This document shows positions 1-64,000 of a stretch of 64,000 nucleotides of DNA, one piece after another. Source of the stretch: Candidatus Iainarchaeum sp. (lineage in GTDB: Archaea; Iainarchaeota; Iainarchaeia; Iainarchaeales; UBA10219). Both the position numbers and the translations under genes were made by a program. The notes beneath the pieces are model-generated. The model did no database searches. It saw only the letters and a list, made by a program, of their open reading frames with translations, and had not been told where the DNA came from. Numbering within the stretch: the first letter of the stretch is position 1; each line of letters starts with the position of its first letter. Location: positions 27,163-91,162 of the forward strand of contig JAGVWE010000003.1 in assembly GCA_018304425.1 (NCBI GenBank). The letters run 5' to 3'.

Positions 1-1
1 G

Positions 2-685
2 TCCGAGGCGTTCAGGGACGCGTTCGAGTGCGACCAGACGGCAGCCTTCGGAGGCGTCATTGCCTTGAACCGCGCGTGCGACGAATCAACTGCCAAACAA
101 ATCGCTTCCTTTTTCAACGAAATCGTGGCTGCCCCGGACTTCGAGCCGGCCGCCTTGGAAGCGCTGAAGGCAAAGCCCAACGTGCGGTTGCTGAAAGTGC
201 CGGGCCTTGAATCGGGAACGACTGCCAAACGGCTTTCCCTTCGGAAGGTGGCCGGCGGGCTGCTCGTGCAAGACGACGACCAAGTGGTGTTCGACCACAA
301 GACCTTGAAGGTCGTTACCCGGAAGGAGCCTGGCAAGGAACAACTGGACGCCTTGTTGTTCGCGTTCACGGTGGCCAAGCACGTGAAGAGCAACGCCATC
401 GTCTTGGCGCAGGGCACGAAGACCGTGGGCATCGGCGCGGGGCAGATGTCGCGCATTGACTCCACGGAAATGGCCGTCAAAAAGGCCGGGGAACGCGCCC
501 AGGGCGCGGTCCTGGCCTCGGACGCCTTCTTCCCCTTCCCCGACAACGTGGAGGCGACGGCCAAGGCCGGGGTTTCGGCCGTCATCCAGCCCGGCGGCAG
601 CGTCAAGGACCCGGAAGTCATCGCGGCAGCCGACCGACACGGCCTCGCCATGGTCTTCACCGGGCTGAGGCACTTCAAGCACTGA
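2..685 (+). CDS. purH: Bifunctional AICAR transformylase/IMP cyclohydrolase PurH, C-terminal part (5' end outside window)
   Basis: Open frame from the window edge; C-terminal PurH motifs (IQPGGSVKD, FTGLRHFKH); sits in a purine gene cluster. Confidence 0.8.
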   Translation, partial: SEAFRDAFECDQTAAFGGVIALNRACDESTAKQIASFFNEIVAAPDFEPAALEALKAKPNVRLLKVPGLESGTTAKRLSLRKVAGGLLVQDDDQVVFDHKTLKVVTRKEPGKEQLDALLFAFTVAKHVKSNAIVLAQGTKTVGIGAGQMSRIDSTEMAVKKAGERAQGAVLASDAFFPFPDNVEATAKAGVSAVIQPGGSVKDPEVIAAADRHGLAMVFTGLRHFKH

Positions 686-693
686 GGGCGAAG

Positions 694-1152
694 ATGACCA
701 AACCACAACTTCCCTGGCTAAAAGGCAGGCCCAGGCGCAGAGCGGACCCCCGGGCCCTGGTTGAAAACCTGGTTGCCAAACTCGCGCGTCTGGGAAGAAT
801 AAAACCGGATGAAACCATGGCGAAAAGGATGGGCCGCATGAAGTTACCGGATACGACGAAATTCGAGAAAATCATGTCTTGGAACCGGAGGCGAGATAAC
901 CGGACCGATGCGTTAATTGCCCGCTTGAGAAGCATGGGAGTCACGGAGGCTAAAATCGTTCGGCTGGTGCAAGCCGAGGGGTTACGCCAATTCACGGATG
1001 CGAGACAGCTGCTTGCAGATGAGCTCGGAGAGCTGCGGCTAAAACACGCAGGCAGGACCATCCACGCCATTCCAGAAACCGATTTGGCCCGCATGCTACA
1101 ATTAGGCAAGGAAATTCACAACATCGAAAAAGGGCTCAAGAAGAAGCCATGA
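694..1152 (+). CDS. Hypothetical protein (152 aa, basic N-terminus)
   Basis: ATG ORF 9 nt after purH; no recognisable domain. Confidence 0.4.
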   Translation: MTKPQLPWLKGRPRRRADPRALVENLVAKLARLGRIKPDETMAKRMGRMKLPDTTKFEKIMSWNRRRDNRTDALIARLRSMGVTEAKIVRLVQAEGLRQFTDARQLLADELGELRLKHAGRTIHAIPETDLARMLQLGKEIHNIEKGLKKKP

Positions 1153-1738
1153 TGACGCGTTCTTCGGTTACAATCTTTTCGACGCGCATGTCTTTTTGGG
1201 TCACGGGCACTTCCGCGAACAACTGGCACTCGAAGGCGAGGGCGAGGAGGGGCACGCGCTTGGGCAGATGGGAAATGAATTTGTCGTAGAAGGCCATGCC
1301 GAAGCCGAGTCTCCTCCCCTGTTCGTCGAAGGCCAGCCCCGGGGTTATGAGGACGTCAATCCGCGAGTCGGGAACCCGCACGTGGGTCTCGCGCACGGGC
1401 TCGGGGAAGCCAAAGGAACTGGTCTTGAGTTCGGCAAAGGACTTGAAGGCGTACATGCTCATGGACTTCAAGTCAAAGTCAACGACCGGCAGGCAAACGG
1501 TTTTGCCTTCCCGAACCAACTGCTCGATGAGTGCATGCGTGTCCACCTCCGACCCGAAACTACAGTAAATGGAGACCGTCTTCGCTTGGCTGACTTCGGG
1601 CAGGGCCAGCAGGCGCTGCGCGATTTGCTTGGACTTGACCGCACGCTCCCGCTCCGTCAAGGACGTCCGCCGCTTGGTGGCCAACTGGCGGAGCACGAAC
1701 TTGGCTTCCTTGATTGGCCGGTCCACCATGGAAGGCAA
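1136..1738 (-). CDS. 5-formyltetrahydrofolate cyclo-ligase (MTHFS family)
   Basis: 200-aa protein with 5-FCL-like core (GFGMAFYDKF); stop/start abuts purD on the same strand. Confidence 0.65.
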   Translation of the reverse strand: MPSMVDRPIKEAKFVLRQLATKRRTSLTERERAVKSKQIAQRLLALPEVSQAKTVSIYCSFGSEVDTHALIEQLVREGKTVCLPVVDFDLKSMSMYAFKSFAELKTSSFGFPEPVRETHVRVPDSRIDVLITPGLAFDEQGRRLGFGMAFYDKFISHLPKRVPLLALAFECQLFAEVPVTQKDMRVEKIVTEERVIMASS

Positions 1739-1739
1739 G

Positions 1740-3020
1740 TCAATGGCCTCCTGACTGCGGCAAAGCCGCTTTCCCGATGTCCCGGCGGAAATGCATGCCC
1801 TCGAAGTAAATCAAGGCAACGGCCTGGTACGCCTGGCCAATGGCTTCCCGGATGGTCTTCCCCAGCGCGGTGACGCCCAGCACCCTTCCCCCGCTGGAAA
1901 CGGTTTTGCCGTCCGCCAGCGAAGTACCGGCATGGAATACCAGGGTGTTCGGCTGCTTTCCGGCCCTTTCAAGGCCCGAAATTTCCTTGCCCTTCTCGTA
2001 GGCAGCAGGATACCCCTTGGAGGCCAGGACCACGCAGCAACAGGGCTGGCTGCCCCACCTCAATTCCACGGCATCCAGCCGGCCCTCGATGCAGGCCAAG
2101 GCAACCTCCACGAGGTCGGTTTCAAGCCGGGGCAAAATGACCTGGGTCTCCGGGTCCCCGAAACGGCAATTGAATTCAAGTACCTTTACCTGCGTGCCGG
2201 AAACCATGAGCCCCGCATATAAAACGCCTTTATAGGCCCGGCCCTCCTTGGCCATGCCCTCCAAGGCCCGGGCGATGACTTGGGCGTGCACGCGCCGCTC
2301 GAACTCCGGCGAAGCAAAGGGCGCGGGACTGTAGGCGCCCATGCCGCCCGTGTTCGGGCCCTGGTCTCCGTCGAACACGCGCTTGTGGTCCTGTGCGGAA
2401 ACCATGAGCCGCGCGGTCTTGCCATCGCAGAAGGCGAGCACGGAAACCTCCTGGCCTTCGAGGAGGTCCTCGACGATTACCTGGTTGCCGGCGTCCCCGA
2501 ACCTCTTTTCGACCAGGATTTCCTGGACCGCGGCCAAGGCCTCGGCAGCGGACTGGCAGACGTACACGCCTTTGCCGGCCGCGAGGCCATCCGCTTTCAC
2601 CACGCACCTTCCTTTCTGCTTGACAAAGGCCTGAGCGGCTTCGGCGTCCGAAAAAACCCGGAAGCCAGCCGAGGGAATGCCGTGGCGTTGCATGAATTCC
2701 TTGGCAAACGCCTTGCTGCCCTCGAGGACCGCGGCGTTCTTCCGCGGCCCGAAGACTTTCAGGCCGCGCGCCTCGAATTCGTCGACGATGCCCAGGGCCA
2801 ATGGGCCTTCGGGACCGACCACCGTCAAGTCAACCTGGTGGTGGACCGCGAACTCGGCCAGTCTGGGAAGGTCATCGGCCTGGATGTTCACGCACTCCGC
2901 GAGCTGCGCGATGCCGGGGTTGCCCGGCGCGCAGAAGACCTCACCCACCTGGGGCGACTGCCGAATCTTCCACACCAGGGCGTGTTCACGTCCACCAGAG
3001 CCAACCACTAAGACGTTCAA
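1740..3020 (-). CDS. purD: Phosphoribosylamine--glycine ligase PurD
   Basis: ATP-grasp PurD with the typical N-terminus NVLVVGSGGREHAL. The track ORF extends to 3050 (TTG). An in-frame TTG at 3020 gives the canonical start, with TTTAAA ~35 nt upstream on the minus strand. Confidence 0.88.
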   Translation of the reverse strand: MNVLVVGSGGREHALVWKIRQSPQVGEVFCAPGNPGIAQLAECVNIQADDLPRLAEFAVHHQVDLTVVGPEGPLALGIVDEFEARGLKVFGPRKNAAVLEGSKAFAKEFMQRHGIPSAGFRVFSDAEAAQAFVKQKGRCVVKADGLAAGKGVYVCQSAAEALAAVQEILVEKRFGDAGNQVIVEDLLEGQEVSVLAFCDGKTARLMVSAQDHKRVFDGDQGPNTGGMGAYSPAPFASPEFERRVHAQVIARALEGMAKEGRAYKGVLYAGLMVSGTQVKVLEFNCRFGDPETQVILPRLETDLVEVALACIEGRLDAVELRWGSQPCCCVVLASKGYPAAYEKGKEISGLERAGKQPNTLVFHAGTSLADGKTVSSGGRVLGVTALGKTIREAIGQAYQAVALIYFEGMHFRRDIGKAALPQSGGH

Positions 3021-3115
3021 GGCAAAAAACCCCTGAAAGACAGAGGGCAAAAGGGTTTAAATTCGACGCCCCTGGGCTTAGAAAAGATTTTATAGGCGGA
3101 AAGCATTGTCTTGGT

Positions 3116-4582
3116 ATGGGTCAGCCGATGGGAGGAAGGAGTTGGCGGATGCGGTTGCCACGCGGCGTGCGGCCCGCCATCCAGCCGAATTCCGTGTTCA
3201 TCCTGCATGCGTTGGATTCAAGTGTCCGCCCGAATGCGGCGCTGCTGCGAAAATGGGTTGCTGCAGGCCACGTGGTGCCGGTTGAACGCGTGGATGCGCG
3301 CGGTCGAAGGATTCACGGCCAGCGACGGCATTTCCTGGTGCCCATCAAGGTACCCGAAGCCAGCCGCGACCGCATGGGCATCGTGCACACCCATTCGCAC
3401 TCCGAGGCATCACTTGGAATCGCATTCGGTGACGGCCCCAACATCGCCACCACCACGCCGGCCACCTACACTAAAAAGAAATTCGTCGGAGGCCGGCGGC
3501 AAGCCGTCGGCCACCATTTCAAGCCCATTGAACAAGGCGAGTGGGCGAATACACGGAACCTCACCTTGAATGACGGTGAAAGCCCGCACCGTGTTCTGAA
3601 GGGAGCTGGCACGAAAACGGTGGTGGCGACTGTGCCCTTTGAGTTGCGGCCAAAGGAAAACGTTGGCGAGCGCAGGCTCTGGGGCGGAGCGCAGGCGGGA
3701 ACGACGCGCACGTCGGTGGAAAACGCAAGGCTCCTGCAAAGGGATTGGAACGAGGCCCGCCGTCAAAGGGACCCCGTCGTAATGGAAGCCGTGCGGGCCG
3801 GATTGGAGACCCCCACCCTCCAGCCGGTGGCCGTGTTCAAGCCCCTGCAAGTGCCCCTAGCTGTGACCGGGCAAACGGGGGCGCACCTTCGCAGTGGGCA
3901 CGTGAAAATAGTCAAACTCTCGCCGACCGCCGCCAACCGGGTGCTGGATGCGACCATTGAAAGGCGCTCCATCGAGGAGCGGGCGCAAGAGGCGCGCTTG
4001 GCCCGGAATTTCGCGGGCGTGCCGGGCATGGAGGTCGAGGAAAAGGTGGACCCGCTTCCGCGCTCCAAACGCCAACTCGCCGCCCAACGCGTGTTCGCCT
4101 ACGAGGTCGACCATGGCATGCGCGTGGAGGGTTTGCAGGTGTTCTCTCCGCAGGAACCCGTGTGGCAACTCCTCTTGGCTAAGAGCGGGTTCAAGGTGGA
4201 AGGCGGCATTGTCACGAAGGAATGCCGCGAGGTGCCCCTGCCGAAGGTGCGTAGCAAGCTGCTGATTGATTTCATTGCACGGATGGCGGCAACCTTTAGC
4301 CTGGTCAAGCGGAGGGGCGCCTCGTTGTCTTCCCGCAATGGCAGCTCGTTCTCCCCCCAAAACGTTTCCATCCTGGGACAGCCTCTTGACCTGGATACCG
4401 GGTTCTTGCGCGAAAAGGCTCGTGGGATCGACCACTTGACGGATTGGCGGGAGTGCCTGTCCACCCTTGCCATGTTCAGGGACAGGTTGGGAATCCAGCT
4501 ACCGAGAGAAAACCTGGCGCGGTTCTTCCTCGCCGACTTGAAGGGCAGCTTCCACCCCGAAGAGTGGTCGGAAAAGAAATAG
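3116..4582 (+). CDS. Hypothetical protein (488 aa)
   Basis: The long track ORF 2801..4582 is antisense to purD at its 5' end. The first ATG beyond purD is at 3116, with TTTTATAGG ~25 nt upstream. High GC3; no recognisable domain. Confidence 0.45.
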   Translation: MGQPMGGRSWRMRLPRGVRPAIQPNSVFILHALDSSVRPNAALLRKWVAAGHVVPVERVDARGRRIHGQRRHFLVPIKVPEASRDRMGIVHTHSHSEASLGIAFGDGPNIATTTPATYTKKKFVGGRRQAVGHHFKPIEQGEWANTRNLTLNDGESPHRVLKGAGTKTVVATVPFELRPKENVGERRLWGGAQAGTTRTSVENARLLQRDWNEARRQRDPVVMEAVRAGLETPTLQPVAVFKPLQVPLAVTGQTGAHLRSGHVKIVKLSPTAANRVLDATIERRSIEERAQEARLARNFAGVPGMEVEEKVDPLPRSKRQLAAQRVFAYEVDHGMRVEGLQVFSPQEPVWQLLLAKSGFKVEGGIVTKECREVPLPKVRSKLLIDFIARMAATFSLVKRRGASLSSRNGSSFSPQNVSILGQPLDLDTGFLREKARGIDHLTDWRECLSTLAMFRDRLGIQLPRENLARFFLADLKGSFHPEEWSEKK

Positions 4583-6178
4583 TCACTTGCACGCCATCAA
4601 TTCAACGGGTTGTTCGTACGTCCTTCCCTTGGACTTGCCCATGAGGGCCAGGGCCTTCTGGTAGCAGGCCTGGCCGCCGGGGGTGGGGTAACGTCCCGTG
4701 ATGCAGGCCATGCACAAGTCTTTCGCGCCGTTCTCGAGGCCGATGGCACGCACCAGGCCTTCCTTGGACTGGTAGACCAGCGAGTCGGCATTGATTTCCT
4801 TGCGGATTTTCTCGACCTGCTCGGGTTTCATGTCAATGGCGCCAATCCCGTCGTCGAGTTCCTCTCTTTGCAGGTGCCTGGAAGCAATCAATTCGTCCAA
4901 GGTGCTCATGTCGATGCCGTAAAAGCAGGGTGCGACGATGGGGGGACAGGAGACGCGGACGTGGATTTCGCGGGGATGCCCTTTCTCGCGGATGTAGGTC
5001 AGGAGCTCGCGGCTGGTCGTGCCCCGCACGATGCTGTCCTCGACGAGGATGACCTTCTTTCCTTTCACGACCTGCTTGATGACCATGTACTTTTCCTTGA
5101 CCCGTTCCAGGCGGTCGTGGGACTCGATGAAAGTCCGGCCCACGTAGCGGTTCCTGAGCAGCCCCTCCTTGGAGGGCAGGCCCAGGGTGTTGGCGTAGGC
5201 GTCCGCCGCAGGCTTCGCCGTGTCGGGAACCCCGACCACGACGTAATCGTCGTCGCTCTTGACGTCCAGGGGCTCTATTTTGGCGAGTTCCTGGCCCATG
5301 GCCCACCGCGCCTCGTACACGCTTCGGCCGTCCAAGACCGAGCCCGCGTTGGCGAAGTACACGTACTCGAACATGCAGTGCGCGTTGCGCGGGGATTTCG
5401 CGAAGCGCTTGACTTCCTTGGAACCGTTTTCGACCAGCAGCATCTCCCCGGGCTTCAGGTCCCTGATGCCGTTCTGCACGTAGTTCACCAACGCAACGGA
5501 TTCGCTGGCCGCGCCCGTGAAGCCCTCGTGGGAGGCGAACACGAGGGGCTTGATGCCGTAGGGGGCGCGCACGGCCGCGATATCGCCTTCCGCGTTGAGG
5601 TAGACGATGGAGTAGGAGCCGTCGAATTTCTCGGAGACGTTGGCGAAGGCGGCCGGGAGGTCCAGCTTTTGCTCGCCGATGAATTGCTTGGCGAGGAAGT
5701 GCTGGATGATTTCGGTGTCGGTGTTGAGCGTGATGTGGTATTTCTGGGCTTCAAGTTCGGCTTTGAGTTCCGCGTAATTCGCGAGGTTGCCGTTGAACGC
5801 GATGCTGAACCACTTCCACACGCGGCCGTGCTTGCGCTCGAAGGGCTGCGCATATTCCACGCTGTCCGAGCCGCAGGTCGCGTAGCGGATGTGGCCAATT
5901 CCTTTGGACCCGGAAAAGTCCCGCAGGAGGCGCAGCATCTTGTCGGGTTCCCTGGAGCGGAAGACCTCGTTGACGATGCCCAGGCGCTTGTGCGTGTTCA
6001 GGAGCAGGGGCCGCTCCGCGTTATAAGTCGTGATGCCCGCCGACAATTGACCGCGGTTCTGCTGGGCGAGCAGCATCTTGTACAAGTAGAAGGCCGCGCC
6101 TCCGGTGGGCCAGTCCTTGGGCTTGCCGCCGAGCGATACGGCTGCGACGGCACAGTTTTCCGTTGGCTCACCGGACAT
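4583..6178 (-). CDS. purF: Amidophosphoribosyltransferase PurF
   Basis: Ntn-glutamine amidotransferase N-terminus (propeptide then CAVAAV) plus a PRTase domain; 531 aa. Confidence 0.9.
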   Translation of the reverse strand: MSGEPTENCAVAAVSLGGKPKDWPTGGAAFYLYKMLLAQQNRGQLSAGITTYNAERPLLLNTHKRLGIVNEVFRSREPDKMLRLLRDFSGSKGIGHIRYATCGSDSVEYAQPFERKHGRVWKWFSIAFNGNLANYAELKAELEAQKYHITLNTDTEIIQHFLAKQFIGEQKLDLPAAFANVSEKFDGSYSIVYLNAEGDIAAVRAPYGIKPLVFASHEGFTGAASESVALVNYVQNGIRDLKPGEMLLVENGSKEVKRFAKSPRNAHCMFEYVYFANAGSVLDGRSVYEARWAMGQELAKIEPLDVKSDDDYVVVGVPDTAKPAADAYANTLGLPSKEGLLRNRYVGRTFIESHDRLERVKEKYMVIKQVVKGKKVILVEDSIVRGTTSRELLTYIREKGHPREIHVRVSCPPIVAPCFYGIDMSTLDELIASRHLQREELDDGIGAIDMKPEQVEKIRKEINADSLVYQSKEGLVRAIGLENGAKDLCMACITGRYPTPGGQACYQKALALMGKSKGRTYEQPVELMACK

Positions 6179-6275
6179 GAAGCAATGTCCCCGCGTATGG
6201 AACTGAGTGCAAACAAGTATTTATATTTATTATTCCAGTTGAATCTAGTACGGGTTGGATGTGGGGGAGAAATGC

Positions 6276-6758
6276 ATGCATTTCGTCGAGGTAGGGTGCA
6301 AGCCAGGGGTCAGGGACGTGCTGGGCCAGGCCGTCAAGGCCCGCCTCGAAGAAGACTTGTCCGCAGGAGTTAAAGGCCTCCGGAGGGTTGCTTTTATCGA
6401 CGTTTACCGCCTGGAATGCCTTTTGTCGCCCCAGGAAGCCGAAAGGATCGGGGCCGAGCTCTTGCGCGACCCCATTACCCAGGTGTTTGCCGTGGACCAG
6501 CCGGTGGAAGGGGGCTTTGACTGGAGTGTTACGGTGAGCCTCCACCAGAATGTTACGGACAACGTGGGCATCGCGGCCAGGGAAGGCATTGAAGACCTCC
6601 TGGGCCGGAAGCTGGACGAAGGCGAGCGCCTCCACTACGACCGGAAATACCTGTTCTGGGGCGACCTCACCGAGGCCCAGGTGAGGGACCTGGCTGGAAA
6701 GGCCTTGGCCAATGATTTCCTCGAGCATTGCCGGGTGGAGCGCGGCAGCCATGCCTGA
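6276..6758 (+). CDS. purS: Phosphoribosylformylglycinamidine synthase subunit PurS, fused tandem (two PurS-like halves)
   Basis: Both halves match the PurS pattern (KPGVRDVLGQAV...; VTVSLHQNVTDNVGIAAREGIEDLLG). ATG at 6276 is preceded by GGGGGAG. Its stop overlaps the purL ATG (ATGCCTGA). Confidence 0.65.
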   Translation: MHFVEVGCKPGVRDVLGQAVKARLEEDLSAGVKGLRRVAFIDVYRLECLLSPQEAERIGAELLRDPITQVFAVDQPVEGGFDWSVTVSLHQNVTDNVGIAAREGIEDLLGRKLDEGERLHYDRKYLFWGDLTEAQVRDLAGKALANDFLEHCRVERGSHA

Positions 6759-9144
6759 ACTTCGCGTGCTCGACCGGAAGCCCGCTGACCTGGTGCGGCT
6801 GGGCAAGGAAGCGCAACTCCACCTAAACGAAGGGGAGTTCGCCGCCATCCAGAAATACTTCGAGCGCCTGGGACGCGAGCCCACGCAACTGGAACTGGAG
6901 ACGATTGCCCAGACCTGGAGCGAGCACTGCAAGCACAAGGTGTTCAACGGCGTCATCGAGTACGTGGACGAGCGCGGCCACAAGGAAATCATCGACAACC
7001 TCTTCAAGCGCACCATCCGGAAGGCGACGGAGCGGGTGGCAGGGGAAGTCGGCTGGCTGGTGTCCGTCTTCAAGGACAACGCGGGCATCATTGCCTTCAA
7101 TTCATCCCACCACGCCTGCATGAAAGTGGAAACGCATAACCATCCCAGCGCCCTGGACCCCTACGGGGGAGCGAACACGGGCCTGGGGGGAGTCATCCGC
7201 GACGTGCTGGGCTGCGGCCTGGGCGCGAAGCCGGTCGCGAACACGGATGTCTTCTGCTTTGGGTTGCCGGACCTGGCCTACAAGGACTTGCCAAGCGGCG
7301 TCCTCCACCCCAAGCGCATTGCCAAGGGCGTGCGGGAGGGCGTGCGCGACTACGGCAACCGCATTGGGATTCCGACTGTGAACGGGGCCATCCTCTTCGA
7401 TGCCAGGTACACGTGCAATCCCCTGGTCTACTGCGGCACGGTGGGCGTGCTGCCCAAGGGCATGGAGTCAAAGCAGGCCAGGCCCGGCGACAAAATCGTT
7501 GCCATCGGGGGCCGGACCGGGCGCGACGGCATCCATGGCGCCACCTTTTCCTCCGCGGAACTGGACGAAAGTGTGTCCACCAGCGTGGTGCAAATCGGCA
7601 ACGCCATCGAGGAAAAAAAGTTCTTGGACGTCCTCTTGAAAGCACGTGACCTCCGCTTGTACTCGAGCCTCACCGACTGCGGGGCCGGAGGCTTTTCGAG
7701 CGCGGTCGGGGAGATGGGCGCTGATTGCGGGGCACGCGTCGACCTCGAAAAGGCGCCGTTGAAGTACGCGGGCATGCAGTCCTGGGAAATCTGGGTCAGC
7801 GAGAGCCAGGAACGCATGGTGCTGGCCGTGCCTCCCGGGAACGTCGAGCGGCTCGTGAAATTGTTCGCGGACGAGGACGTGGAAGCCAGCGTCATCGGCG
7901 AGTTCACGGATGACCGGTTACTGAGCGTCCACCATGGCGGGCAATTGGCCGGGCAACTGGACATGGCTTTCCTGCACCGGGGCAACCCGCGGCTCGAGCA
8001 GAAGGCATCCTGGAAGCCCAAGCCCTTCGAGGAGCCCGTCTTTTCGGAGCCCAAAAACCTGGGAAGCCTGCTGAAGCGATTGCTGGCCGCCCCGAATATT
8101 GCCTCCAAGGAGACGACCATCCGCCAGTACGACCACGAAGTGCAGGGAGGTTCCGTCTTGAAGCCGCTGGTGGGAGCGGACCTGGATGGCCCGGGGGATG
8201 CCGCCATCATGCGGCCCTTCTTCGACGGCTGGGCGGGTTTGGCGGTTTCCAATGGCATCAACCCCTTGTATGGGGACATCGACCCCTATTGGATGGCGGC
8301 TTCCGCGATTGACGAAGCCCTGCGGAACCTGGTCGCGGTGGGCTGTTCCCTGGAACGGGTGGCCTTGTTGGACAACTTTTGCTGGGGCAACCCAAAAGAC
8401 GAGGCAAAGCTCGGCGAACTCGTGCGCGCCGCGAAAGCCTGCCACGACGTGGCCGTGGCCTTCAAAACCCCTTTCATCTCGGGCAAGGACTCCTTCCACA
8501 ACGAGTACACGGTGGGAGGCAAGACCGTTTCCATTCCCTCAACCCTCTTGATTTCCGCGTTGGGCGTCATGGGGGACGTGCGGCAACGGGTGTCCATGGA
8601 CTTCAAGCAAAAAGGCAATCCCCTCTACGTCGTGGGAAAAACGTTCCAGGAACTGGGCGGCAGCCACTATTATCGGCTGCAGGGTGCGGTGGGGCGAAGC
8701 GTGCCCAGACTGGTGGTTGCCAGGGCCCGGAAACAGTATGCGGGGCTGGCGAAGGCTGCCGCAATTGGGGTGGGGAAGAAAAACCGCGACCGCGTGGTGC
8801 GCGCCATGCATGACTGCAGCGAGGGCGGCCTGGGCGTGGCATTGGCGGAGATGGCGTTTGCCGGCGGGCTGGGCTGTGAAATCGACCTGCGAAAGCTCCC
8901 ACGCGAGGGCGTGGAACGGAATGACTACGCGTTGTTCAGCGAGAGCAACGCGCGCCACCTCGTGGAAGTCAACAAGTCAAAGCGAACGGCCTTCGAGCGG
9001 CTGCTCAGGGGAACCGATTTCGCCTGCATTGGCCGGGTGACGGGCCCTGGGCGGCTGGTGGTAAAAGGCCTGCAGGGAGAAACCGTGCTGGACGAGGACG
9101 GCAAGGCATTGAAGAAGGCATGGAAGGGGACGCTGAACTGGTGA
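6751..9144 (+). CDS. purL: Phosphoribosylformylglycinamidine synthase II, PurL
   Basis: AIR-synthase-related PurL domains, ~798 aa (small-PurL type); start coupled to the purS stop. Confidence 0.9.
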   Translation: MPELRVLDRKPADLVRLGKEAQLHLNEGEFAAIQKYFERLGREPTQLELETIAQTWSEHCKHKVFNGVIEYVDERGHKEIIDNLFKRTIRKATERVAGEVGWLVSVFKDNAGIIAFNSSHHACMKVETHNHPSALDPYGGANTGLGGVIRDVLGCGLGAKPVANTDVFCFGLPDLAYKDLPSGVLHPKRIAKGVREGVRDYGNRIGIPTVNGAILFDARYTCNPLVYCGTVGVLPKGMESKQARPGDKIVAIGGRTGRDGIHGATFSSAELDESVSTSVVQIGNAIEEKKFLDVLLKARDLRLYSSLTDCGAGGFSSAVGEMGADCGARVDLEKAPLKYAGMQSWEIWVSESQERMVLAVPPGNVERLVKLFADEDVEASVIGEFTDDRLLSVHHGGQLAGQLDMAFLHRGNPRLEQKASWKPKPFEEPVFSEPKNLGSLLKRLLAAPNIASKETTIRQYDHEVQGGSVLKPLVGADLDGPGDAAIMRPFFDGWAGLAVSNGINPLYGDIDPYWMAASAIDEALRNLVAVGCSLERVALLDNFCWGNPKDEAKLGELVRAAKACHDVAVAFKTPFISGKDSFHNEYTVGGKTVSIPSTLLISALGVMGDVRQRVSMDFKQKGNPLYVVGKTFQELGGSHYYRLQGAVGRSVPRLVVARARKQYAGLAKAAAIGVGKKNRDRVVRAMHDCSEGGLGVALAEMAFAGGLGCEIDLRKLPREGVERNDYALFSESNARHLVEVNKSKRTAFERLLRGTDFACIGRVTGPGRLVVKGLQGETVLDEDGKALKKAWKGTLNW

Positions 9145-9149
9145 AAATC

Positions 9150-9914
9150 ATGGCGGAATTCAAGGCAATGGTGTTGAAGACGGCGGGAACCAATTGCGAT
9201 TTCGAGACGGCCGAGGCCCTGCGGTTGGCGGGTTTTTCGCCGGAAACCATGCACGTCAACGAACTCATCCGCGGCGGGAAAAACCTGCGCGACTACCGCT
9301 TCCTGGTGTTGCCGGGCGGCTTTTCCCACGGGGACTACATCGCATCGGGGAAAATTTTGGCCAATAAGCTCAAATACCGGCTCGGCGAAGACGTTCCCCG
9401 GTTCATCGAGGAGGGCAACCTCGTGCTGGGCATCTGCAACGGCTTCCAGACCCTGGTGAAGGCCGGGCTGCTGCCGGGCTTTGACGGGAACTACAAGCGG
9501 CAGGACGTGACCCTGACGTTCAACGACTCCGGGCACTTCCAGGACGAGTGGATCGAGTTGAAGAACGTGAACAAGGGCCGGTGCGTGTTCTCGAAGGGCC
9601 TCCGGAAAACCATCCACTGCCCCATCAACCACGGGGAAGGGAAATTCATTCCCGGAAGCCGGAAGGTGCTGGCGCGGCTGCACGAACAGGACCAGGTGGT
9701 GTTCAAGTACGCGGGCAGGAACCCCAACGGGTCTTTGGACGACATCGCCGGCATCTGCGACGAAACCGGGCGGGTGCTGGGCTTGATGCCGCACTGCGAG
9801 AAAAACCTTTTCTCCGTGAACGACCCGCGGAGCACGCGCCTGGACCTGCCAGTCGAGGGAGAGGGCACGGCGATTTTCAGGAAGGCGTTCGAGTTCGTGA
9901 AAAAAAGGAAATAA
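9150..9914 (+). CDS. purQ: Phosphoribosylformylglycinamidine synthase I (glutaminase) PurQ
   Basis: Class-I glutamine amidotransferase (GICNGFQ, HxE near the C-terminus); ATG 5 nt after the purL stop. Confidence 0.85.
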   Translation: MAEFKAMVLKTAGTNCDFETAEALRLAGFSPETMHVNELIRGGKNLRDYRFLVLPGGFSHGDYIASGKILANKLKYRLGEDVPRFIEEGNLVLGICNGFQTLVKAGLLPGFDGNYKRQDVTLTFNDSGHFQDEWIELKNVNKGRCVFSKGLRKTIHCPINHGEGKFIPGSRKVLARLHEQDQVVFKYAGRNPNGSLDDIAGICDETGRVLGLMPHCEKNLFSVNDPRSTRLDLPVEGEGTAIFRKAFEFVKKRK

Positions 9915-9928
9915 GCCCTGCCGTGAAT

Positions 9929-12124
9929 TCATTTCCGCAGCTTCAAGTCGAAGACCAGGCAGTCCACCTTCTTGGTTTTCTTCCCGAAGTAGAATACCAT
10001 GGACTTCCGCAGGTTCCGGTAGAGCCGGAAACCCATGTTCTTGCAGATGGCAATGCCTTCCGGGTTGTTCCCTTCAAAGCCCAGGGTGACCTTCTTGATT
10101 CCCTGTTTCCTCGCGAAACCAATGGCTTCCCGCAGCAGGGCGGTCGCAATGCCCTTGCCCCTGAACTCTGGCAGCGTGGCAGTGGAGGGGATGAACAGGA
10201 TGGGGCCATCTGGGACATGGGTCTGCCGCGGGTTGTCCGTAACGCAGTAGCCGTGCCGCTTCGTCCAGCGCTCGGTCAGGCAGTACCCGATGACCTGGTT
10301 GTTGACTTCGGCCGCAAAACAGCCGGCGGGGTGCAGTTCGAGCCTGGCCGCGTAATGGGACCTGGGGTCGCAGATTCCGCGGTTGAAAGCCTTTCGCTGT
10401 ATTTCCACGATGCGGTCCAGGTCCCCTGATTTCGCCTTCCGGATCCTGAACGAGGCAAAGTACTGGCGGACCAGGACGCGCACGATGTTGGACTTGAAGG
10501 AATCCCGCTCGGTTCTCGCCACCCGCCCAGCCGCCGCGGGGATGTGTCCGCCGGCGGAGCCCAGCTCCAGGCCCTGCACGGCTTCCTCCAGCAGGTCGTT
10601 GACCTTCACCTTGAAGTCCTGCCGCCGCCCCGAAAAGCGGAGCAGCTTGTCGCCCTTGTCCTGGATGAGGATGAGCGTCTGCCGGGGGAACAACTGGGTG
10701 CTGAGCTTGTTGACCAAGGCGGACTTTATCTCGTACCCTGACTTTATTTCGTAGAATATGAGGTCGAGTTCGGGGATGAATTCCGCTTTCTGGCGGACGC
10801 CCGAGTAAAGCCGCCCGATCTCGCGCTCGAAGGTCTTCTTGTACCGCATGAACTGGCTTCGCAGGACTTCCCGCCAGTTCCGCGCGCAATAGAATTCCCT
10901 GAACAGCCGGGGGAACTCCTTCGGGGCCAGGGACTCGACCGAGGAAATGAGTTCCTTGAGTTCGAGGAGCTTTTCAAGCGGCACCTTGTTCCGGTGGCAG
11001 GTGTCCTTGATGAACTTCCGCCAGGTGCGAAGGCCCATGTCCGCCAGCACGCCGATGGCCGAAATCCAGTCGGTTTCCCGCACGTCGATGACCTGGTTCA
11101 TGCAGTCGAAGACGAGTTTGGCGGCCGGGTACTTGCTGCCATCCAAAGCAGAAAGGTACTGGGCCTTGATGAAGATGACTCTTCCGGATGCCAGGTCCTG
11201 GTAGATTTTGTGGTGGTCGAAGACCACGAACTGGATGTTCTTCGGGGCCTCCTCGATGAGCACGGGGTTGGAGTCGATGCCGATGTCGGAAACAATCACC
11301 TTGTTGATGTCGTGCTTGACGAGGAGGGGGATTATCTTTTCCCGCGTCTCGCGGTCCGAGTAGCCGGAGGGAATCTCCAACTCGGCCGGCCTGCCCCGCA
11401 GTTTCTCGATGGCGCGGTTGAGGATGCAGGCCGAGGTCAGGCCATCCGCGTCCAAGTGGTGGACGAGCGCAATGCGGTCCTCCCGGCGGAGGTGGTACAT
11501 GAAGGTCGTGAGGCGCCCCAAGAGCTTCCGCGCATCCAGTTGCTTGGGAATCTTGTCCTTTATCTGGCTGCCCAGCCTCAAATCGAGTTCAAAGACCAGG
11601 CCGTCCACGGGCTCCCGGTGCAGGGGCTTGAAAAAACCGGGCACCGTTTTCTTGAGCTTGAACCGGAATTTCGAGTAAAACCCGTGCGCGCGCTTCTGCG
11701 TGCGCCGCGAAACCAGCAAGGCCTTCGAGCAATGGTGCCTGCGTGCAAGGTCCAGCAAGGCGTGCATGAGCTTGGTTCCAATCCCCTTGGCCTGGTGGTC
11801 GGGATGCACGGCCACCACGTGAATGTACATGATTTGGCCGCTGGAGACATGCCGGCCTCGAATGGGTTGGCCGGCTTCCAGGGGATGCATTTCATCCCAA
11901 AACTCGGCGCTGAGGTAACCCAAAATCTGGCCCTCCTCCTCGTATGCGAGGAAGCCATCCCGAAAGGCTTTAAGGCGCTTCCGGAGGGTTTCGCGGCTGT
12001 CGGCGATGCCAGGCGGAAAGATGAGGCGCTCGAGCCCGGCCAGTTGCTTCAAGTCCGTTTCCCGCGCCCGCCTCACCGGCGATACATAGGCGTATCCCGT
12101 TGCATGGTCTTTCAACTGGCTCAC
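9929..12124 (-). CDS. Multidomain protein: N-terminal GNAT acetyltransferase, DHH/DHHA1 phosphoesterase core, C-terminal GNAT acetyltransferase
   Basis: GNAT motif A twice (VAVHPDHQAKGIGTKLM; LPEFRGKGIATALL). DHH motifs (HHLDADGLTSA; VVFDHHK) and the DHHA1 GGGH motif (GSAGGHIPAAAG). GTG start. TTTTTTT tract after the stop on the minus strand. Confidence 0.75.
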   Translation of the reverse strand: MSQLKDHATGYAYVSPVRRARETDLKQLAGLERLIFPPGIADSRETLRKRLKAFRDGFLAYEEEGQILGYLSAEFWDEMHPLEAGQPIRGRHVSSGQIMYIHVVAVHPDHQAKGIGTKLMHALLDLARRHHCSKALLVSRRTQKRAHGFYSKFRFKLKKTVPGFFKPLHREPVDGLVFELDLRLGSQIKDKIPKQLDARKLLGRLTTFMYHLRREDRIALVHHLDADGLTSACILNRAIEKLRGRPAELEIPSGYSDRETREKIIPLLVKHDINKVIVSDIGIDSNPVLIEEAPKNIQFVVFDHHKIYQDLASGRVIFIKAQYLSALDGSKYPAAKLVFDCMNQVIDVRETDWISAIGVLADMGLRTWRKFIKDTCHRNKVPLEKLLELKELISSVESLAPKEFPRLFREFYCARNWREVLRSQFMRYKKTFEREIGRLYSGVRQKAEFIPELDLIFYEIKSGYEIKSALVNKLSTQLFPRQTLILIQDKGDKLLRFSGRRQDFKVKVNDLLEEAVQGLELGSAGGHIPAAAGRVARTERDSFKSNIVRVLVRQYFASFRIRKAKSGDLDRIVEIQRKAFNRGICDPRSHYAARLELHPAGCFAAEVNNQVIGYCLTERWTKRHGYCVTDNPRQTHVPDGPILFIPSTATLPEFRGKGIATALLREAIGFARKQGIKKVTLGFEGNNPEGIAICKNMGFRLYRNLRKSMVFYFGKKTKKVDCLVFDLKLRK

Positions 12125-12258
12125 CCCTCGCTCTCCAAGCCATCCATACTATGGTTTGAACCCCTATATAAACAATGGGTTGATTTCCTTGCCTTGCCCG
12201 GCCCAAGAAAACCTTATTAAGCTGAACCCCCATACGTTAAATCCGGTGGGTGCGGCAA

Positions 12259-12426
12259 ATGGCGTATGAACACCGGAACTCCAGGGGAAAAACCTATTAC
12301 CTGCACCAGAAGGGCAGGCTATACTACTTCGCATCCAAGCAGGGGCCCAACGCCATCGACCTTCCCGAAGGCTTCAAAGTCATCGAGAACCCGAAGACCG
12401 GGCTGCCCATGCTGAAAGGCAAATGA
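12259..12426 (+). CDS. Small hypothetical protein (55 aa, KTYYLHQKG...YYF motif)
   Basis: ATG ORF below the track cutoff; not supported by homology I can verify. Confidence 0.3.
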   Translation: MAYEHRNSRGKTYYLHQKGRLYYFASKQGPNAIDLPEGFKVIENPKTGLPMLKGK

Positions 12427-12433
12427 ATTACTT

Positions 12434-13261
12434 CTATTCGGCGACCTTGGAAGTGCCGAGTTCCCGAATACGCACCTCGCACAGTCTAGCCCAGGACGGC
12501 ATCAGTTCCCGGATGGTAAATTCGTCCTCGGCCGCTGGCCGGCCTGCAAGCCGCTTGCCCAATGCCCGGTAACCCGCCATGAGTTGCCTCCTCTGGTTTC
12601 GGGTCAAACCGATTTTCTGCACCCACGCGAGTTGCTCCACTTCGTAGAGCGCTCCCACCGATGCCGCCAACTCCCGGGCTTCCTTCAGCCTGGCTTCAGC
12701 CGCTTCCAGCTCCACCCGAGTCCGTGCAAGCGCCTTGGACAGTTTCGATTCGCTCAGGCGCTCGAACAACTTGTGCTTCAGGTTAAACTCCAGGGCCTCC
12801 CGTTGAACCTTGTAGGCGTTGATTCGCTTGCGCCATAGCTCCACGTGATTCAAGAAAAAATCCTTCATGGACTCTGGTGAGGAGCCGATGGTCCAAAAAC
12901 GGGAGAATTTTCGCCCAAATTCCCTGGCGTTGGCATCCGTTCCATTGTAGTCCGCCAACAGGCCGTTGGCCCTGCGCCGGAGTTGTTCCCGCGTCTCGCG
13001 CCGTTCCCGCCGCCGGCCCATGGCCCGCGCGCGGTACCGCACGTACTCTTCGTAGCCGGGCTCGAACTCGGAGTAGGCACGCGATTCAAAGGGCTTGGTC
13101 CGCAGGTCCTTGTACATGGGCCGCTTGGCCGGGGGAAGGCCTTGCTCCCGGCGCAACTGATACTGGGCGCGGTAACGGGCCAGCCTCCTGCGCTGCACGA
13201 GGCGAAAATAGTTGCCCCGCTCCATCAAGGTGGGCTTCCGCCTGGGTGCCGGGCTTACCAT
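12434..13261 (-). CDS. Arg-rich hypothetical protein, member A of a tandem triad
   Basis: ATG at 13261 (MVSPAPRRKPTL) with GTTTATAAAC 22-31 nt upstream on the minus strand; coiled-coil-like C-terminus. The track ORF extends to 13342. Confidence 0.5.
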   Translation of the reverse strand: MVSPAPRRKPTLMERGNYFRLVQRRRLARYRAQYQLRREQGLPPAKRPMYKDLRTKPFESRAYSEFEPGYEEYVRYRARAMGRRRERRETREQLRRRANGLLADYNGTDANAREFGRKFSRFWTIGSSPESMKDFFLNHVELWRKRINAYKVQREALEFNLKHKLFERLSESKLSKALARTRVELEAAEARLKEARELAASVGALYEVEQLAWVQKIGLTRNQRRQLMAGYRALGKRLAGRPAAEDEFTIRELMPSWARLCEVRIRELGTSKVAE

Positions 13262-13328
13262 AACCGATATACGGCGTTTCCGGTTTATAAACTTGCCTGG
13301 CCCCGTTCCTCGTCCATTGGCTGGAAGA

Positions 13329-13937
13329 TTACGCGGTGCCACTACTGAACTTTTTTATTTCCGAAGTTAGATAACCTTCAAGCAAGGCGAGCAAGCCGTG
13401 CGGATAGTCCGATCCACGGAGCCTCCCAGCATTGACTTCGGCGCGGTGTTGCCTGAATGCATTCAAGGCACGTTGAAAGAGTTCGGCCACGCTTTTTCGT
13501 TGTGGGCGAAGAAGCCCAGCTGGATCCAAGCCAGGGCCCTGTCGGAAATAGTCCAGGTCAGCAAATACCGCCTTCATTTCCCCTGCAAAGGCGGCACTTG
13601 CTCTTGCCATCGTTATGCCCTGCCTGGCTGCCTCAATTTCTGCTGGGGGGCGGCCCTCAAGGGATGCAAGCTGATTAAACAGCTCGGCTTTGGCCACTTC
13701 GTGTTCTCCTCTTATGCGCTCCATGTCGAAAAATTCGTGCCACATCACGGAATGCACGTTCGTTCCCGCTTGCAAAATGCCACTCGCAATGGATCCCGTG
13801 AGGTGCCTTGCATTGGCCAAGTCACGTTGAAGCCCGCCAACCGCACGCCATTTCTCATCAATCAACTGTTGCGTGCGAGGGTTAGCTCTTCTCGGCCTTC
13901 CCCTCCTTGGATCCTCAGGCCTCCGCTCTAACGGCAT
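13329..13937 (-). CDS. Arg-rich hypothetical protein, member B of a tandem paralog pair
   Basis: ATG at 13937 (MPLERRPEDPRRGRPRR) with TTTAAATA 22-29 nt upstream. Conserved blocks with the next gene (SVMWHEF/SVVHDFN; AFAGEMKAVFADLDY/AYAQEMKGIFFRLTDLD). Confidence 0.55.
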   Translation of the reverse strand: MPLERRPEDPRRGRPRRANPRTQQLIDEKWRAVGGLQRDLANARHLTGSIASGILQAGTNVHSVMWHEFFDMERIRGEHEVAKAELFNQLASLEGRPPAEIEAARQGITMARASAAFAGEMKAVFADLDYFRQGPGLDPAGLLRPQRKSVAELFQRALNAFRQHRAEVNAGRLRGSDYPHGLLALLEGYLTSEIKKFSSGTA

Positions 13938-13988
13938 AAAAGAATTGCCGCTGACCAATTTAAATAGTTTCCAGTCGCCGTAATCCGG

Positions 13989-14609
13989 TTAGCCGCCTTC
14001 AAATCTTCCAGCCACGACGCTCAAATGTCGCTCTAACAGCATTCGCACTTCCCGGTCATTGTCTGATTCATGGATGCTTCCGGCCGCGATTTGCCTACGA
14101 TGCTCGTCTAACAAACTCAGGGCACGCTTTAAAGCCCCTTGTACCTCGGCTCGTTGCGATGGTGAAAGCTTACTTGGAATCAAGCCAACCTTTGCATCCA
14201 AATCAGTTAGTCTAAAGAATATGCCCTTCATTTCCTGTGCATAGGCAGCCGCTGCCTTGGCCTGGTTAAGAACACTAGCAGCCTCCACCCTTGCCCCTGA
14301 TCCCATTTGTTTCAAGAGAGTCGCTCTACGAACCAGCTTTTCTCTTCCAACGTTAAAATCATGCACGACGGAAAGCGTAGCAAAATAATCAGCCCACGGA
14401 CGAGGGTTGGCAACATCCGCCCAGTTCCATACTTCAGCCTGTGCCAATTCAAGAGCCACCCGCATGGATTCCATCCTTCGGTTTTGCTCCCCAATGCCTT
14501 CCAGGGTTTGTCGATAAAGCTGTGCCCTGCGGGTTGCCCCCGCCGTTGGTTTCCCTTGACCCCGTCGTTCCTCAGGCCGCCGCCTGTCAACCCGCTTGTC
14601 AACCGCCAT
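13989..14609 (-). CDS. Arg-rich hypothetical protein, member C of a tandem paralog pair
   Basis: ATG at 14609 (MAVDKRVDRRRPEERRG). Promoter-proximal sequence CATAAAAGAA(C/T)T...ACCAATTTAAATA is duplicated with gene B. Confidence 0.55.
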   Translation of the reverse strand: MAVDKRVDRRRPEERRGQGKPTAGATRRAQLYRQTLEGIGEQNRRMESMRVALELAQAEVWNWADVANPRPWADYFATLSVVHDFNVGREKLVRRATLLKQMGSGARVEAASVLNQAKAAAAYAQEMKGIFFRLTDLDAKVGLIPSKLSPSQRAEVQGALKRALSLLDEHRRQIAAGSIHESDNDREVRMLLERHLSVVAGRFEGG

Positions 14610-14629
14610 AAAAGAACTATTCCTAACCA

Positions 14630-14640
14630 ATTTAAATATC
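14630..14640. promoter_or_regulatory. Single TTTAAATA TATA box shared by divergent genes (paralog C on minus, tldD on plus)
   Basis: TATA ~22-30 nt from both start codons (14609 minus, 14662 plus). Confidence 0.45.
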
Positions 14641-14661
14641 TTTACTGGCTGTTTAAAAGCA

Positions 14662-16236
14662 ATGCAAGCCAAACTACTGGGCATCGAGGCCTTGGAGCCG
14701 GCGAAGGACGTCATTGTCAAGGCCCTCGACGAGGCGAAGCGCAAGGCCTACCTCGCCTATGCGGATGTGCGCCTGGACTTGGGGGAAGGCAAAGCGGTTT
14801 TCGCCTTGCAAGGCAATGCCAAGGGCGCAACGGAAGACAATGAAATGAGTTGCGGGGTCCGCGTTTACGTTGAGAAGGGCGGCGTGGCCTCGGCGGGTTT
14901 TGTCGGCCGGAGCCTTGGCGAACAGGAACTGAACGGCCTGGCCCAGGTGCTCAAGGAGATGCACGGCCTGGCCTACAAGCGCGCCAGGGCGAACCAAGCA
15001 CATAAGCGAGCCCTGGCGAAGAAATACAAGTTTTTCGGGAAGAGCCTGACCGCGGGAAAGCTGGCCCCGGTCAAGGCCTGCGTGGACACGCTTAAGCCCA
15101 GTTTCAAGCGGAACCCACGCGACTACTCCTTCGAGGAACTGGTGCGGCGCACCGAGCGCTGCAGCCAACTGGTCCAAAAGCTGCCGGGCATGGCCTCGAA
15201 CAGCGTTTCCATCGTGACCGGCCTGGGAAGGCAATTGTTCGCCAGCACGGAGGGCGCGTTCATCGACGACTCCAATGCCCTAACCCAGGGATTCCTCTTC
15301 GTGACCGCGAAAGGCAAGGCAGTTGAAACCTTTTACGAGTGGAACGGCGCCTATGCAGGCCTGGAAGTGCTCGAAGGCGAGAACGGCTTCCGGATGAACT
15401 TCGAGGACTTCTGCCAATACATCGCCGAAGGCACCATCGAGGTCTCGAATGCACCCGCCATGAAGACCACGGAAAAGCCAATGACCGTCATCTGCGACCC
15501 GCGCTTCAACGCCCTGGTCTCCCACGAGATCTGCGGCCACCCCAGCGAAGCCGACCGCGCCCTGAAACGCGAGGCGGCCTGGGCTGGAAGGGCGTGGTGG
15601 TTCAGGGGCATGGACGACAACGAATTCGGGAAACCCGTGGCCTCGGAACAGGTCAGCGTCTTCTCGGACCCCAGCCTGCAAGGCTATGGCAATTACAAGT
15701 ACGACGACGAGGGCGTGCCAGCGAAGAAGGTCTACAACATCAAGGAAGGGCGGCTGAACGCGTTCATCAACTCAAGGGAAACGGCCACCATCCTGGGCCA
15801 GGAACCCAATGGCGGGATGAGAGCCGCGAGCGCTATGCAGGTGCCGCTCATCCGCATGAACAACACCTGCCTCGACAAGGGCGACTGGTCGAAGGACGAA
15901 ATCTTCAAGGACACCCGGGAAGGCTATTACCTGTTCGGCCAGAAAACGCCTTCCATTGGGGAGACGCGGCAGAACTTCAAGATCACCTGCTGGAAGCTGT
16001 ACAAGGTCGAGAACGGCGAATTGACGCAGCTCTACCGCATGGGCGGGATTACTGCCGACTCGGCGGCCTACCTGAAAAGCATCGACGCCGCTGCGGATGA
16101 CCTGCACGTGCACAACATCCCCAACTGCGGGAAGGGAACCCCCATGCAGAGCATGATGGTCGGGAACGGCGGCCCGCACACGCGGGGAAAGGCCATTGTC
16201 ACCGGCGCCCACGCCGAGGGAAGGGGCAGCCTATGA
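14662..16236 (+). CDS. tldD: Metalloprotease TldD
   Basis: TldD/PmbA fold with the HEICGH motif; ATG 26 nt downstream of the TATA. Confidence 0.85.
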   Translation: MQAKLLGIEALEPAKDVIVKALDEAKRKAYLAYADVRLDLGEGKAVFALQGNAKGATEDNEMSCGVRVYVEKGGVASAGFVGRSLGEQELNGLAQVLKEMHGLAYKRARANQAHKRALAKKYKFFGKSLTAGKLAPVKACVDTLKPSFKRNPRDYSFEELVRRTERCSQLVQKLPGMASNSVSIVTGLGRQLFASTEGAFIDDSNALTQGFLFVTAKGKAVETFYEWNGAYAGLEVLEGENGFRMNFEDFCQYIAEGTIEVSNAPAMKTTEKPMTVICDPRFNALVSHEICGHPSEADRALKREAAWAGRAWWFRGMDDNEFGKPVASEQVSVFSDPSLQGYGNYKYDDEGVPAKKVYNIKEGRLNAFINSRETATILGQEPNGGMRAASAMQVPLIRMNNTCLDKGDWSKDEIFKDTREGYYLFGQKTPSIGETRQNFKITCWKLYKVENGELTQLYRMGGITADSAAYLKSIDAAADDLHVHNIPNCGKGTPMQSMMVGNGGPHTRGKAIVTGAHAEGRGSL

Positions 16237-17687
16237 GAACCGTGAAAGAACTCCGGGACGCGGTAACGGAGGGCCTGCGCTGGGTGGAGAAGCAGCCGCG
16301 CGTGAAAGAAGCGGAAGTATACGCTTCGGCGACCTACCTCAACGTGCAGCGCATCTGTTACGCGACGAATGTTCCCAGCAATGGCCTCGAAGAGCCGAAG
16401 TCCGAGGAATCGTATGGCTTGAGCGTGCGCGTGCGGTTCGAGGACGGGAGACTCGGCTTCGGCAAGGAGGACAGTGCGCTGGACAGGCGGGGCTATGGCA
16501 ACGCGTTCCTCAAAGCCGAACGCAACGCGGTGCTGGACACGGATTTCCACTCGCTGCCATCACCCCTTCCCGCATCCCTGCGGGGCAAGGCGCGTGCGCC
16601 CAGGAACGCGTTCGCGGACAAGGCCATCGCGAACCTCGATGATGGGAAAGCCATCGACAAGGCCTATGACTGCCTGGGCGGGGCCTTCGAGGCGCTGGCG
16701 CGCGCCGAACGCGACCTCAACATCACGGGCGAATTGAATTTCACGGTCGAACGCATGGCGCTGGCGAACTCCAACGGCGTGAAAGCCGAGGAAGAGAACA
16801 CGCAGGCCCTGGCGGCTTTGACCACCCTCTTGGAAGGCAAGCCGGACATCGCCGGCATGGACTTCGACTCCAACACCCACTTGAAGGCCTTGAACGCCCG
16901 CAAAACCGGGTTTTCTTCGGCGGAGAAGGCCTTGGCCATGCGGGGGGCCAAGAGCATCGAGTCCGGTTCCTACCGGGCGGTGCTGGGACGGCTCGCGGTA
17001 ACCGACCTGCTGCACAGCCGCTTCGAGGTGGGCTTGAACGCGGTGGACGAGCAAGCAACTCCCTTCGTCGGGAAGCTGGGCCGGAAACTCTTCTCCACGC
17101 AACTCAACCTCTCGGACGATGCTTTGGTCTCCGGGGCCATCGGCTCCCGTGGTTACACGGACGAGGGCTTCGCGGCAGGAAAGACCTTGTTGGTAAAGGA
17201 CGGGGTGCTGGAGAATTTCCTGTCAAACGACTACTATTGCAAGAAGTTCCCCGACGAGAAAAGGTACAACCCCTTGAACGGCTACCGCAGGGGCCGCAAC
17301 TACGCCTCCGACCCGGGCATCCACGGCACCAACTTGGTGGTCGAACCAGGCAGCTTCTCGGACGAGGAACTCATCCGCGAAGTCAGGAACGGCATCTACA
17401 TCGGCCGCATCTGGTACACCTATCCGGTGAACGGCCTGGCGTCCAGTGATTTCACGACCACCATCCGGGGAGACTCTTACCTCATCGAGGACGGCGAAAT
17501 CAAGTCGGCTTTGACGCCCAACACCTGCCGGGTCTCGGACAACTTCGAGCGCGTGTTCAAGGGCGTGCTCGGCCTCGGCCGAAAACAACGGGTCACCTTC
17601 GCCTGGGGCCAGGAACCCGTCGTCATCACGCCCGAAACCGCGGTGGAAAGCGTGAAAGTGGAACGCATCGCCAAAGGGCTGTATTAG
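16233..17687 (+). CDS. pmbA: Metalloprotease PmbA/TldE
   Basis: TldD/PmbA family (IHGTNLVVEPGSF...GIYIGRIWYTYPVNG); ATGA start/stop overlap with tldD. Confidence 0.8.
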   Translation: MRTVKELRDAVTEGLRWVEKQPRVKEAEVYASATYLNVQRICYATNVPSNGLEEPKSEESYGLSVRVRFEDGRLGFGKEDSALDRRGYGNAFLKAERNAVLDTDFHSLPSPLPASLRGKARAPRNAFADKAIANLDDGKAIDKAYDCLGGAFEALARAERDLNITGELNFTVERMALANSNGVKAEEENTQALAALTTLLEGKPDIAGMDFDSNTHLKALNARKTGFSSAEKALAMRGAKSIESGSYRAVLGRLAVTDLLHSRFEVGLNAVDEQATPFVGKLGRKLFSTQLNLSDDALVSGAIGSRGYTDEGFAAGKTLLVKDGVLENFLSNDYYCKKFPDEKRYNPLNGYRRGRNYASDPGIHGTNLVVEPGSFSDEELIREVRNGIYIGRIWYTYPVNGLASSDFTTTIRGDSYLIEDGEIKSALTPNTCRVSDNFERVFKGVLGLGRKQRVTFAWGQEPVVITPETAVESVKVERIAKGLY

Positions 17688-17716
17688 GCCTTTGCCTGCG
17701 GCAAAAGGCGTTTTCC
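17688..17716 (+). terminator. Imperfect hairpin (GCCTTTGCC/GGCAAAAGGC) plus GTTTTCC after pmbA
   Basis: Inverted repeat overlapping the pmbA stop, followed by a T-rich run. Confidence 0.35.
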
Positions 17717-17769
17717 GCGCCGGACGCCGTGGTAGGCCTTTTAAAGGCTTGGCAGGAAAAGTGGGTACA

Positions 17770-18627
17770 ATGGTGTCTGCCTTGCTGACCGACCAAATGC
17801 AGAAAAAGCTCTTGCAGATTCTCAACGAGGACATCGGCTCGGGCGACATCACGGCCGCCCTGGTGCCCCGGAAAAAGTGCCGGGCCACGATTGCCGCGGG
17901 CGAGCAAGCCCGGGTCGCTGGCCTCGAGGAAGTGGCTTACTTGTTCGAGCAGGCAAAGGTTTCGGCCAAACTCCACGTCAACGACGGTGACCTGGTGGAA
18001 AAGGGCCAGATCGTCTTGGAAGCCGAGGGCGTCAACCAGAACGTGCTGGCCGTCGAGCGCACCGCGTTGAACATCCTGGGCCGGATGTCGGGCGTGGCCA
18101 CGAAATGCTGGCAGGCCGTGCAGGCCGCGAAAAACCCGGACATGAAAATCCTGTTAACCCGCAAGACCATGCCGGGCTTCAACGAATTCGACAAGAAGGC
18201 GTGCGCCTTCGGCGGGGTGGGACCGCACCGCATGAACCTCTCGGACATGGTGCTGGTCAAGGAAAACCACCTGGCCTTCTTTGAGACCCTGCCCGCGGCC
18301 TTGTTCCGCGCCAAGAAGTCCAAGTACCAGGGCCCCATCGAAATCGAGGTGCAAAACCTCCAGCAGGCCGTGCAAGCCATGCGGACCGGCATCGTGGACG
18401 TCGTCCTGCTGGACAACTTTTCCGTGGAGGACGCCAGGAAAGCCATTCCCTTGCTGAAGAAAATGGGCGAAGTCAAAATCGAGTTGAGCGGCGGCATCAC
18501 CCTGGCCAACCTGCGGGAGTACGCCAAGCTCGACCCGGACTTCCTCTCCATGGGCGAGCTCACGAAGGACGCAAAGACCGTGGACTTTTCCCTGGACATC
18601 GTGGAAGTCTTGGAGGGAGAGGCATGA
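17770..18627 (+). CDS. nadC: Nicotinate-nucleotide pyrophosphorylase (quinolinate phosphoribosyltransferase) NadC
   Basis: QPRTase family; ATG 25 nt downstream of CCTTTTAAAGG. The track ORF starts at 17692. Confidence 0.85.
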   Translation: MVSALLTDQMQKKLLQILNEDIGSGDITAALVPRKKCRATIAAGEQARVAGLEEVAYLFEQAKVSAKLHVNDGDLVEKGQIVLEAEGVNQNVLAVERTALNILGRMSGVATKCWQAVQAAKNPDMKILLTRKTMPGFNEFDKKACAFGGVGPHRMNLSDMVLVKENHLAFFETLPAALFRAKKSKYQGPIEIEVQNLQQAVQAMRTGIVDVVLLDNFSVEDARKAIPLLKKMGEVKIELSGGITLANLREYAKLDPDFLSMGELTKDAKTVDFSLDIVEVLEGEA

Positions 18628-19139
18628 GGGGCCTGGTAGTGGGGAGGTTCCAGCCCTATCATTCCGGGCACCACCAGGCCATCAAGAACATCCTGGGGGA
18701 AGTCGACGAGCTGGTCATCGTCATCGGCTCCACGCAGAAGAGCTATGAGCGGGAGAACCCGTTCACGGCCGGGGAACGGATTGAGATGATTTCCGAGGCC
18801 CTGAAAAAAGACAAGCTGTTCGGCGCCTGCTTCCTCGTGCCCATCGCGGACGTGGGCGAGAACGCGGTGTGGACGAAAAAGGTGAGGAGCCACTGCCCCA
18901 GGTTCGACGTCGTGTACTCGAACAACCCCCTGGTCAAGCAGTTGTTTGAAGGCGAGGGCATCCAGTCCAAGCCCATGGTCTCCAAGCTGAAGGACATCGA
19001 CTCCACCCAGGTGCGGAAGCTCATGCTCTCCAACGGCGAATGGCGGAAGCTGCTGCCCAAGCCGGTCGTGGACTACCTGTCCTCCATCAAGGCAGTGGAG
19101 CGGATGAAAGCCATCGCCAAGAACGAGGAAAAGTTCTAG
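18624..19139 (+). CDS. nadM: Nicotinamide-nucleotide adenylyltransferase, archaeal NadM type
   Basis: 171 aa with the GRFQPYHSGH nucleotidyltransferase motif; ATGA overlap with nadC. Confidence 0.85.
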   Translation: MRGLVVGRFQPYHSGHHQAIKNILGEVDELVIVIGSTQKSYERENPFTAGERIEMISEALKKDKLFGACFLVPIADVGENAVWTKKVRSHCPRFDVVYSNNPLVKQLFEGEGIQSKPMVSKLKDIDSTQVRKLMLSNGEWRKLLPKPVVDYLSSIKAVERMKAIAKNEEKF

Positions 19140-19151
19140 CCTGGGACCCGC

Positions 19152-20732
19152 ATGCAAGCAAATGCCCGCTTTCTCGCCGCCTTCGACTCCAAGGACCTTT
19201 CCACCGAAACCTTTGACCTCGTCATCGTCGGCACGGGCCTCGCCGGGCTTGCCACCGCTTATTACGCCCAGAAAGCCGGCAAAGACAAGAGCATTCTCCT
19301 GATTTCCAAGGCCAGGCAGAGCCAGATCAACTCCACCATGGCCCAGGGAGGCATCTGCTGCGCGCTGGGAAAGAATGACTCCTGGCGCGAGCACGCGAAA
19401 GACACCCTGGCCGCGGGCCGCGGCCTCTGCAACGAGAAGGCAGCCAAGACCTTGGCTAGGGAAGGCGTGGAACGCATCCGGGAACTGATGAACTTGGGCA
19501 TCCAGTTCGACGCGGGCGACACGAGCCTGCAGTTGGGGCTTGAAGGCGGGCACTCCAAGCGGAGAATCCTCCACATCAACGGCGACCGCACCGGCCTCGG
19601 GTTGAGCCAGTTTTACTTGGGCCTGGTGCGGGAGAGCCGCAACTGTTTCAGGTTGCCGGGAACCCAGGCCATTGACGTCCTGGCAAAGAACGGCCGCTAC
19701 ACCGGGCTGCTCGTGGAAACCGAGGGCGGGTTCAAGGTCTTGAAGTCAAGCGCGCTCGTCTTCGCTTCCGGCGGCTATTCCTCGCTGTACGCGCACACCA
19801 CCAACCCAGTGGAAACCATTGGAGAGGGCGCCAGCATCTGCTACCGCGCGGGGCTTCCCCTGATGGACCTGGAGTTCGAGCAATTCCATCCCACCACGCT
19901 GTCCGTGGAAGGGGCCGGCAACTTTCTCATCAGCGAGGCCGTGCGGGGCGAGGGCGCCCTGCTCGTGAACGACTCGGGCAAGCGTTTCATGGCGCACGAA
20001 CCCTTGAAGGAACTGGCTCCACGCGACGTGGTCAGCCGCGCGGTTTACGCGCAATTGCAGGCAGGCCGAAAGGTGTTCCTGGACGCGCGGCACCTCGGCG
20101 CCCGGTACGCGGCCCAACGCTTTCCCTTCATCTCCGAGCGGCTCCGGGAATTCGGGTTGAGCCTGGCCAGGGACTTGATTCCCATCGAGCCCGCGGCCCA
20201 CTTTTCTTGTGGCGGCATCCAAACGGATTTGCAGGCACGCACCCCCTTGAAGGGCGTGCTGGCGGTGGGCGAGGCGGCCTGCAATGGCTTGCATGGCGCG
20301 AACCGGCTGGCCAGCAACTCGCTGCTCGAAGCCATCGTCTTCGGTTACCGGGCGGCGGAGTCCGCGCTCAAGGAGAAGCCGAAGGCATCGGAACGGTTTG
20401 AGGTAAGGGCGTCGGATGGCAAAGGCAAGGCAGACTATGGCAGGCTCACGCAGGCGCTGCGGCAGCGGATGTGGGAAAAGGCCGGGATTATGCGCGAGGA
20501 AAGGGGCTTGAAGGAGCTGCAGGCATGGGTGCAGGCGGAGTGGAACGCGCTGGCGTGCGGGAAAACCCATGAATTTTTTTCGACCGCCAACCTACTGCAG
20601 CTTTCTGCGTTGATTACCGAGAGTGCCCTTGCACGAAAGGAGTCCAGGGGCGGCCATTACCGCCTGGATTACCCAGAGCCGAGAAAGGAATTAAAAAGGC
20701 ACTCCACCCTTAATAGGTATGGAAGCCAGTAA
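19152..20732 (+). CDS. nadB: L-aspartate oxidase NadB
   Basis: FAD-binding N-terminus (DLVIVGTGLAGL) of the succinate DH/fumarate reductase flavoprotein family; ~526 aa. Confidence 0.88.
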   Translation: MQANARFLAAFDSKDLSTETFDLVIVGTGLAGLATAYYAQKAGKDKSILLISKARQSQINSTMAQGGICCALGKNDSWREHAKDTLAAGRGLCNEKAAKTLAREGVERIRELMNLGIQFDAGDTSLQLGLEGGHSKRRILHINGDRTGLGLSQFYLGLVRESRNCFRLPGTQAIDVLAKNGRYTGLLVETEGGFKVLKSSALVFASGGYSSLYAHTTNPVETIGEGASICYRAGLPLMDLEFEQFHPTTLSVEGAGNFLISEAVRGEGALLVNDSGKRFMAHEPLKELAPRDVVSRAVYAQLQAGRKVFLDARHLGARYAAQRFPFISERLREFGLSLARDLIPIEPAAHFSCGGIQTDLQARTPLKGVLAVGEAACNGLHGANRLASNSLLEAIVFGYRAAESALKEKPKASERFEVRASDGKGKADYGRLTQALRQRMWEKAGIMREERGLKELQAWVQAEWNALACGKTHEFFSTANLLQLSALITESALARKESRGGHYRLDYPEPRKELKRHSTLNRYGSQ

Positions 20733-21780
20733 ACCCCCGTCCCGCCGCATTTTAATGGGAGAGGCGGCCTTGGCGAAAAGGCCGTTTTCCTCCGCCGAAA
20801 TCGAGGCCGAAGCCCGGCGGTTGCATGCGAAACTCCAAGCCGTTGGTTACCCGGTCGAGCAATGCCGGTTGTACGCGCCGCTCACCCTGGCCATCAACCG
20901 CTTGAAGAAGGAAAAGAATGCGGTAATACTCGCGCACAATTACCAGCGGGCCGAGGTCTTGTTCGGCATCGCGGACTTCATCGGGGATTCATTGGAGCTG
21001 GCGCGGAAGGCACGGGACACCCAGGCCGACATCATCTTGTTCTGTGGCGTCAAGTTCATGGCCGAGACCGCGAAAATCCTGACCCCGGCGAAGAAAGTGC
21101 TGATTCCGGATATGGAAGCGGGCTGCTCGCTGGCGGAAAGCATTTCCGCGGCGGACGTGAAAAAGCTGCGCGCCGCTCACCCGGAGGCCGCGGTGGTAAG
21201 CTACGTGAATACCTACGCGGACGTCAAGGCCGAAAGCGACGTGTGCTGCACGAGCGCGAACGCCTTGAAAATCGTGGAGGCGCTGCCGAACCAGGAAATC
21301 GTTTTCTTGCCCGACAACTACATGGCGCGCAACATCCAGGCGCAGACCCCTTTGGGGAAGAAAATCATGGCCTGGAAGGGCTTGTGCATCGTCCATGAAA
21401 CCTTTCGCGCCGAACAGATTGCCGTTTACCGGAAGACGTATCCCGGCATCCAGATTCTGGCCCACCTGGAGTGCCACCCGGACGTGGTGAAGCTGGCCGA
21501 TTACGTGGGCGGAACCTCGGGGATGGCCAAGTACGTGGCCGAAAGCCAGGCCAAGCAGTTCATGCTGGTCACCGAGTGCGGGATGTCCGATGTCCTGCGG
21601 GTGCAGTTCCCCGGCAAGCAGTTCATCGTGCCCTGCGCCTTGTGCCCGTACATGAAGAAAATCCACCTGGAAAAGGCGCTGGACGTGCTGATACGGGAAG
21701 CGAACGAGATAACGGTGCCGGAACCCGTCCGGGCAAAGGCGGAGCGGGCGCTGCAGAAAATGTTCGAGTTGACGTCCTGA
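20719..21780 (+). CDS. nadA: Quinolinate synthase NadA
   Basis: NadA family with conserved Cys ligands; 14-nt overlap with nadB. Alternative ATG at 20755. Confidence 0.88.
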   Translation: MEASKPPSRRILMGEAALAKRPFSSAEIEAEARRLHAKLQAVGYPVEQCRLYAPLTLAINRLKKEKNAVILAHNYQRAEVLFGIADFIGDSLELARKARDTQADIILFCGVKFMAETAKILTPAKKVLIPDMEAGCSLAESISAADVKKLRAAHPEAAVVSYVNTYADVKAESDVCCTSANALKIVEALPNQEIVFLPDNYMARNIQAQTPLGKKIMAWKGLCIVHETFRAEQIAVYRKTYPGIQILAHLECHPDVVKLADYVGGTSGMAKYVAESQAKQFMLVTECGMSDVLRVQFPGKQFIVPCALCPYMKKIHLEKALDVLIREANEITVPEPVRAKAERALQKMFELTS

Positions 21781-21783
21781 GGG

Positions 21784-22335
21784 CTAGTCGATTAAAAAAA
21801 CCCGCCGCACGATGTGACTCACCACCGCCCGCAGCGGCAATTTTCTTTGGGTTGCAATTTGGAGAATGATTTGGTTGGTGATTTGGGCCACTTTTCGCCC
21901 CAGGTTGCCAACATCCCCAAACGAGCCTATTTCCGCAAGGCTCTTCAATGGCACTTCATGGTCCCACCATTGCTGCACCCGTTCCGCTTGGCCGGGTTGC
22001 TTGAGGAACCGCTCGATTTCCGCTGAGGTCAGGGCAAGGCCGGTTTTTTGCCGAACCCTTTCCTGTTCTTCGGCCAGGGCCAGGCCCAGTTGATAGCCTG
22101 GCTCCCGTGACCGGAAACCATGGCCGGCGTTCAGCGTATTCGGGTAGTGGACCAGCCATTCCCTTGCCTGCTTGAGAACGCGCAGGCGATGCAGGCGGGC
22201 CAGGGTCACCTTGAGACGCGCCCGCACCTTGGGATCGGCCAAGGACCGACTGGCAGCCTTGCGCTCTTTTCTCTGCAGTCTTTTCTCTAACGTGTCAAGG
22301 CGCTGGGGGTCGAGGCCATATTTCCGCGCAACCAT
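21784..22335 (-). CDS. Hypothetical protein (183 aa)
   Basis: Real 3' part of the 560-aa track ORF; the upstream remainder is antisense to the M24 peptidase gene. ATG at 22335 with GTTTAAAAGG ~25 nt upstream on the minus strand. Stop is 3 nt from the nadA stop (convergent). Confidence 0.45.
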   Translation of the reverse strand: MVARKYGLDPQRLDTLEKRLQRKERKAASRSLADPKVRARLKVTLARLHRLRVLKQAREWLVHYPNTLNAGHGFRSREPGYQLGLALAEEQERVRQKTGLALTSAEIERFLKQPGQAERVQQWWDHEVPLKSLAEIGSFGDVGNLGRKVAQITNQIILQIATQRKLPLRAVVSHIVRRVFLID

Positions 22336-22398
22336 ACGCTCATACGCCGCGGAAACCCTTTTAAACCCCTTAAACCATTGTCTACCAGGGTCTGTGAC

Positions 22399-23481
22399 AT
22401 GAAGGAAAAGGCGCGCCAGTTGTTCGACCATGTGAACGTCGATGCCGTGGTGCTGGAGAACTGTGAGGAAGTCAAAGAATTGAACCTCTACTATTTCACG
22501 GGCCTGCCGAAGAAGATTACCGGCAGCCAGTTCCTCGTGCTGACGCGGGACAAGACCACGCTCTACGCCACCGTCCTCGAGTACGGGGCCATCGAGAAAG
22601 AGTTGAAGCAGAAATTCGTTGACCTGCGGCTGTTCAAAAGCGAAAAGGACTTGCTGGCATCGCTGGCCCAGGAATTCCATGCCGCGGAAGTGCTGGGCGT
22701 CAACTACTCGGTGCTGAGCAAGAAGTCCTACGACAAGCTGGCCAACGCGTTCCCAGGCAAGATCCTGGTCGACGTGTCGGGAACCCTCAACCGGGTGCGG
22801 GAAAAGAAGACCGAAGCCGAAATCGCGTGCATCAAAAAAGCCTGCAAGGCCAGCGAAGACCTCCTCAAAGAAATTCCCTCCCTGGCACGACCCGGCAAAA
22901 CCGAGTTGGACGTGCAGAAGGCCATGGACGCCTGGATGCGCGAGCGGGACTGCGTTCCCGCGTTCGAAACCATTGTGGCAAGCGGCGCGAACGCGAGCAT
23001 CCCCCACCACGTGGCGGGAAACACCAGGCTCCGCAAGGGCGATTTGCTCCTCCTCGACTTCGGTGCCGAGTACGCGAACTACGCTTCGGACCTCACGCGC
23101 ATGTTCGTCCTGGGCAAGGCCACCAAACGGCAGAAAGAGCTGTACAAGCTCGTGTTCGAGGCCAAGGAGCGCTCCCATGCCCAGGCGTTTCCCGGCAACC
23201 CGGCCAAGAACGTGTTCCTGGCCAGCGAAAACCACTTGAAGGCCCACGGCTTTTCCATGATTCACTCGATTGGCCACGGCCTCGGCTTGCGCGTGCACGA
23301 CTTCCCGCCCAGGATGGGCCTTGACGCGGAGTGGAAGCTCGAAGCCGGCATGGTGGTAACGATTGAACCCGGGGTTTACGACAAAGGCTTTGGCGGCATC
23401 CGCATCGAGGACGACGTGCTCGTCACGGAAAAGGGGCACACGCGGTTGACCAAGGCACCTAGGCAATTGACGGAACTGTAG
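22399..23481 (+). CDS. M24-family Xaa-Pro aminopeptidase/dipeptidase
   Basis: Pita-bread fold motifs (HHVAGN, HSIGHGLGLRVHD, GGIRIEDDVLVT). Confidence 0.85.
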   Translation: MKEKARQLFDHVNVDAVVLENCEEVKELNLYYFTGLPKKITGSQFLVLTRDKTTLYATVLEYGAIEKELKQKFVDLRLFKSEKDLLASLAQEFHAAEVLGVNYSVLSKKSYDKLANAFPGKILVDVSGTLNRVREKKTEAEIACIKKACKASEDLLKEIPSLARPGKTELDVQKAMDAWMRERDCVPAFETIVASGANASIPHHVAGNTRLRKGDLLLLDFGAEYANYASDLTRMFVLGKATKRQKELYKLVFEAKERSHAQAFPGNPAKNVFLASENHLKAHGFSMIHSIGHGLGLRVHDFPPRMGLDAEWKLEAGMVVTIEPGVYDKGFGGIRIEDDVLVTEKGHTRLTKAPRQLTEL

Positions 23482-23856
23482 TCAGGGCCCCGCGTATTTG
23501 GCCAGCAGGGCCTTCAACTCAGGCAAGTCAAAGGGCTTCATGATGTAGCCGTCCGCGCCCGACTTCTTGCATACTTCCTTGATGTTGACGTAGGCCGAGA
23601 AGAGGATGACGGGCAGGGCCTTCGTTTCCGGGCTGGACCGGAGTTCTTGGACGAGTTTCGGCACGTCCAGGTTGGGCATGACGACGTCCTGCAACAGCAG
23701 GGCCGGCTTGTTCTTCCGGACGGTTTCCACGATTTTCTTGGCGTCGTCCACGGTGACGGACGGGTAACCGAAGACCTGCAGCAACTGTTTGGCGGTTTCC
23801 AGGATGTCGGGCTCGTCGTCCGCAATCATCACGAGTTTCTTGGAAGCCATGCTCAT
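23482..23856 (-). CDS. Single-domain CheY-like response regulator
   Basis: Receiver domain (LVMIADDEPDIL...LLQDVVMP...KALPVILFSAY). ATG at 23856 with AAGGAGA upstream. The track ORF extends to 23958. Confidence 0.8.
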   Translation of the reverse strand: MSMASKKLVMIADDEPDILETAKQLLQVFGYPSVTVDDAKKIVETVRKNKPALLLQDVVMPNLDVPKLVQELRSSPETKALPVILFSAYVNIKEVCKKSGADGYIMKPFDLPELKALLAKYAGP

Positions 23857-23893
23857 TCTCCTTTCGTTCAATGAAAGACCGATGTCCTTAAAT

Positions 23894-25192
23894 TCAGCCA
23901 TCCTGCCGGAACGGCAAGGCAAAGGAAAAAGTGGTTCCCTCGCCCAGGACGCTCTCACACCAGATCCGGCCCTTGTGGGCCTCCAGGATGCCCTTCGAGA
24001 TGACCAGGCCTAGGCCGGAGCCCTTGACGTTCACGCTGGAAGTGGAACTGGCCTGGAAGAAGGGCGTGAACAGCTTGCGCTGGTCTTCCACGGAAATGCC
24101 AGGCCCGTGGTCGGAGACGCTGACCCGGACTTCGCCTTCCCGCTTCTCCAGGGAAACCAGAATCTCCGTGTCCCTGGCTGAGAACTTGATGGCGTTGTCC
24201 ACCAGGTTGGTCAGCACCTGCGTGATCCGGTCGGGGTCGAAGAAGAAGTCCGGGCAGTCCCCTGCTTTCACCCTGATTTTCACGTTCTTGACCGAGGCAA
24301 TGGGTTGCTCGATTTCCACCACGTAGTCGATGGCTTTCTTGAGGCTGGCCTTGACCGGGAGGGCGCTCATCTTGCCCGCGCTGATCTTGCTGACGTCCAT
24401 GATGCCGGCAATGAGTTTCTCGAGGCGCAGCAGGTTGCGCAGCACCATCTCCAGGCTGCCCTTCTGGTTCTCCGAGACGCTGCCCAGGTAACCGCTCATG
24501 AACATCTGGAGCTGCGCTTTCATGGGCGTCAAGGGCGTGCGCAGCTCGTGGGAGGTTACGCTCAAGAACAAGTCCTTGGCCTTGTCCAGGGCCTTCAACT
24601 CGGCCTGCTGCTTGAACAAAAAGCCGGCCAGGTAGTAGACGGCGAAGGCAATCAGGTAATTGAACAATAGCGTGGAAAACAGGTGGGTCAAGACGTACAC
24701 GGGGTTGTACACCAGCTGGGTTTCGACGACGAAGCCCTCGGCCGGCAACAGCTTCGTGTACTCCAAGGCAACCGCGAACAACAGGAAGGCGTTGGCCAGG
24801 CTCGCCGTGACCAGGGCACGGTTGCCACCCAGGGAAATGCCTTCCACGACGATCAAGAAGAGGTAGAGCCACAGGAACGGGCTGTTGAGGCCCCCACTCA
24901 AGTGGATGCCGCCCGTGGCCAGGATGAGCATGCTCACGCTCTGGATGTTGATGGCATACGACAGGTGCTTGCGGGGCTTGTAGAACTGCAGGTAATTGAG
25001 GCAGGCGATGCCCACCGCGGCCAGGTCCAGCAGCAACACCAGGATGAGGGAGTGCTTCTTGCTCACCACCCAGAGGAAAAACACCACCAGGGCAATGAAA
25101 GCCCCCAGCACCCAGACAAAGGTGAGGTTGTTCCGCAGGGCGCTGGCCAGCCGCTGCTGCTGTTCTGCCTCCGTTTCCTGCTCGCCGGGCAT
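23894..25192 (-). CDS. Membrane-bound sensor histidine kinase
   Basis: About 6 N-terminal TM helices, HisKA H-box (SHELRTPL) and HATPase_c (DHGPGI...GSGLGL). Confidence 0.85.
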   Translation of the reverse strand: MPGEQETEAEQQQRLASALRNNLTFVWVLGAFIALVVFFLWVVSKKHSLILVLLLDLAAVGIACLNYLQFYKPRKHLSYAINIQSVSMLILATGGIHLSGGLNSPFLWLYLFLIVVEGISLGGNRALVTASLANAFLLFAVALEYTKLLPAEGFVVETQLVYNPVYVLTHLFSTLLFNYLIAFAVYYLAGFLFKQQAELKALDKAKDLFLSVTSHELRTPLTPMKAQLQMFMSGYLGSVSENQKGSLEMVLRNLLRLEKLIAGIMDVSKISAGKMSALPVKASLKKAIDYVVEIEQPIASVKNVKIRVKAGDCPDFFFDPDRITQVLTNLVDNAIKFSARDTEILVSLEKREGEVRVSVSDHGPGISVEDQRKLFTPFFQASSTSSVNVKGSGLGLVISKGILEAHKGRIWCESVLGEGTTFSFALPFRQDG

Positions 25193-25215
25193 GCGTAGGA
25201 TTAACGGAAAACCCG

Positions 25216-25223
25216 TATATATA
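25216..25223. promoter_or_regulatory. TATATATA box shared by the divergent HK and nucS genes
   Basis: ~24 nt from the HK ATG (minus) and ~23-29 nt from the nucS ATG (plus). Confidence 0.4.
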
Positions 25224-25245
25224 CTTAAGCCTTTTTGCGGCAGGA

Positions 25246-26040
25246 ATGGGTATGGACCTGGTTCACGCGCGCAAGCTGGTGGCCGAAGCCATCCAGAACC
25301 AGGAAATGCTGATGGTCATCGGCGACTGTTACGTGGAGTACTGGGGGCGCGCGGCCTCCAAGCTGCCGCGGGGGAAAAGGCTGTGCCTCATCAAGGGGGA
25401 TGGCTCGTTCGGCATCCACCAGAACAAGAAGCTGCGGCCCGTCAACTACATGATGGGCGCGGCCATTGCCTCGGAAGTCAAGGACGGCTGCCTGCTCCTG
25501 AGCGCGAAAAAGGCCAAGCCCAAAGAAGAAATAAGGGTCCACTTTTACGCCGTGGACGGCGTGCACCGCTATGCCATGGACGACCGGGAAGACGTGCGGC
25601 TGTTCGGGAGCGAGCGGGAGCTGAGCGGCCAGCTGATGACGGACCTGAGCTTCATCGAGCCCGGCCTGACCCCGATGAAATCAGAGGCGCCCTTCCGCAA
25701 GGGCACGGTGGACATCCTGGCCGAGGACGGGAGGGGAAGACTCGTCGTCATCGAAGTCAAGCGCCGCAAGGCCGAGTTCGACGCCGTGACGCAGCTGGAA
25801 CGGTACATGAAGCAGGTGCGCAAGCTGAAGGGCCGCGAGACCAGGGGTTTGCTTATCGCACCCGAAATCAGCCCCCACGCCCTGGAGTTGCTGGAACAAT
25901 CGGGCCTCGAGTTCTACCAGTTCGACTACGAGGTGGGCAACCCCCGAGCCACCATCAAGGGCGTGCGGAAAAAGCAGCCCACCCTGAGCGAGTACCTGGG
26001 CACGCCAAGCGCACCGCTCCTCTCCCGGGGCAAGGATTAA
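25246..26040 (+). CDS. nucS: Endonuclease NucS (EndoMS, mismatch-specific RecB-like nuclease)
   Basis: NucS N-terminal domain plus a RecB-like D..E.K core (VDILAEDGRGRLVVIEVKRRKA). Confidence 0.82.
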   Translation: MGMDLVHARKLVAEAIQNQEMLMVIGDCYVEYWGRAASKLPRGKRLCLIKGDGSFGIHQNKKLRPVNYMMGAAIASEVKDGCLLLSAKKAKPKEEIRVHFYAVDGVHRYAMDDREDVRLFGSERELSGQLMTDLSFIEPGLTPMKSEAPFRKGTVDILAEDGRGRLVVIEVKRRKAEFDAVTQLERYMKQVRKLKGRETRGLLIAPEISPHALELLEQSGLEFYQFDYEVGNPRATIKGVRKKQPTLSEYLGTPSAPLLSRGKD

Positions 26041-26061
26041 ATTAGGGTGGGCGGTAAATGG

Positions 26062-26958
26062 ATGGGGAGCCTTCGCATGTACCCTGCCAGACCCGTCTTG
26101 AAGCCCAACCTCGTGCAGGTCGAGGGCATTGACTTCTGCAACGCCAAGTGCGGCATGTGCCCGGTGCCGGTGTTGAAGCGCGCCAAGGCCCTCATGAAGA
26201 TGGACTTGTTCCGAAAAATCATCCAGGACTGCGTGGAAGTGAAGCCCCTGCAGGTGATGCCGTTCCTCAACGGGGAGCCGTTCCTCGACCCCCTTATCTT
26301 CGAGCGGATTGCCTGCATCAACGAGTTGCTTCCCAACACGTTGGTCAAACTGATTTCGAACGCGGAATTGCTGGACGAACGCAAGCTGGACAAGCTCCTG
26401 GCCCTCAAGGTCGGCATGGTCTCCTTCAGCGTCAACGCGTACTCGGCCAAGGCCCACCGGGAAGTCATGGGCCTCGACCACGGGAAGGTCATGGCCAACA
26501 TCGACCGCTTCATCGAGAAGAGCCAGGGAAGAATCCCTTACAAGGTCACCTTTGTCTCGCAAAAAGAGAACCTGTTCGAGGAACAGGCCTTCAAGGACTA
26601 CTGGCACCAGCGGGGCGTGCGGGCCACGGCCCTGCGCCTCCAGGACTTCGGCGGCCACGTGGACCTGGGAAAAAAGGATTCCCTGCAGGGAAGAATTAGG
26701 AGACTCTTCTCCGCCTTGCAGGGCCAGTCCAACACGCATGCCTGTGGCAAGCTCTTCAACCACCTCACGGTGATGGCCGACGGGAGGGTGAACCTCTGCT
26801 GCTTTGACGCGGAAGGACAGGTTATCGTGGGCGATTTGAACGAACAGTCCGTCATGGAGGTCTGGAACGGCGAAAAACTCGACGGAATCCGGCGCATGCA
26901 CTTGGCGGGGAAAAGGCCGGAACTGCCCCTGTGCGGCACCTGCACGGCCATGTATTGA
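26062..26958 (+). CDS. Radical SAM protein with C-terminal SPASM domain
   Basis: CNAKCGMC (CxxxCxxC) plus a C-terminal Cys cluster (CCFDAEG...CGTC). Alternative starts at 26047 (GTG) and 26077. Confidence 0.75.
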   Translation: MGSLRMYPARPVLKPNLVQVEGIDFCNAKCGMCPVPVLKRAKALMKMDLFRKIIQDCVEVKPLQVMPFLNGEPFLDPLIFERIACINELLPNTLVKLISNAELLDERKLDKLLALKVGMVSFSVNAYSAKAHREVMGLDHGKVMANIDRFIEKSQGRIPYKVTFVSQKENLFEEQAFKDYWHQRGVRATALRLQDFGGHVDLGKKDSLQGRIRRLFSALQGQSNTHACGKLFNHLTVMADGRVNLCCFDAEGQVIVGDLNEQSVMEVWNGEKLDGIRRMHLAGKRPELPLCGTCTAMY

Positions 26959-26972
26959 GCAGAGCCACCCGG

Positions 26973-28400
26973 TTAAGCGGGAGTGCGTGCTCTTGAAAAG
27001 AACAGGCAGCAGGCGAGGTTGGCGGTCACGATGAACAGGGCCGCGCCCACGATGAGCACGGGGCTATCGACCAGGTTGCCGTAGACGAAGGCCGGGAGTC
27101 CGAAGAGCAGCGAGCAGCCCACGCCCCACAAGGCGCCCTTGGCCGTCAGCTTGTCCCAGTAGAGGCTGAGGATGGTGGGCACGATCATCGAGGAGGCCAC
27201 GGCCCCGAAAATCCAGAACAATTGCTTCAAGCCGAAGCCCGGCAGCCAGGCCGCGGCCAGGGCGACGAGGAAGCCCGCGGCAAGGATGAGGAGCATCCCC
27301 ACCTTGGGGTGGCGGAGGTCGTGGGAGACCACGTATTTTTTGGCGTCCACCGCGTACAGCGAGGAGAACGCGTTGAGCGCCGAGTCCATGGTCGAGGCCA
27401 GGCCGGCCAGCAACATCAGGAGGAAAGCAAGAAGGAAGCCGCTGGGCAGCAAGTGTGCGACCGCGAGGACGCCAATCAGGGAGGCGTCCGTGCCCTCTGG
27501 CAACGCGATTCCTGAGCCCGGCGCGGCCGCGAGGAATCCGAGCACGGACAAGGCGATGGGCACGATTCCGAACAAAAGCGCGCCCCCCATGAAACCTGGT
27601 ACCACGGACTTTTTCTCGAACGCGAACACCCGCTGCCAGAACTGCTGGTCGGATAGGGAGCCCGCGATGAGGCCAATGGAGGTCACCAGGCCGAAGGAAA
27701 AGGCGACGCCGGGGTCGAAGAGGTCGGAGTGTTTTCCCGTCACGCCGCCCAGGCCAGCCCAAACGGCTTCAAACCCGCCCCCTGCGGAGAGGGCTGAGGG
27801 AACTACGATGGCGATGCCCACGAAGATGACGGCCAACTGCACGACGTCCGTAACGATGGAGGACCGCAGGCCCGAGAGCCAGGAATAGGCGAGGACAATC
27901 GCGGCCAAGGCCAGCATGGCGGGCAGGAGCGGGATGCCTGTGAGCAATTGCACGAGGTTGCCGCCCGCGAACAATTGCACGGAGACGGCCATCAATTGGT
28001 AGAAGCTTTGGCCGAAAAAGTAGACCTTGCGCAGCCGCTGGTCGCCCAGCTTTTGGCCGATGAATTCTGCGAAGGTGTGGCCCTGTTGGAATTGTGCGCG
28101 GATTTTCGGCGCCAGCAGGATGAAGATGGCCACGGCGACGATGTTGGGCGCCGTGAACCAGAAGATGCCGGGCAGGCCAAGTTGGTAAGCCATCTGCGAG
28201 GAGAGGAAGAGCGCCGGGGCCCAAATCCAGGAGGCCGCAATGCTCGCGGCGCCCATCCACCAGGGAACGTTTCTTCCAGCCATCAGGAAGTCCTCAGTGG
28301 ACAGGCGCTCGTGCCGGGTGAAGAACCAGGTGATGAGCAGCATGGCGAGTCCGAAGACTGCCAAAACCAACCAACCATCGAACGCGGAAATGAAAGCCAT
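26973..28400 (-). CDS. Sodium:solute symporter family transporter
   Basis: Multi-TM SSF-like protein. ATG at 28400 (MAFISAFDGW); the upstream part of the track ORF lacks TM character. Confidence 0.75.
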   Translation of the reverse strand: MAFISAFDGWLVLAVFGLAMLLITWFFTRHERLSTEDFLMAGRNVPWWMGAASIAASWIWAPALFLSSQMAYQLGLPGIFWFTAPNIVAVAIFILLAPKIRAQFQQGHTFAEFIGQKLGDQRLRKVYFFGQSFYQLMAVSVQLFAGGNLVQLLTGIPLLPAMLALAAIVLAYSWLSGLRSSIVTDVVQLAVIFVGIAIVVPSALSAGGGFEAVWAGLGGVTGKHSDLFDPGVAFSFGLVTSIGLIAGSLSDQQFWQRVFAFEKKSVVPGFMGGALLFGIVPIALSVLGFLAAAPGSGIALPEGTDASLIGVLAVAHLLPSGFLLAFLLMLLAGLASTMDSALNAFSSLYAVDAKKYVVSHDLRHPKVGMLLILAAGFLVALAAAWLPGFGLKQLFWIFGAVASSMIVPTILSLYWDKLTAKGALWGVGCSLLFGLPAFVYGNLVDSPVLIVGAALFIVTANLACCLFFSRARTPA

Positions 28401-28472
28401 CTTTTGCAACCCCCTCACGGAGTAAAGTGAATCCTTAAATACTTGCAGCGGCCCCCTTAAAGTAAATATGTG

Positions 28473-28486
28473 GTGGCAATTGCCAC
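28473..28486. promoter_or_regulatory. Perfect 14-bp palindrome GTGGCAATTGCCAC between divergent transporter and TrmB-like genes
   Basis: Sits ~16 bp upstream of TTATATAG, the TATA of the TrmB-like gene; candidate operator. Confidence 0.4.
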
Positions 28487-28530
28487 CAAAAATAGATAGC
28501 GTTATATAGGGGTTTGAAGCCAATATACGC

Positions 28531-29268
28531 ATGTATTCCAAGGCATTGGGGGAACTTGGGTTGAGTCCCAACGAGGCCAAGGTCTACGAGGCCCTGCTCG
28601 ACCTGGGCCTTGCCTCCATTGACAAGCTAGCCGTGCAGAGCCAGGTACACCGGCGGAACGTCTATGACTCCGTGGAAAAGCTGGTGGCAAAGGGCCTTGC
28701 GAGCCCCGAGTTCCGGGAAAAAAAGCGGTTGTTCAAGGCCACGAATCCCAGGCGGTTGCTGATGCTGGTCAGGGAACGGGAGGCGCTCGTGGAATCGGTG
28801 CTGCCCGCGCTCGAGCAGAAGTTCCAGAAAGCCGTGGTCGAAGAAGAAGCCGTCATCTACCACGGCTTCGAGGGCGTGAAGAACTACTTGAATGACTTGC
28901 TGGAAGTCGGCGAACCCGCGTACTTCCTTGCGGCGAAAGGCTATTGGCTGCACCCAAAACTCAAATACTTCACGCCGAAATTCGACCGGGAACGCGTGAA
29001 GCGCGGCATTCCCATGCATCACTTGTTCGACGAGGAAGTCAAGACCCGGTGTCCGGAGATACTGAAACTGGAGCTCAACCACTACCGGTTCATCCCAAAA
29101 GAATTCGGCAGCCCGGGCCTGGTCGACTTCTTCGGCGACCACGTTTACCTCTTCCATGTCGTGGAAGACAACCCCGTGCAATTCAAAATCGTCTCCAAGC
29201 CCATCGCGGAAAGCTTCCGCACCTATTTCCGGTTCATGTGGCAATTCGCCGAGAAGGGAAACGAGTGA
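28531..29268 (+). CDS. TrmB-family transcriptional regulator
   Basis: N-terminal TrmB winged HTH (LGLSPNEAKVYEALLDLG); ATG 25 nt downstream of TTATATAG. Confidence 0.7.
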   Translation: MYSKALGELGLSPNEAKVYEALLDLGLASIDKLAVQSQVHRRNVYDSVEKLVAKGLASPEFREKKRLFKATNPRRLLMLVREREALVESVLPALEQKFQKAVVEEEAVIYHGFEGVKNYLNDLLEVGEPAYFLAAKGYWLHPKLKYFTPKFDRERVKRGIPMHHLFDEEVKTRCPEILKLELNHYRFIPKEFGSPGLVDFFGDHVYLFHVVEDNPVQFKIVSKPIAESFRTYFRFMWQFAEKGNE

Positions 29269-29289
29269 CGCCTGCAGCCAGGCCGCCGT

Positions 29290-30555
29290 TCACTTGAAGT
29301 AGTTTGTCTGGCCCCGGGCTTCCAGGCCTTCCTCGATGCGGAGCAACTGGTTGTACTTGGCGGTGCGCTCGCTGCGGCAGGGGGCACCCGACTTGATCTG
29401 GCCGCAGCCCAGGCCCACGGCAAGGTCCGCGATGAACGAATCCTCGGTTTCCCCGCTGCGGTGCGAGACCATGACCTTCCAGCCGTTTTTCCTGGCCAGG
29501 GAAGCGGCTTCAAGGGCTTCCGAGACCGTTCCAATCTGGTTGACCTTCAACAACAAGGCGTTACAGGCCTCCTCCATCAGCGCCTTGCGGATGCGCACCG
29601 GGTTGGACACCAGCAGGTCATCCCCGACCACCTGGGCCACGTTGCCCACTTCGGCCGTGAAGTCCGACCAGTTCAGCCAGTCATCCTCCGCGAACGGGTC
29701 CTCAAAGGAGTAAACGTCGTAGGTCTTCTTCAAGTCGAAGTAGACTTCCATGAGCTCGGGCCCGGAAAGCCGTTTGCCCGCCAACGTATAGGCTTCATCG
29801 GCGTAAAACCCGCTGGCCGCCGAGTCCAAGGCCAAGCGCACGACATCCGAGTAACCGAGTTCCTGCACGGCCGACAAAATCAATTCAATGGGCTCCCGGA
29901 CTTCCTTGAGAGGCGGAGCAAAGCCACCCTCGTCGCCCACATTGACTGCTTGCTTGCCGTACTTGGCCACTATTTTTTTCTTGAGCGTCTGGTAGATTTC
30001 GGCCACGATTTGGATGCCTTCCGCGAACGACTTGGCGCCCAAGGGCATGACCATGAATTCCTGGATGTCCAACTCGTTGCCGGCGTGCGCGCCTCCATTG
30101 ATGAGGTTGCTGGCAGGGCAGGGAAGCACGAACCGGTCGTTGGCGGCCAGGAAGCCGATGAACTCGTGCAAGGGAATGCCTTGCACCCGCGCGCTTTCCC
30201 GGCAGGCCGCCATGCTCGCGGAAAGAATGGCGTTCGCGCCCAGCCTCGACTTGTTGGGCGTGCCATCCAGGGCCAGCAAGGCATTGTCCACTACCCTTTG
30301 GTCGGTTACATCCAGGCCCACCAAGGCCTTCGCAATGGCCGTGTTCACGTTGGTTACGGCCATCGTCACGCTCTTGCCCAGGAAACAGTGGTCGTTGTCC
30401 CGCAGTTCCAGCGCCTCGTGAACGCCCGTGGAAGCCCCACTGGGCACCATGGCCCGCGAGAAGCCGCTGGATGTGTGCACCTCGCATTCAACGGTTGGGT
30501 TGCCGCGGCTGTCCAGGACCTGCCGCGCGAAAACCCGGGAAATCTTTTCAACCAT
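29290..30555 (-). CDS. eno: Enolase (phosphopyruvate hydratase)
   Basis: Canonical enolase; ATG at 30555 (MVEKISRVFARQVLDSRGNPTVE). Confidence 0.92.
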   Translation of the reverse strand: MVEKISRVFARQVLDSRGNPTVECEVHTSSGFSRAMVPSGASTGVHEALELRDNDHCFLGKSVTMAVTNVNTAIAKALVGLDVTDQRVVDNALLALDGTPNKSRLGANAILSASMAACRESARVQGIPLHEFIGFLAANDRFVLPCPASNLINGGAHAGNELDIQEFMVMPLGAKSFAEGIQIVAEIYQTLKKKIVAKYGKQAVNVGDEGGFAPPLKEVREPIELILSAVQELGYSDVVRLALDSAASGFYADEAYTLAGKRLSGPELMEVYFDLKKTYDVYSFEDPFAEDDWLNWSDFTAEVGNVAQVVGDDLLVSNPVRIRKALMEEACNALLLKVNQIGTVSEALEAASLARKNGWKVMVSHRSGETEDSFIADLAVGLGCGQIKSGAPCRSERTAKYNQLLRIEEGLEARGQTNYFK

Positions 30556-30599
30556 GTTTGGTCCGCCTAGATTGACGCCCACACTTAATTAAAGCTTAA

Positions 30600-31337
30600 T
30601 CAAAGTTTTACGCTGGCCTCCCCTATGCGGGGCAACCGGTTGACCAGGCCCGAGACAATCTTGTCGCCGATGAGCTGCTTGCGCATGCGGCCATAACAGA
30701 AGGCGTCAAACGCGCCATAGCGGGGTGCGGGAAACTTGCCCAGCACCAGCTTCCAGACGTCCGGCCAGGCGCGCTTGAGATAGGTCAGGCCCCCAATCAT
30801 TTCCTGGGGCGGCTGGTTGCGCTCGCTCAGGGAGTCCTTGACCAACGCGAAATCGATTTTCGAGACCAGCCGCGTGTAATAGCCGTCCGTCCACAGGTCG
30901 TGGCCAATGAGCACCATCCGCTCCCGGGGGATGCCGGAGACCGTCGCATAATTGGTTATCGCCACCTGCTTGAAGTACTCGTCCTTGAATTCGGGGTCTT
31001 TTTCCAGTTGCGTGAGGTAGCGCTGCCGGTCGAGCTTTTCCATGCCCTCGACGTAGCTGCCGGTAACCGAGTGGATGCGGGCCTGCCGGAAGTGGCCGGA
31101 AACCCCGGAAGCCGCCTGCAAGCGCTCCAGGGCCCGGGTCTGGCTGGAAGAAACGAGCAAGTGTTTTTCGAAGTCGAAGGCGTCCTCCAGGTGGGAAAGG
31201 TTTTCCAGAATTTCCCTGACCTTGCCGAAGGCATCCGCCTTGGACTGCACCTGGCCCGGCACCAGGACATCGCCCAAGCAGAAAAACAGGCATGTCTTCT
31301 TGAGCTGTTCCTGCCGGATGCCCTTCACCGAAAACAT
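30600..31337 (-). CDS. Hypothetical protein (245 aa)
   Basis: ATG ORF with the palindromic TATTTAAA ~25 nt upstream (box shared with prs). No confident domain: HAD-like motif IV is present but motif I is not canonical. Confidence 0.45.
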   Translation of the reverse strand: MFSVKGIRQEQLKKTCLFFCLGDVLVPGQVQSKADAFGKVREILENLSHLEDAFDFEKHLLVSSSQTRALERLQAASGVSGHFRQARIHSVTGSYVEGMEKLDRQRYLTQLEKDPEFKDEYFKQVAITNYATVSGIPRERMVLIGHDLWTDGYYTRLVSKIDFALVKDSLSERNQPPQEMIGGLTYLKRAWPDVWKLVLGKFPAPRYGAFDAFCYGRMRKQLIGDKIVSGLVNRLPRIGEASVKL

Positions 31338-31401
31338 GAACCATGAGAAGGCACAAACCTATTTAAACCCTTGACCACCCAAGTCTATTGTGTGGGATGG
31401 C

Positions 31402-32352
31402 ATGGCCGAACCGCTCCTGTTTTTCACCGGAAATTCGAACCCCGAACTGGCCAAGGAAATCGCTTCCCACTTGAAGGCGCGGCTCGGCGACGCAACTGTC
31501 ACCAAGTTCCAGAACGGGGAAACCTATGCCCGGTTCAACCAGAGCGTGCGCGGCAAGGACATCTTCATCCTGCAGAGCCTCTGCGAGCCCGTGAACGATA
31601 ACCTCATGGAGCTCCTGGTGCTGGCGGATGCGGCCAAGCGCAGCAGCGCCGAAACCATTAACGCGGTCATCCCCTGGTACGGCTACAGCCTCCAAGACCG
31701 GCAGACCCAGCCCAGGGAACCGATTACCGCGAAACTCGTGGCCAACCTCCTGCAGACCGCCGGAATCAACCGGATACTCACCATGGACCTACACGTCGGC
31801 CAAATCCAGGGCTTCTTCGACATCCCCGTGGACCACGTCACGGCAATTCCCTTGTTCGCCGACTACTTGAAGAAGCAAAAACTGCACAACCCCGTGGTGG
31901 TGAGCCCGGACGCGGGAGGCACGAAACGCGCGCGCATCCTGGCCAAGGAATTGAATGCCCCCATCGCCATGATTGACAAGCGAAGGCCCAAGCCCGGCGA
32001 AGCCGAAATCATGAACGTGGTGGGAGAGGTAAACGGGAAGACCTGCATCGTCGTGGACGACATCGTCAACAGCGGTTCCACGCTGGCCCCGGTATCGAAG
32101 GCGCTGCTGGCACGAGGGGCCACCGGCATCTACATCTGCGCCACGCATCCCATCCTCTGCGGACCCGCGGTCCAGCGGCTGAAAGAAACCCAGGCCAAGG
32201 AAATTGTTTTGACGAACACCATTCCCGTTTCCAAGGAAAAGCGCCTGCCAAACGTGCGCATCCTTTCCGTGGGCAAACTGCTGGCGGACGCCATCCAGAT
32301 GATGCACGCCCACAAGTCGTTGAGCGACAAGTTCGAGCAGCCCCTCCAGTAA
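31402..32352 (+). CDS. prs: Ribose-phosphate pyrophosphokinase (PRPP synthetase)
   Basis: Prs family (LLFFTGNSNPELAKEIA, PRPP-binding loop). The track ORF starts with GTG at 31390; the ATG is at 31402. Confidence 0.88.
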   Translation: MAEPLLFFTGNSNPELAKEIASHLKARLGDATVTKFQNGETYARFNQSVRGKDIFILQSLCEPVNDNLMELLVLADAAKRSSAETINAVIPWYGYSLQDRQTQPREPITAKLVANLLQTAGINRILTMDLHVGQIQGFFDIPVDHVTAIPLFADYLKKQKLHNPVVVSPDAGGTKRARILAKELNAPIAMIDKRRPKPGEAEIMNVVGEVNGKTCIVVDDIVNSGSTLAPVSKALLARGATGIYICATHPILCGPAVQRLKETQAKEIVLTNTIPVSKEKRLPNVRILSVGKLLADAIQMMHAHKSLSDKFEQPLQ

Positions 32353-32358
32353 TCGAGG

Positions 32359-32577
32359 ATGATGGACTTGACCAAGTGCGGTTTCTGTGGCGCTCTTGCG
32401 ACCAAGATGAGCGACGAGGGCTTCCCGTCCTGCGCGCGGCATTCGGGAAAAAAGGCGGCTGCGCCTTCCTGCCCTGACTGTGGTTCCGTGATGGCCCTGC
32501 GCAGGGGCAAGTTCGGGAGCTTCTGGGGCTGCATAACCTACCCCAACTGCATCGGCATCCGGAAGATGGGGGCATAG
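32359..32577 (+). CDS. Small topoisomerase-type C4 zinc-ribbon protein
   Basis: CPDCG...GKFGSFWGCITYPNC pattern; 7 nt after prs. Confidence 0.55.
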   Translation: MMDLTKCGFCGALATKMSDEGFPSCARHSGKKAAAPSCPDCGSVMALRRGKFGSFWGCITYPNCIGIRKMGA

Positions 32578-32582
32578 GCAGG

Positions 32583-33011
32583 CTAGGGCTTACAGTAAAG
32601 CCCTTTCAGCCCGGTGGCTTCCTCGGTTTTGCGGTAAACCCGGGCTTTGGACGCCAGCAGGGTTATCTCGTTGGTCACATGCACCACGGCATTGAATAAA
32701 TGGCCGCCCCAGGCCTTGTGACCCGAGTCCCCGATGCAGGCATGCAAGTGGAAGTCAAAGCCTTTTTCGGCGTTCCGCGAAAACAGGCCGGAGAGGGCCA
32801 CCAGTTCGACGGCTTCCTTCCACGTTCGCCGAAGATATTCGCCTTTTTTCACGAAATAGCCGAGCTCGCACTCGCCGAAGGCGCCTAGGCCTGAGGCAAT
32901 GACGGCTGTCCGGAGTTTGTGCTTCCGGCCCACGGCTTCAAGGGAGGCGTGCACGTTTTCCCCTGGAAACAAGCGCACGAAGACCAGGTTGCCTTGCATT
33001 TTGGACTGCAT
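32583..33011 (-). CDS. PPC/DUF296 domain protein
   Basis: 142 aa with DUF296-like conservation; CCTATTTAAGGG ~35 nt upstream on the minus strand. Confidence 0.5.
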   Translation of the reverse strand: MQSKMQGNLVFVRLFPGENVHASLEAVGRKHKLRTAVIASGLGAFGECELGYFVKKGEYLRRTWKEAVELVALSGLFSRNAEKGFDFHLHACIGDSGHKAWGGHLFNAVVHVTNEITLLASKARVYRKTEEATGLKGLYCKP

Positions 33012-33052
33012 CTAACCACAAGAAAAACGACGGATGCCCTTAAATAGGTTGC

Positions 33053-33102
33053 TAAAAAAAAGGCCGGGAAAAAAAGGTGCAAGTATAAAAACCTTCCCGG
33101 CC
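33053..33102 (-). terminator. Strong hairpin (GGCCGGGAA/TTCCCGGCC, 9-bp stem) followed by a T9 run on the minus strand
   Basis: Perfect inverted repeat flanked by an A9 run on the plus strand (a T-run for minus-strand transcripts). Confidence 0.5.
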
Positions 33103-33579
33103 TGTCGATGTAACAATCAATACAAAAAAAATTTTGTCACGCGGTTAACTTAACAACTCGTGCAAGTTTTACAAAGTCTTTTATAAAAGGTTGAACATAG
33201 TATTGGTCGAGGTGGTTAAACACAAAAAGTTTAACTAACTTAGTTCAATGGTTTGGAGGCAGGCTCACTCTGCTAATAGAGTAACATTGTTCTCATGGTC
33301 CAGTCCTCCAAACCATCCCATTTCTCCTGCTTCTTTCCCGTTGTTTCCGGGCCCCGCCTTGCGCGCTTTGCGGGTGGAAAGATTTTTTAATGCGAACAAC
33401 GTAGTTAATGGGTGAAACCGTGAGTGGAACCAGTAGTGCGGCCGCGATGTTCTTGATTGGCATGGTGGTGGGCAGGTTTTTGCCGGCGTTCCCCGAGCCC
33501 TTTGGGGTCGTGAACCAGTTCCTGCCCCTCCTCCTCATCGCCTTGGCGCTCTTGCTCTTCGTCCGGGGCTGAAACAGGC

Positions 33580-33999
33580 TTACCAGCGGCGTTTTCGGGG
33601 CTTCTTGGCCTTGCCCGGCCGCTTCCGGGCGGGCTTTTTGCGGGCGACCCCTCGGCGCCCCGCCTTCCGGGGGCGGGAAACCGGGCCCGGCTTCAAGCCC
33701 AGCGCGCGGGCGGACAACAGGCGAGCCAACTCCACGCTTTGCTCGTGCAGCGAGGGCGGAATCAATCCAATGGCTTTGAAGACCCCGGCCTTCACCCGGT
33801 AATGGCGTTCGAGGAGGCTGCCGAGTTCTTCGATGGAGGCACTGGACGCCTCGCCTTCGACGGCCAAGACAAACGAGTGAATGGCGTGACCCAACTCGGT
33901 TAAACCCTTTTTCCGCGCCTCGGCACCCCGCGCGGCCTTGACCGCTTCGGCCTGGGCCAAGGCCTTCCGGTCAACGGCTTCCGCAAGCAAACCCAACAA
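33580..33999 (-). CDS. Hypothetical protein with a highly basic C-terminal tail (KKPARKRPGKAKKPRKRRW)
   Basis: Starting at the track's upstream ATG would place the TATA inside the ORF, overlapping the divergent gene. An in-frame TTG at 33999 lies ~30 nt from the palindromic TATTTAAATA on the minus strand. Confidence 0.4.
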   Translation of the reverse strand: MLGLLAEAVDRKALAQAEAVKAARGAEARKKGLTELGHAIHSFVLAVEGEASSASIEELGSLLERHYRVKAGVFKAIGLIPPSLHEQSVELARLLSARALGLKPGPVSRPRKAGRRGVARKKPARKRPGKAKKPRKRRW

Positions 34000-34079
34000 A
34001 ACCCTCCAACCATTGAAGGCAATAAACGTATTTAAATAGATTCGCGTCCAAATTAACTCATTCAATCGGAGGTCATTCC

Positions 34080-34244
34080 ATGGGAAAAGAGCTTTCAAAG
34101 GAACTGCTGGAAGTCCTGGCCTGCCCGGCCTGCAAGGGAGACCTGGACTACCAGAAAGCAAAAGACCAACTGGTCTGCAAGAACAAGGCCTGCAAGCGCG
34201 CCTACAAAGTCGAAGACGGCATCCCGATCATGCTCGTGGAGTGA
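34080..34244 (+). CDS. Trm112-like small zinc-binding protein (54 aa)
   Basis: ATG ORF below the track cutoff: LACPACKGDL...CKNKACKRAYKVEDGIPIML. GGAGGT SD 6 nt upstream; TATTTAAATA ~45 nt upstream. Confidence 0.55.
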   Translation: MGKELSKELLEVLACPACKGDLDYQKAKDQLVCKNKACKRAYKVEDGIPIMLVE

Positions 34245-34932
34245 CCTTCCTTGGACGTCGGGTGCGCTGGGAAGCCAAGGACCTGATTAAAGGAGCGGAT
34301 TTCCGACCCGGGCTGTGCTTTTTTCTCGGTGCTTCAGGCGACAACACAAACCCTTCGGCCAATAAACTTTTCCGCAGCCGCTTACGGGCGCGCCACAAGC
34401 GCTGGTCAACTGCGTTTCTTTTCAGTCCGAGTACGGCTGCAATCTCTTCTGGTGTCTTATCGCCTTGAATGGACAACCGCAATACTGCCGCCTCCCTAGG
34501 GGGCAGCAAGCCAATCGCATTTTCAATTAAGGCAACGGCTTCACGGCTTTCCAGTGTATAATGGCGCGTTCTCCGCGCACGATAACGCTCTTCCGCATCT
34601 GCGGGAAGTTGGCGGAGCGGATGGCTACGTTGGGTACGCCATTCCAGTAAAAAAGTGTTCTTCACGCCGCGTGTCAAATATCCAATCAAGCCATCCTCCG
34701 TTTTGGCTACCAGTTTCCCTGTAACCCAATTCCATGCGACCTCGGCTGCCCGCGCACGCATCAGTTCACGCAAATGACGTGTGGAGAGATTGCGATATTC
34801 AGGCAGCAGGTGTCTGTAAAGGATCCGCCCCATGGCACTATCCCAACCCGGCCGCGTCCTGTCGAGCATGGCCAGTAAATCTTCTATCGCACGGTTGTCA
34901 CTAGCCGTATACCCGTGAACTGGACCTGACAT
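34228..34932 (-). CDS. Sigma-70/ECF-like protein (region 2 plus region 4 HTH)
   Basis: Region-4.2-like LPPREAAVLRLSIQGDKTPEEIAAVLGLKRNAVDQRLWRARKRLRK and region-2-like YLTRGVKNTFLLEWR. Start at MSGPVH (34932) ~27 nt from TTTTTATTT. Confidence 0.6.
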   Translation of the reverse strand: MSGPVHGYTASDNRAIEDLLAMLDRTRPGWDSAMGRILYRHLLPEYRNLSTRHLRELMRARAAEVAWNWVTGKLVAKTEDGLIGYLTRGVKNTFLLEWRTQRSHPLRQLPADAEERYRARRTRHYTLESREAVALIENAIGLLPPREAAVLRLSIQGDKTPEEIAAVLGLKRNAVDQRLWRARKRLRKSLLAEGFVLSPEAPRKKHSPGRKSAPLIRSLASQRTRRPRKVTPRA

Positions 34933-34985
34933 ACACCAGATACACACACGACCCCAAATAAAAAGGTTACCTTCCTTCCTCTGTC

Positions 34986-35465
34986 ATGGACCTCTTGTTC
35001 CACCTGCTCATCCCCTACACGCTTTTGCGGCTCCGGGGTTATGGCAACCGCTACCTGGTCCCGTTGGCGGTGCTGGCCGTCCTCCCCGACCTCGACCGGT
35101 TCGCGTGGCTGCGGCGAAGCTGGCACAGCCTCCTCCTGGGCCTTGCGCTGGTTGCCCTGGCCTGGTTCTTGGCGCGCAAGCGGGCGGACGGCAAACGCAT
35201 CACTTTCATCAGCGGGTTCTACTTCTTCTCGCACCTCGCCCTCGACTTGGGCGGGGAAATGGCGTGGCTGTGGCCCCTGGACTCCAGCTACTACGTGGTC
35301 ACGCCCTACGTGAAGCTCGTCAACCTCTGGCCGATTTTCGGCGTCGACTTCCAGGTGGTGCCAACCGTGGTCCAAGGCATTGGAACCGTGCTGAGCGCGG
35401 CTGGGTTTGGGGTGCTCGGGTTGCTACTGGGGTTGTGGACTGTGAACAGCCTGCGACGAAAATAG
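34986..35465 (+). CDS. Membrane-bound metal-dependent hydrolase-like protein (YdjM/DUF457-like)
   Basis: 159 aa, several TM helices, N-terminus MDLLFHLLIPYTLL; AAATAAAAAGG ~22 nt upstream. Confidence 0.5.
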   Translation: MDLLFHLLIPYTLLRLRGYGNRYLVPLAVLAVLPDLDRFAWLRRSWHSLLLGLALVALAWFLARKRADGKRITFISGFYFFSHLALDLGGEMAWLWPLDSSYYVVTPYVKLVNLWPIFGVDFQVVPTVVQGIGTVLSAAGFGVLGLLLGLWTVNSLRRK

Positions 35466-35466
35466 T

Positions 35467-35841
35467 TTAGGCGCCTGGAATGAATTCGGCGAACGGCTTG
35501 CCGGAAAAGTGCTGGTCGCCGGTGAGCAGTTTCTTCTCGGCGCTGGCATAGGAATAAATGATGGCGTCCGCCAAGTGCAGGCCCTCAGCCTCGCACAAGT
35601 TGCCGGCCTCTATGGCCCGCTCGGCAGTAAGGGGCAGCACGAGACTGTTCTGCATGACGTAATCAATGGCTTGATTCCGTTCAGCATCCGAAAATTTCCG
35701 TTTGACAAGGATTCTGGTGAGTTCACTTAGGACCAGGGTTGGCGTTTCGAGGTAGTTCCCTTCCAGCATGGACTTGAAGGGGGAGGCAGCATCCCCAAAA
35801 TAGGATACCCAAGCATAGGTGTCAACGATATAGGTCTTCAT
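35467..35841 (-). CDS. vapC: PIN-domain toxin VapC
   Basis: PIN acidic residues (IVDTYA, LSEL, LADAII, TGDQHF). Confidence 0.78.
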   Translation of the reverse strand: MKTYIVDTYAWVSYFGDAASPFKSMLEGNYLETPTLVLSELTRILVKRKFSDAERNQAIDYVMQNSLVLPLTAERAIEAGNLCEAEGLHLADAIIYSYASAEKKLLTGDQHFSGKPFAEFIPGA

Positions 35842-36031
35842 GAATTTCTTCCTCGACGATGTCCTTGGTCGAAATGCGCCCGGCTAAGAAACCGGCCAAG
35901 CTCTTTTTCTTCTTGAACAGGCCCTCAACCAGGATTTCGTTGGCTAATTTGGATAGGTTGTCGGGAGAACGTTGGCGGAGCTTGGCGAAGACCGCTTCAT
36001 CCAACACCAAGGTGGTGCGCACTTTGGACAT
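35822..36031 (-). CDS. vapB: VapB-like antitoxin
   Basis: Small ORF overlapping the vapC start (MSKVRTTLVLDEAVFAKLRQ); TTAAATAAAA ~30 nt upstream on the minus strand. Confidence 0.5.
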   Translation of the reverse strand: MSKVRTTLVLDEAVFAKLRQRSPDNLSKLANEILVEGLFKKKKSLAGFLAGRISTKDIVEEEIHEDLYR

Positions 36032-36107
36032 AGTACCAGCATATAGCATACAGCATACCTTTTATTTAAGCTTAATTGCTATAAGCTAGGCACCAAAAGC
36101 AATATAA

Positions 36108-36133
36108 AATAATTCGTTGATTGACGAATTATT
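36108..36133 (-). terminator. 10-bp inverted repeat (AATAATTCGT/ACGAATTATT) overlapping the pyrG stop, followed by a T-rich run
   Basis: Perfect inverted repeat with a 6-nt loop; downstream on the minus strand the sequence reads TTTTATATTGCTTTTGG. Confidence 0.4.
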
Positions 36134-37829
36134 GTAGACACGCCTTCACGAACCCCAAAAACAGGGGGTTGGGCTTCAGGGGCCGGGACGTGAACTCGGG
36201 GTGGAACTGCGTGCCCACGAAGAACTTGTGCACGGGCAACTCCATGATTTGCATGATGCGCTTCTGGGGCGCGCGGCCGGAGAACACCAGGCCCTTGGCG
36301 GTCAACTGGTCGATGTACTGGGTGTTGACGTTGAAGCGGTGGCGGAAGCGTTCCCGGATTTTCGCGGCGCCATACAGCTTGTAGGCCAGCGTGCCTTTTT
36401 CCACGAGGACGTCGTAGCCGCCCAGCCGCATGGTGCCTCCAAGGCCTTCAATATCTTCCTGCTCGGGGAGGATGCAGATGACGGGATGCGGGGTCCTCGG
36501 GTTCACCTCCGTGGTGTTTGCGTCCTTCAAGCCACAGGCATTGCGCGCGAACTCAATCGTTGCCAACTGCATGCCATAGCAGAGGCCGAGATAGGGGATG
36601 CCGTGGGTGCGCGCGTAGCCGATGCAGGAAATCTTTCCCTCCACGCCGCGCGAGCCGAAGCCGCCGGGGACGATGAGGCCGTCAACGCCGGCCATGGCTT
36701 CTTCAACGGAACGCTTGCCCTTCTCGAGGTCGGTTGTTTCAATCCACTTCACGTTGACCTTGGACTGGGTCACGGCCGCGCAGTGTTCGAGCGCTTTCAG
36801 GATGCTGATATAAGAGTCGAAGAGACCGGTGTACTTTCCGGCGATGCCCACGGTCACGGCTTTCACGGGCTTTTCGACGACGTTGGCCTTGGTCCACTGC
36901 TCGAGGGCTTTCTGCTGGCCGTCAAGCTTGAACTTCTGGTCCCAGCCGAAGTGGACCAGGATGGCGGTGTCGACTCCCAGGTTGCGGAGGAACAGGGGCA
37001 GGCTGTAAATGTTGTCCACGTTGTGCATGCCGAACACGCGGTTCATGGGCACGTTGCAGTTGAGGCTTATTTTCTCGGTCACCTTCTGGGTGATGGGGTG
37101 CTCGGAGCGGCAGATGACCACGTCGGGTTGAAGGCCCAGCTCCAGCATTTTCTTGATGCCGAGCTGTGCGGCCTTGGTCTTGAACTCGCCGACCGAACTG
37201 GGTTCCAGGATGTAGGTGAGGTTGACCAGGCAAACGTTTTCCGCGCCCTCCTCATAGCGGAGCTGCCGCATGGCCTCCATGATGTGGAGGTTCTCGTAGT
37301 CTCCCACCGTGCCGCCGACCTCGATGAGGAGCATGTCCGCCTTAGACTTCACGGCGAGGTTGCGGAGGACGTTTTTGACTTCGCCGGTCACGTGGGGGAC
37401 GAACTGCACGTCCCTTCCAAGATATTTTCCTTCGCGTTCCTTTTGGATGATGGACTGGTAGATGCGGCCGGATGTTACGAAGCTGTCCTTGTTGACGGTC
37501 AAGTCGAGGAACCGCTCGTAGCTGCCCAGGTCCATGTCGGTTTCCGTGCCGTCGTCCAAGACGAAGACTTCGCCGTGCCGGTAGGGGTTGAGGGTTCCCG
37601 CGTCCACGTTGAGGTAGGCCTCCATCTTGATGGGCACGACCCTGAGCTTGCGGTTGATGAGGCACTTGCCGAGCGCCGAGGTAAACGTTCCCTTGCCGAT
37701 GCCGGAGATGACCGAACCCGTTACAACCAGGTACTTGGTCTTGCCGGGCTTGTAGCCATCCGGGATGACGGAATAGAATTCCTCCGAGGAATGGGAGGCA
37801 ATCTCGTCAAACACTTTCCTGGTATCCAA
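36129..37829 (-). CDS. pyrG: CTP synthase PyrG
   Basis: Synthetase domain (VTGSVISGIGKGTFTSALG) plus a C-terminal class-I glutamine amidotransferase domain; 566 aa. Confidence 0.92.
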   Translation of the reverse strand: MDTRKVFDEIASHSSEEFYSVIPDGYKPGKTKYLVVTGSVISGIGKGTFTSALGKCLINRKLRVVPIKMEAYLNVDAGTLNPYRHGEVFVLDDGTETDMDLGSYERFLDLTVNKDSFVTSGRIYQSIIQKEREGKYLGRDVQFVPHVTGEVKNVLRNLAVKSKADMLLIEVGGTVGDYENLHIMEAMRQLRYEEGAENVCLVNLTYILEPSSVGEFKTKAAQLGIKKMLELGLQPDVVICRSEHPITQKVTEKISLNCNVPMNRVFGMHNVDNIYSLPLFLRNLGVDTAILVHFGWDQKFKLDGQQKALEQWTKANVVEKPVKAVTVGIAGKYTGLFDSYISILKALEHCAAVTQSKVNVKWIETTDLEKGKRSVEEAMAGVDGLIVPGGFGSRGVEGKISCIGYARTHGIPYLGLCYGMQLATIEFARNACGLKDANTTEVNPRTPHPVICILPEQEDIEGLGGTMRLGGYDVLVEKGTLAYKLYGAAKIRERFRHRFNVNTQYIDQLTAKGLVFSGRAPQKRIMQIMELPVHKFFVGTQFHPEFTSRPLKPNPLFLGFVKACLQ

Positions 37830-38164
37830 TCAAACCCCTACTTGAGATTATTTAACAAAAACAGACTAATTTATTGGCGCAACGGTTATTTAAACCTTTT
37901 TACAAACCCCGTTTGCGAAAAAAAGGCGAGAAAAGGCCCTAATTTGGGAAAAGCGTTCCACTGAAAAAACGATTTTACTTCGACTTTTTCCCATAATAGA
38001 TGACGCGATTAGAGTTTAAATACCTAACGGGCGCCAATCCTCTTTCCACGACAGACGGCGACTATTGAAGGACTACCGCCCCATCGAACCCTGCGGGTGA
38101 GATGGGGCACGTCCGCGATGTCAACCCCCATGGGGGCCTAATCGGCTGGCGCCTCGTCAGTTGT

Positions 38165-38237
38165 GGGGGTGTAGTCTAGCCTGGCAGGATTCGAGGTTCG
38201 GGACCTCGCGGCAGGAGTTCAAATCTCCTCACCCCCA
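38165..38237 (+). tRNA. tRNA-Pro (anticodon CGG)
   Basis: Cloverleaf fits: acceptor GGGGGTG/CACCCCC, D-arm AGCCTGGCA, anticodon stem CGAGG/CCTCG with loop TTCGGGA, T-arm AGGAG-TTCAAAT-CTCCT. CCA not encoded. TTTTTTT immediately 3'. Confidence 0.85.
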
Positions 38238-38242
38238 TTTTT

Positions 38243-39022
38243 TTATTGCAGGTCACGGATTTTCCCGAAGTAGTACGGCTGGTCCTCGATGACCCACACC
38301 TTGAAGTCGCCCAGCGGCTGTTTGAGGAACGGCGAAATCACTTTTTCCTTCAAGATGTTGGTGCCGATGGTGACCGCGTTGTGCGACGGGATGACGATGA
38401 GCTCTTTGCCCTTGAATTTCCCGTGCAGGAAGCACTTGAACAACTCGGCTTTCACGCCCTCGCGGATGGAAATCGCTGGATGCTCGTTGCCGATGACGAT
38501 TACTTTCGCTTTCCGGAATTCCTCGTTGTCGGGGACGAAAGCACCATGCGTGACATAGGTGCTGGTGGCAGGCAGGAAGAGGCCTTCCTCCAATACCTTC
38601 AAGCCCTTGAACCGGGCGATGGGGCCGAGAATCGTGTCATGGTTGCCCTTGACGAGCACGATTTCCCGGCAGTGCTGCTGCAGGAAGTCCAGCATGCCCA
38701 AAACCTCCTTCCACTCCTGCTCGGAGATGCCGCCGAACTCGTGCTTCAGGTCGCCATTGACGACAATCCGCTCGATTCCCTTGCCCTCGGCGGCAAGCGC
38801 CAGGAAGGCGAGGCCCAGCCGGCCGACGATGTCATGGAAGTTGAAGCGCGGAATCAGCACCCCCTCCCGGTTCAGCATCTCCTCATACCCGAGGTGCAAA
38901 TCGGAGACGACGAAGGCCTTCTCCCGGACGAGGTAGAGGCCCAACCCGTAAATCTCGCAGCCGGGCAACACCTCTTTTTGGGACATGCGACCCGATTCCT
39001 TCTTCGCCGCTTTTTTCGCCAT
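38243..39022 (-). CDS. Calcineurin-like metallophosphoesterase (MPE, partner of Lhr)
   Basis: MPE motifs (DLHLG, GDL, GNHD); its ATG is 2 nt after the stop of the upstream helicase gene. Confidence 0.78.
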   Translation of the reverse strand: MAKKAAKKESGRMSQKEVLPGCEIYGLGLYLVREKAFVVSDLHLGYEEMLNREGVLIPRFNFHDIVGRLGLAFLALAAEGKGIERIVVNGDLKHEFGGISEQEWKEVLGMLDFLQQHCREIVLVKGNHDTILGPIARFKGLKVLEEGLFLPATSTYVTHGAFVPDNEEFRKAKVIVIGNEHPAISIREGVKAELFKCFLHGKFKGKELIVIPSHNAVTIGTNILKEKVISPFLKQPLGDFKVWVIEDQPYYFGKIRDLQ

Positions 39023-39024
39023 GG

Positions 39025-41631
39025 CTACACGACCTTCTGCTTCTCCGCGATGCGCTGCATGACGCGCTCGTGAATCCGGCGGATGAACGCCAGCCTATCC
39101 TCCATCTTCATGACATCCCCGTAGCCCTGCAGCAACAAGTTGAAGGCAAAAGGCGAGGGCAGGGGCGTCGCGATTTTCCGCACCTTCACCTGCCCGCTTT
39201 CCAGCCACTGGACTACTTTTGCCGCGGAATCGATGTCCATGAGGTCCTCCAAGACTTCCCGCCTGGCCTCGCGGAGGATGCAGAAGTCGCGGGAAATGCG
39301 CCGGACCGCGCTGATGAGCAGCCTCGAACTCATCTGCTGCCGGCCCGCGCTCTTGGTCTTTCCGCGGTAGCTGCGCAGAATCATCAGGGCGCGCGTGGCG
39401 CAATGCCTAAACCTCCGGCTCAGCACTTCCGTGCGGTCCAGGGCCATTTCCAGGAGCATGCGCAGGTCCGGGCTCTTGACTATCCGTAAGGCGGTGTCAA
39501 TGGGCAGCTTCCCCTCCGAGGTAATCACGAAGCCGTTGTCGCCCATGCTCAACTCCACGTCCTTGTGCGTGAGCCGGGAGAGGGCATAGGCATATGCTTT
39601 GCTCAGGGCGTCGTTCGTCCTCCTCCCGAACAGGGAGTGGAAAATCAAATGAGTCAACTCGCCCTCGCAGTAGGCTTCAATCACCAGTTTCTTGTCGTGG
39701 GGGATTTCCGCGAACAAGAACTGCTCGTGGAAGTACTCGTAGATGGCGTTCGCGGAATTCTCGTCCACGTACAGGTATTCGTGCAGCCACTCGATGACCT
39801 CCGTCTTGGGCTTCCGGTAGACAAACTTTTCCTCCATGAGGCGCCGGAACCGCTGGATTTCCAGGGCCAGGTCGAAGGACAAGGGCAGCATCTCGCTCGC
39901 CCAGCTGGGAACCGTGGGAGGCCTTTTCTCGGCCGACCGCACCTGGATGGTCATGCCCCGGGAAAAGTTGAAGACATAGCTTTCCCCGCCCAAGACGAAG
40001 ACGTCGTTCTTTTTGAGGCGCTCCAAGAACATTTCGTCGATGGTGCCGATGGTCTGCTCGCCGAGCTTGACCTTTATTTTGGCCTCGTCCGGGATGGTGC
40101 CGACATTGGTCATGTAAATGATGCGCGCCATCTTGCCGCGCTTGCCAATCCACCCCGTTTCCCGGTCAAACCATATCTTGGCGTAGACATAGCGCAGCTC
40201 CAGGGAAGTGTACTCCCCGGCCAGATAGTCTATGACCTCGAAGAAATCGGTTCGCTTGAGGGAATGATAGGGAAAGGCACGCGTGACCAACCGGAACAGG
40301 TCCTCGACCTGGATCTTGTCCTCAATGGCTATTCCGAAAATGTGCTGGGCCAGCACATCCAGGCAGTTCAGGGGCACCTGGATCTTGTCAATCTTTTTCT
40401 CGAGCGCGTTCTTCAACAGGACCGCGCATTCCACGAGGTCATCGCGGTCGAGGACAATGATTCGGCCTTTCACCTGGTCATGGAGCTTGTGCCCGGACCG
40501 GCCCATGCGCTGGATGGCCCGCGCCACGCTCTTCGGGCTGCCCAGGAGGATTACCAGGTCGATGAAGCCGATGTCGATGCCCAGTTCGAGACTCGTGCTG
40601 CACACCACGCACTTGAGCTTGCCTTGCTTGAGCCGGTTCTCGATGTTCAGCCGGTGCTCGCGGCTCAGGCTGCTGTGGTGCGCGCCAATGTTCCCGGACA
40701 AATACTTTTTGGGGAACTTTTCCTTCAGGTGGTGCACGACCCGCTCCGTGGCCGAACGCGTGTTGGTGAACACCAGGGTGGTCTGGTGGCCCTGGATAAG
40801 CTTGTCCAGGGTGTCGTAGAGGGCGCGATGCACCTGTTCCGGCGTAACGTCAATGAAGTTGGGCAACGGAGAGAGGACTTTCAAGTCCATTTTCTTGAGG
40901 AACGAGACATCCACGATTTTGCAGGGGCGTTGGACGCGCTCGCTTTCGTAGCCCACCAGGTACTCGGCGACCAGCTCCAGCGGGGCCACGGTGGCACTCA
41001 AGCCGATGCGCGTCATTTCCGGGGCCAGCCGCTGCAGGCGCTCCAGGCTCAGGGCCAGGTGCACGCCGCGCTTGTTGCTGGCCAGGGCATGGATTTCGTC
41101 GACAATGCACCATTTGACTCCCCGGAGGTTTTCCCGGAACTTGGGCGCGTTCAAGAGGATGGCAATGGTTTCAGGCGTGGTGATCAGAATGTGGGGCGGT
41201 TTGCGCAGCATTTTTGCGCGCTCGGAAGTGGTCGTGTCGCCGGTTCTAACCGCCACGCGGATGCCCAGTTTCCGTTCCTTCTTCCCTTGAACGGCGGCAA
41301 TCTCTTCCAGGGGCTCCAGGAGGTTGCGCTGGATGTCGTTGTTCAGCGCGCGCAGCGGCGAGACGTAAACGCAGTAGACCTTGTCCTCGAGCTGGTTGCC
41401 CTGGGAGAGGTTCAACAGCTCGGAGATGACCGCGGTGAACGCGGAAAGGGTCTTGCCGGTGCCGGTCTCCGCGCTGACCAGGGTGTTCAACCGGGCATGG
41501 ATGTTGAGAATGGAATAGCGCTGGGGCTCGGTGAAGCTGCCGAACTTCTGCCTGAACCACGCCGAAAGCAAGGGGTTCAGGTTGCGGTGGATTTCTTCGT
41601 CCGAGTACTTCTCGGTCTGGCGTTCAATCAT
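39025..41631 (-). CDS. lhr: Lhr-type large superfamily-2 helicase (DEAH)
   Basis: Walker A (AETGTGKT), DEIH box and helicase C domain. ATG at 41631 (MIERQTEKYSDEEIH); the track's upstream extension lacks homology. Confidence 0.82.
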   Translation of the reverse strand: MIERQTEKYSDEEIHRNLNPLLSAWFRQKFGSFTEPQRYSILNIHARLNTLVSAETGTGKTLSAFTAVISELLNLSQGNQLEDKVYCVYVSPLRALNNDIQRNLLEPLEEIAAVQGKKERKLGIRVAVRTGDTTTSERAKMLRKPPHILITTPETIAILLNAPKFRENLRGVKWCIVDEIHALASNKRGVHLALSLERLQRLAPEMTRIGLSATVAPLELVAEYLVGYESERVQRPCKIVDVSFLKKMDLKVLSPLPNFIDVTPEQVHRALYDTLDKLIQGHQTTLVFTNTRSATERVVHHLKEKFPKKYLSGNIGAHHSSLSREHRLNIENRLKQGKLKCVVCSTSLELGIDIGFIDLVILLGSPKSVARAIQRMGRSGHKLHDQVKGRIIVLDRDDLVECAVLLKNALEKKIDKIQVPLNCLDVLAQHIFGIAIEDKIQVEDLFRLVTRAFPYHSLKRTDFFEVIDYLAGEYTSLELRYVYAKIWFDRETGWIGKRGKMARIIYMTNVGTIPDEAKIKVKLGEQTIGTIDEMFLERLKKNDVFVLGGESYVFNFSRGMTIQVRSAEKRPPTVPSWASEMLPLSFDLALEIQRFRRLMEEKFVYRKPKTEVIEWLHEYLYVDENSANAIYEYFHEQFLFAEIPHDKKLVIEAYCEGELTHLIFHSLFGRRTNDALSKAYAYALSRLTHKDVELSMGDNGFVITSEGKLPIDTALRIVKSPDLRMLLEMALDRTEVLSRRFRHCATRALMILRSYRGKTKSAGRQQMSSRLLISAVRRISRDFCILREARREVLEDLMDIDSAAKVVQWLESGQVKVRKIATPLPSPFAFNLLLQGYGDVMKMEDRLAFIRRIHERVMQRIAEKQKVV

Positions 41632-41704
41632 GGCGGGCCCCAGGAAAAGAGTCGAGCAAGGAATTGCGTCGGAATAGGAATAAAATACCTTGGCTCCCCC
41701 ACTT

Positions 41705-42076
41705 ATGCAAATGAAAGCGCCTTCCTTGCTTGCCCTGCTCCTGCTGACCCTGGTTTTGATTGGGTTGTCCGGCTGCCTTGCATCCGGGCCGCAAAAGTTG
41801 GACAAGGAAAAGCTGCCGCCCCTGCCCAACAACAAAACCGATTGCGAGGCAACGGGCGGAAGCTGGGGGCTGTTCTCCGGGGGCCCGGAGGAATCCTGTT
41901 TCCTGCGTACGACGGACGCCGGCAGGCCGTGCACGAACTCCGACCAGTGCGAGGGCGCGTGCGAAGCGGACCAGGAAGGCGCAACGACCGGCGCATGCAC
42001 CAAGAGGAGGCCCGTGATGGGCGGCTGCCACGCTTTCGTGGAAAACGGCCCGGCTCGCACGGTATGCATTAATTGA
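41705..42076 (+). CDS. Small Cys-rich secreted lipoprotein
   Basis: Signal peptide plus lipobox (LIGLSGC) and 10 Cys in 123 aa; GGAATAAAATA ~20 nt upstream. Confidence 0.45.
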   Translation: MQMKAPSLLALLLLTLVLIGLSGCLASGPQKLDKEKLPPLPNNKTDCEATGGSWGLFSGGPEESCFLRTTDAGRPCTNSDQCEGACEADQEGATTGACTKRRPVMGGCHAFVENGPARTVCIN

Positions 42077-42119
42077 AGGCCCACGCACACCGCTTTTAAA
42101 CCCTTTACAACCCCATTCC

Positions 42120-43274
42120 TTGGATTGCATGGAGCGCGTCTACTTCAAGGACAAGGAAATCGTTTTGGTGGGCACGGCGCACATCAGCCAGGCCAGCATC
42201 GACCAGGTCAAGAAGGCCATCGAGGAAGAGAAGCCGGACTGTGTGGGCGTGGAGTTGGACGCACAGCGGTTCGAACAGCTCCAGCAGGGCAGCCGCTGGC
42301 GGGAAATGGATTTGGTGAAGGTCATCCGGGAAGGCAAGGGCTACTTATTTTTGTTGAACATCTTGTTGGCGAACATCCAGCGGCAGCTCGGCGACCAAGT
42401 GGGGGTCAAGCCCGGCGAGGAAATGCTGGCAGCCGTGAACGCGGCCAGGGAAAAGAACATCCCGGTGGCGTTGCTGGACCGCGACGTACGCATCACCTTG
42501 AAGCGCGCCATGGCCCGGATGTCCGCCCTCGAAAAATTCAAGTTATTGTATGCGGTGTTGCTGGCCTTGTTCGAGATGCACGAGCCCCTCACCAAGGAAA
42601 AGGTCGAGGAGCTCAAGCAACAGGACACCCTGAACGCGTTGCTCAAAGAACTCGGGCGGGAGGCTCCCGGTGTCAAGCAGGTGCTGGTCGATGAAAGAGA
42701 CCAGTTCATTGCCAACAAGATTCTGGCGGCGAACGGCAAGAAGATTGTCGCGGTCGTGGGAGCCGGGCACATCGAGGGCATCCAAAAGCACTTGGCGCAC
42801 CAGATGCCGATTGCGCACTTGAACCTCGAGCCCACCAAGAACGTGTGGATGGAGTTCCTCAAATTCGTGGTGCCCGTGGTATTCATTGCTTTGCTGGCCT
42901 ATGGCCTGGTGAACAAGGGGTTTTCCACGGGCCTCGAAATGATTGGATGGTGGATTGCCATCACGGGCGGCTTGTCCGCCTTGGGCGTGCTGGTGGCGCG
43001 GGGGCATCCCTTCGCCATTGCCACGGCTTTCCTGGCCGCGCCCCTCACGACCTTACACCCCGCGCTGGCGGCCGGCTGGTTTGCCGGCCTCGTGGAAGCC
43101 AAGATCCGCATTCCCCTGGTGAAGGACTTTGAGGGGTTGAACAAGCTGAACAGCCTCTCGGACTTGAACAACAACCGCGTGACTCACATCCTGATGGTTA
43201 CTGCCCTGGCCAACCTGGGGGCCACGATGGGCACGCTTATTGCGTTCCCCTATCTCTTGAGCCTGCTGGGCTGA
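42120..43274 (+). CDS. TraB/PrgY (TIKI/TraB) family protein with C-terminal TM segments
   Basis: N-terminal TraB-like motif (GTAHISQASIDQV...VGVELD); C-terminal multi-TM region. Confidence 0.65.
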   Translation: MDCMERVYFKDKEIVLVGTAHISQASIDQVKKAIEEEKPDCVGVELDAQRFEQLQQGSRWREMDLVKVIREGKGYLFLLNILLANIQRQLGDQVGVKPGEEMLAAVNAAREKNIPVALLDRDVRITLKRAMARMSALEKFKLLYAVLLALFEMHEPLTKEKVEELKQQDTLNALLKELGREAPGVKQVLVDERDQFIANKILAANGKKIVAVVGAGHIEGIQKHLAHQMPIAHLNLEPTKNVWMEFLKFVVPVVFIALLAYGLVNKGFSTGLEMIGWWIAITGGLSALGVLVARGHPFAIATAFLAAPLTTLHPALAAGWFAGLVEAKIRIPLVKDFEGLNKLNSLSDLNNNRVTHILMVTALANLGATMGTLIAFPYLLSLLG

Positions 43275-43340
43275 TTTTTAAAGCCGCAAGCCAAGGAGAA
43301 ACGAATAAATACTTCGTGCGAGACAATATTAGTGGTTTGA

Positions 43341-43916
43341 ATGAAGTACTGGGCCTTGGTTTCGTTGCTGGTGCTGGCCGTTGTCTTGGCTGGCTGCACC
43401 TCAGGCACGGGCCAAGCCATTAGCGCGCCGCTGCTGCCTGACCGGGAGAACCGCACCTCGGTCTTTGTCATGGAAGACCTTGTCATGTACGGTTTTGGCA
43501 GCAAGAAACTGGAGGTAAACAGCGAGGGCCTCAAGATACTGCCCCAGTATGGAAAGCTGTTGGCCGGCGTCAGAGCCCAGTTCAAAGCAGCCAGGGACGG
43601 GGAAGCCGATACCTCGGGGAAAGCCGATAAGTCGGGTCACAAGTACACGGTGCACTTTTACTGCGACCGCTGCTATCTTGGACTCAACATGGCGTCCGAC
43701 ATTCGGGTCAGAATATACCCGCCATCCGTTAAGAAGGGAGAGAAGGCGACCGGAGAGGCCGGGGTCTGGTCGCTGCCCTACGCAAATCCCTGCGGGGAAA
43801 AAACCAAGATAAGGGCCGTATTGGAATTTGAGGACCTCAATACCAAGAAAATCACGGAACTCGAGTCCAAGGAAGTCGAATTCATTGTCCGGGGCTCGGG
43901 CACCTGCACTAAATAG
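43341..43916 (+). CDS. Putative lipoprotein
   Basis: Signal peptide with lipobox VLAGCTSGTGQA. Confidence 0.55.
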   Translation: MKYWALVSLLVLAVVLAGCTSGTGQAISAPLLPDRENRTSVFVMEDLVMYGFGSKKLEVNSEGLKILPQYGKLLAGVRAQFKAARDGEADTSGKADKSGHKYTVHFYCDRCYLGLNMASDIRVRIYPPSVKKGEKATGEAGVWSLPYANPCGEKTKIRAVLEFEDLNTKKITELESKEVEFIVRGSGTCTK

Positions 43917-43928
43917 GGAGAATGACAA

Positions 43929-44480
43929 ATGCAAAAACCAATCCTCGTTTTAGTTCTTGTTCTCGCCGTTGTCTTGGCGGGTTGCGCTTCTGGCACGGGC
44001 CAAGCCTATAGCGCGGATGATTTGCCAAGCGGAAAGAATGCCGCCGTCCAGTTGAGCGACAAAATCACGGTCAGTTACATTGACACCAAAAACCCCGATT
44101 ACAAGCCCTGGAACCCCGAAAAGTTCAGGGTTGAGGTGCCGGTGGGCGGCAGCCTCCTGAAATACGGGGCCTACAGCGACGTCGACATTGATGCGAAGAT
44201 TGTGGATGATAAACGGATGGACGAAGACCACCAGTACTGGATTCGGTTCAAGGTTGAGGGCTCGGGCATCACGCTGACGAACAGCAAGCCCTTTGAGGAG
44301 TTCCGGGTTAAGAAGTCCGTCCGGGGCACGAACATCAAGGGCAGCGTCTACTCGAATTTGATGGACTGCGGAAAACCCGGCACTATCGTGGTTCAACTCA
44401 TCTTCAGGAACCCGAAGAAAGGCCATGAAGTGGTGCTAAAGGAAATCCGCAGCGGAACCTATTACGGTAGCAACTGCTAG
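43929..44480 (+). CDS. Putative lipoprotein (paralog of the upstream gene)
   Basis: Near-identical signal peptide/lipobox (VLAVVLAGCASGTGQA); 12 nt downstream of its paralog. Confidence 0.55.
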   Translation: MQKPILVLVLVLAVVLAGCASGTGQAYSADDLPSGKNAAVQLSDKITVSYIDTKNPDYKPWNPEKFRVEVPVGGSLLKYGAYSDVDIDAKIVDDKRMDEDHQYWIRFKVEGSGITLTNSKPFEEFRVKKSVRGTNIKGSVYSNLMDCGKPGTIVVQLIFRNPKKGHEVVLKEIRSGTYYGSNC

Positions 44481-44520
44481 AACGCAGGCGCCCTATTCCA
44501 CTCTCGTGCCCGGGCTTTCT

Positions 44521-45195
44521 TCACTCTCTTTCACGGCCTTCTTTGAGGTAGGGCAGCAGCGCGCCCTTGGCTTCGGCTTCCTGGATGAGTTTTTTCGCGA
44601 ACTCCATGCGTTGCAGGCACCCGGCCAGGGCCAAAACCGCGATGAGGCCGAGGGCCAACTGCATGGGCTTGAAGCCCGCAAGGGAGGGGACGAAGGCAGA
44701 TGCCAGGAGGCCCAGCAGGAACACGAGCAGCCGCTCCGCGTGCTCGCCGATGCCTGGCCAGTCGCGGTTGTCGGTTACAATCACCAGGCCTGCGCGGGGC
44801 TTGGCGTAGCTGGCGATGAACGACAGGCCGATGGCCAGCGCGGTCTCGAGGGGAAACCGGGGGGCAAAGGCCGCGTAGAGGAACAGCTCGACAAATTTGT
44901 CCATCAAGGCGTCGAAGTAGTTGCCGAAAGGCGAGCGCTTGTTCAAGAGTTTTGCCACGCTGCCGTCAATCAAGTCCATGGAGGCCGCCAGCACGGCGAA
45001 GAAGAAGGCCAACAGATACCGGCCTTGGAAGACGAAGGCAGCCGCAACTAAGGCGAAGACCACGCCCAACAGCGAAACCTGGTTGGGGGAGATTCCAAGG
45101 GCGGCAAAGGGTTTGGCTAACGCAGTGCAAATCCCGCGCACCCGGTTGCGTGTAGCCTGGCCCAGCATGCCCATCAGCCTTCCTTGTGCCCGCAA
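44521..45195 (-). CDS. CDP-alcohol phosphatidyltransferase family protein
   Basis: Signature DGSVAK...G(NYF)D(ALM)D with multiple TM helices. The start may be the internal ATG at 45174 overlapping the upstream stop. Confidence 0.7.
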   Translation of the reverse strand: MRAQGRLMGMLGQATRNRVRGICTALAKPFAALGISPNQVSLLGVVFALVAAAFVFQGRYLLAFFFAVLAASMDLIDGSVAKLLNKRSPFGNYFDALMDKFVELFLYAAFAPRFPLETALAIGLSFIASYAKPRAGLVIVTDNRDWPGIGEHAERLLVFLLGLLASAFVPSLAGFKPMQLALGLIAVLALAGCLQRMEFAKKLIQEAEAKGALLPYLKEGRERE

Positions 45196-45785
45196 ACCCT
45201 TTTAAGGTCTGCTTTCAGTTGTTCCGGGGAATGAAAGTAAACCACTTGGAAGCCCAGCAGGGTTGCGGCCAAGACATTGTACCAGGAATCGTCGACGAAG
45301 AGGGTTTCATCCGCCCTTGCGCCCACGGCCTTCAAGGCGGCTTCAAAGGCGGCGGGAAAGGGTTTCATGGCCTTTATTTCGTTGGAGAAAACCAGGGCAT
45401 CGAAGCCGGCATAGCGCTTGAGCATGCGGTTGGTTGCAACCTGGTAGTCCGAGGTGTTGGTCAGCAGCACGCATTTCACGCCGTTCCGCCGGAGGCCCGC
45501 CACCGCATCCAGCACGCCGTAGAATGGTTTGTTGGCTTTGTAGGGCGCGGTCAGCAGCTTCTCGAATTCCCCACGGGTCAGGGGAGCCCTGCCGTTGTCG
45601 AGCACGCGCGACCAGAACGAAAAGGAATCCATTTTTCCCGTCAGGTGCGCGCAGTTGTGCAGGCAGTAGCGGAAGAAGAACAGGGACAGGGGCACGCCTC
45701 GGGCCCTTGCCGCCGCCTGGAAGGTTTGGAAGTCGTTGTTCTCAATCACGACGCCGTTGAAGTCCAGGATGGCTGCTTTAATCAC
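45174..45785 (-). CDS. HAD-superfamily hydrolase
   Basis: HAD motif I (AILDFNGVV) and later HAD motifs. Confidence 0.7.
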   Translation of the reverse strand: MIKAAILDFNGVVIENNDFQTFQAAARARGVPLSLFFFRYCLHNCAHLTGKMDSFSFWSRVLDNGRAPLTRGEFEKLLTAPYKANKPFYGVLDAVAGLRRNGVKCVLLTNTSDYQVATNRMLKRYAGFDALVFSNEIKAMKPFPAAFEAALKAVGARADETLFVDDSWYNVLAATLLGFQVVYFHSPEQLKADLKRVCGHKEG

Positions 45786-46243
45786 TCGCTCACGTCCTCG
45801 ACGGAGGCCTCGAAGGCGTACTCCAGCAACTCGGCAGGCGTTATTTCGAGGAGGTGCGCGTCATCGCCGCCCCCGGCGTAAACCTTTTCCTTTGCCATGA
45901 GCTTCTGGTCAACCAGGGTTTTCACGCCGTACACGCTGATGGGCGGAACGCCCCCGACTTCGTAGCCCGTCATTTCAAGGACCTGCTTGGGGTTGGCGAG
46001 TTGCAAAGCGGGGCCAAGGCCCATGGCTTTCGCGACCTTGGCCGGGCTGACCTTGTCGTCTCCCAGCAGCACCACCAGGACTGCCTGGCTGCGGTCGTAG
46101 ACGAATACAATGGTTTTGGCGATGTCGTTGACGTTAACCCCCAGCACATGGGCGGCTGCCTTGCAGTTGGGCACCTTGTCCACGCACTCGATGAGCTTGG
46201 CCTTCAAGCCGTTGGCTTCGATGAATTCGTCGAGCATAGGCAA
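45782..46243 (-). CDS. YbaK/ProX-type aminoacyl-tRNA deacylase domain protein
   Basis: YbaK/EbsC-like conservation (GGVPP); 4-nt overlap with the HAD gene. Confidence 0.6.
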   Translation of the reverse strand: MPMLDEFIEANGLKAKLIECVDKVPNCKAAAHVLGVNVNDIAKTIVFVYDRSQAVLVVLLGDDKVSPAKVAKAMGLGPALQLANPKQVLEMTGYEVGGVPPISVYGVKTLVDQKLMAKEKVYAGGGDDAHLLEITPAELLEYAFEASVEDVSE

Positions 46244-46277
46244 GAAAACGGGAAAAAAAGGTTAAAAAGCCAAGGCT

Positions 46278-47468
46278 TTAGGCCCTGGCTTTGACCGCTG
46301 CGCACTCCCGCTTCAGGAGTTCGGCCTTGTCCGTGCGCTCCCAGGTGAAGTCCGGGTCGTCTCGTCCAAAGTGCCCGTAGGCGGAGGTCTTGGCGTAAAT
46401 CGGGCGCCGCAGGTTCAGGGCCTTTATCATGGCTGCAGGCCGGAAGTCGAAGTGCTTGAGGACCGCGTTGTACAAGGCCTTTTTGTCGACTTTCTCGGTG
46501 CCGAAGGTGTCTACCATGACGCTGATGGGCTTTGCCCCGCCGATGGCATAGGAAAGCTGTATCTCGCACTTGTCGGCGAGGCCTGCGGCAACCACGTTCT
46601 TGGCCGCGTAGCGCGCCATGTAGGCTCCGGACTTGTCCACCTTGGACGGGTCCTTACCGGAGAATGCCCCGCCGCCGTGGTTGCCGATGCCGCCATAGGT
46701 GTCGACGATTATTTTCCGGCCCGTGCAGCCGGCGTCCGCAACGGGCCCGCCGAGAACGAACCGGCCCGTGTTGTTGATGAAGTACTTCGTGTCCGCGTCC
46801 GCCAACGCGCCGCAAACCGGCTGGATGACTTCGCGCTTGATGTCTACCCTGAGCTTGTCCAGGGAAACATCGGGGTCGTGTTGCGCGGCGATGACCACGG
46901 CTTCCACGCGCTTGGGCTTCCCGTTCGCGTACTCGATGGTCACCTGGCTCTTGCCGTCCGGCCTGAGGTAAGTGAGCACGCCTTTCTTGCGGACTTCGGC
47001 CAGCTTGTGGCAGAGCCGGTGGGCCAGCAGGATGGGCAGGGGCATCAGCTCCGGGGTCTCGTTGGTCGCGTAGCCGGACATCATGCCCTGGTCGCCCGCT
47101 CCGACTTCCTTGTCACCGCTCGCGTCCACGCCCAACGCTATGTCGGGGCTCTGCTTGTTGATGGAAGTCAGCACGCCGACGCTCTGCGCGTCGAAACCGT
47201 ACTCGGGCTTGGTGTAGCCGACTTCGCGGAGGACGTTGCGCACGATTTGCTGCACGTCAACGTAGGTCCGGGTCGTAATCTCGCCCGTGACCAAGATGAA
47301 GCCGTTGCCGGCCATGGTCTCGCAGCCGACCCGTGCCAGGGGATCGTCCTTGTAAATGGCGTCCAGGATCGAGTCGCTGATGCGGTCGCATACCTTGTCC
47401 GGGTGCCCTTCCGTTACTGCCTCCGACGTGAACAAAAAGTCTCCGTTGCGCATGGTGTTTCCTCCCAA
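46278..47468 (-). CDS. metK: S-adenosylmethionine synthetase, bacterial/eukaryal MetK type
   Basis: [25 protein letters not shown] and full MetK domain order. Confidence 0.9.
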
Positions 47469-47581
47469 GAAAGAAGTATTCCCTGGATTAGATAGGGACC
47501 GGTTTATATTAATAATTTCCTGCTGTAATTATTCGCATAAGAATAAATAGGGTTTTAAAGGGTTTGAGACAAGGGTATTTC

Positions 47582-48154
47582 ATGCTGCCGGAATTGGGCG
47601 ACATCAAGTTCAGGCGCAAGCAGTTCGGCTTGACGCAGTCCGAGCTGGGCCACCGCGCCGGGGTCTCCCAGTCCCTCATCGCGAAAATCGAGGCCGGCAG
47701 CCTCGTGCCGAGCTATGAGAACGCCAAGAAATTGTTCGACTTGCTGGACCAGCTGCACGAGGAAGTCAAGGTGAAGGCATCCGATCTGATGACGCACAAG
47801 GTGTTGAGCATCCCCAGCAACGCGAGCCTGGCGCGGGCCGCGAAGGCCATGAAGGAGAAGGGGGTGTCCCAGCTCCCGGTCATGGACAACGAAAAAATCG
47901 TGGGCACCCTTTCCGAGAAGGACATCCTGCAGCGCATCCATGACACGGATCACGCCATTGACCTGGGGCAGTTGACGGTTGCCGAGGTCATGGGCGAGCC
48001 GCTTCCCCTCATCCGGGAGGACACGACCTTCAGCCTTATCTCCTCCCTGCTGGAACACTATCCGGCCGTGCTCATCGGAAAGAAAGGCAAAGCGGTTGGC
48101 ATCATCTCCAAGTCCGACTTGCTGAAGGTCCTCCTTAATAGAAAGAAGAAATAA
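47582..48154 (+). CDS. Transcriptional regulator: N-terminal XRE-type HTH plus CBS domain pair
   Basis: HTH (LTQSELGHRAGVSQSLIAKIE) and two CBS motifs; ATG 25 nt downstream of GTTTTAAAGGG. Confidence 0.72.
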   Translation: MLPELGDIKFRRKQFGLTQSELGHRAGVSQSLIAKIEAGSLVPSYENAKKLFDLLDQLHEEVKVKASDLMTHKVLSIPSNASLARAAKAMKEKGVSQLPVMDNEKIVGTLSEKDILQRIHDTDHAIDLGQLTVAEVMGEPLPLIREDTTFSLISSLLEHYPAVLIGKKGKAVGIISKSDLLKVLLNRKKK

Positions 48155-48279
48155 TAGTAGGCAGGGGGCGCCGGAGCAAAGGTTTAAATACGTAAGCCGC
48201 ACATAGTAATGTAGGTAGTAACTTTTTACTACTAACGAGTGACAAAGGTTTCCACTCGGAAGGGAGGAGGGAGTATTGG

Positions 48280-48582
48280 ATGAATAAGGCAATGGCTTTG
48301 GCGTTGATTGCATTGTTTGCTTTGACCGCTTTGCCTAGCTTTGTCTCAGCCTATTATCCCTATGGGTATTATGGCGGCTACCGCCCCGGCGTTTATAACT
48401 ACGGGGCACCGTATTATGGCTCGTACTATAACTACGCGCCAGGCTCGTACTACAACTACGCGCCATTCGTGTACAGCTACGCCTACTACAGGCCGGCCGT
48501 ATACAACCGGTACTACGCCTACCCAATGGGTTACCCCTATCAGTATGGGGGATGCGGCTGGGGTCCATGCGGGTATTGGTGA
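48280..48582 (+). CDS. Secreted Tyr/Gly-rich low-complexity protein (100 aa)
   Basis: Signal peptide then YYNYAPGSYYNYAP-type repeats (~30% Tyr); strong SD (GGAGGAGGGAG). Confidence 0.5.
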   Translation: MNKAMALALIALFALTALPSFVSAYYPYGYYGGYRPGVYNYGAPYYGSYYNYAPGSYYNYAPFVYSYAYYRPAVYNRYYAYPMGYPYQYGGCGWGPCGYW

Positions 48583-48642
48583 AGGCAGTAACGGCATGAA
48601 GTCTTGCCGCCTAGCTTACAGCAGCGTTGAAAAGGGAAAAAC

Positions 48643-49170
48643 ATGCGGAAAACCATTTTACTGGCGGGAATGATGGTGCTTGCGTTTTTTGCAGGCAACG
48701 CCCTTGCCGCCCCGTTTTACTACTACGGCGAGCAACGGGCCACGCCTGACTACTTCAACAGCATCGACCCCTTGATCGGCTCGCCCTATTACCCGGAAAC
48801 CGCCCGGACCTATAGCCTGCGCGGCTACTTCTTCCACCGCAACTACCCGGTGAGCGCGCTCTCCATGGCCTATGAGCCGCTACGCTCCGAGGAACGGTTT
48901 CCCTATGGCAACGTCTACTCGTATGACCCGTTCACGGGCCTGACCTATCTCACGGGCAGCAAAGGCTACCGGCCATTCGACTACCGCTACAACCAAGGCC
49001 TCGGCAGTGCCTGGAACGGCCAAGGCCTTTCGGGCCGAAGCGCCGGCCGAGACCCCTCGGGTCGAGGCCAGGGCTACCAGTACCTGGACGGCGTGGCCTA
49101 TAAGCAGCCCGCGGCAGCCAGCCCGGGCTTTGACTTTGACACGTATGCCAGAGGGGTAACCTACAGGTGA
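48643..49170 (+). CDS. Secreted aromatic-rich protein
   Basis: Signal peptide (AGNALAAPFYYYG) and Tyr/Phe-rich composition. Confidence 0.5.
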   Translation: MRKTILLAGMMVLAFFAGNALAAPFYYYGEQRATPDYFNSIDPLIGSPYYPETARTYSLRGYFFHRNYPVSALSMAYEPLRSEERFPYGNVYSYDPFTGLTYLTGSKGYRPFDYRYNQGLGSAWNGQGLSGRSAGRDPSGRGQGYQYLDGVAYKQPAAASPGFDFDTYARGVTYR

Positions 49171-49174
49171 AAAC

Positions 49175-49975
49175 ATGAAAACCACTGCCTATCTTTTGGG
49201 AATAATCTTTTTGGCCTTGTTCGCGGCCAACGCGTTCGCGCAGGCCACGGTCCAACAGAACCCCATCGATTACACGTACTACGGTTACCCGACGGACTAC
49301 CCCCTTAACTATATCCTGAAGAATAAGTTCCAGTTGTCGGGACCGGCCATGTTCGACTTCCGGTTCCTCTCACGGTACATCCCCAACGGAAAGCCGAACA
49401 TCCTCGAAGAAGGCGTGTGCGTGGACGACGCCTGCTACTGCAAGGTGAGATACGGCTTGCACGACAACACGAGTCACGTGCTGCCGCGCGACTACCAGAT
49501 TTACATCACGCACCACAACAGCGCCAGCGACTACTCCGCGCCCAGGGGCTCACACAAGGGCTTGTACATGGACTGCGGGCAAAGCGTTTACCCTCCGAAC
49601 CCCTATTATCCCGGGGAACGGAAGCCGCCCTACGTGCCCCAGGCTTACACGGCTGAAACCCTGGGCTCCAAGTACGGGACTCCGGTCAGCTGGAGCGTGG
49701 CCTATGACTACGCGAAGAACCTGCTCAAGCAACAGCCGCAGTCGGCCTACACCTACCAGCAGTTCTACGGCTATGGGAACACAAGCAACCCGCAGTTCAA
49801 CCAGTACACGCGCCAGGGCGCCTACGACTGGGGGTATCCCATTAACACGACCTACAACCCCTACCAGACCGGAAGCTCTTACCAGGGGCCTACCAGCATT
49901 GGAGACCCCCTAGCGGGGGCAGGCGGCTATAGGACCACCTACCGGCCGGGGTATACCTATCCCTACAATGGGTGA
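49175..49975 (+). CDS. Secreted Tyr-rich protein
   Basis: Signal peptide (FAANAFAQA); Tyr/Pro/Gln-rich; AGGTGA SD. Confidence 0.5.
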   Translation: MKTTAYLLGIIFLALFAANAFAQATVQQNPIDYTYYGYPTDYPLNYILKNKFQLSGPAMFDFRFLSRYIPNGKPNILEEGVCVDDACYCKVRYGLHDNTSHVLPRDYQIYITHHNSASDYSAPRGSHKGLYMDCGQSVYPPNPYYPGERKPPYVPQAYTAETLGSKYGTPVSWSVAYDYAKNLLKQQPQSAYTYQQFYGYGNTSNPQFNQYTRQGAYDWGYPINTTYNPYQTGSSYQGPTSIGDPLAGAGGYRTTYRPGYTYPYNG

Positions 49976-49980
49976 AAACC

Positions 49981-52359
49981 ATGCTGTCGCACAAAACTGT
50001 CCTCGCACTGGCCTTGTTGGTCTTGCTCGCTTCGAGCGCACTGGCCCAGACCTACAACTATTATAACCAGCCCACGGTCATCCCCGGGCAGCAGACTTCC
50101 AGGATTTCGCAGGCCGACATCGAGAAGGCCTTGCGGGAAATAGCCCGTGTCTACGGCCAAGTCCAGGGCAGGTTCATTGCCGAACAGCAGACCGGCTACC
50201 AGCTTCCAACCGTTGCCCAGGGACAGCCTTCGCTGGCCGGGCAACTGCAGAAGTACCTGCCCCAACCCACTGCCGCTGCCCAAGGACAACAGGCCAACCC
50301 GTTCCTGACCTATGGCTTCCAGCAGGACGTGACTGACTTGTTCAGCCGGGACTTCGTCCGGCAGCAACAAGGCGAGAACCCCCTGTACTCGCTGCCCCAG
50401 TACAAGCAGGACCCCCAGGCCCAAGCCGCTTACCAGCAGGCGCAACTCCCCGATTACCGGGAAGTGCGGCTGGTGGAATTGCGGGAGCGCAGCGTGCTCC
50501 AGGGAAACATGGAGTTCTTTGACGTGGAAATCAGGAACACGAACTTCATGCCCCGGGCCTATGCCTTGCACGTTGAGAAAGAGGATGCTTCCCTGAAGAC
50601 CTCGCTGTCGGAGAGCGCGTTTTCGCTGGCTCCAGGCGAGGCCCGGACCGTGAAGGCCATCGTGGAGCCCACCAAGGAGACCAAGCCGGGCGCCAAGGCG
50701 GTTTACGTCGTGGTTACGAGCAGCCCCACCACGAGCGCCCCTACTGGCACTGGTTTGGGGCAACCCAGCTATTATGGCCAGGAATACGATTATGGTGGGG
50801 CCTCGGCTCTGGCCTCGGCTGCGGCCTCGGCTTTGCCCGCGCCCGTGATGGGGTTGCAGCGGCTGGTCGTTTCATTGGAGGACTTCCAGAAACCCGTCAA
50901 GGCCGAAACCGTCGTGTTGAAAGTCAACCGCCAGGAGTATGACGTGGGCGCGAAGGGCTTTGACGTCCAGGTCAGCCCGAACAAGGTGGGCGGTTCGGAC
51001 AAGGTAGAGGTCAGCATCGCTGAAGACTTTTTCGTGGGCAGCCAGCCTGCCGTGGTGGAAGTCCTGTTCATGGATGCGTTCGACAACGCGTACTCGCTTT
51101 CCTTTGAGTTGGTGCCCTCCAAGTACGAGGTCCAGGCCCGCAACCTCGAGTTCAAGGCCCAGGTCTTCAAGGCTTTGCAGTATGGCCGCGAGTTGCGGAA
51201 CGCTTACTTCCGCGCGAGGGCTTCGACCGGCAAGTACGTGAAGAACAACGCGTACCAGTTGCAGGGGCCCCGGGCGTTCGTGAAGCTGGAGGAAACCATT
51301 CCAGTGGGCTCGAAGAATAACTTCGAGTTTTATGCGGAAGACCAGTTTGGCACTTACTTCAAGACGGTGGGAAGCTTCACCATCCGGTTCCTCGTGGCTC
51401 CCCAAGGCATGGGCTTGCCCGAGCAGGGCTACCGGGAGTACGGCAACAAGCAGGAGTACCGGGAACCGCTGACCCTGAGTGTCGTGGAAAAGCCGGTCTT
51501 GGCGGACGTGCTGCAGATTACCGCTTATCCGGCTGAAATTAGCCTTAAAGGCGGGGAAAGCCGGGCTTTTGAGGTCAGCGTCTTGAATGCGGGCACGGAG
51601 CCGGCCAGGGACCTGGACCTGGCTTTGAGGGGGCTGCCGCAGGGCGTTGAATTCACGGCGAGCCAGGTGGATGAACTGCCGGCCGGAAAGTCCGCTGTGT
51701 TCAAGGCCACGCTGGCCACTGGTCTGGACGTCGAAAAATCGTTCAGCCTGGAACTCGAGGCAAACGGCCTGGGCTTGATTGCCGCAGGCAAGGCATTGAC
51801 CCTGAAATTGGAGCCCAAGCCACGGGTGTCCGAGCAGAACCTGGTCAGCGAAGTCGTTGAACGCGAGCTCTCAAAGACCACGGTGAAGAGCAAGGTCTCC
51901 GACGAACAAATCAAGGCCGAAGTCGAGAAGATGATTTCCGCCCTGCAGTCCGAGGGCTTGAAGAAGGAGTCCGCCGAAAAAATCAGGGAACTGATTCCGG
52001 TGGACTTCGCCGTGAAGGCGAACATCTTGAATGCCGAGGGTGAGAAGGTGGACGCGCTTTACGGGATCAAGAAGGGCAAGGACTTGTTTGTCACGCGCGT
52101 GTATGACGGCATCGTGAACTCGGAGGTCAACCTGGACTACGATACCTTGAACCGGTTGGCCGTGGAGAACATGGTGGGTTCCTTTGGCCAGGCGGGCCTG
52201 GTGGGCTTTGGGGTCAGCGACCAGGGAGTCGCAGTGGGTTTGGTCATCCTGGTGATTGGCCTGGTCGCCGTCATTTTGCTGTTCCGGGAAAAGCACAGTT
52301 CCAACGAGAAGTTCCTCCGCAAGCGGAACTTCGCCGTGATTAAGGCCAAAAACCATTAA
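49981..52359 (+). CDS. Large cell-surface protein: Tyr/Gln-rich N-terminal region, CARDB/NEW3-like beta-sandwich repeats, C-terminal TM anchor
   Basis: Signal peptide; repeats of ...LAPGEARTVKA.../...LKGGESRAFEVSV... type; C-terminus LVGFGV then a TM helix then a basic tail. ATG coupled to the upstream stop (GGGTGA SD). Confidence 0.6.
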   Translation: MLSHKTVLALALLVLLASSALAQTYNYYNQPTVIPGQQTSRISQADIEKALREIARVYGQVQGRFIAEQQTGYQLPTVAQGQPSLAGQLQKYLPQPTAAAQGQQANPFLTYGFQQDVTDLFSRDFVRQQQGENPLYSLPQYKQDPQAQAAYQQAQLPDYREVRLVELRERSVLQGNMEFFDVEIRNTNFMPRAYALHVEKEDASLKTSLSESAFSLAPGEARTVKAIVEPTKETKPGAKAVYVVVTSSPTTSAPTGTGLGQPSYYGQEYDYGGASALASAAASALPAPVMGLQRLVVSLEDFQKPVKAETVVLKVNRQEYDVGAKGFDVQVSPNKVGGSDKVEVSIAEDFFVGSQPAVVEVLFMDAFDNAYSLSFELVPSKYEVQARNLEFKAQVFKALQYGRELRNAYFRARASTGKYVKNNAYQLQGPRAFVKLEETIPVGSKNNFEFYAEDQFGTYFKTVGSFTIRFLVAPQGMGLPEQGYREYGNKQEYREPLTLSVVEKPVLADVLQITAYPAEISLKGGESRAFEVSVLNAGTEPARDLDLALRGLPQGVEFTASQVDELPAGKSAVFKATLATGLDVEKSFSLELEANGLGLIAAGKALTLKLEPKPRVSEQNLVSEVVERELSKTTVKSKVSDEQIKAEVEKMISALQSEGLKKESAEKIRELIPVDFAVKANILNAEGEKVDALYGIKKGKDLFVTRVYDGIVNSEVNLDYDTLNRLAVENMVGSFGQAGLVGFGVSDQGVAVGLVILVIGLVAVILLFREKHSSNEKFLRKRNFAVIKAKNH

Positions 52360-52459
52360 CCCCCTGGAAAGCCTTGATAAGGCCTGGGAGGCTTATTCTA
52401 GCCTCAATTGCCGCCAGAGATAGGTTTAAATACTACCTCGGCAGCATGGTATATGTAGC

Positions 52460-52475
52460 TTGTTCACATGAACAA
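52460..52475. promoter_or_regulatory. 16-bp palindrome TTGTTCACATGAACAA upstream of the second surface-protein operon
   Basis: Perfect 7+2+7 palindrome between TTTAAATA (52425) and the start at 52493/52496. Confidence 0.35.
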
Positions 52476-52492
52476 GTTAATCAAGGTGGGTT

Positions 52493-53029
52493 TTGGTGAA
52501 AAACACGGCAATCTTCCTGGCACTCTTGTTGGTGGTTACAACCATCCGGGCAGAAGTCCTTGAACTGCCTGCCGAAGTCCAGTTTAGCGGACAGCCGGTC
52601 GAACTCTCTTTTAAGGTACGCAATGAGGCCTTCCAGGCCCTGCCGGTGCAGGTCGACGTCCAAGTCGTTTCCTTCAAGGTCCTGCGCAAGCCCGACCTCG
52701 TCCAACCCGGGGAAGTCCAGGAAATCCGGCTGCAGCTTCAACCCAGGAACGACCTCCTCGGCTCAACCTACCAGTCCACTATCACGGTCAAGATGGGGGC
52801 CCAGGAAACCCGGAAAGAAGTCAAATTCGTTTTCGGGGAAGCCCCCAAGCAGGCCCCGAAGAAAAATGCCCTCCCTCCAGCCACTCCAAAGGCTCCCACC
52901 GCATTCGCGGTGCTGCCCCTGGCCTTCAACGAGTTCATGATGAACCTGGGGCTCGCGTTGCTGGCGGCCATTCTCTTGATTTCGTTCATTGCAAGGCTTA
53001 CCAAAAGATTCATGCAAAACAGGGGTTGA
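52493..53029 (+). CDS. Secreted protein with a C-terminal TM anchor (178 aa)
   Basis: Signal peptide, beta-rich region, C-terminal ...TAFAVLPLAF... TM helix plus basic tail. TTG/GTG start preceded by AAGGTGGG. Confidence 0.45.
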   Translation: MVKNTAIFLALLLVVTTIRAEVLELPAEVQFSGQPVELSFKVRNEAFQALPVQVDVQVVSFKVLRKPDLVQPGEVQEIRLQLQPRNDLLGSTYQSTITVKMGAQETRKEVKFVFGEAPKQAPKKNALPPATPKAPTAFAVLPLAFNEFMMNLGLALLAAILLISFIARLTKRFMQNRG

Positions 53030-53035
53030 AAAAAG

Positions 53036-54553
53036 ATGGACAAAGTCTTCCTCACGGGTTTGTTGATGGTCTTCCTGCTCGGATTGCCTGGTCTAGCCGG
53101 CGCCGTGACTTTCTCTGACCGGCTGCCAACAGGCGATAGCTCGAACGACCCCCTCCAAAAGATTGCCGTAACCCTTTCCGACCCGGACGGCATCAACAAG
53201 GACAAGGTTTACTTCGAAGTCGACGGCTTCAACTATGCCTTGAACGACCCCCGCATGAGCTATAACGAGGCCACGGGCCGCCTGGAATATACTCCCATCC
53301 GGGAGCGGGACGAACTCGACAAGGTGGACGTACTCGTTTCAGCCGAAGACACCCTGGGAGAAAAAGGCGAACTCCGGTTTTCCTTCACGATTAACTCCAT
53401 CGGCCCGGCACCCATTGACTTCCTTTCCTTCGAAGCCGGCGTGCTCCGGTGGGCAAAGCCCTTGTCCCTGGACTCGGTGGCCAAGTACAAAGTCTACCGG
53501 GACACTTCCAGAATCAAGGACAACGGCAAGTCAGCCTACTTCCTGGCCGAGGCTACGGGATTGAATTACACGGACTCCACAAGGGAAGAAGGAAAGAGAT
53601 ACTTCTACGCCGTTACGGCGGTGGACAACGCAGGCAGCGAAGGCCGGATTGCCTTGAACGTCTCCAGTGACGGACAGGTCTTCCCGGTCGGCCAGCCGGC
53701 TCCGGCTCCCCTGCCCCTGCCGTTCCCGGTTTACCCGGCACCCACTCCATTCCCTCCGACGGTGCCATACCCCGGCTTCGAAGGATTCGACCCTTACCCC
53801 CTGCCGAGCCCCAGCATCCCGTTCACGGGCCGCGTGGACTTCGCTCCGAAGGGAGAAGTCATCCAACTCGAGCGCGGCGGCATTTCAAAGGCCGACTTCT
53901 CGGTCTCCAACGGTTTGCCCGTGGAAGTCACGGTCCGCTTCGAGATGAGTCAGGCCTCCATCGGCAACGGAACCGTTTTCATGTTCCAGCCCCAGAGCCA
54001 GCAGCTCCGCTACGGCAGGGGCTCCGGCTTCAAGCTCGCACCCGGCGAGACCACGTTTATCAGCCTGCCCGTAAAGGCCTCCGAACAGGCGTTGCCAGGC
54101 ATTTACCTGCTGGGCATCGATTTAATCGCCTTGGACGAGGAAGGCCGCATGGTCTACTCGGACAGCTCCGGGGCGGAAGTGCAGGTATTCGCGCCCCTGC
54201 CCGAGCCTTTGGCTGCCGACCTGGTTCCCGCCAACTATTACCAAGAGCTGGCACCGGTTGAAGACAACGGCCGCATCGAGGCCAGAATCGTCGAAGCGCC
54301 TCAGCCACTTATCCGCATCGCCGTGGAAGACGCCCAGGTTGCGCCCAAGCAAAAGGCAGCCGAGGCCGCAGCCGAGGCCAGAGCCGAGGCCCGTCAACCG
54401 CTGACCCAGGTCGCAGTCAAAGAGGCAGGCAATGCCCCTGCCGGGTTCTTCAACCTGGCCGCCATGACCACCCTGAACATGGCCCTCGGCTTCCTGGTGC
54501 TGGCCTTGTTGCTGGTGTACGGTTTAATCAGGCTTTCAGTGGAGAGGCGGTGA
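53036..54553 (+). CDS. Cell-surface protein with an FN3-like domain, Pro-rich linker and C-terminal TM anchor
   Basis: Signal peptide; FN3-like YFYAVTAVDNAGSEG; C-terminus PAGFFNLAA then a TM helix then RLSVERR. Confidence 0.55.
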   Translation: MDKVFLTGLLMVFLLGLPGLAGAVTFSDRLPTGDSSNDPLQKIAVTLSDPDGINKDKVYFEVDGFNYALNDPRMSYNEATGRLEYTPIRERDELDKVDVLVSAEDTLGEKGELRFSFTINSIGPAPIDFLSFEAGVLRWAKPLSLDSVAKYKVYRDTSRIKDNGKSAYFLAEATGLNYTDSTREEGKRYFYAVTAVDNAGSEGRIALNVSSDGQVFPVGQPAPAPLPLPFPVYPAPTPFPPTVPYPGFEGFDPYPLPSPSIPFTGRVDFAPKGEVIQLERGGISKADFSVSNGLPVEVTVRFEMSQASIGNGTVFMFQPQSQQLRYGRGSGFKLAPGETTFISLPVKASEQALPGIYLLGIDLIALDEEGRMVYSDSSGAEVQVFAPLPEPLAADLVPANYYQELAPVEDNGRIEARIVEAPQPLIRIAVEDAQVAPKQKAAEAAAEARAEARQPLTQVAVKEAGNAPAGFFNLAAMTTLNMALGFLVLALLLVYGLIRLSVERR

Positions 54554-56382
54554 AACAAGTCATGAACACGAAAATCGTTTTAGCTGGACTGGTATTGCTG
54601 CTCGTGGCAGGCCTTGCCGCGTTCGCAAAAGCCGAACCCATGGTAATGGCAGGCCAGGCAAAAACCTTGACGGTGGAACTCACCAACACGAAGAGTGTGG
54701 CCGAGACCCTGGACTTGTCCATTGAAAACCAGAACACGGGCATCATCGCCGAAGTCGAGCAAAAAGCGCTGACGCTCAAGGCCGGCGAACGCCGGACCGT
54801 GAACGTGATAGTCAAGGCACTGCCGGACGCCAGGGAAGGAACCTATTCCATCCGCTTGGTCGGCAAAAAGATGGTAACAGTCCAGGCCCAGCCGCAACCC
54901 ATGCAGCCAGTAACGGCTCCCGGAGCGGTTCCAGCCATGAACCAGCCCATGATGCCCATTCCGCCTGTTTACGGCCAGGCACCCGCTTACAACCAGGCCC
55001 TCCCAGGGTTTTCACCCGGACAGCCTGGAAGGCCGGTGTTCTATCCAACCATTCCAGGCAGGCCCCCGCTCCTCGTCGACGAAGGCGAAATGGATGTGGA
55101 TGGCGCCCTAGCCATCGAAGCACATCTCTCCAATGCCGTGGACCCCGACAGCGTGAGGCTGGGCGTTAGGAACGAACTCTTTGACGCGAGCCGCAGGGAA
55201 CTCAACGTGAGAGGCATCCCCGGCGGCGCCATCGTGGAATTCGCAGATGATTTTTTCGAGAAAAAGGAAATCGTGCCCGTGTTCCTTGCCCTCGGCGACA
55301 GCCGCGGCAACGAGTACCGGTTTTCCTATGCCTTCAGCCCAGTGACCCTTGCCGTGGAAGACCCGCGGCTCTCGGTCCGGATCAACGAACTGGATGACGT
55401 GGACCCGACCTCGGTGCGGTTCGACCTCCGCGCCAACGACTTTGGCGGAACCTTCACCGCTGACGGGCCGGGCATTTCCCTGAACCCCGTGACCGGCGAG
55501 ATCGTGGCCGACCTGCGCGGCGCGCCGCTGCGGCTCGGCAGCCGGATTCCCTTCAGCGTGTACGCGAAGGACCTGGTGGGAAAGGAGTTCCGGGTCTCGG
55601 GAGACTTCGTGCTTGACTTTGACGACCGGCTTGCCGCCGCAGGCCAGGCAGTGAACAGCGGTGACACGCTCAAGGACTTCGTGGACTCGGTGGACCGGCA
55701 AAAGTACCGGGACTACATCCTCTACCGGAGGAACGTGACCGAACCCTACATCAACTCGAGGAACTACATTGACAGCGTGAACCGACAGATGGACATCGAC
55801 GCGGTAAGATACGGCGGGCCCATCTACCCGGCCAGCGAACCATTCCTGGTGCAGGACCGGGACCGCATCACGTACTTCCAGGACGCGGAAATGGATGGCA
55901 GCCCCTACGCGGACGCCATTCCATTCGGGCCCATGAACCCCTTCCTGGGGGACAGCTTCCCGGCACCCGAAGCAGGCCAGTTCGAGCCCAGGGAAACCGT
56001 GCGCGAAGAAGTGGTCTTCGAGAAAGCACTTTCCTTCCGAGTAGTGAACGAACGGGCTTCCACGGCCGCTCCATCCACGCGAGTAGCCGGGAAACCAGCC
56101 AAGCCCAACGCGGCCCAGGCTTTTGCCTCGCCCGTGCGGGTCACGGAAGCAGGGACCTCACCGGTAGCCGGCTTTGTTTCCTTCAGCTCCGTTGCCGCCA
56201 TCGGAACGATTGGCGCGGGCATCGTCGTGGTGCTCTTGCTGGCCTTCATCGTGGGCTCGCTGAGCCGGCCTACGGGCCAGCCAACGGTTCGACCGGCCAG
56301 AACCGGGAACCGTTTGCCCCGGAAAAGAACTGGAAACATTTCACCGGCCATGCACGTCATCCTCAACTACCGAAGCGGATGA
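54550..56382 (+). CDS. Cell-surface protein with a C-terminal TM anchor (610 aa)
   Basis: Signal peptide; C-terminus PVAGFVSFSS then a TM helix then a basic tail. Start overlaps the upstream stop. Confidence 0.55.
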   Translation: MKQVMNTKIVLAGLVLLLVAGLAAFAKAEPMVMAGQAKTLTVELTNTKSVAETLDLSIENQNTGIIAEVEQKALTLKAGERRTVNVIVKALPDAREGTYSIRLVGKKMVTVQAQPQPMQPVTAPGAVPAMNQPMMPIPPVYGQAPAYNQALPGFSPGQPGRPVFYPTIPGRPPLLVDEGEMDVDGALAIEAHLSNAVDPDSVRLGVRNELFDASRRELNVRGIPGGAIVEFADDFFEKKEIVPVFLALGDSRGNEYRFSYAFSPVTLAVEDPRLSVRINELDDVDPTSVRFDLRANDFGGTFTADGPGISLNPVTGEIVADLRGAPLRLGSRIPFSVYAKDLVGKEFRVSGDFVLDFDDRLAAAGQAVNSGDTLKDFVDSVDRQKYRDYILYRRNVTEPYINSRNYIDSVNRQMDIDAVRYGGPIYPASEPFLVQDRDRITYFQDAEMDGSPYADAIPFGPMNPFLGDSFPAPEAGQFEPRETVREEVVFEKALSFRVVNERASTAAPSTRVAGKPAKPNAAQAFASPVRVTEAGTSPVAGFVSFSSVAAIGTIGAGIVVVLLLAFIVGSLSRPTGQPTVRPARTGNRLPRKRTGNISPAMHVILNYRSG

Positions 56383-56434
56383 CGTCCCCTATTTTTCTTT
56401 CAACCGCCCAGCCCGCGCTTGACCACCGGCACGT

Positions 56435-58294
56435 TCAACGCTCCTTTCGAACCCAGGCCAGGGCAGTCAACAGCAGGGCATAGCCCCCTAACAAGCCCAG
56501 TAAAGGCGTGAGCGCGGCCAGGGAGAGGCCTTTCACCATCAAGGCCAGCAGGACCTCTTTTGCTGCAGTCAAGGGCAGGAACCTGCTTATCGTGGCAATC
56601 CCGGCCGGCATGAACTCGAAGGGGAAAATCGTTCCGCTCAGGAACAGCATGGGAATCATGGCCAGCAACGAGCCAAGGATGGCCGTGGACAGGGTTTGCG
56701 TGAACTGGGCAATGAACAAGCCCAGCGCCGAAAAGGCGAGCGCGATGACGACCAGCACGGCCAACAACTCCAGGGGCTGCGCGTGCAGGGGCACGTTGAA
56801 GGCGAACACGGCCAAGCCCAGCACGATGCCGGCCTCCACCAAGGCGAACGCGAGTTGGCCGAACAGTTTGCCCGCCAGCCAGGTTCCCCTCGAGACGCTG
56901 GACAAGGCCACGCGTTTGGAAATCCCGGCATTGCGTTCGAGCACGACCGACAACGCGGTCAAGAGGATGCAGGTCAAGAGCAGGACAATGGCCACCCCTA
57001 CGGGGGTCACCACCGCCAGTTGGCTGGCCTGGAACGCCTCTTTTTCCGTGACCTCGACTGGCGTCACCAGGTACGCGGGCTGGTAGGCCTTGAAGCCGTG
57101 CACGTTTTCCAGCATGCCGTCCATCAAAGCGCGCGTTTTCTTGACGTCCTCGTTGAGTTCGGCCTGGGATTCCTTGGCCTCGAAAACGGTTGGCTTGCCT
57201 TCGGCGACCGTTTGCTCGAGCGAGGAAACGCTGTCCTCGAAGCCGCCCAGCGATTTCCTGGCGTCCTCGAGCCCGACCTCAGTGGCGTCAACGCCGGAAA
57301 GGGCTCCTTCGACGCGCGCGGCCGTGGAATCGATGTCCACCAGGACGCTGCGCAAGTCCGTGGAAACCTTGTTCATGGAATTCACCTGCACGGCCAGGCT
57401 GTTCTGCATCTGCTGGAGCTGCGAGCGCAGGGGTTCCGCGGTGTAGGCCTGCATCTGGGCCAGGTTTTGCCGCATGCGGAGCAATTCGCTGGTCTGCGCG
57501 CCCGACGTGTTCTGGGCGTCGAAGACTTTTTTCTTGTAGCCGGTGAGCAGCGCGCGCGTGTCCTCCAGGCCGGAACGCGAGGACTCCAGGCGGGTCTTCG
57601 TGTCGCCATAGAACGAGTTGAAGGCGTCCAGGTCACCGGTTTCCTTTTCCAGGTCAATGGAATCGAATTGTTGGCTGAGCTTTTCCAGTTTTTCGCGGGT
57701 GCGCGCCAGGGTCTCGGAGAACGAGAGCAGCTTCTGGTTCTCGCTGTCCAAGTCGGCCTCGATTTTTCCCAGGTCGGACCAGATGTCGCCCAGGAGCTCG
57801 GTCGCCGTCTGGTAGGCCACGCCGCGCACGGCCGCACTGACCTGGGCGGCAACGGCTTTGCCGGCCACGACCGAGGAATTGTCGTACACGACTTCCACGG
57901 AAACCGGCTGGTTCTTGGCCGAGGGCCGCTGCACCAGGATGGCCACCGTTTTTTGCCCGGAGGCGACGGCTTGCCGTGCCGCTTCCGGCGTGGAAACGAA
58001 TTCGAGTTTCAACGCGTTCTGGTCCGAAATCTTTTCCAAAAAGCTTTCGCGGTCAAAGCCTTCCCCGGATTCAGGGAGGTAGAGGGCGGCCGAGACGCTT
58101 TCGATGGCCGGCTTTCCCAGGGCTTCCGCGTACGCCGTGCCCTGCCCAAAGGCGAGGGCCAGGGAGAGCATGACCAGCGCAGGGTAGACCAGCACCAGGG
58201 CCAGGGCAATCCGTTGCGCGCCGATGAGCTTGACTTCCTTGGAGGCGATGGCGCCCAGTTGGAGCAGGGGCTGGAAGGGGCTAGGGCTTGGCAC
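56435..58294 (-). CDS. ABC-2 type transporter permease with a large extracytoplasmic coiled-coil domain (YhgE/Pip-like)
   Basis: N-terminal TM helix, long coiled-coil region, C-terminal 5-6 TM ABC-2 core. Confidence 0.7.
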   Translation of the reverse strand: MPSPSPFQPLLQLGAIASKEVKLIGAQRIALALVLVYPALVMLSLALAFGQGTAYAEALGKPAIESVSAALYLPESGEGFDRESFLEKISDQNALKLEFVSTPEAARQAVASGQKTVAILVQRPSAKNQPVSVEVVYDNSSVVAGKAVAAQVSAAVRGVAYQTATELLGDIWSDLGKIEADLDSENQKLLSFSETLARTREKLEKLSQQFDSIDLEKETGDLDAFNSFYGDTKTRLESSRSGLEDTRALLTGYKKKVFDAQNTSGAQTSELLRMRQNLAQMQAYTAEPLRSQLQQMQNSLAVQVNSMNKVSTDLRSVLVDIDSTAARVEGALSGVDATEVGLEDARKSLGGFEDSVSSLEQTVAEGKPTVFEAKESQAELNEDVKKTRALMDGMLENVHGFKAYQPAYLVTPVEVTEKEAFQASQLAVVTPVGVAIVLLLTCILLTALSVVLERNAGISKRVALSSVSRGTWLAGKLFGQLAFALVEAGIVLGLAVFAFNVPLHAQPLELLAVLVVIALAFSALGLFIAQFTQTLSTAILGSLLAMIPMLFLSGTIFPFEFMPAGIATISRFLPLTAAKEVLLALMVKGLSLAALTPLLGLLGGYALLLTALAWVRKER

Positions 58295-59273
58295 TGGCCT
58301 TCACCCCCGCAGGGGGCAGGTGCCTTTCCCCCGTCAAGTGGATGAACACGTCTTCGAGTTCGGGTTCCTTCAACTGCTGGCTCAACACCTTGATGCCCTT
58401 GCCTTCCACCAGGGAAACGATTTTGCCAGCGGCCTCAACCTGATTCCTTTCAGGCAGGGAAACGAAGAGGAAGTGGTGCTTCCACTGGACGCCGGCCTTC
58501 GGGTAGAGTCGGTGGATGCCGGCCAGCAGCTCTTTTTCGCGTTCCAGGTCCGTGCCTTCCGCGGCGCGGAGGGCCAGGATTTTTTCCCCGCCAAAGCGCG
58601 CGATGAGTTCCTTGGGGCTGCCGTGGGCCAGGATTTCCCCGTGGAACAGGATGGCCAGCTCGTCGCACAGCTTCTGGGCTTCCTCCATGTAGTGGGTGGT
58701 CAAGACAATGGCTTTGCCCTGTTTTTTGAGTTCCACGATTTTCTTCCAGAAGGTGTGCCGCACGTTGGGGTCCAAGGCAACCGTGGGCTCGTCGAAGAAA
58801 ACGAGGTCGGGGTCGTGGACCAGCGAGCACGCGATGTTCAGCAGGCGGCGGTAACCGCCCGAGAGTCGCTCGGCGCGCGTTGCCGCAAAGGGCCTGAGTT
58901 CCAGCCACCCGAGGAGGGCGGACACGCGTTCATTCAATGCCGCGCCGCCCAGGCCGTTGAGGCAGCCGAAGAAGCGGAGGTTTTCTTCCACGGAAAAGGA
59001 GGGGTAAAAGCATTCCTCCTGGGGCACGACTCCGAGGAACGCGTGCAGGTCCTTGCCGTATTCCTTCAAATCGCGGCCGCGGATTTTCACGTGGCCGGCA
59101 TCGCTGGGGTAGAGGCCGGAGAGGATGCCGAGCAGGGTGGACTTGCCCGCGCCGTTCGGGCCCAGGAGGCCGAAGACCTGGCCGTTTTCCACGGCAAAGG
59201 AAACCCCTTTCAACAAGGCCCGGCCCTGGAAGGACTTGCCAATGCCCTGTGCCTCTAACGCCGATTTCATCAT
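58281..59273 (-). CDS. ABC transporter ATP-binding protein
   Basis: Walker A (GPNGAGKST), signature (LSGGYRR) and Walker B (LVFFDEPT). ATG at 59273 (MMKSALEAQGI); 14-nt overlap with the permease gene. Confidence 0.88.
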   Translation of the reverse strand: MMKSALEAQGIGKSFQGRALLKGVSFAVENGQVFGLLGPNGAGKSTLLGILSGLYPSDAGHVKIRGRDLKEYGKDLHAFLGVVPQEECFYPSFSVEENLRFFGCLNGLGGAALNERVSALLGWLELRPFAATRAERLSGGYRRLLNIACSLVHDPDLVFFDEPTVALDPNVRHTFWKKIVELKKQGKAIVLTTHYMEEAQKLCDELAILFHGEILAHGSPKELIARFGGEKILALRAAEGTDLEREKELLAGIHRLYPKAGVQWKHHFLFVSLPERNQVEAAGKIVSLVEGKGIKVLSQQLKEPELEDVFIHLTGERHLPPAGVKASAKP

Positions 59274-59305
59274 AGAATTGGGGCCTATGGGGTTAAAATG
59301 CGTTT

Positions 59306-59315
59306 CCAAGGCGTT
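59306..59315. repeat. 10-bp direct repeat CCAAGGCGTT (left copy) flanking the low-GC Fic segment
   Basis: Identical 10-mer at 60894..60903; the intervening ~1.6 kb is ~40% GC against ~60% for the flanks. Confidence 0.35.
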
Positions 59316-59441
59316 GGCTTTGCTCTTAAAGTCGCTTTCGCTCCTTAAGTCGGGGTCTGCTCAGGTAGCCCCCCTGTTCGAATTAAGGCCCAATCAAGGC
59401 CAATAGGAAATAATGCCTGTTTCAGCACAACTACTAATTAC

Positions 59442-59515
59442 TACTAATTTAGTTAAAATTAGTAATATCGATAGGTTTTTATTACTAACATTTACTAATT
59501 TAGTTAAGATTAGTA
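59442..59515. promoter_or_regulatory. Two copies of a 23-bp palindromic site (TACTAATTTAGTTAAAATTAGTA / TACTAATTTAGTTAAGATTAGTA) upstream of fic
   Basis: Two near-identical palindromes ~50 bp apart in an AT-rich leader, plus the adjacent direct repeat CTACTAATT x2. Confidence 0.45.
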
Positions 59516-59529
59516 ATTGAGTTGTTCGT

Positions 59530-60888
59530 ATGAAGACCCCTGAAAAACCGCCGAGCTGGCCTAGTGAATTACGTACTTTCGTGAAAACAAACGATTTGCC
59601 AAAAATGCTTCAGGACAGCGAATTGTCCGGCATAATCAAGGAGAGCCAGAGAAAATATCTGTATTGGGAGGAACTCAGGCACCGCTACCCTAACCCGTCT
59701 CATCCCCACAAGTCCATCTGGGCGATTATCAAGCTTTTCAGGGTACAGCAATACAAGTCCATTGTGATAGGGGGTCGAGTTTTCAATTACTTTCTCACAG
59801 AGTCAGCACAAGAAAAACTTCGTTACGCTGATTCGCATGCCGGACAAATAATTGGTTCGGAATCTCCCCGCGATAAGTTTCAGGGCGGGGAAAGGAAGCG
59901 CTACCTGATTAATTCCCTGATGGAGGAAGCCATTGCTTCAAGCCAATTGGAGGGGGCAATGACTACTCGCAAGGTCGCCAAAGAAATGCTTAGAACAAAA
60001 CGCGAGCCAAGAAGCAAAAACGAGTTAATGATTTACAACAACTACCAAACAATTAAATACATTAAAGACCTTTTTGAGACCTCAAACGCAGGGGACAGCA
60101 AACTAACGTCTTCCTTGATTTTATCATTGCATAAGCTCATAACTAAAGGCACGCTTAAGAACCCGCGAGCCGAAGGAAAGTTCAGGGGCACGGATGACAT
60201 AATAGTCCGAGATGATGCCAACGAAGTAGAATACGTTCCCCCACCACATAATCAAGTCCCCACCCTAGTCAACGACTTATGCGATTTTGTGAATGCTCCA
60301 GCCCTCCCGTTCATTCACCCGCTAATTAAGGCCATAATACTCCACTTTCTGGTTGGATATATTCATCCATTTGAGGACGGCAACGGCAGGGCTGCGAGAG
60401 CCTTATTTTACTGGTTTTGCTTAAAGTCCGGTTACTGGCCCTTTGAGTTCATGCCCATTTCAAGGATAATAAAGAAAGCACCGGCAAAGTACGCGAGAGC
60501 ATTTCTTTTCACGGAATACGATGACTTGGACATGAATTACTTCATTGAATTCAATTTAGACGCGATAAAGCAGGCAATCGTTGAACTTGGCGCTTACCTG
60601 AAGAAAAAACAAAAAGAAAAAAACGAGGCGCTACAGTTAATGACTAAATTGGCCAAGGACCTTAATCTACGCCAATCCCTTATATTGAAGGACTTAGTGG
60701 AAGAACCTGAAAAAGCTCTCTCAATAAAAGAAACAAGTGCGAAATACAATGTAACCTATCAAACAGCGAGAACGGATTTATTGGAACTCTCAAAAAAAGG
60801 CTATCTTGGCCTACACAAGAAACGAAAGCAGTTCGTGTTTTATAAATCAGACAAATTCGACGAAAAAATAAGAACGGACAAAAACTGA
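59530..60888 (+). CDS. fic: Fic-family protein (AMPylation/phosphocholination fold) with C-terminal winged-helix region
   Basis: Fic motif HPFEDGNGRAARAL; 452 aa; low-GC gene. Confidence 0.88.
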   Translation: MKTPEKPPSWPSELRTFVKTNDLPKMLQDSELSGIIKESQRKYLYWEELRHRYPNPSHPHKSIWAIIKLFRVQQYKSIVIGGRVFNYFLTESAQEKLRYADSHAGQIIGSESPRDKFQGGERKRYLINSLMEEAIASSQLEGAMTTRKVAKEMLRTKREPRSKNELMIYNNYQTIKYIKDLFETSNAGDSKLTSSLILSLHKLITKGTLKNPRAEGKFRGTDDIIVRDDANEVEYVPPPHNQVPTLVNDLCDFVNAPALPFIHPLIKAIILHFLVGYIHPFEDGNGRAARALFYWFCLKSGYWPFEFMPISRIIKKAPAKYARAFLFTEYDDLDMNYFIEFNLDAIKQAIVELGAYLKKKQKEKNEALQLMTKLAKDLNLRQSLILKDLVEEPEKALSIKETSAKYNVTYQTARTDLLELSKKGYLGLHKKRKQFVFYKSDKFDEKIRTDKN

Positions 60889-60893
60889 AACGC

Positions 60894-60903
60894 CCAAGGC
60901 GTT
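60894..60903. repeat. 10-bp direct repeat CCAAGGCGTT (right copy); also part of the hairpin AACGCC-caa-GGCGTT plus T5
   Basis: Matches 59306..59315; embedded in a terminator-like hairpin between the convergent fic and trmB-like genes. Confidence 0.35.
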
Positions 60904-61592
60904 CAAGGCTTTTTAAGGGGGTGCAGGTGGGCCGCGAGGAACGGGCTTTCCAGGAAGAGCGCGCGCTCCTTGCGGGGGTCTTCCAGGGGCGGGTGCAAGA
61001 ACAAGAGCACGCGTTTTTGGTCGAAAACCGCATATCTCCCGGTCGGGCTTGCCTTATAATGGACTTTAACGCCTTTCCTGGCCAACTTATCGTTTTTTGC
61101 AGACAAGACCCCTTGTTTTCGCTTGATTCCCTCCCGGTCCGAGCAAATTACCACGCTTTCCCTGCAATTATCCGTTTCCTCGGCGATACGGTTGTAGATG
61201 GTGTGCCGGCCGGTGAGGATGACTGCGTCCTCGGCAACGCCTTGGCGTTCCTCTTTGGCGCCCTCGAGGAGGCTGGACAAGGAGAACGCAATGGTCTTCA
61301 ATTCCTGCAAGTCCTTGTGGTGGCGCTCCGTTTTGTCCAGGGCCAGGTTCTTGTACACGGTTTCCAGGCGAAGGGCCTTGAACTCCACGGGCTTGCTGGG
61401 CCTCCGCACCACGAAGCCCTTGGCCTCCAGGGAGGAAAGCACGTCATAGATGCGCGCCCGGGGAATGCCCGCGTCCTTCGACAACACCGCCGGCGTAGCG
61501 GACCCGAACCGCGAGAGCGCGGAATAGGTCTTGGACTCGTACTCGTTCAAGCCCAACCGCTTCAAGGAATCCAGGAGCTCGTGTCTAGGCAT
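60903..61592 (-). CDS. TrmB-family transcriptional regulator
   Basis: N-terminal TrmB HTH (LGLNEYESKTYSALSRFGSATPAVLSKDAGIPRARIYDVLSSLEAKGFVVR). Confidence 0.72.
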   Translation of the reverse strand: MPRHELLDSLKRLGLNEYESKTYSALSRFGSATPAVLSKDAGIPRARIYDVLSSLEAKGFVVRRPSKPVEFKALRLETVYKNLALDKTERHHKDLQELKTIAFSLSSLLEGAKEERQGVAEDAVILTGRHTIYNRIAEETDNCRESVVICSDREGIKRKQGVLSAKNDKLARKGVKVHYKASPTGRYAVFDQKRVLLFLHPPLEDPRKERALFLESPFLAAHLHPLKKP

Positions 61593-61695
61593 TCACCATC
61601 GACTAGTAGTAAGTCGTTACTAGAATAAATAGGTTGCGCGCCCGGGCAAGCCGTGGTTGCCACGGTTTTTAAACCCCTGCCCAGTCATTACCGCT

Positions 61696-62313
61696 ATGTG
61701 GGGGCCCGTTCGCAACCTGTTTTACTTTTTCTTCGACCTGCTCTCCAACCCGGCCAAGTGGTCGGTGTACCAATTCCTCCACCACCCCCTGCCGCCCTAC
61801 CAGGTCAACGTGGGCTGCAACAAGAACCTGGTGAGCGGCTGGATCAACGTGGACCGGGGCGGCAACGCCCGCCGCGCGCTGCGCATCGACATCCTGGGCG
61901 GCCTGCCCTTTGAGAATAACTCGGTCCGGTTCATGGCCAGCAGCCACTTCCTCGAGCATTTGACGCGGGCGGAAGCCAGGCAATGGTTCCGGGAAATCCA
62001 GCGCGTCCTCCAACCAGGGGGCGTTGCCCGCTTCGCCTTCCCCGAACTCGGCTACTTCGTGCGGCAATACGCGGCAGGCCGGATGCAGGCCTTCCTCAAC
62101 GACCCCGACACCAATGGAGACAAGTTCAACCACTTGTTCTACGACTACGAGCACCGCTATATCTACGACGAGGAAACCCTTCGAAAGGACCTCACGACAG
62201 CCGGTTTCAGGGAAGTCCGCTCCGCGTCATGGAACCAAAGCCAGTGCAAGGAATTGCAGGGCCTCGAAGGGGACAACCCCTACAAGGTTCCCTGCTACGA
62301 GGCCGTCAAGTGA
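61696..62313 (+). CDS. Class I SAM-dependent methyltransferase
   Basis: Methyltransferase fold motifs (VNVGCNKNLVSGWINVDR; LPFENNSVRFMASSHFLEHL). ATG at 61696, ~25 nt downstream of TTTTTAAA. The track ORF starts at 61657. Confidence 0.65.
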   Translation: MWGPVRNLFYFFFDLLSNPAKWSVYQFLHHPLPPYQVNVGCNKNLVSGWINVDRGGNARRALRIDILGGLPFENNSVRFMASSHFLEHLTRAEARQWFREIQRVLQPGGVARFAFPELGYFVRQYAAGRMQAFLNDPDTNGDKFNHLFYDYEHRYIYDEETLRKDLTTAGFREVRSASWNQSQCKELQGLEGDNPYKVPCYEAVK

Positions 62314-62341
62314 ACCCCGGCCGTCAAATGAGCCCGTTGCT

Positions 62342-62965
62342 TCACATCGTGGCCAGGAAGGCGGCCAAGCCGTTCGTCACCAGTTGCACGGCGAGCGCGG
62401 CCAGGAGCAGGCCCATGACGCGGGCAAAGGCCTTCAACGCCAGGTGGGGCACGCGTTCCTGGAGGGCCGCTCCCCGGGAGAGGATGAGGTAAGCCAGGAC
62501 AAAGGCCAGCACCGTGGCGCCGAGGAATTCAAGGGCCAGTTGAGGGGAACCGGCTTGGTTGGCCAGGACAACCCCGGTTGTGATGGCGCCTGGCCCGACA
62601 ATCAGGGGCATGGCGAGGGGGAAGGCGGCGATGTCCTCCATTTGAAGGGCTTTTTCCCGCTCGTTTTCGCTGAACTCGGTCTGGGTCTTCAAGCCGAACA
62701 GCATCTCCAAGGCGATGACGAACAAGAGGATGCCTCCCGCGATTTCAAAGGAATACATCTTGATGTGCAGGTAGTCGAAGACCAGGTTGCCGAAGAACGA
62801 GGCCAGGACGAAGACCGTGAACGCGATGAGCACGGCCTTGCGCACGATGTCCGTGCATTCCCCGCCATTGCACTTGTTGAGGAGGGCCACGAAGATGGGC
62901 ACGTTCGCGAACGAGTCTAGGATGATGAAGATGGAGACGAAGGCCAGCAGGAGGAACTCGAACAT
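62342..62965 (-). CDS. MarC-family (UPF0056) integral membrane protein
   Basis: 207 aa with six predicted TM helices and a MarC-like pattern. Confidence 0.7.
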   Translation of the reverse strand: MFEFLLLAFVSIFIILDSFANVPIFVALLNKCNGGECTDIVRKAVLIAFTVFVLASFFGNLVFDYLHIKMYSFEIAGGILLFVIALEMLFGLKTQTEFSENEREKALQMEDIAAFPLAMPLIVGPGAITTGVVLANQAGSPQLALEFLGATVLAFVLAYLILSRGAALQERVPHLALKAFARVMGLLLAALAVQLVTNGLAAFLATM

Positions 62966-63020
62966 GCTTCAACTAACAGGGAGTATGGAATATTAATACG
63001 TATCGGAATCAGTTTAGTGG

Positions 63021-63718
63021 ATGCAGGGAATCCACCCACGGATATGGTTTTGGCGCCTGGAGGGGAAAGTCAAGCACCTACTTTTGCCGAGCCGGTTCAA
63101 AGAGCTATACAAGAAGTCAAGGCCATTGATGACTATTCTGGAGGCCAAACAACTGTACGACCTCGCGAAAAAGAATGCCCGCCAAGGCATCCTCGTCGAA
63201 ATCGGGAGCGCCTGGGGCGGAAGCGCGTGCCTCCTCTCCCAAGCCTCGAAGGAAGCCAGCAGAAATAAAGTGTACTGCGTCGACTCCTGGTCCAGCCCGG
63301 AAAAAAGCATTGAAACCCTCTGGAACAAGGAATCGTTGGGGGTGGGGGGGGGGGCAAACCACTCACAAGCGACTCCTTCTACGGCAAGTTCCTTGCCAAC
63401 ACCCGCGAAAACGGCGTGCCCGGACTGATTGAACCCATCCGCGGGAAGTCGGTGGAGGTCGCAAGACATTGGGACAAACCCATCCAGTTGCTTTTCATTG
63501 ACGGAGCACACGAATACGAGGACACCAAAGCCGACTTCACGGCCTGGGAACCCTTCCTCGCCAAAGGAGGCACCATCGCGTTCCACGACTATGAGCTCTC
63601 GCCGTGCCCGGTGTACGGCGTCACGCAGGCGGTCAATGAACTGATTGCGCCGTCAAAAAGGTTTTCAAAACTCGAAAGAATAAATTCCCTGGTTTGGGCG
63701 ACGAAAATAGCGGAGTAA
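63021..63718 (+). pseudogene. Class I SAM-dependent methyltransferase (Methyltransf_24/O-MTase-like) interrupted by a frameshift in a poly-G tract
   Basis: The N-terminal part in frame 0 (ORF 63021..63428) and the C-terminal part in frame 2 (ORF 63416..63718) are contiguous across the G-run at ~63338-63354. Likely start is the ATG at ~63129 (MTILEAKQLYD). Confidence 0.55.
63338..63354. repeat. Homopolymeric G tract (G5-T-G11) inside a coding sequence
   Basis: Read directly; coincides with the frame switch of the methyltransferase. Confidence 0.6.
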
Positions 63719-63747
63719 GCCCGGAAAGAGGGCCGGAAAACTCACTA

Positions 63748-64000
63748 ATCCTTTTCCCAGAACGTCTTAATATACTTTTCCGGTTCCTCTGTGACGATCG
63801 GGGCAAAGCCCTTGGGGAAGCAGTTGCGGTAATTGTCCCAGGTGTAACGCTTGTCCAGGAACACGACAATGCCCTCGTCCGTGGGGCTGCGGATGACCCT
63901 CCCAGAGGCCTGGATGGCCTTGGTGATGGCGGGATACAGGTAACCGTAATGCCAGCCGCGCGCGAATTTCTCGTCAAAGTAGTCGATGAGGCACTGGACT
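63748..64000 (-). CDS. 3' end of an XPD/Rad3/DinG-family helicase gene (C-terminal part; gene continues beyond the window)
   Basis: Open minus-strand frame to the window edge ending ...AIQASGRVIRSPTDEGIVVFLDKRY...; typical XPD/DinG C-terminal helicase motif region. Not in the track because its start codon lies outside the window. Confidence 0.5.

Follow-up and report, generated by a model that had tools for sequence, protein, structure and literature searches.

MjRecJ2, the RecJ2 protein of M. jannaschii, is a 3' exonuclease that acts efficiently on dinucleotides. Together with HAN and the archaeal RecJ/GAN/Cdc45 proteins (PDB 5X4H, 5GHR, 7BHI), MjRecJ2 (PDB 7YKV/6TVV) belongs to the known systems nearest to the protein addressed below. 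The archaeal DHH-type pAp phosphatases (MtPAPP, PDB 8A8K; PyapApase) and the bacterial nanoRNases of the NrnA/TmPDE type represent another such group of DHH/DHHA1 enzymes. In MtPAPP, the two lobes are connected by a linker of 30 aa comprising residues 181–210 (PMC10322725). On the acetyltransferase side, the protein N-terminal acetyltransferases (NATs) SsArd1 (PDB 2X7B/4LX9), T. volcanium Ard1 (PDB 4PV6) and Naa10/30/50/60 as well as RimI are nearest.

Here, we address a protein of 731 aa that is encoded in the window, i.e. the whole stretch of 64,000 nucleotides that was analyzed. The host is a tiny groundwater archaeon, a member of the Iainarchaeia (Diapherotrites, DPANN). One uninterrupted reading frame encodes a GNAT module (aa 11–184), a DHH/DHHA1 core (aa 198–556) and another GNAT module (aa 557–731). 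In the coordinates of the window, the protein and its parts are located as follows:

9929..12124, minus strand: whole ORF of the GNAT – DHH/DHHA1 – GNAT fusion protein, 731 aa plus stop
11573..12094, minus strand: N-terminal GNAT (N-GNAT), aa 11–184, Ard1/RimI-like, detected by Pfam Acetyltransf_1
11777..11797, minus strand: motif A of the N-GNAT, HQAKGIG
11534..11572, minus strand: linker GSQIKDKIPKQLD between N-GNAT and core, aa 185–197, 86% identical between orthologues
11030..11533, minus strand: DHH catalytic lobe, aa 198–365, Pfam DHH at 38.2 bits, pLDDT above 90
11441..11461, minus strand: DHH motif I, HHLDADG
11273..11293, minus strand: DHH motif II, VSDIGID
11210..11218, minus strand: DHH motif III, DHH
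11033..11053, minus strand: DHH motif IV, GVLADMG
10787..11029, minus strand: helical inter-lobe region of about 80 aa, aa 366–446, from the secondary structure of the model
10457..10786, minus strand: DHHA1 substrate-binding lobe, aa 447–556, supported by family conservation and fold matches, with Pfam DHHA1 below its cut-off
10616..10633, minus strand: DHHA1 motif SGRRQD, aa 498–503
10544..10552, minus strand: DHHA1 motif GGH, aa 525–527
9932..10456, minus strand: C-terminal GNAT (C-GNAT), aa 557–731, Ard1-like, beginning right after the last DHHA1 helix
10145..10162, minus strand: motif A of the C-GNAT, RGKGIA

The order of the three modules and the intactness of the motifs in each of them, as proposed in the initial annotation, were borne out by Pfam matches and motif conservation. 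Since the sequence stems from a metagenome assembly, we considered whether separate genes had been joined erroneously during assembly, against which the initial annotation had also cautioned, or whether the fusion was a pseudogene in decay, but no positive evidence for either was found. An identical copy of the ORF was present on each of 9 contigs, which belong to at least 3 assemblies, and four near-identical members of its cluster come from ENA, NCBI and JGI. Moreover, an orthologue (P0002) that is 59% identical to the 731-aa protein shares the layout and the junctions, and a third variant (P0142), shortened by a contig end, also has the same layout. In the comparison with P0002, the GNAT modules are 44% and 41.5% identical, whereas identity reaches 75% in the core and 86% in the linker between N-GNAT and core. 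GC and GC3 of all three modules are like those of adjacent genes, and therefore recent acquisition of foreign DNA is not indicated. With independent assemblies, conserved junctions and uniform composition all arguing for a single gene, the probability of an artifact is practically negligible. When 1.84 billion protein representatives were searched exhaustively, one cluster only with the GNAT-DHH/DHHA1-GNAT layout was obtained, and the literature searched for GNAT-DHH fusions, for DUF359 with dephospho-CoA kinase and for RecJ in DPANN archaea contained nothing specific, in agreement with the earlier assessment of the layout as uncharacterized. Taken together, the fusion protein is confirmed as a genuine, conserved and very rare three-module architecture. 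While the two fused cores share 75% identity, neither exceeds 47% to any stand-alone member of the DHH family, indicating a single origin of the fusion.

The core scores 38.2 bits with Pfam DHH, for which the cut-off is 28.1 bits. All residues of the two-metal motifs I–IV are there (D225/D227, D280, D303-H304-H305, D362), and these Asp and His residues are invariant or nearly so in an alignment of 89–98 family members. In the same alignment, S498, R500, R501, Q502, D503, G525, G526 and H527 are kept family-wide. Pfam DHHA1 stays below its cut-off on the fusion protein (21.2 versus 25.9 bits), but homologues pass and the fold agrees. Thus, the core carries motifs I–IV as well as the GGH and Ser/Arg substrate motifs that define the DHH/DHHA1 superfamily. 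Within this superfamily, the best nuclease match in NCBIfam is RecJ_archaeal (NF053576), which at 54.6 bits falls short of the cut-off of 360; GAN (NF053575; 27.8 versus 850 bits) and NF040701 (38.2 versus 550 bits) fail likewise. A profile of the family detected PfuRecJ with 2e-18 and MjRecJ2 with 6e-17 (range for PfuRecJ, MjRecJ2 and TkoGAN 2e-18 to 4e-15), and more weakly MtPAPP (3e-10) and TmPDE (3e-6). In terms of structure, the core is closest to MjRecJ2 and to the archaeal pAp phosphatase MtPAPP. It displays the compact DHH-linker-DHHA1 arrangement of the NrnA/pAp-phosphatase group and is superposable on solved members, although by family profile this group is not the nearest, the RecJ group being nearer. 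The full-size RecJ/GAN architecture of approximately 440–480 aa with a large insertion between the lobes is not found in the core.

Both GNATs score above the HMM cut-off and possess the acetyl-CoA motif A (Q/R-x-x-G-x-G/A) of the GNAT superfamily. Absence of this motif from one module, a weak point anticipated in the initial annotation, was not observed in either orthologue. N-GNAT and C-GNAT are 29% identical (E 1e-21) and, judged from this similarity, are paralogues of each other. Together with the stand-alone protein P0239, whose gene adjoins NadA rather than a DHH gene, they constitute a GNAT sub-family of their own, the profile of which (A4) matches the N-GNAT with E 1e-80. The polar residues E, H and D are invariant and common to both GNATs and P0239. 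When the GNAT profile was compared with the PDB, SsArd1 was the top match (2e-16), and the C-GNAT matched SsArd1 with 8e-6 over aa 558–705. The nearest solved relatives in both sequence and fold are NATs, and accordingly both modules appear most like archaeal Ard1/Naa-type protein N-terminal acetyltransferases. With the rimI equivalog TIGR01575 (cut-off 86.4 bits), the complete chain reached 68.2 bits and the isolated N-GNAT 43 bits, both below the cut-off. The motif of the N-GNAT looks AANAT-like, and the profile does match AANAT, but only with 5e-8, far behind Ard1, so that the module was not assigned to AANAT. In the full-length model, the DHH lobe has a pLDDT above 90, while values of approximately 50–70 were obtained for the GNAT parts owing to a shallow alignment: a homologue search with the concatenated GNATs returned a single weak match (P0242).

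The following features surround the gene:

12165..12172, minus strand: TTTATATA box located 40 nt upstream of the GTG, with GGAGAGCGAGGG just before the start, both of presumed function
9900..9906, minus strand: T7 run 22–28 nt past the stop, archaeal terminator-like and presumed to act as such
12259..12426, plus strand: divergent 55-aa gene (MAYEHRNSRGKTYYLHQKGRLYYFASKQGPNAIDLPEGFKVIENPKTGLPMLKGK), whose pairing with genes of the DHH family is conserved

The purQ gene is convergent, and the T7 run falls within its 3' end. The gene had been regarded as solitary, but it has a conserved divergent partner: the 55-aa product is 91% identical at the P0002 locus, and the 55-aa gene is found upstream and divergent at 53 of 74 stand-alone DHH loci, at 40 of these within 300 nt. 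Beyond it, the window ORF 12437..13342 has no homology to the ORF that lies upstream in the P0002 locus. The 55-aa protein is basic and all-beta, with six strands in a single-sequence model (pLDDT 78.6), and has zero matches among Pfam, NCBIfam and PDB profiles. Its identification as a GINS B-domain was not supported, as the fold search with the model returned no significant match (best E 0.24). The analogy to acetylating toxins of the AtaT/TacT type, which had also been drawn, could not be sustained: the GNATs are nearest to Ard1/Naa-type NATs, none of the best 60 PDB matches listed for the GNAT profile is described as a toxin, and in place of a small antitoxin gene the neighbors are purQ and the gene of the family-less all-beta protein. 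A role as defence system was discarded as well; PADLOC remained blank for the fusion, the 55-aa protein and three upstream ORFs.

Homologues of the core are stand-alone proteins of approximately 360 aa, some 100–170 in number, which are 30–46% identical to it and come mostly from Iainarchaeia. By its position, the core is orthologous to this protein, which is widespread in Iainarchaeia. The order TldD/PmbA, small gene, DHH gene and PurQ/PurL is common to the window and the locus of the closest stand-alone member. Apart from the fusion, a compact DHH family of the RecJ2/PAPP-like kind with wide occurrence in Iainarchaeia is hereby delineated; no description of this family or of its 55-aa partner was found in the literature searched. 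A dCTP deaminase gene follows directly downstream on the same strand at 8 of the 11 family loci that have this gene, and the NucS endonuclease is also among the conserved neighbors. CoA, sulfate-assimilation or pantetheine genes are not conserved around the loci of the family. GNATs of the fused sub-family were encountered within 6 kb at none of 80 stand-alone DHH loci, which, along with the location of P0239 next to NadA, led us to drop the idea that the GNATs derive from a conserved DHH neighbor. Therefore, the fusion does not mirror a widespread partnership, and unrelated activities may have been joined. Other fusions within the DHH family involve PocR-GAF-GGDEF, a SAM methyltransferase and a DUF359 kinase-like domain. 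A related DHH protein (P0106) has been fused independently to a dephospho-CoA-kinase-like domain.

As best explanation we tentatively propose a bifunctional enzyme, composed of a short-nucleotide phosphoesterase and a protein acetyltransferase, which arose by addition of GNATs to an ancestral core. The compact RecJ-like core has remained at the ancestral site in the genome, paired with the divergent small gene, and two paralogous Ard1/NAT-like GNATs were added in one narrow clade, one to each end. As all metal- and substrate-binding residues of the core are kept, the ancestral reaction of the family presumably persists. Most likely, this would be Mn2+-dependent end hydrolysis of very short substrates, as catalyzed by MjRecJ2 and MtPAPP, the candidates being dinucleotides, nanoRNA, short ssDNA or the 3'-phosphate of pAp. 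Retention of motif A and of the shared polar residues suggests that both GNATs are catalytically active and transfer acetyl to an amino group of proteins, i.e. the N-terminus or a lysine. Fusion would then bring phosphoester hydrolysis and acetylation to one partner or complex. Whereas the layout, the intact motifs, orthology and synteny, the GNAT paralogy, rarity and conservation are observed, the substrates, the activity of each module and any coupling between modules are inferred.

The divergence of the GNATs, which is far faster than that of the core, would also fit relaxed or non-catalytic roles. Accordingly, the GNATs could be regulatory, binding acetyl-CoA/CoA or oligomerizing and thereby gating DHH activity by the acetyl-CoA state of the cell. 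Tandem or paired GNAT folds with one non-catalytic copy are common, e.g. in MshD and Eis, and the function of the core is older than the fusion and does without GNATs in all other lineages. However, full motif A is retained in both modules of both orthologues despite only ~43% identity, and its presence together with the E, H and D residues shared with P0239 suggests a preserved GNAT active site. We therefore consider regulatory GNATs unlikely. In a related scenario, the DHH cleft would act on the 3'-phospho-ADP moiety bound or released by the flanking GNATs, be it free pAp or the 3'-phosphate of CoA or acetyl-CoA, and acetyl transfer would thereby be tied to CoA nucleotide turnover. The independent fusion in P0106 points in the same direction, but P0106 is a single sequence, far from the fusion protein and nearer to canonical archaeal RecJ. 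The varied fusion partners in the family (SAM methyltransferase, PocR-GAF-GGDEF), the lack of conserved CoA-related genes nearby and the fact that no gain from hydrolyzing CoA beside an acetyltransferase is evident render this coupling quite improbable. The same low likelihood applies to a single acetyl-CoA-linked machine, in which the DHH module would process pAp or the 3'-phosphate of CoA or acetyl-CoA, or would be gated by acetyl-CoA.

As the profiles are nearer to RecJ/GAN than to pAp phosphatases, there is room for a role on long ssDNA or at the replisome. In this case, the core would be a shortened Cdc45/GAN-type replisome nuclease and the GNATs would modify replisome or chromatin proteins, in keeping with RecJ_archaeal as top NCBIfam nuclease match, the spread of the family in Iainarchaeia and the neighboring dCTP deaminase and NucS genes. 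Yet the RecJ_archaeal and GAN scores are far under their cut-offs, the core has 357 aa rather than 440–480 aa with an 80-aa helical linker in place of the GAN/Cdc45 insertion, and the nearest structures are those of short-substrate enzymes, so that we regard a replisome nuclease as distinctly doubtful. Finally, in line with the coupling of nucleotide turnover to acetylation that the initial annotation proposed, the GNATs could acetylate a nucleic acid or nucleotide, with the DHH module processing the same RNA or DNA. Candidate targets are aminoacyl-tRNA (as for AtaT/TacT), a nucleobase (Mom) and cytidine (TmcA), and the DHH partner is itself a nucleic-acid enzyme. GNAT-nuclease pairings exist elsewhere, as in jumbo phages, in which Mom-family GNATs are fused to restriction-type nucleases (PMC7824862). 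We regard this possibility as very remote.

If both activities of the proposed bifunctional enzyme are real and coupled, it would be the first protein in which a phosphoesterase of the RecJ/NrnA type and protein acetyltransferases are physically linked, and would offer a way into how a minimal-genome DPANN archaeon ties nucleic-acid or nucleotide turnover to acetylation. An acetyl-CoA-linked machine, if true, would link acetyl transfer directly to nucleotide/CoA turnover in a genome-reduced archaeon. Should the fusion just unite unrelated housekeeping activities, it would be a lineage-specific curiosity. The fusion protein is a natural start for biochemistry on the DHH family and its 55-aa partner.

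Compared with the known systems, the core is shorter (~360 aa, with a short helical inter-lobe region) than the members of the RecJ/GAN group with 430–480 aa, and no described RecJ has a GNAT at each end. The inter-lobe region of ~80 aa is ~50 aa longer than the MtPAPP linker and shorter than the GAN/Cdc45 insertion. The core is just 16–17% identical to the pAp phosphatases and NrnA/TmPDE nanoRNases, and the sulfate-assimilation gene context of MtPAPP and PyapApase is not shared by the DHH family. Unlike Ard1, the NATs and RimI, the fusion protein has two NAT-like copies per chain with a phosphoesterase of ~370 aa in between. In comparison with GdpP (PAS-GGDEF-DHH-DHHA1), a pair of flanking acetyltransferases takes the place of sensor, cyclase and membrane anchor, but both proteins have in common a DHH/DHHA1 hydrolase joined to a nucleotide- or cofactor-binding module.

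The reverse strand carries, at window positions 9929..12124, one ORF that runs without interruption for 731 codons from a GTG start to a TGA stop codon. Pfam detected Acetyltransf_1 in two separate stretches of the product (E 1.1e-34) and DHH at 38.2 bits (cut-off 28.1), while DHHA1 reached 21.2 bits, below its cut-off of 25.9. The module boundaries listed here were obtained with profiles built in this analysis.

aa 11-184: N-terminal GNAT
aa 198-554: DHH/DHHA1 core
aa 557-731: C-terminal GNAT
40 nt upstream of the GTG, minus strand: TTTATATA box
22-28 nt past the stop codon, minus strand: T7 run

These data confirm the tri-domain protein of the initial annotation, whose cited peptides were all found in the product and mapped to window coordinates, and whose GTG start and T7 run are both present. 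The stop codons of this gene and of the convergent purQ are only 14 nt apart (window 9900..9931), and the T7 run falls within the final purQ codons (KKRK). A cluster of genes for PurS, PurL, PurQ and a PurF-like amidotransferase adjoins the fusion gene (window 6712..9914; locus L089, 6211..10196), and therefore at least some of the steps of de novo purine synthesis are encoded by this DPANN archaeon.

The fusion could have been an artefact joining separate genes. However, the identical protein was called on nine contigs from at least three assemblies, one Rifle-aquifer sample among them, the orthologue P0002 (734 aa, GCA_041643015.1) has the same three modules, and GC and GC3 of the modules agree with the neighbouring genes, showing that the ORF is no assembly fusion. 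The 90% cluster of the protein contains sequences from ENA, NCBI (MBS3062838.1, Candidatus Diapherotrites / Iainarchaeum) and JGI. Across 99% of the length, P0002 shares 59% identity with the fusion protein or, module by module, 44% in the N-terminal GNAT, 86% in the linker, 75% in the core and 41.5% in the C-terminal GNAT. In P0142, a contig-truncated third variant, the N-terminal GNAT continues into the start of the core. Exhaustive phmmer searching of 1.84 billion cluster representatives retrieved no tri-domain cluster besides this one. The other strong matches were stand-alone DHH/DHHA1 proteins of ~350-370 aa, except for a small number of fusions of other kinds and two matches confined to GNAT, namely P0142 and the stand-alone GNAT P0239. 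Two-domain GNAT-DHH or DHH-GNAT intermediates were absent from the best 150 matches (all >140 bits), and the literature searched contains no description of the architecture, in agreement with the initial annotation, which knew of no characterised example.

The two GNATs of the fusion are paralogues (29% identity over 170 aa, E 1e-21). P0239 is 43% identical to the N-terminal module and adjoins NadA rather than a DHH gene. It is encoded at L006 541..1155, in the metagenome sample that also yielded the organism of the window (ERZ27254845); the basic tail at its C-terminus, which overlaps the NadA gene, could be an artefact of read-through. A profile of five GNAT sequences matched Sulfolobus Ard1 (SSO0209) over its full length at 2e-16, followed by Naa60, Naa30, Naa50, RimI and others, with AANAT at only 5e-8. 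As the modules match Ard1/Naa proteins and stay below the curated rimI cut-off, they classify by sequence as a separate sub-family of NAT-like GNATs. The analogy to AtaT/TacT toxins drawn in the initial annotation finds no support. Loss of the acetyl-CoA motif from either module was checked as well: motif A is intact in both GNATs of both orthologues, and all five sequences agree at several polar positions (E, W, H, D). No GNAT of the fused sub-family was present within 6 kb of any of 80 stand-alone DHH loci.

Residues 190-556 retrieved ~100 stand-alone homologues with 26-45% identity, the named ones mostly from Diapherotrites/Iainarchaeia. Scanning one genome per species yielded 176 relatives, the best 80 of which belong mostly to Candidatus Iainarchaeum, with a few from Woese-, Micr- and Nanoarchaeota and including the complete AR10 genome. 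The metal ligands and the DHHA1 motifs vary little or not at all across 89-98 aligned members, and the fusion retains D225, D227, D280, D303, H304, H305, D362, R500, R501, Q502, D503, G525, G526 and H527. The closest stand-alone locus (45% identity) has the neighbourhood of the window, its DHH gene being flanked by TldD/PmbA and by PurQ/PurL, and the two fused cores share 75% identity, compared to at most 47% with any stand-alone member. Therefore, the fusion gene is by position the orthologue of the stand-alone DHH gene, and the fusion goes back to a single event within a narrow clade.

The gene had been regarded as solitary, which is wrong, as a 55-aa gene diverges from it.

12259..12426, plus strand: small gene, 134 nt upstream of the fusion gene, opposite strand
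L001 383..550, minus strand: conserved copy of the small gene (others in 53 of loci L008-L087)
12434..13342, 13329..13958 and 13989..14744, all minus strand: three upstream, function-unassigned ORFs between the fusion gene and TldD

At the P0002 locus, the small gene has a counterpart whose product is 91% identical. Among 74 stand-alone loci with sufficient upstream sequence, 53 carry the small gene upstream of the DHH gene, divergent every time and in 40 cases at a distance of at most 300 nt. It is the family's most conserved neighbour, commoner than TldD/PmbA, M24 peptidase, NucS, metallophosphoesterase and dCTP deaminase, and its product probably works together with the DHH enzyme. This basic protein of 55-60 aa, conserved throughout Iainarchaeia (consensus MxYEHxNSKGxKYYLHxxGxLYFFSKxxxxxIDLPxGYxVVENxxTGLPMLKKK), matched no Pfam, NCBIfam or PDB family; its single-sequence model is all-beta with six strands and gave no significant fold match. 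Of the 11 loci having a dCTP deaminase gene, 8 carry it directly downstream of the stand-alone DHH gene and in the same orientation (e.g. L003 6120..6683; L005 6076..6624). NucS endonuclease, calcineurin-like metallophosphoesterase, M24 peptidase, TldD/PmbA and PurQ/PurL recur near stand-alone loci, and a ~596-aa uncharacterised protein without Pfam match is encoded directly upstream of the DHH gene in 14 of them (L008-L087). The three function-unassigned ORFs (gene-caller products of 275, 202 and 206 aa) have no Pfam or PADLOC match, and the closest stand-alone locus (L002) lacks equivalents at this position; at the P0002 locus, the ORF lying upstream shows no homology to 12437..13342, and the last two of the three resemble paralogues by eye.

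The DHH family combines readily with nucleotide- or cofactor-binding enzymes, as seen from three other fusions: P0122 (SAM methyltransferase plus DHH/DHHA1, 556 aa), P0154 (DHH/DHHA1 plus PocR, GAF and GGDEF, 871 aa, GGEEF motif intact) and P0106 (L088 759..2234), known from one sequence on a contig of 3 kb, in which an N-terminal DUF359 resembling GTP-dependent dephospho-CoA kinase (Pfam 1.2e-33; NF041125 4e-25) precedes a related DHH/DHHA1 part. Residues 200-555 were modelled by AlphaFold with pLDDT >90, and Foldseek aligned the core model to MtPAPP, a specific pAp 3'-phosphatase (PMC10322725), with a TM-score of 0.85 over nearly the entire MtPAPP. CoA contains pAp as its nucleotide moiety (PMC8268124), and this, the P0106 fusion and the MtPAPP similarity prompt the speculation that the tri-domain protein links acetyl transfer to turnover of pAp or of the CoA nucleotide.

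The best-supported interpretation is that two Ard1-like acetyltransferase modules accreted, lineage-specifically, onto a conserved short-substrate DHH phosphoesterase with intact catalytic motifs, which would give a bifunctional enzyme. Each module is predicted to be active, the acetyl acceptor would be a protein, and the activities may be coupled. Competing explanations are the CoA/pAp coupling mentioned above, that the GNATs are regulatory or that they acetylate nucleic acid. The accreted fusion, though genuine and uncommon, is assembled from well-known parts, and its function is predicted. The core might also represent a shortened GAN with tethered acetyltransferases. Its sequence profile matched the archaeal nucleases PfuRecJ (2e-18), MjRecJ2 (6e-17) and TkoGAN (4e-15) as well as MtPAPP (3e-10), and its family scores far below both curated models, RecJ_archaeal and GAN. 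MjRecJ2, a 3' exonuclease, has a short binding patch and acts efficiently on dinucleotides (PMC11193018), and HAN is described as a 3'-5' exonuclease (PMC6158738). Short substrates or 3' ends are thus most likely for the core. Based on the fold and profile matches, the failed RecJ_archaeal and GAN models and a length ~100 aa below that of these two families, we assign the core to a compact RecJ2/PAPP-like class of DHH/DHHA1 phosphoesterases.

Follow-up and report, generated by a model that had tools for sequence, protein, structure and literature searches.

A 396-bp non-coding AT-rich spacer (33012-33407) in the genome of a groundwater archaeon, an uncultured DPANN member of Candidatus Iainarchaeum/Diapherotrites, appears to hold a new clade-restricted intergenic sRNA gene of ~179 nt, read from the plus strand (~33210 to 33388); from the sequence comparisons described below, we lean slightly towards this interpretation. 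All positions refer to the 64,000-nucleotide stretch of DNA that was analysed (the window). A preliminary description of this DNA had already considered a plus-strand structured ncRNA of ~180 nt ending near 33390, which the comparative evidence favours, although the arguments brought forward for it proved to be weak or wrong. It had also delimited a 570-bp intergenic region without a convincing ORF, whereas the spacer measures 396 bp, because a conserved membrane-protein ORF occupies 33408/33420-33572. The reported drop in GC content was confirmed (0.355-0.365 across 33000-33299, compared with ~0.59 for the window). A structural RNA so rich in AT would be out of the ordinary in a genome of 59% GC, which counts against an sRNA; in favour of one, the only other spacer of similar length in the local gene map (429 bp) is found at the tRNA-Pro locus (38164-38238). 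The features discussed are as follows.

33054-33103, minus strand: species-specific hairpin (10-bp stem 33061-33070/33094-33103, 23-nt loop) with T8, upstream of the PCC promoter
33124-33131, minus strand: T8 (A8 on the plus strand), retained as T7-T8 in all five lineages
33132-33178, no strand assigned: strongly conserved block ahead of the TATA box (TTTTGTCAC, GGTTAACTTAACAAC, AGTTTTACAAAG)
33179-33190, plus strand: palindromic archaeal TATA box TTTTATAAAA (33179-33188) followed by GG, conserved in all relatives
33209-33212, plus strand: predicted transcription start, 21-24 nt past the TATA box, where the conserved GAGGTGG begins
33214-33236, plus strand: hairpin H1, GGTTAAAC / GTTTAACT, 8 pairs including one G·U, 7-nt loop
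33248-33316, plus strand: hairpin H2, with a 12-bp outer stem enclosing helices of 3 bp and of 6 bp (the latter at 33267-33282, loop CUAA)
33317-33352, plus strand: C/U-rich single-stranded linker with CUCCU/CUUC motifs, pyrimidine-rich in the four full-length lineages despite sequence change
33353-33374, plus strand: GC hairpin H3 (CCCGC...GCGGG), with a hairpin at the same place in the four full-length lineages
33383-33390, plus strand: T6AA (T6 33383-33388), with no other plus-strand T-run of 5 or more between 33000 and 33420
33420-33572, plus strand: gene of a small two-TM protein (50 aa with the start at GTG 33420, the form annotated by NCBI, or 54 aa with ATG 33408), called in all public contigs

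We compared the locus with four diverged relatives (L010, L011, L016 and L023), whose PCC proteins are 73-88% identical to the one encoded here, giving five lineages with this genome. The core of the spacer (33125-33320) shows 90-98% identity to the relatives, as against 68-75% for the flanking CDS and 30-48% for other spacers. A non-coding block of ~200 bp is thus better conserved than the neighbouring genes. Its conservation lies above the neutral level across all five lineages, which suggests that the core is under purifying selection despite being non-coding DNA, as would suit an sRNA gene. The element is syntenic in all five. Eight public contigs with an identical PCC protein were uninformative, since their spacer is 100% identical. 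The element was seen in only one narrow clade, the five lineages named, which counts against an sRNA; all the relatives were retrieved via neighbouring genes or by an exact pattern. In farther PCC homologues (50-52% identity) it was absent and the synteny was gone. The sole match in a scan of the genome collection with the PCC protein was an unrelated Cloacimonadota, and a pattern scan of metagenomes returned one true homologue (L016) and eight chance matches. A protein-coding core was considered and rejected: in L023, a 1-nt insertion breaks the 55-aa ORF at 33248-33415 after 9 codons, and the indels are not multiples of three.

The surroundings of the spacer include a PIN toxin and clade-restricted genes. 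An adjoining clade-restricted protein of 138 aa, a four-helix bundle that has a disordered K/R tail, gave no significant fold match in PDB. Together with the inverted repeats and the small hydrophobic ORF next to the element, this gene content would suit an explanation in which the element is what is left of a mobile element, MITE or att site, or in which the small ORF and an sRNA make up a type I toxin-antitoxin pair. We give this explanation the slimmest chance of those considered and regard it as already largely refuted. The element occurs once in the 64-kb window, and 144 kb of sequence gave no second copy, also in a search with an H1-H2 covariance model (R1); viral contigs and plasmid and phage collections contained no match to it. 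The origin from a mobile element or att site put forward earlier is further contradicted by the stable syntenic position in five lineages, by the lack of an integrase or transposase nearby and by conservation above CDS level, which is the opposite of decay. As for a toxin-antitoxin pair, the sRNA-mRNA duplex energies were no better than those of shuffled sequences in three lineages.

The divergently oriented PCC gene has its TATA box at 33040-33047. The hairpin and T8 upstream of this promoter had been described as a minus-strand terminator and taken as an argument for an unannotated transcript. A hairpin and a T-run do exist, but the stem has 10 bp instead of 9 and the run is T8 instead of T9, and the terminator scan did not call them. 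The hairpin (33061-33103) was absent from L010, L011, L016 and L023, and it does not follow an orphan transcript in any conserved manner; the argument is weak or wrong. T-runs of some kind recur on the minus strand there in the relatives.

Throughout the window, a TATA+GG pattern precedes gene starts by 22-34 nt, and several TATA boxes are common to divergent genes. Of two plus-strand TATA-like elements noted before, the one at 33082 falls in the non-conserved part, and the other, TTTTATAAAAGG near 33178, was found at 33179-33190. We propose the TATA box at 33179-33188 as the promoter of the sRNA, probably a bidirectional one. With the start spacing derived from leaderless genes of the same window, transcription is predicted to start at 33209-33212. 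The element thus has an intergenic site and its own TATA box at the canonical distance, in agreement with the promoter pattern of the window; the segment between the box and the predicted start is 75-78% conserved, below both flanks, and the conserved block resumes 21-24 nt past the box. The same box probably also fires minus-ward, and the T8 at 33124-33131 may end the resulting very short divergent transcript or insulate the PCC gene.

Conservation peaks ahead of the proposed start, in a 40-bp segment (33148-33187) that is 98% identical to L011/L016; in the upstream block TAACTTAACAAC and TTGTCAC are invariant in five lineages. This peak shows no conserved pairing, which counts against an sRNA and is better explained at this place by a function at the DNA level; the block at 33132-33178 is a candidate for DNA that binds a regulator, possibly of the TATA promoter, or for a short minus-strand RNA. 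A structured minus-strand RNA over the upstream block was rejected, as its predicted CACG/CGTG stem is broken in L023. The conservation peak would also suit an alternative that we consider unlikely, in which the whole spacer is cis-regulatory DNA and gives rise to no stable RNA. The palindromes (GTTAAAC-N-GTTTAAC, GTTAA-G-TTAAC and the 12-bp inverted repeat) and the upstream block would then be bound by transcription factors or chromatin proteins that control the PCC gene and the promoter of the small ORF. A GTT(T)AACT(T)AAC-like motif is present at both 33144-33158 and 33229-33240, the region is AT-rich, the PCC/PPC-domain neighbour is annotated as 'DNA-binding protein', and a TrmB regulator and an HTH (sigma-70 region 4) protein are encoded nearby. 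However, the core and the PCC TATA box are not a fixed distance apart, with insertions of up to ~43 bp between them, the intervening sequence is unconserved, and conservation resumes at a suitable distance from a TATA box that belongs to the block itself. The hairpins provide further evidence on this point.

Two of the inverted repeats listed in the preliminary description were confirmed, the hairpin GGTTAAAC-N7-GTTTAAC as H1 at 33214-33236 and the perfect 12-bp repeat ATGGTTTGGAGG/CCTCCAAACCAT at 33248-33259/33305-33316, with 45 nt between its arms, in H2. A third, the palindrome AACTAA-C-TTAGTT, is present but not conserved. H2 also contains an asymmetric internal loop of 15 nt on its 3' side (33290-33304). 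Both hairpins folded better than shuffled sequences (z -3.1 for H1 and -3.2 for H2, with -2.6 for H2 of L011), but the whole 211-nt plus-strand stretch did not (z -0.8), and the minus strand is no less stably folded than the plus strand; the last two results count against an sRNA.

The H1 stem is invariant in five lineages, while its loop has four different sequences and is only 5 nt long in L023. A loop that varies in sequence and length (7 to 5 nt) on a fixed stem fits a hairpin and not an operator with fixed spacing, as the half-sites of the latter would be shifted by 2 bp in L023. The H2 stem is retained with single-base bulges in L011/L016 and L023, and two of its inner pairs switch between G·U and A-U and between G·U and G-C, on the plus strand only; these changes preserve plus-strand G·U pairs and break the symmetry of the DNA, contrary to what cis-regulatory DNA would lead one to expect. 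A 12-bp repeat split by 45 bp would also be an unusual operator. Variation avoids the stems: 4 of the 60 paired columns vary, compared with 27 of the 56 unpaired ones (Fisher p=4.7e-7). Pairing is preserved in 125/126 cells on the plus strand versus 117/126 on the minus strand, a gap that is due to three G·U positions; at two of these, other lineages have A-U or G-C. On the other hand, neither H1 nor H2 shows a double compensatory change. Their stems are sequence-invariant rather than covarying, as DNA-binding sites might be, and the formal covariation analysis, under-powered with its 3 sequences, gave no significant result (122/500 shuffles reached the observed score).

At the 3' end, the GC hairpin and T6 noted earlier are both present. 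H3, the proposed 3' stem of the RNA, is built from stems of three unrelated sequences: CCCGC/GCGGG in this genome, GGCGA/TCGCC in L023 and CCCCCCCUCC-UUCG-GGAGGCGGGGG in L011/L016, the last with a plus-strand C(UUCG)G tetraloop. That H3 is kept as a structure and not as a sequence is a further argument against cis-regulatory DNA; taken in this genome alone, however, H3 is no more stable than shuffled sequences (z +1.1), which argues against an sRNA. We propose the T6 as the oligo-U signal that ends the sRNA: between the predicted start and this run, no lineage has a plus-strand T-run of 5 or more, and there are six on the minus strand in the window. T6AA is probably also the TATA box of the small ORF, located 29-32 nt before its start, and it has decayed to ATTTCCGA in L023, the lineage that lacks the small ORF. 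The linker between H2 and H3 is a candidate target-pairing region.

The position of H3 and U6 immediately upstream of a start codon recalls a conditional terminator, and the element could accordingly be a long, structured attenuator or riboswitch-like leader at the 5' end of the small membrane-protein mRNA, as had been considered before. Transcripts from the TATA box at 33179 would then pass through H1-H2-H3 before reaching the ORF. It has the same orientation as the ORF, directly adjoins it in three of the four full-length lineages, and an SD-like GGGUGA is found 6 nt ahead of GTG 33420. Nevertheless, we judge this explanation clearly improbable. The ORF, whose orthologues share 72-74% amino acid identity in relatives, is missing from L023 together with its TATA box (the T6AA), and this lineage still retains H1-H2-linker-H3; thus, the element is not obligately linked to the ORF and is not its leader. 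The ORF also has its own BRE/TATA-like GAAAG-N-TTTTTTAA, conserved 29-32 nt before the start. No riboswitch or leader family matched, neither a conserved junction of several helices nor any obvious alternative pairing as an anti-terminator was found, and the complementarity between the element and the start region of the ORF was no better than for shuffled sequences. The small ORF is a neighbour of the conserved element and not a part of it.

A typical archaeal replication origin has an AT-rich region, several flanking ORBs and an adjacent initiator gene (PMC4010727). With ~300 bp of AT-rich sequence, inverted repeats and a length unusual for a compact genome, the spacer resembles such a region, and it might be a chromosomal origin, or a DNA-structural site of another kind, in which the repeats border an AT-rich unwinding element. 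We consider this very improbable. Pfam scans of ~39 of the ORFs in the 64-kb window revealed no orc1/cdc6 or whiP-like initiator, and the ORB/mini-ORB pattern (TTCCASTGGAAAY, based on Pyrococcus sequences from PMC1904270) had no match with up to 3 mismatches in 33012-33407, the nearest one being inside the PCC CDS. Moreover, there is a single long repeat pair, the 45-nt spacer between its arms is not AT-rich, and the GC skew has no inflection. The origin, mobile-element and riboswitch explanations are all poorly supported.

None of the known families suggested for this spacer (SRP RNA, RNase P and sRNAs) was matched. At gathering thresholds, the only Rfam 15 match in the window was the tRNA-Pro (38165-38237); at E<10, the spacer gave only chance-level matches (13-25 bits, with thresholds of 36-115), and searches of L010, L011 and L016 gave no match common to these relatives. 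Like C/D box and H/ACA guide sRNAs, which are common in archaea, the candidate RNA would be small and intergenic and would contain hairpins. Unlike C/D box sRNAs, it has no C box (RUGAUGA) or D box (CUGA) on either strand in 33120-33400. Unlike H/ACA sRNAs, it has a one-sided internal loop in H2 (15 nt, 3' side) instead of a two-sided pseudouridylation pocket, and no ACA/ANA box is present 3' of H2 on the plus strand. Oligo-T alone is an accepted archaeal termination signal. H3 followed by U6 resembles a bacterial-style Rho-independent terminator, but the hairpin is weak here, the T-run is compatible with a TATA box for the next gene as well, and in L023 H3 persists though the T-run has decayed.

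The closest likeness is to archaeal intergenic sRNAs, such as sRNA154 and sRNA162 of Methanosarcina mazei and the itsRNAs of Haloferax volcanii (PMC5867862); sRNA154 is conserved in its genus and has two functional stem-loops. Like these, the element is intergenic, falls within 50-500 nt, has its own TATA promoter, is conserved in a narrow clade, and has predicted stem-loops and unpaired segments free to pair. It differs from them in having no sequence or Rfam relationship to them, in being known here from sequence alone, in its invariant rather than covarying hairpins, in the extra conserved block upstream of the promoter and in its uncultured DPANN host.

From the observed conservation, promoter-like geometry, hairpins and pattern of variation, we infer the following course of events for the sRNA. 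TBP/TFB would bind the palindromic TATA box, and transcription would begin ~22 nt downstream, at the conserved GAGGUGG. The RNA would form two sequence-invariant hairpins, H1 and then the long H2 with its internal loop, followed by the single-stranded linker and the GC-rich H3, and RNA polymerase would stop at the U6 tract. Judging from other intergenic sRNAs of archaea, action in trans is most likely: the C/U-rich linker or the internal loop of H2 could pair with purine-rich (Shine-Dalgarno-like) segments of mRNAs. Alternatively, the RNA might be bound by protein via the invariant hairpins.

DPANN archaea are known largely from metagenome-assembled genomes, and our literature search found no description of regulatory RNAs in them. 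With a non-coding block conserved above coding level and accompanied by a promoter, hairpins and a terminator, the element is a concrete and testable candidate for a DPANN sRNA; its impact is modest for now, as it was seen in one narrow clade and has no known target. We see an even chance that it represents an undescribed clade-specific RNA family of DPANN (Iainarchaeum/Diapherotrites), with a bidirectional TATA promoter and with invariant hairpins that would act as a protein-binding scaffold or a regulator, in a host with a reduced genome and a probably symbiotic life. AT-rich 'holes' in GC-rich MAGs can flag genes of the sRNA type, and this one, if it proves to be true, would count among the earliest candidate regulatory RNAs to be defined for the DPANN superphylum.

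The spacer lies in the genome of a groundwater DPANN archaeon (in public databases its proteins carry the names Candidatus Diapherotrites archaeon or Candidatus Iainarchaeum sp.), between a minus-strand gene for a PCC/PPC-domain protein (PCC), annotated 'DNA-binding protein', and a small plus-strand ORF. The fall in GC, to 0.36, the 12-bp perfect inverted repeat (33248-33259/33305-33316), the hairpin GGTTAAAC-N7-GTTTAAC, the AACTAA palindrome, the TATA-like TTTTATAAAAGG and the GC hairpin followed by T6, all listed in the preliminary description, were found. Its strong minus-strand terminator exists as a stem followed by a T-run (10-bp stem, 23-nt loop, T8; 33054-33103), but is not conserved in relatives. 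The claim that no convincing ORF is present was wrong for the last 165 bp, because the small ORF is called in all public contigs and its protein is conserved in relatives (72-74% amino acid identity). The 50-aa form in the NCBI annotation corresponds to GTG 33420, and the orthologue alignment suggests that this codon (MSGTSSAAAMFLIG...), not ATG 33408, is the true start; the conserved two-TM protein (50/54 aa) has no Pfam family.

Features of the spacer and its borders, in plus-strand order, from the alignment
33011, minus strand: start codon of the PCC/PPC-domain gene
33012-33407: spacer, 396 bp
33124-33131: A8 run (T7-8 on the minus strand), kept in all lineages
33132-33178: conserved block with TTGTCAC, TAACTTAACAAC and AGTTT(T/C)A, no conserved pairing
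33179-33188: palindromic TATA box, directly followed by a less conserved stretch of about 20 nt
33209: GAGGTGG, where conservation resumes
33214-33236, plus strand: hairpin H1
between H1 and H2: variable linker of 11-17 nt
33248-33316, plus strand: hairpin H2
between H2 and H3: C/U-rich linker of variable sequence
33353-33374, plus strand: GC hairpin H3
33378-33390: GAAAG-N-TTTTTTAA
33408/33420-33572, plus strand: small two-TM ORF

Beyond the small ORF lies a clade-restricted minus-strand gene (33580-33996), which adjoins the element in every case and in the relative L023 is convergent with it. Its product has only four homologues among 5.8 billion sequences, and its predicted fold, a four-helix bundle with a disordered K/R-rich tail, has no significant fold match in the PDB. 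At higher coordinates, again on the minus strand, are a gene (34228-34947) whose product carries an HTH domain of the bacterial sigma-70 region 4 type (Pfam E 7e-12), here in an archaeal genome, and whose codon GC3 (0.53) is below its neighbours', and a PIN-domain (VapC-like) gene (35467-36031) with a 20-bp overlap with an upstream 69-aa gene, a pair that looks like a VapBC-type toxin-antitoxin system.

Eight public contigs with an identical PCC protein also have an identical spacer and therefore carry no comparative information. The window was compared with four diverged lineages: L011 and L016 (PCC about 73% identical), L010 (75%; its contig stops inside the element) and L023/L024 (PCC in an 88% cluster). 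Between the window and L011/L016, flanking genes are 68-75% and other spacers 30-48% identical, whereas identity in the core reaches 90-98% (33148-33267) and 78% (33268-33307). By this comparison selection constrains the non-coding core (33125-33320) more tightly than the neighbouring proteins. It is comparative evidence that decides that the element exceeds chance; the element is real, non-coding and under selection.

Single-sequence folding of the spacer was equivocal. A plus-strand stretch of 211 nt reached z = -0.8 against shuffles, and folding of the minus strand was no worse; H1 (z -3.1) and H2 (z -3.2; -2.6 in a relative) alone fold better than shuffles, H3 of the window (z +1.1) does not. 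A stem proposed by RNAalifold in the block 33132-33178 is broken in L023.

When the H1-H2 domain was aligned by structure and the alignment checked by hand, variation was seen in 4 of 60 paired versus 27 of 56 unpaired columns (Fisher p = 4.7e-7). Standard pairs occupy 125 of 126 cells on the plus strand versus 117 of 126 on the minus strand, a difference due to three G·U positions, two of which become A-U or G-C in L011/L016 and are A·C mismatches if read on the other strand. A formal covariation test with three full-length sequences was not significant, and the aligned lineages hold no double compensatory change in H1 or H2. The H1 stem is invariant, while the loop occurs in four sequences and is 7 nt long, or 5 nt in L023; a dimeric operator of fixed spacing could hardly accommodate such a change. 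The H2 outer stem is kept, with single-base bulges in L011/L016 and L023 from homopolymer length changes. At the H3 position all four full-length lineages have a hairpin, built from three unrelated stems: CCCGC/GCGGG in the window, GGCGA/TCGCC in L023 and CCCCCCCUCC-UUCG-GGAGGCGGGGG in L011/L016, where the C(UUCG)G tetraloop exists on the plus strand only. A purely DNA-level regulatory region, the main alternative though an unlikely one, would account for the block upstream and for the invariant sequence, but not for the altered length of the H1 loop, the G·U switches specific to one strand, an H3 conserved in structure alone, or a distance to the PCC promoter that varies and is not conserved.

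TATA boxes of the window (TTTAAATA/TTATATA, then GG) lie 22-34 nt upstream of gene starts, and several are common to divergent genes. The short divergent spacers 31338-31401, 25193-25245 and 33997-34079 contain one palindromic TATA box each (e.g. TTTAAATA, GTATATATAC), which appears to be used by both genes; bidirectional promoters seem to be frequent in this genome. One such box is common to a histidine kinase gene (HisKA+HATPase_c; 23894-25192, minus strand) and the divergent ORF 25246-26040 (plus strand), presumably NucS-like, as recognised by eye rather than by a Pfam scan. From the TATA-to-start spacing at the window's leaderless genes, transcription from the box at 33179-33188 should start at GAGGTGG (33209). 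No plus-strand T-run of at least 5 occurs between this predicted start and T6 in any lineage, and the window's minus strand has six such runs across the spacer; this asymmetry is consistent with a plus-strand transcript for which premature oligo-T termination is selected against. Conservation is highest in 40 bp that precede the proposed start; these make better sense at the DNA level, as a site bound by a regulator, or else as a very short divergent transcript that stops at the conserved T8.

Wherever the small ORF is present, the T6AA box precedes its start at a constant distance of 29-32 nt and probably doubles as its TATA box. L023, where the ORF is deleted, still has H1, H2, the linker and H3; T6AA has decayed to ATTTCCGA, and the next T-run (T5CT5) is 60 nt further on. 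The element is therefore more than just this ORF's leader or promoter. That it acts as a leader or attenuator is improbable also given the ORF's own TATA box and a complementarity no better than chance.

Measured against typical archaeal origin structure (PMC4010727), a replication origin is highly improbable: the spacer has no ORB-like repeats (pattern from PMC1904270), the window ORFs scanned include no orc1/cdc6, and there is no skew change. Slightly less credible still is a mobile element, att site or type I toxin-antitoxin, a reading contradicted by copy number, by synteny and by the database searches.

Elsewhere in the window, a minus-strand gene (46278-47468) encodes an S-adenosylmethionine synthetase (MetK N/M/C domains) of bacterial/eukaryotic rather than the usual archaeal type and may have been acquired horizontally. 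A plus-strand Fic/DOC-domain gene of low GC3 (59530-60888; 0.50), in the 2-kb block where GC is lowest (60001-62000; 0.51), may be foreign DNA. L020, an unrelated metagenome contig that the pattern scan picked up by chance, has a long near-perfect palindrome at its end (7001-7121), probably an assembly artefact or hairpin end; its score of 36 bits with R1, the covariance model built from H1-H2, is due only to the shared GTTTAACCACCTC word.

No Rfam family matched in the window or relatives, even at E<10, and the element lacks C/D boxes and an H/ACA box. Archaeal intergenic sRNAs are 50-500 nt long, with TATA promoters, and many are confined to one genus; in sRNA154 of Methanosarcina two stem-loops are functional (PMC5867862). 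The element would work in a similar way and is best filed with them; it belongs to none of the described families. Held with somewhat more confidence than doubt, the likeliest reading is that it is a new plus-strand sRNA gene, about 179 nt long and restricted to this clade. Such an sRNA would act in trans; its invariant hairpins may be recognition or stability elements, and the unpaired C/U-rich linker or the H2 internal loop could pair with purine-rich mRNA sites. The element represents a concrete candidate regulatory RNA, of narrow distribution, from a poorly explored archaeal lineage.

Follow-up and report, generated by a model that had tools for sequence, protein, structure and literature searches.

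Seven consecutive open reading frames (g1-g7) on the plus strand, at 48280-56382 of the window (the whole 64-kb stretch of DNA analysed), appear on balance to form a cell-surface (envelope or adhesion) protein locus of Candidatus Diapherotrites, in a form elaborated within this lineage from a module that is also conserved among other, apparently DPANN, archaeal MAGs. In NCBI and UniRef the encoded proteins carry the annotation Candidatus Diapherotrites / Iainarchaeum, from MAGs of groundwater metagenome assemblies. An initial annotation had placed seven plus-strand signal-peptide genes here in two blocks, and the reading frames were recovered at the coordinates it gave. By eye, a signal peptide with n-h-c build and an AxA-type cleavage site was present in 7/7 of the genes, and all of them were under purifying selection, dN/dS being 0.12-0.47 in comparisons with relatives whose dS is near saturation. 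The proposal of a dedicated cell-surface locus is supported, in two transcription units, block 1 (g1-g4) and block 2 (g5-g7), each with its own archaeal BRE/TATA. Of the overall interpretation given in that annotation, the surface locus, the authenticity of the Tyr-rich genes and the conserved motif stand, while the exporter link is unsupported and no archaeosortase-like gene was found in the window or the related loci. Among the ORFs in the window only g4-g7 combined a signal peptide with a C-terminal transmembrane (TM) helix. The mature pI was 8.2-8.7 for g1-g3 as against 4.7-5.6 for g4, g6 and g7, and N-glycosylation sequons were sparse (0-3 per protein).

The cluster is bordered on the left by an HTH(XRE)-CBS regulator gene (47564-48154, plus strand, likely start 47582; Pfam HTH_3 and two CBS domains), a conserved flank that adjoins the cluster at the same position in the loci L057 and L058, and on the right by a conserved TrmB-family regulator gene (60903-61592, minus strand; PF01978). 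The TATA box of block 1, AAAGGTTTAAATAC (48183-48190, plus strand), is conserved in L057 and L058 and that of block 2, ATAGGTTTAAATAC (52425-52432, plus strand), in L007, L064 and L063; the sequence TTTAAATA, found at 48183 and 52425, has 9 copies in the window where 0.36 would be expected. In both blocks the consensus TATA promoter is followed ~24-27 nt downstream by a conserved inverted repeat. The repeat in the g1 leader, GTAGTAA-CTTT-TTACTAC (48215-48232, plus strand), has perfect 7-nt arms, lies 24 nt after the TATA box, is invariant in L057 and L058 and is predicted to fold as an 8-bp RNA hairpin. Its near-twin GTAGTAA-GTCG-TTACTAG (61606-61623, plus strand) lies immediately upstream of the TrmB start codon; the window contains 2 matches to the pattern, where 0.01 would be expected. 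The repeat reported for the leader of the second block was also present, within a deeply conserved leader, as TAGCTTGTTCA-CA-TGAACAAGTTA (52456-52479, plus strand) with 11-nt arms. Its core TTGTTCACATGAACAA (52460-52475), described earlier as a 16-bp perfect palindrome, is TTGTTCA-CA-TGAACAA, an inverted repeat of 7+2+7 extendable to the 11-nt arms. The sole change in L007 falls in the loop/spacer, the RNA hairpin has a predicted z of -3.1, and, within about 0.9 Mb of loci searched, the element TGAAYAAGTKAAT was confined to leaders of the g5 family. These inverted repeats around the likely transcription start may work as hairpins in the 5' mRNA, as operators bound by the flanking regulators, or in both ways. 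TrmB would control block 1 and itself, and HTH-CBS would ancestrally have adjoined the g5 leader; these regulator-operator assignments are based on motifs that co-occur in a single genome. In L064 the cluster leader and the TrmB promoter have no k-mer of at least 7 nt in common.

The gene g1 (48280-48582, plus strand) encodes a secreted, basic protein of 100 aa with 28% Tyr at full length and 37% in the mature form, with a C-terminal CGWGPC motif. Its orthologues in L057 and L058 retain the signal peptide, 26-27% Tyr, YYRPAV and both Cys, and dN/dS is 0.12-0.36. The reported tandem Tyr-rich repeat was found at both DNA and protein level, as two 24-bp copies (48418-48465, plus strand; TRF score 89, 95% matches) that encode GSYYNYAP GSYYNYAP. 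The description of the first three proteins as extremely Tyr-rich fits g1 and does not extend to the secreted Tyr/Gly-rich g2 (48643-49170, plus strand; 175 aa, 12.6% Tyr) or to the secreted g3 (49175-49975, plus strand; 266 aa, 13.9% Tyr). Even so, they were the only ORFs of at least 60 aa in the window with at least 10% Tyr. The orthologues of g2 are 54-64% identical (dN/dS 0.24-0.36) and those of g3 (P0031-33) 67-75% identical (dN/dS 0.19-0.31), with the Cys4/His-rich core of g3 at about residues 45-147 nearly invariant. All three are thus, by orthologues and dN/dS, real conserved genes and not the low-complexity artefacts considered earlier; they are basic and carry a signal peptide without an anchor. 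No homologues of the Tyr-rich proteins were found outside close relatives, and the AF2 model of g3 (pLDDT 30) was unusable; with homologues only in close relatives and no usable structure model, the sheath, amyloid or cross-linked matrix role suggested previously is conjecture.

The proteins g4-g7 have a common build of signal peptide, beta-sandwich (Ig/NEW3/FN3) ectodomains, linker or stalk and conserved C-terminal module. The type-I anchored surface protein g4 (49972-52359, plus strand, likely start ATG 49981; 792/795 aa) runs from a conserved YNYYNQ tip through Ig-like and NEW3 domains to the C-terminal tag and TM helix. Its NEW3 domain (PF10633, residues 528-581) scored 34.4 bits against a Pfam cutoff of 24.4, and FixG_C-like Ig matches below cutoff were found in g4 and g7. 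Its paralogue in the cluster is g7 (E 8e-8), and it is related to L64_1646 (E 4e-25) and L63_988. The protein g5 (52493/52496-53029, plus strand; 177/178 aa) has one Ig-like domain and a TM anchor and is homologous to L64_319 (E 8e-14), L63_279 (1e-10) and L60_319 (6e-9). In the AF2 model the 505-aa anchored protein g6 (53036-54553, plus strand) consists of three beta-sandwich domains, one of them FN3, with Pro-rich linkers, a disordered stalk of ~90 aa and a TM helix. Its residues ~128-210 behave as FN3 in tblastn matches to bacterial sequences with the motif FYAVTAVD, in the match to PDB 3mpc 'Fn3-like protein' (E=0.038) and in the AF2 model, and Foldseek matched it to Ig/FN3 domain strings of adhesins, of matrix scaffolds and of one S-layer protein. 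The beta-sandwich domains expected in the large proteins were recovered, as NEW3 above cutoff in g4 and as an FN3-like domain in g6. The anchored Ig-like protein g7 (54550-56382, plus strand, likely start ATG 54562; 606/610 aa) ends in a TM helix and a long basic tail; the orthologues available for it are N-terminal fragments, and no homologues beyond these were found. No similarity to characterised S-layer proteins was found, the match to NF033506 being weak and far below cutoff.

In the conserved C-terminal module of ~55-65 residues, a Gly/Ser-rich spacer of ~10 residues separates the motif [AT]G[LF][FV]x[LF] from a single TM helix, which is followed by a basic tail. In g4 (52192-52356, plus strand) it begins with AGLVGF (52192-52209), followed by the spacer, the TM core (52234-52284) and the basic tail, and the tags of g6 and g7 are AGFFNL (54440-54457) and AGFVSF (56167-56184). 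The '(A/V)GF' tail motif proposed for these three proteins is present, but in another register, AG[LF][FV]x[LF]; where g4 has AGLVGF its orthologue reads AGLVSF, so that the VGF is not kept there. The 178-aa protein g5, said to be without the GF tripeptide, carries the tag in a degenerate Gly-to-Ala form, TAFAVL(P), and its homologues read TGFFTF (L64_319), TGLFALP (L63_279) and AGLFGL (L60_319). Conservation holds in the orthologues of g4 and g6 and far beyond. GFF is invariant among the g6 orthologues, although their identity is only 51-53% and the sequence flanking the motif is without conservation, and the tag was found in 13/13 TM-ending distant NEW3-domain relatives, which were recovered by the NEW3 region, independently of the C-terminus, as well as on neighbouring VWA and small Ig proteins at three other archaeal loci. 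The motif, in a pattern defined post hoc on the same sequences, occurred in 16/16 pre-TM segments against a mean of 1.7/16 and a maximum of 6 in composition-preserving shuffles, and matched twice in about 11,300 residues of ectodomain. Judged from sequence, the best reading of the tag is an uncatalogued anchor module, also borne by surface proteins in other archaeal MAGs.

Gene order in the related loci is HTH-CBS, g5-like, 1646 aa, VWA and TrmB in L064, 319 aa, 621 aa, VWA and TrmB in L060, and 279 aa and 988 aa in L063. This shows a putative ancestral module of HTH-CBS regulator, g5-like gene, large Ig protein, VWA protein and TrmB, in which g5 is the conserved first gene. In the distant L064, the HTH-CBS regulator shares 48% identity (E 1e-63) with the one here and its gene immediately precedes the g5-like gene; our TrmB is 37-38% identical (E 1e-44/45) to those closing the tagged-protein clusters of L060 and L064. 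Compared with L064, L060 and L063, the Tyr-rich trio, an ABC-2 transporter and Fic occur only in this lineage. We infer that all seven proteins would be exported by Sec, and that g4-g7, as type-I proteins, would stay anchored in the cytoplasmic membrane and may form the outer protein coat of the cell, the terms 'coat' and 'S-layer' being drawn from architecture only. The proteins g1-g3, probably co-transcribed with g4, may contribute a matrix or adhesive component by associating with the acidic ectodomains of the anchored proteins, possibly through the conserved YNYYNQ tip of g4.

Alternatively, the tag-TM-basic module could be a genuine sorting signal that is cleaved, a CTERM class not described before and comparable to PGF-CTERM/ArtA, with a dedicated membrane enzyme that cuts at the motif or close to it and passes the protein on to a lipid or another acceptor in the envelope; we consider this rather unlikely. 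The layout of motif, TM helix and basic tail is that which defines substrates of sortase, exosortase and archaeosortase (PMC6098224), the motif is conserved while its flanks are not, and the shuffle statistics are strong. The tag also sits on unrelated ectodomains (FN3/Ig, NEW3/Big, VWA and a small Ig protein), with tagged proteins clustering several-fold within single loci, and P0045 matches NCBIfam 'PACE-CTERM-PROT' across its C-terminus, which suggests, by model name only, that curators have noted a CTERM-type tag in DPANN. However, none of the Pfam and NCBIfam CTERM models matched the tag, the closest being Loki-CTERM (E 0.2, 12 bits with the cutoff at 19.9), in agreement with the earlier statement that it is not PGF-CTERM. 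No archaeosortase/exosortase-like gene was present in the window, where every polytopic ORF was assigned to another family, or in the gene lists of L060, L063 and L064, and archaeosortases are reported only from a subset of Euryarchaeota (PMC6098224). The motif does not abut the TM core but precedes it by 8-25 residues; the TM sequence of g5 orthologues is nearly invariant (LLLISF[IL]ARLTK); and 12/16 tagged proteins retain a Trp in their cytoplasmic tail, suggesting that TM helix and tail function after insertion. Such conservation favours a retained anchor as much as a cleaved signal. It is more improbable still that the locus serves chiefly to attach an ectosymbiotic DPANN cell to its host, with the anchored Ig/FN3 proteins (and VWA proteins in relatives) as adhesins and the Tyr-rich proteins as an adhesive 'glue', in place of a general envelope layer. 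The domains are adhesin-typical (FN3, Ig-like, and VWA in relatives), and Tyr-rich basic proteins resemble adhesive proteins in composition. Turnover of content between lineages is rapid, g6 and g7 being only about 50% identical to their orthologues as against 64% for MetK even to the far more distant L064, and DPANN archaea are described as mostly ectosymbionts. Yet the same features suit a generic surface coat, no site for ligand binding was identified, the 5' hairpins and strong consensus promoters would fit abundant structural proteins, and host attachment overlaps the surface-locus reading and does not exclude it.

The convergent ABC-2 permease and ATPase genes noted earlier were both confirmed next to the cluster (56435-59309, minus strand; Pfam, NCBIfam), the permease having a coiled-coil of ~220 residues (169-389) between an N-terminal hydrophobic segment and the ABC-2 membrane domain. 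That the transporter is coupled to the cluster, and exports, sheds or gives immunity to bacteriocin-like Tyr-rich peptides or assembles the layer, seems highly doubtful. The genes are adjacent and convergent, 52 nt from g7, and of the 11 occurrences of the hexamer TAGTAA/TTACTA in 64 kb, 10 fall within three intergenic regions (g1 leader, ABC-ATPase/Fic region and TrmB promoter), which hints at shared regulation. Against this, g1-g3 have classical Sec signal peptides, and the ABC-2 pair and Fic are absent at the syntenic L064 and L060, where TrmB directly follows the surface genes, so the exporter as part of the surface system is unsupported. The transporter looks like a lineage-specific neighbour instead of a system component, as far as gene order at L064 and L060 indicates; the contigs of close relatives all end before the transporter. 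The repeats of the ABC/Fic region are of another architecture, TACTAAT-N9-ATTAGTA, which occurs twice and lies nearer the Fic gene.

NCBI and UniRef list the proteins of this region as hypothetical, under Candidatus Diapherotrites / Iainarchaeum MAGs of the DPANN archaea; the corresponding ENA contigs come from groundwater metagenome assemblies. The window has a GC content of ~60% and its Rfam content is limited to one tRNA-Pro. The seven consecutive plus-strand signal-peptide ORFs at 48280-56382 reported in the initial annotation (block 1, g1-g4; block 2, g5-g7) were all present as described. Each starts in a basic n-region followed by a hydrophobic core and a cleavage site of the AxA type, and Shine-Dalgarno-like GGAGG/GGTGG lies upstream of most of them. 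Orthologues and public gene calls suggest ATG 49981 (g4), GTG 52496 (g5) and ATG 54562 (g7) as the likelier starts. Among the window ORFs, only g4-g7 have both a signal peptide and a TM helix at the C-terminus. In Pfam, g4 matched NEW3 (PF10633) at residues 528-581 with 34.4 bits against a gathering score of 24.4 and also gave a FixG_C-like Ig match below the cutoff, Ig-like matches of g5 and g7 were sub-threshold, and g4 is a distant paralogue of g7 (E 8e-8). Six contigs of near-identical strains, at 99.8-100% identity, carried no evolutionary information; orthologues from close relatives gave dN/dS values of 0.12-0.47 for every gene from g1 to g7, with dS near saturation.

The core claim of the initial annotation, a cluster of surface proteins sharing a C-terminal tag that is not PGF, is correct and the tag generalises beyond the cluster, but its register is not the (A/V)GF or VGF first read. 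The C-terminus QAGLVGFG of g4 is replaced by QAGLVSFG in the g4 orthologue, and hence the conserved register is AGLVxF rather than VGF; in g6 orthologues (51-53% identical) G470-F471-F472 is invariant within otherwise variable surroundings. A HMMER/phmmer search of 1.84 billion representative proteins with g4 returned no full-length relatives and 15 weak matches, 14 of which had their best match within query residues 166-630 covering the Ig/NEW3 ectodomain. A TM-helix C-terminus was present in 13 of the 15, and every one of these 13 bore the tag before the helix. Motif-anchored alignment of 22 sequences yielded [AT]-G-[LF]-[FV(AL)]-x-[LF(G)] with an invariant Gly, at a spacing of 8-25 residues (commonest 12) to the most hydrophobic 17-mer, and the window tags AGLVGF, AGFFNL and AGFVSF stand 10-13 residues ahead of the TM core. 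The pattern G[LFM][VFLAI]x[LFG], derived from the same sequences, was found in 16/16 pre-TM segments against a mean of 1.7 and a maximum of 6 in 2000 shuffles, and matched only twice in 11,298 ectodomain residues. A short cytoplasmic tail with Trp follows in 12/16 tagged proteins.

In three other, more distant loci (L060, L063 and L064) the tag is also borne by the products of neighbouring genes, whose ectodomains are unrelated, namely VWA proteins (AGLVFL in L060, AGLFNL in L064) and small g5-like proteins (AGLFGL in L060, TGLFALP in L063, TGFFTF in L064). The tag of g5 itself is degenerate, with Gly changed to Ala (TAFAVLP; AAFVVLP and AALVVMP in its orthologues). No Pfam family covers the tag module; DUF7356, considered as a candidate, maps to the Ig-like region of the ectodomain and was rejected. 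The homologue search with g7 retrieved only g7, and a metagenome contig search with the C-terminal half of g6 found no relatives. The string FYAVTAVD, taken from the g6 alignment as a contig search pattern, was discarded as an apparently generic FN3 motif, its 48 loci including none that is archaeal by record title. The window copy of g6 (53036-54553) ends in ...RLSVERR and three of its orthologues (P0025, P0026 and P0028) run on as ...SNDR.G.K.W, tail Trp included, so the cytoplasmic tail of g6 is shortened in the window.

In layout, the tag module follows the tripartite motif-TM-basic plan that is the defining feature of substrates of sortases and archaeosortases (PMC6098224). The tag may, less probably, be a cleaved sorting signal of the sortase type. 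Substrates of the PGF-CTERM/ArtA type are Sec-exported archaeal surface proteins with a short Gly-aromatic/aliphatic motif, one TM and a basic tail, several to a genome (PMC6098224), and the proteins described here are likewise predicted to be Sec-exported and place a short Gly-aromatic/aliphatic motif ahead of one TM helix and a basic cluster. However, the motif is [AT]G[LF][FV]x[LF] and not P-G-F, Pro-Gly-Phe does not directly precede the TM helix in AGLVGF, AGFFNL or AGFVSF, the motif lies 8-25 residues off the TM core instead of abutting it, and Trp is frequent in the tail. In line with the initial annotation, which held the tag to resemble PGF-CTERM without being identical to it, the PGF-CTERM HMM (TIGR04126) detected nothing at E<=0.1 in full proteins or at E<=10 in isolated C-termini of g4-g7 and four relatives. 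Other NCBIfam CTERM models (PEF-, PIP-, VPXXXP-, Loki-, GlyGly-, PEP-CTERM etc.) gave no score above cutoff, the best being Loki-CTERM (12.0 bits vs 19.9) and GG_III-CTERM (~11 bits vs 22).

The link to a sortase or archaeosortase raised initially was also not supported by the search for an enzyme. The 64-kb window contains no archaeosortase or exosortase, and every ORF with at least four TM helices falls in another family, the polytopic ORFs being a histidine kinase, an SSF symporter, TraB/Tiki, a CDP-alcohol phosphatidyltransferase, MarC, YdjM and ABC-2; the gene lists of L060, L063 and L064 include none either. Archaeosortases have been reported only from a subset of Euryarchaeota (PMC6098224). 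The gap between tag and TM core, the strong conservation of the TM sequence (LLLISF[IL]ARLTK, common to g5-family orthologues), the Trp often retained in the tail and the absence of an archaeosortase from the window and the related loci argue against cleavage or at least do not favour it. The preferred reading is therefore an anchor that is retained, the tag being its conserved juxtamembrane motif, and cleavage is the less probable alternative on the 64 kb and the related loci searched.

Among curated models, NF033506 ('PACE-CTERM-PROT putative S-layer protein') is the sole echo of the tag module. The distantly related protein P0045 matched it with E 5e-7 and 28.8 bits over model positions 488-617 of 627, including the C-terminal end, and g7 matched it weakly in its Ig-like part (E 0.0034, 16.1 bits). 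As scores of 16-29 bits compare with a cutoff of 110 bits for this exception-level single-protein model, g7 and P0045 are not members. The isolated C-termini matched no separate tag model, and no paper using the name 'PACE-CTERM' was found.

The AF2 model of g6 has a mean pLDDT of 55 (~70-80 in the folded domains) and comprises beta-sandwich domains at residues 25-118, 130-209 and 266-385 joined by Pro-rich linkers, a disordered stalk (387-478) and a TM helix (479-504). Foldseek returned generic Ig/FN3 strings only (RbmA, SiiE, SbsB, gp130) at E 1e-6 to 1e-7, with low TM-scores of 0.13-0.23 and ~10% sequence identity. The g6 model is a string of beta-sandwich domains like V. cholerae RbmA, Salmonella SiiE and Geobacillus SbsB, a resemblance confined to fold class, and PDB sequence searches with g4, g6 and g7 gave nothing meaningful. 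An architectural parallel is provided by the SlaB type of Sulfolobales, organisms free of archaeosortase, in which a beta-sandwich ectodomain and an extended stalk are held by a permanent C-terminal TM anchor (PMC6098224). The tagged proteins share this type-I arrangement of beta-sandwich ectodomains, extended stalk and C-terminal TM anchor; they show no sequence similarity to the SlaB type and come with no partner lattice protein identified here.

The most plausible view of the locus is that it represents, in a lineage-specific variant, a surface-protein module conserved among DPANN archaea, with an anchor-or-sorting module uncatalogued in Pfam/NCBIfam models and an orphan Tyr-rich add-on. 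The window order YbaK, MetK, HTH-CBS, g1-g7, ABC-2, Fic, TrmB (minus strand, 60903-61592), methyltransferase is paralleled in L064 (GCA_964540145.1, 50% GC, judged archaeal by its tRNA-intron endonuclease) by YbaK, MetK, HTH-CBS, proteins of 319 and 1646 aa, a 1030-aa VWA protein, TrmB (minus strand), an FAD/NAD-binding oxidoreductase and a methyltransferase. In L060 the order is 319 aa, 621 aa, VWA and TrmB (minus strand), and in L063 a 279-aa protein is followed by one of 988 aa. Between the window and L064, identity amounts to 64% for MetK, 48% for HTH-CBS (E 1e-63) and 37% for TrmB (E 6e-45), and TrmB identity is 37-38% across the syntenic loci compared. The small protein g5 matched the 319-aa protein of L064 with E 8e-14, its matches to the small proteins of all three loci ranging from that value to 6e-9, and the 1646-aa protein of L064 was matched by g4 (E 4e-25) and, in two parts, by g6 (E 1e-9 and 2e-6).

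From gene order and homology in the window, L064, L060 and L063, the ancestral unit is proposed to comprise a small anchored Ig protein of the g5 type and, after it, at least one large anchored Ig protein, between HTH-CBS and TrmB. The window belongs to the module so defined (small Ig, large Ig, (VWA), TrmB) by homology, shared tag and both flanks, and lacks the VWA member; in its lineage g6 and g7, together with their paralogue g4, stand for the large protein. The window MetK, an S-adenosylmethionine synthetase (46278-47468, minus strand), has the bacterial/eukaryotic-type Pfam domains S-AdoMet_synt N/M/C, a type set apart from the archaeal-type MAT family.

The convergent ABC-2 permease and the ATPase described initially next to the cluster were both recognised (84.4, 59.4 and 111.7 bits; PF12698/PF01061, PF00005), and the coiled coil of the permease gave SMC/crescentin-like matches at 169-389. 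Their functional coupling to the surface cluster was not supported, the pair being absent from the syntenic loci L064 and L060. Compared with L060, L063 and L064, the Tyr-rich trio, the ABC-2 pair and Fic are all confined to this lineage, and the main support for exporter membership is therefore gone. The Fic/DOC protein (plus strand, start at 59530 or 59605, end at 60888) has a C-terminal DeoR-like HTH, lies between the ABC-2 pair and TrmB and is absent from L064 and L060.

The secreted trio g1-g3 contains 28% Tyr in g1 (28/76 mature residues), 12.6% in g2 and 13.9% in g3, and no other ORF of at least 60 aa in the 64 kb attains 10%. In g1, GSYYNYAP is doubled by a 24-bp tandem repeat. The same gene order was found on short contigs of three other assemblies, GCA_041643015.1 (L057, L059), GCA_041643115.1 (L058, L007) and GCA_041643025.1 (L008), with (MetK-)HTH-CBS-g1-g2-g3-g4 on L057 and L058 and g4-g5-g6-g7 on L007 and L008. 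Orthologues of g1 retain the signal peptide, 26-27% Tyr, the YYRPAV motif and a C-terminal GC..GPC.. cysteine pair around a rebuilt repeat region, and g3 orthologues (67-75% identical) keep a Cys4/His-rich core almost invariant, for which metal binding is an idea. The concern that the Tyr-rich ORFs are non-expressed low-complexity artefacts was dispelled, at the level of sequence evolution, by the conserved orthologues and dN/dS below 0.4. At positions 1-600 of L059 the g3 orthologue lacks its 5' end and comes after unrelated sequence with twice-repeated GC hairpins (CCCCCCAGCTTGCTGGGGGG), which may reflect a rearrangement, the junction of a mobile element or a chimeric assembly.

The trio forms a conserved orphan family. 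A metagenome contig search with g3 found no relatives, its AF2 model was unusable (pLDDT 30), and L060, L063 and L064 have no ORFs with at least 10% Tyr except two short antisense ones. Mature g1-g3 are basic (pI 8.2-8.7), the mature anchored ectodomains are acidic (pI 4.7-5.6) and a Tyr-rich tip, QTYNYYNQ, is conserved in g4; from these features, docking of g1-g3 onto the anchored proteins is proposed. Dityrosine cross-linked Tyr-rich structural proteins include the Bacillus spore-coat proteins CotC/CotU and insect resilin. Such proteins are small, secreted or deposited, basic and rich in Tyr (25-30%) with short Gly/Pro-rich repeats, in which g1-g3 resemble them. The trio has no sequence homology to these proteins, and in place of low complexity the core of g3 shows conserved Cys4/His-rich sequence. 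No oxidase or peroxidase for dityrosine cross-linking was identified in the locus. A literature search for tyrosine-rich proteins in an archaeal S-layer context had no matches, and no archaeal precedent was found. The sheath or amyloid role suggested initially was not supported. We consider it improbable that the tag module is an undescribed DPANN sorting signal, processed by a non-archaeosortase enzyme, that in this lineage displays a coat with the three Tyr-rich proteins cross-linked into it; if true, it would represent the first archaeal Tyr-based extracellular matrix.

Both blocks open with (A)AGGTTTAAATAC, followed 24-27 nt downstream by ATGTAG and an inverted repeat. The 16-bp perfect palindrome reported for the block 2 leader does exist as a conserved inverted repeat but is not perfect, reading TTGTTCA-CA-TGAACAA, and can be extended to 11-nt arms with 91% complementarity. 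From TATA box to start codon, conservation of this leader reaches as far as L064 and L063, although the proteins encoded there are only ~30% identical; L007 differs by a single substitution, in loop or spacer, and TGAAYAAGTKAAT is limited to block 2-type leaders across ~0.9 Mb of compared loci. The RNA hairpin of the leader is more stable than shuffles (z = -3.1). The block 1 repeat, GTAGTAA-N4-TTACTAC (48215-48232), is invariant in L057 and L058. A near-twin stands at 61606-61623, where a TATA-like element precedes it and the TrmB start codon follows, which makes two matches in the window against 0.01 expected. The hexamer TAGTAA/TTACTA was counted 11 times in the window, and three of the 24 intergenic regions account for ten of these, namely the g1 leader, the ABC-ATPase/Fic divergent region (59423-59524), which has two copies of TACTAATTTAGTTAARATTAGTA, and the TrmB promoter.

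The regions bearing TAGTAA/TTACTA may constitute a small local regulon. TrmB may autoregulate and control block 1, and HTH-CBS, the conserved neighbour, is a candidate to act on the g5 leader. The TrmB promoter and the cluster leader of L064 share no motif of 7 nt or more, so that the TrmB link is drawn from the window alone. An equally good reading is that the leader repeats form 5'-terminal hairpins stabilising abundant surface-protein mRNAs. An archaeal S-layer protein forms a paracrystalline lattice and ranks with the most abundant proteins of the cell; for the proteins here, the consensus promoters and 5' hairpins are no more than indirect hints at such a role. The divergent MetK/HTH-CBS intergenic region (47469-47563; 1526-1650 in L057 and 7030-7175 in L064) contains TTATTC-N6-GAATAA, with similar forms in L057 (TATTCC-AATA-GGAATA) and L064 (TATTC-TTATAG-GAATA). 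Its resemblance to the g5-leader half-sites TTGTTC/GAACAA is a weak lead, and it could be an operator tying the CBS regulator, possibly an adenosyl-ligand sensor, to the SAM synthetase.

To our knowledge, DPANN cell envelopes are almost uncharacterised, and they mediate the cell-to-cell contacts on which these ultrasmall organisms depend. The tag module is short and statistically robust, and the surface proteins that bear it have unrelated ectodomains and come from at least five archaeal lineages. It offers a handle for cataloguing the surface proteome of DPANN archaea and for tracing any cognate processing enzyme by phylogenetic profiling, and the slot bounded by HTH-CBS and TrmB, with its conserved leader elements, makes regulation directly testable. 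These results do not overturn current understanding but add to what is established about archaeal surface proteins anchored at the C-terminus.

Elsewhere in the window, at 42120-44480, two lipobox proteins (...LAGC(T/A)SGTGQ) that are paralogues of each other and match nothing in Pfam come after a membrane protein of the TraB/PrgY/GumN type (Tiki superfamily). A Tiki-superfamily membrane metalloprotease (arCOG02142) is among the membrane proteins distributed like archaeal lipoproteins (PMC12462473). An ORF with a Sigma-70 region 4 HTH (34228-34947, minus strand; E 7e-12) occurs in this archaeal genome, and an overlapping pair of TTTAAATA boxes lies just upstream of it at 34029-34038. A membrane histidine kinase with HisKA and HATPase_c domains and a PilS-like 6-TM sensor domain is encoded at 23894-25192 on the minus strand.
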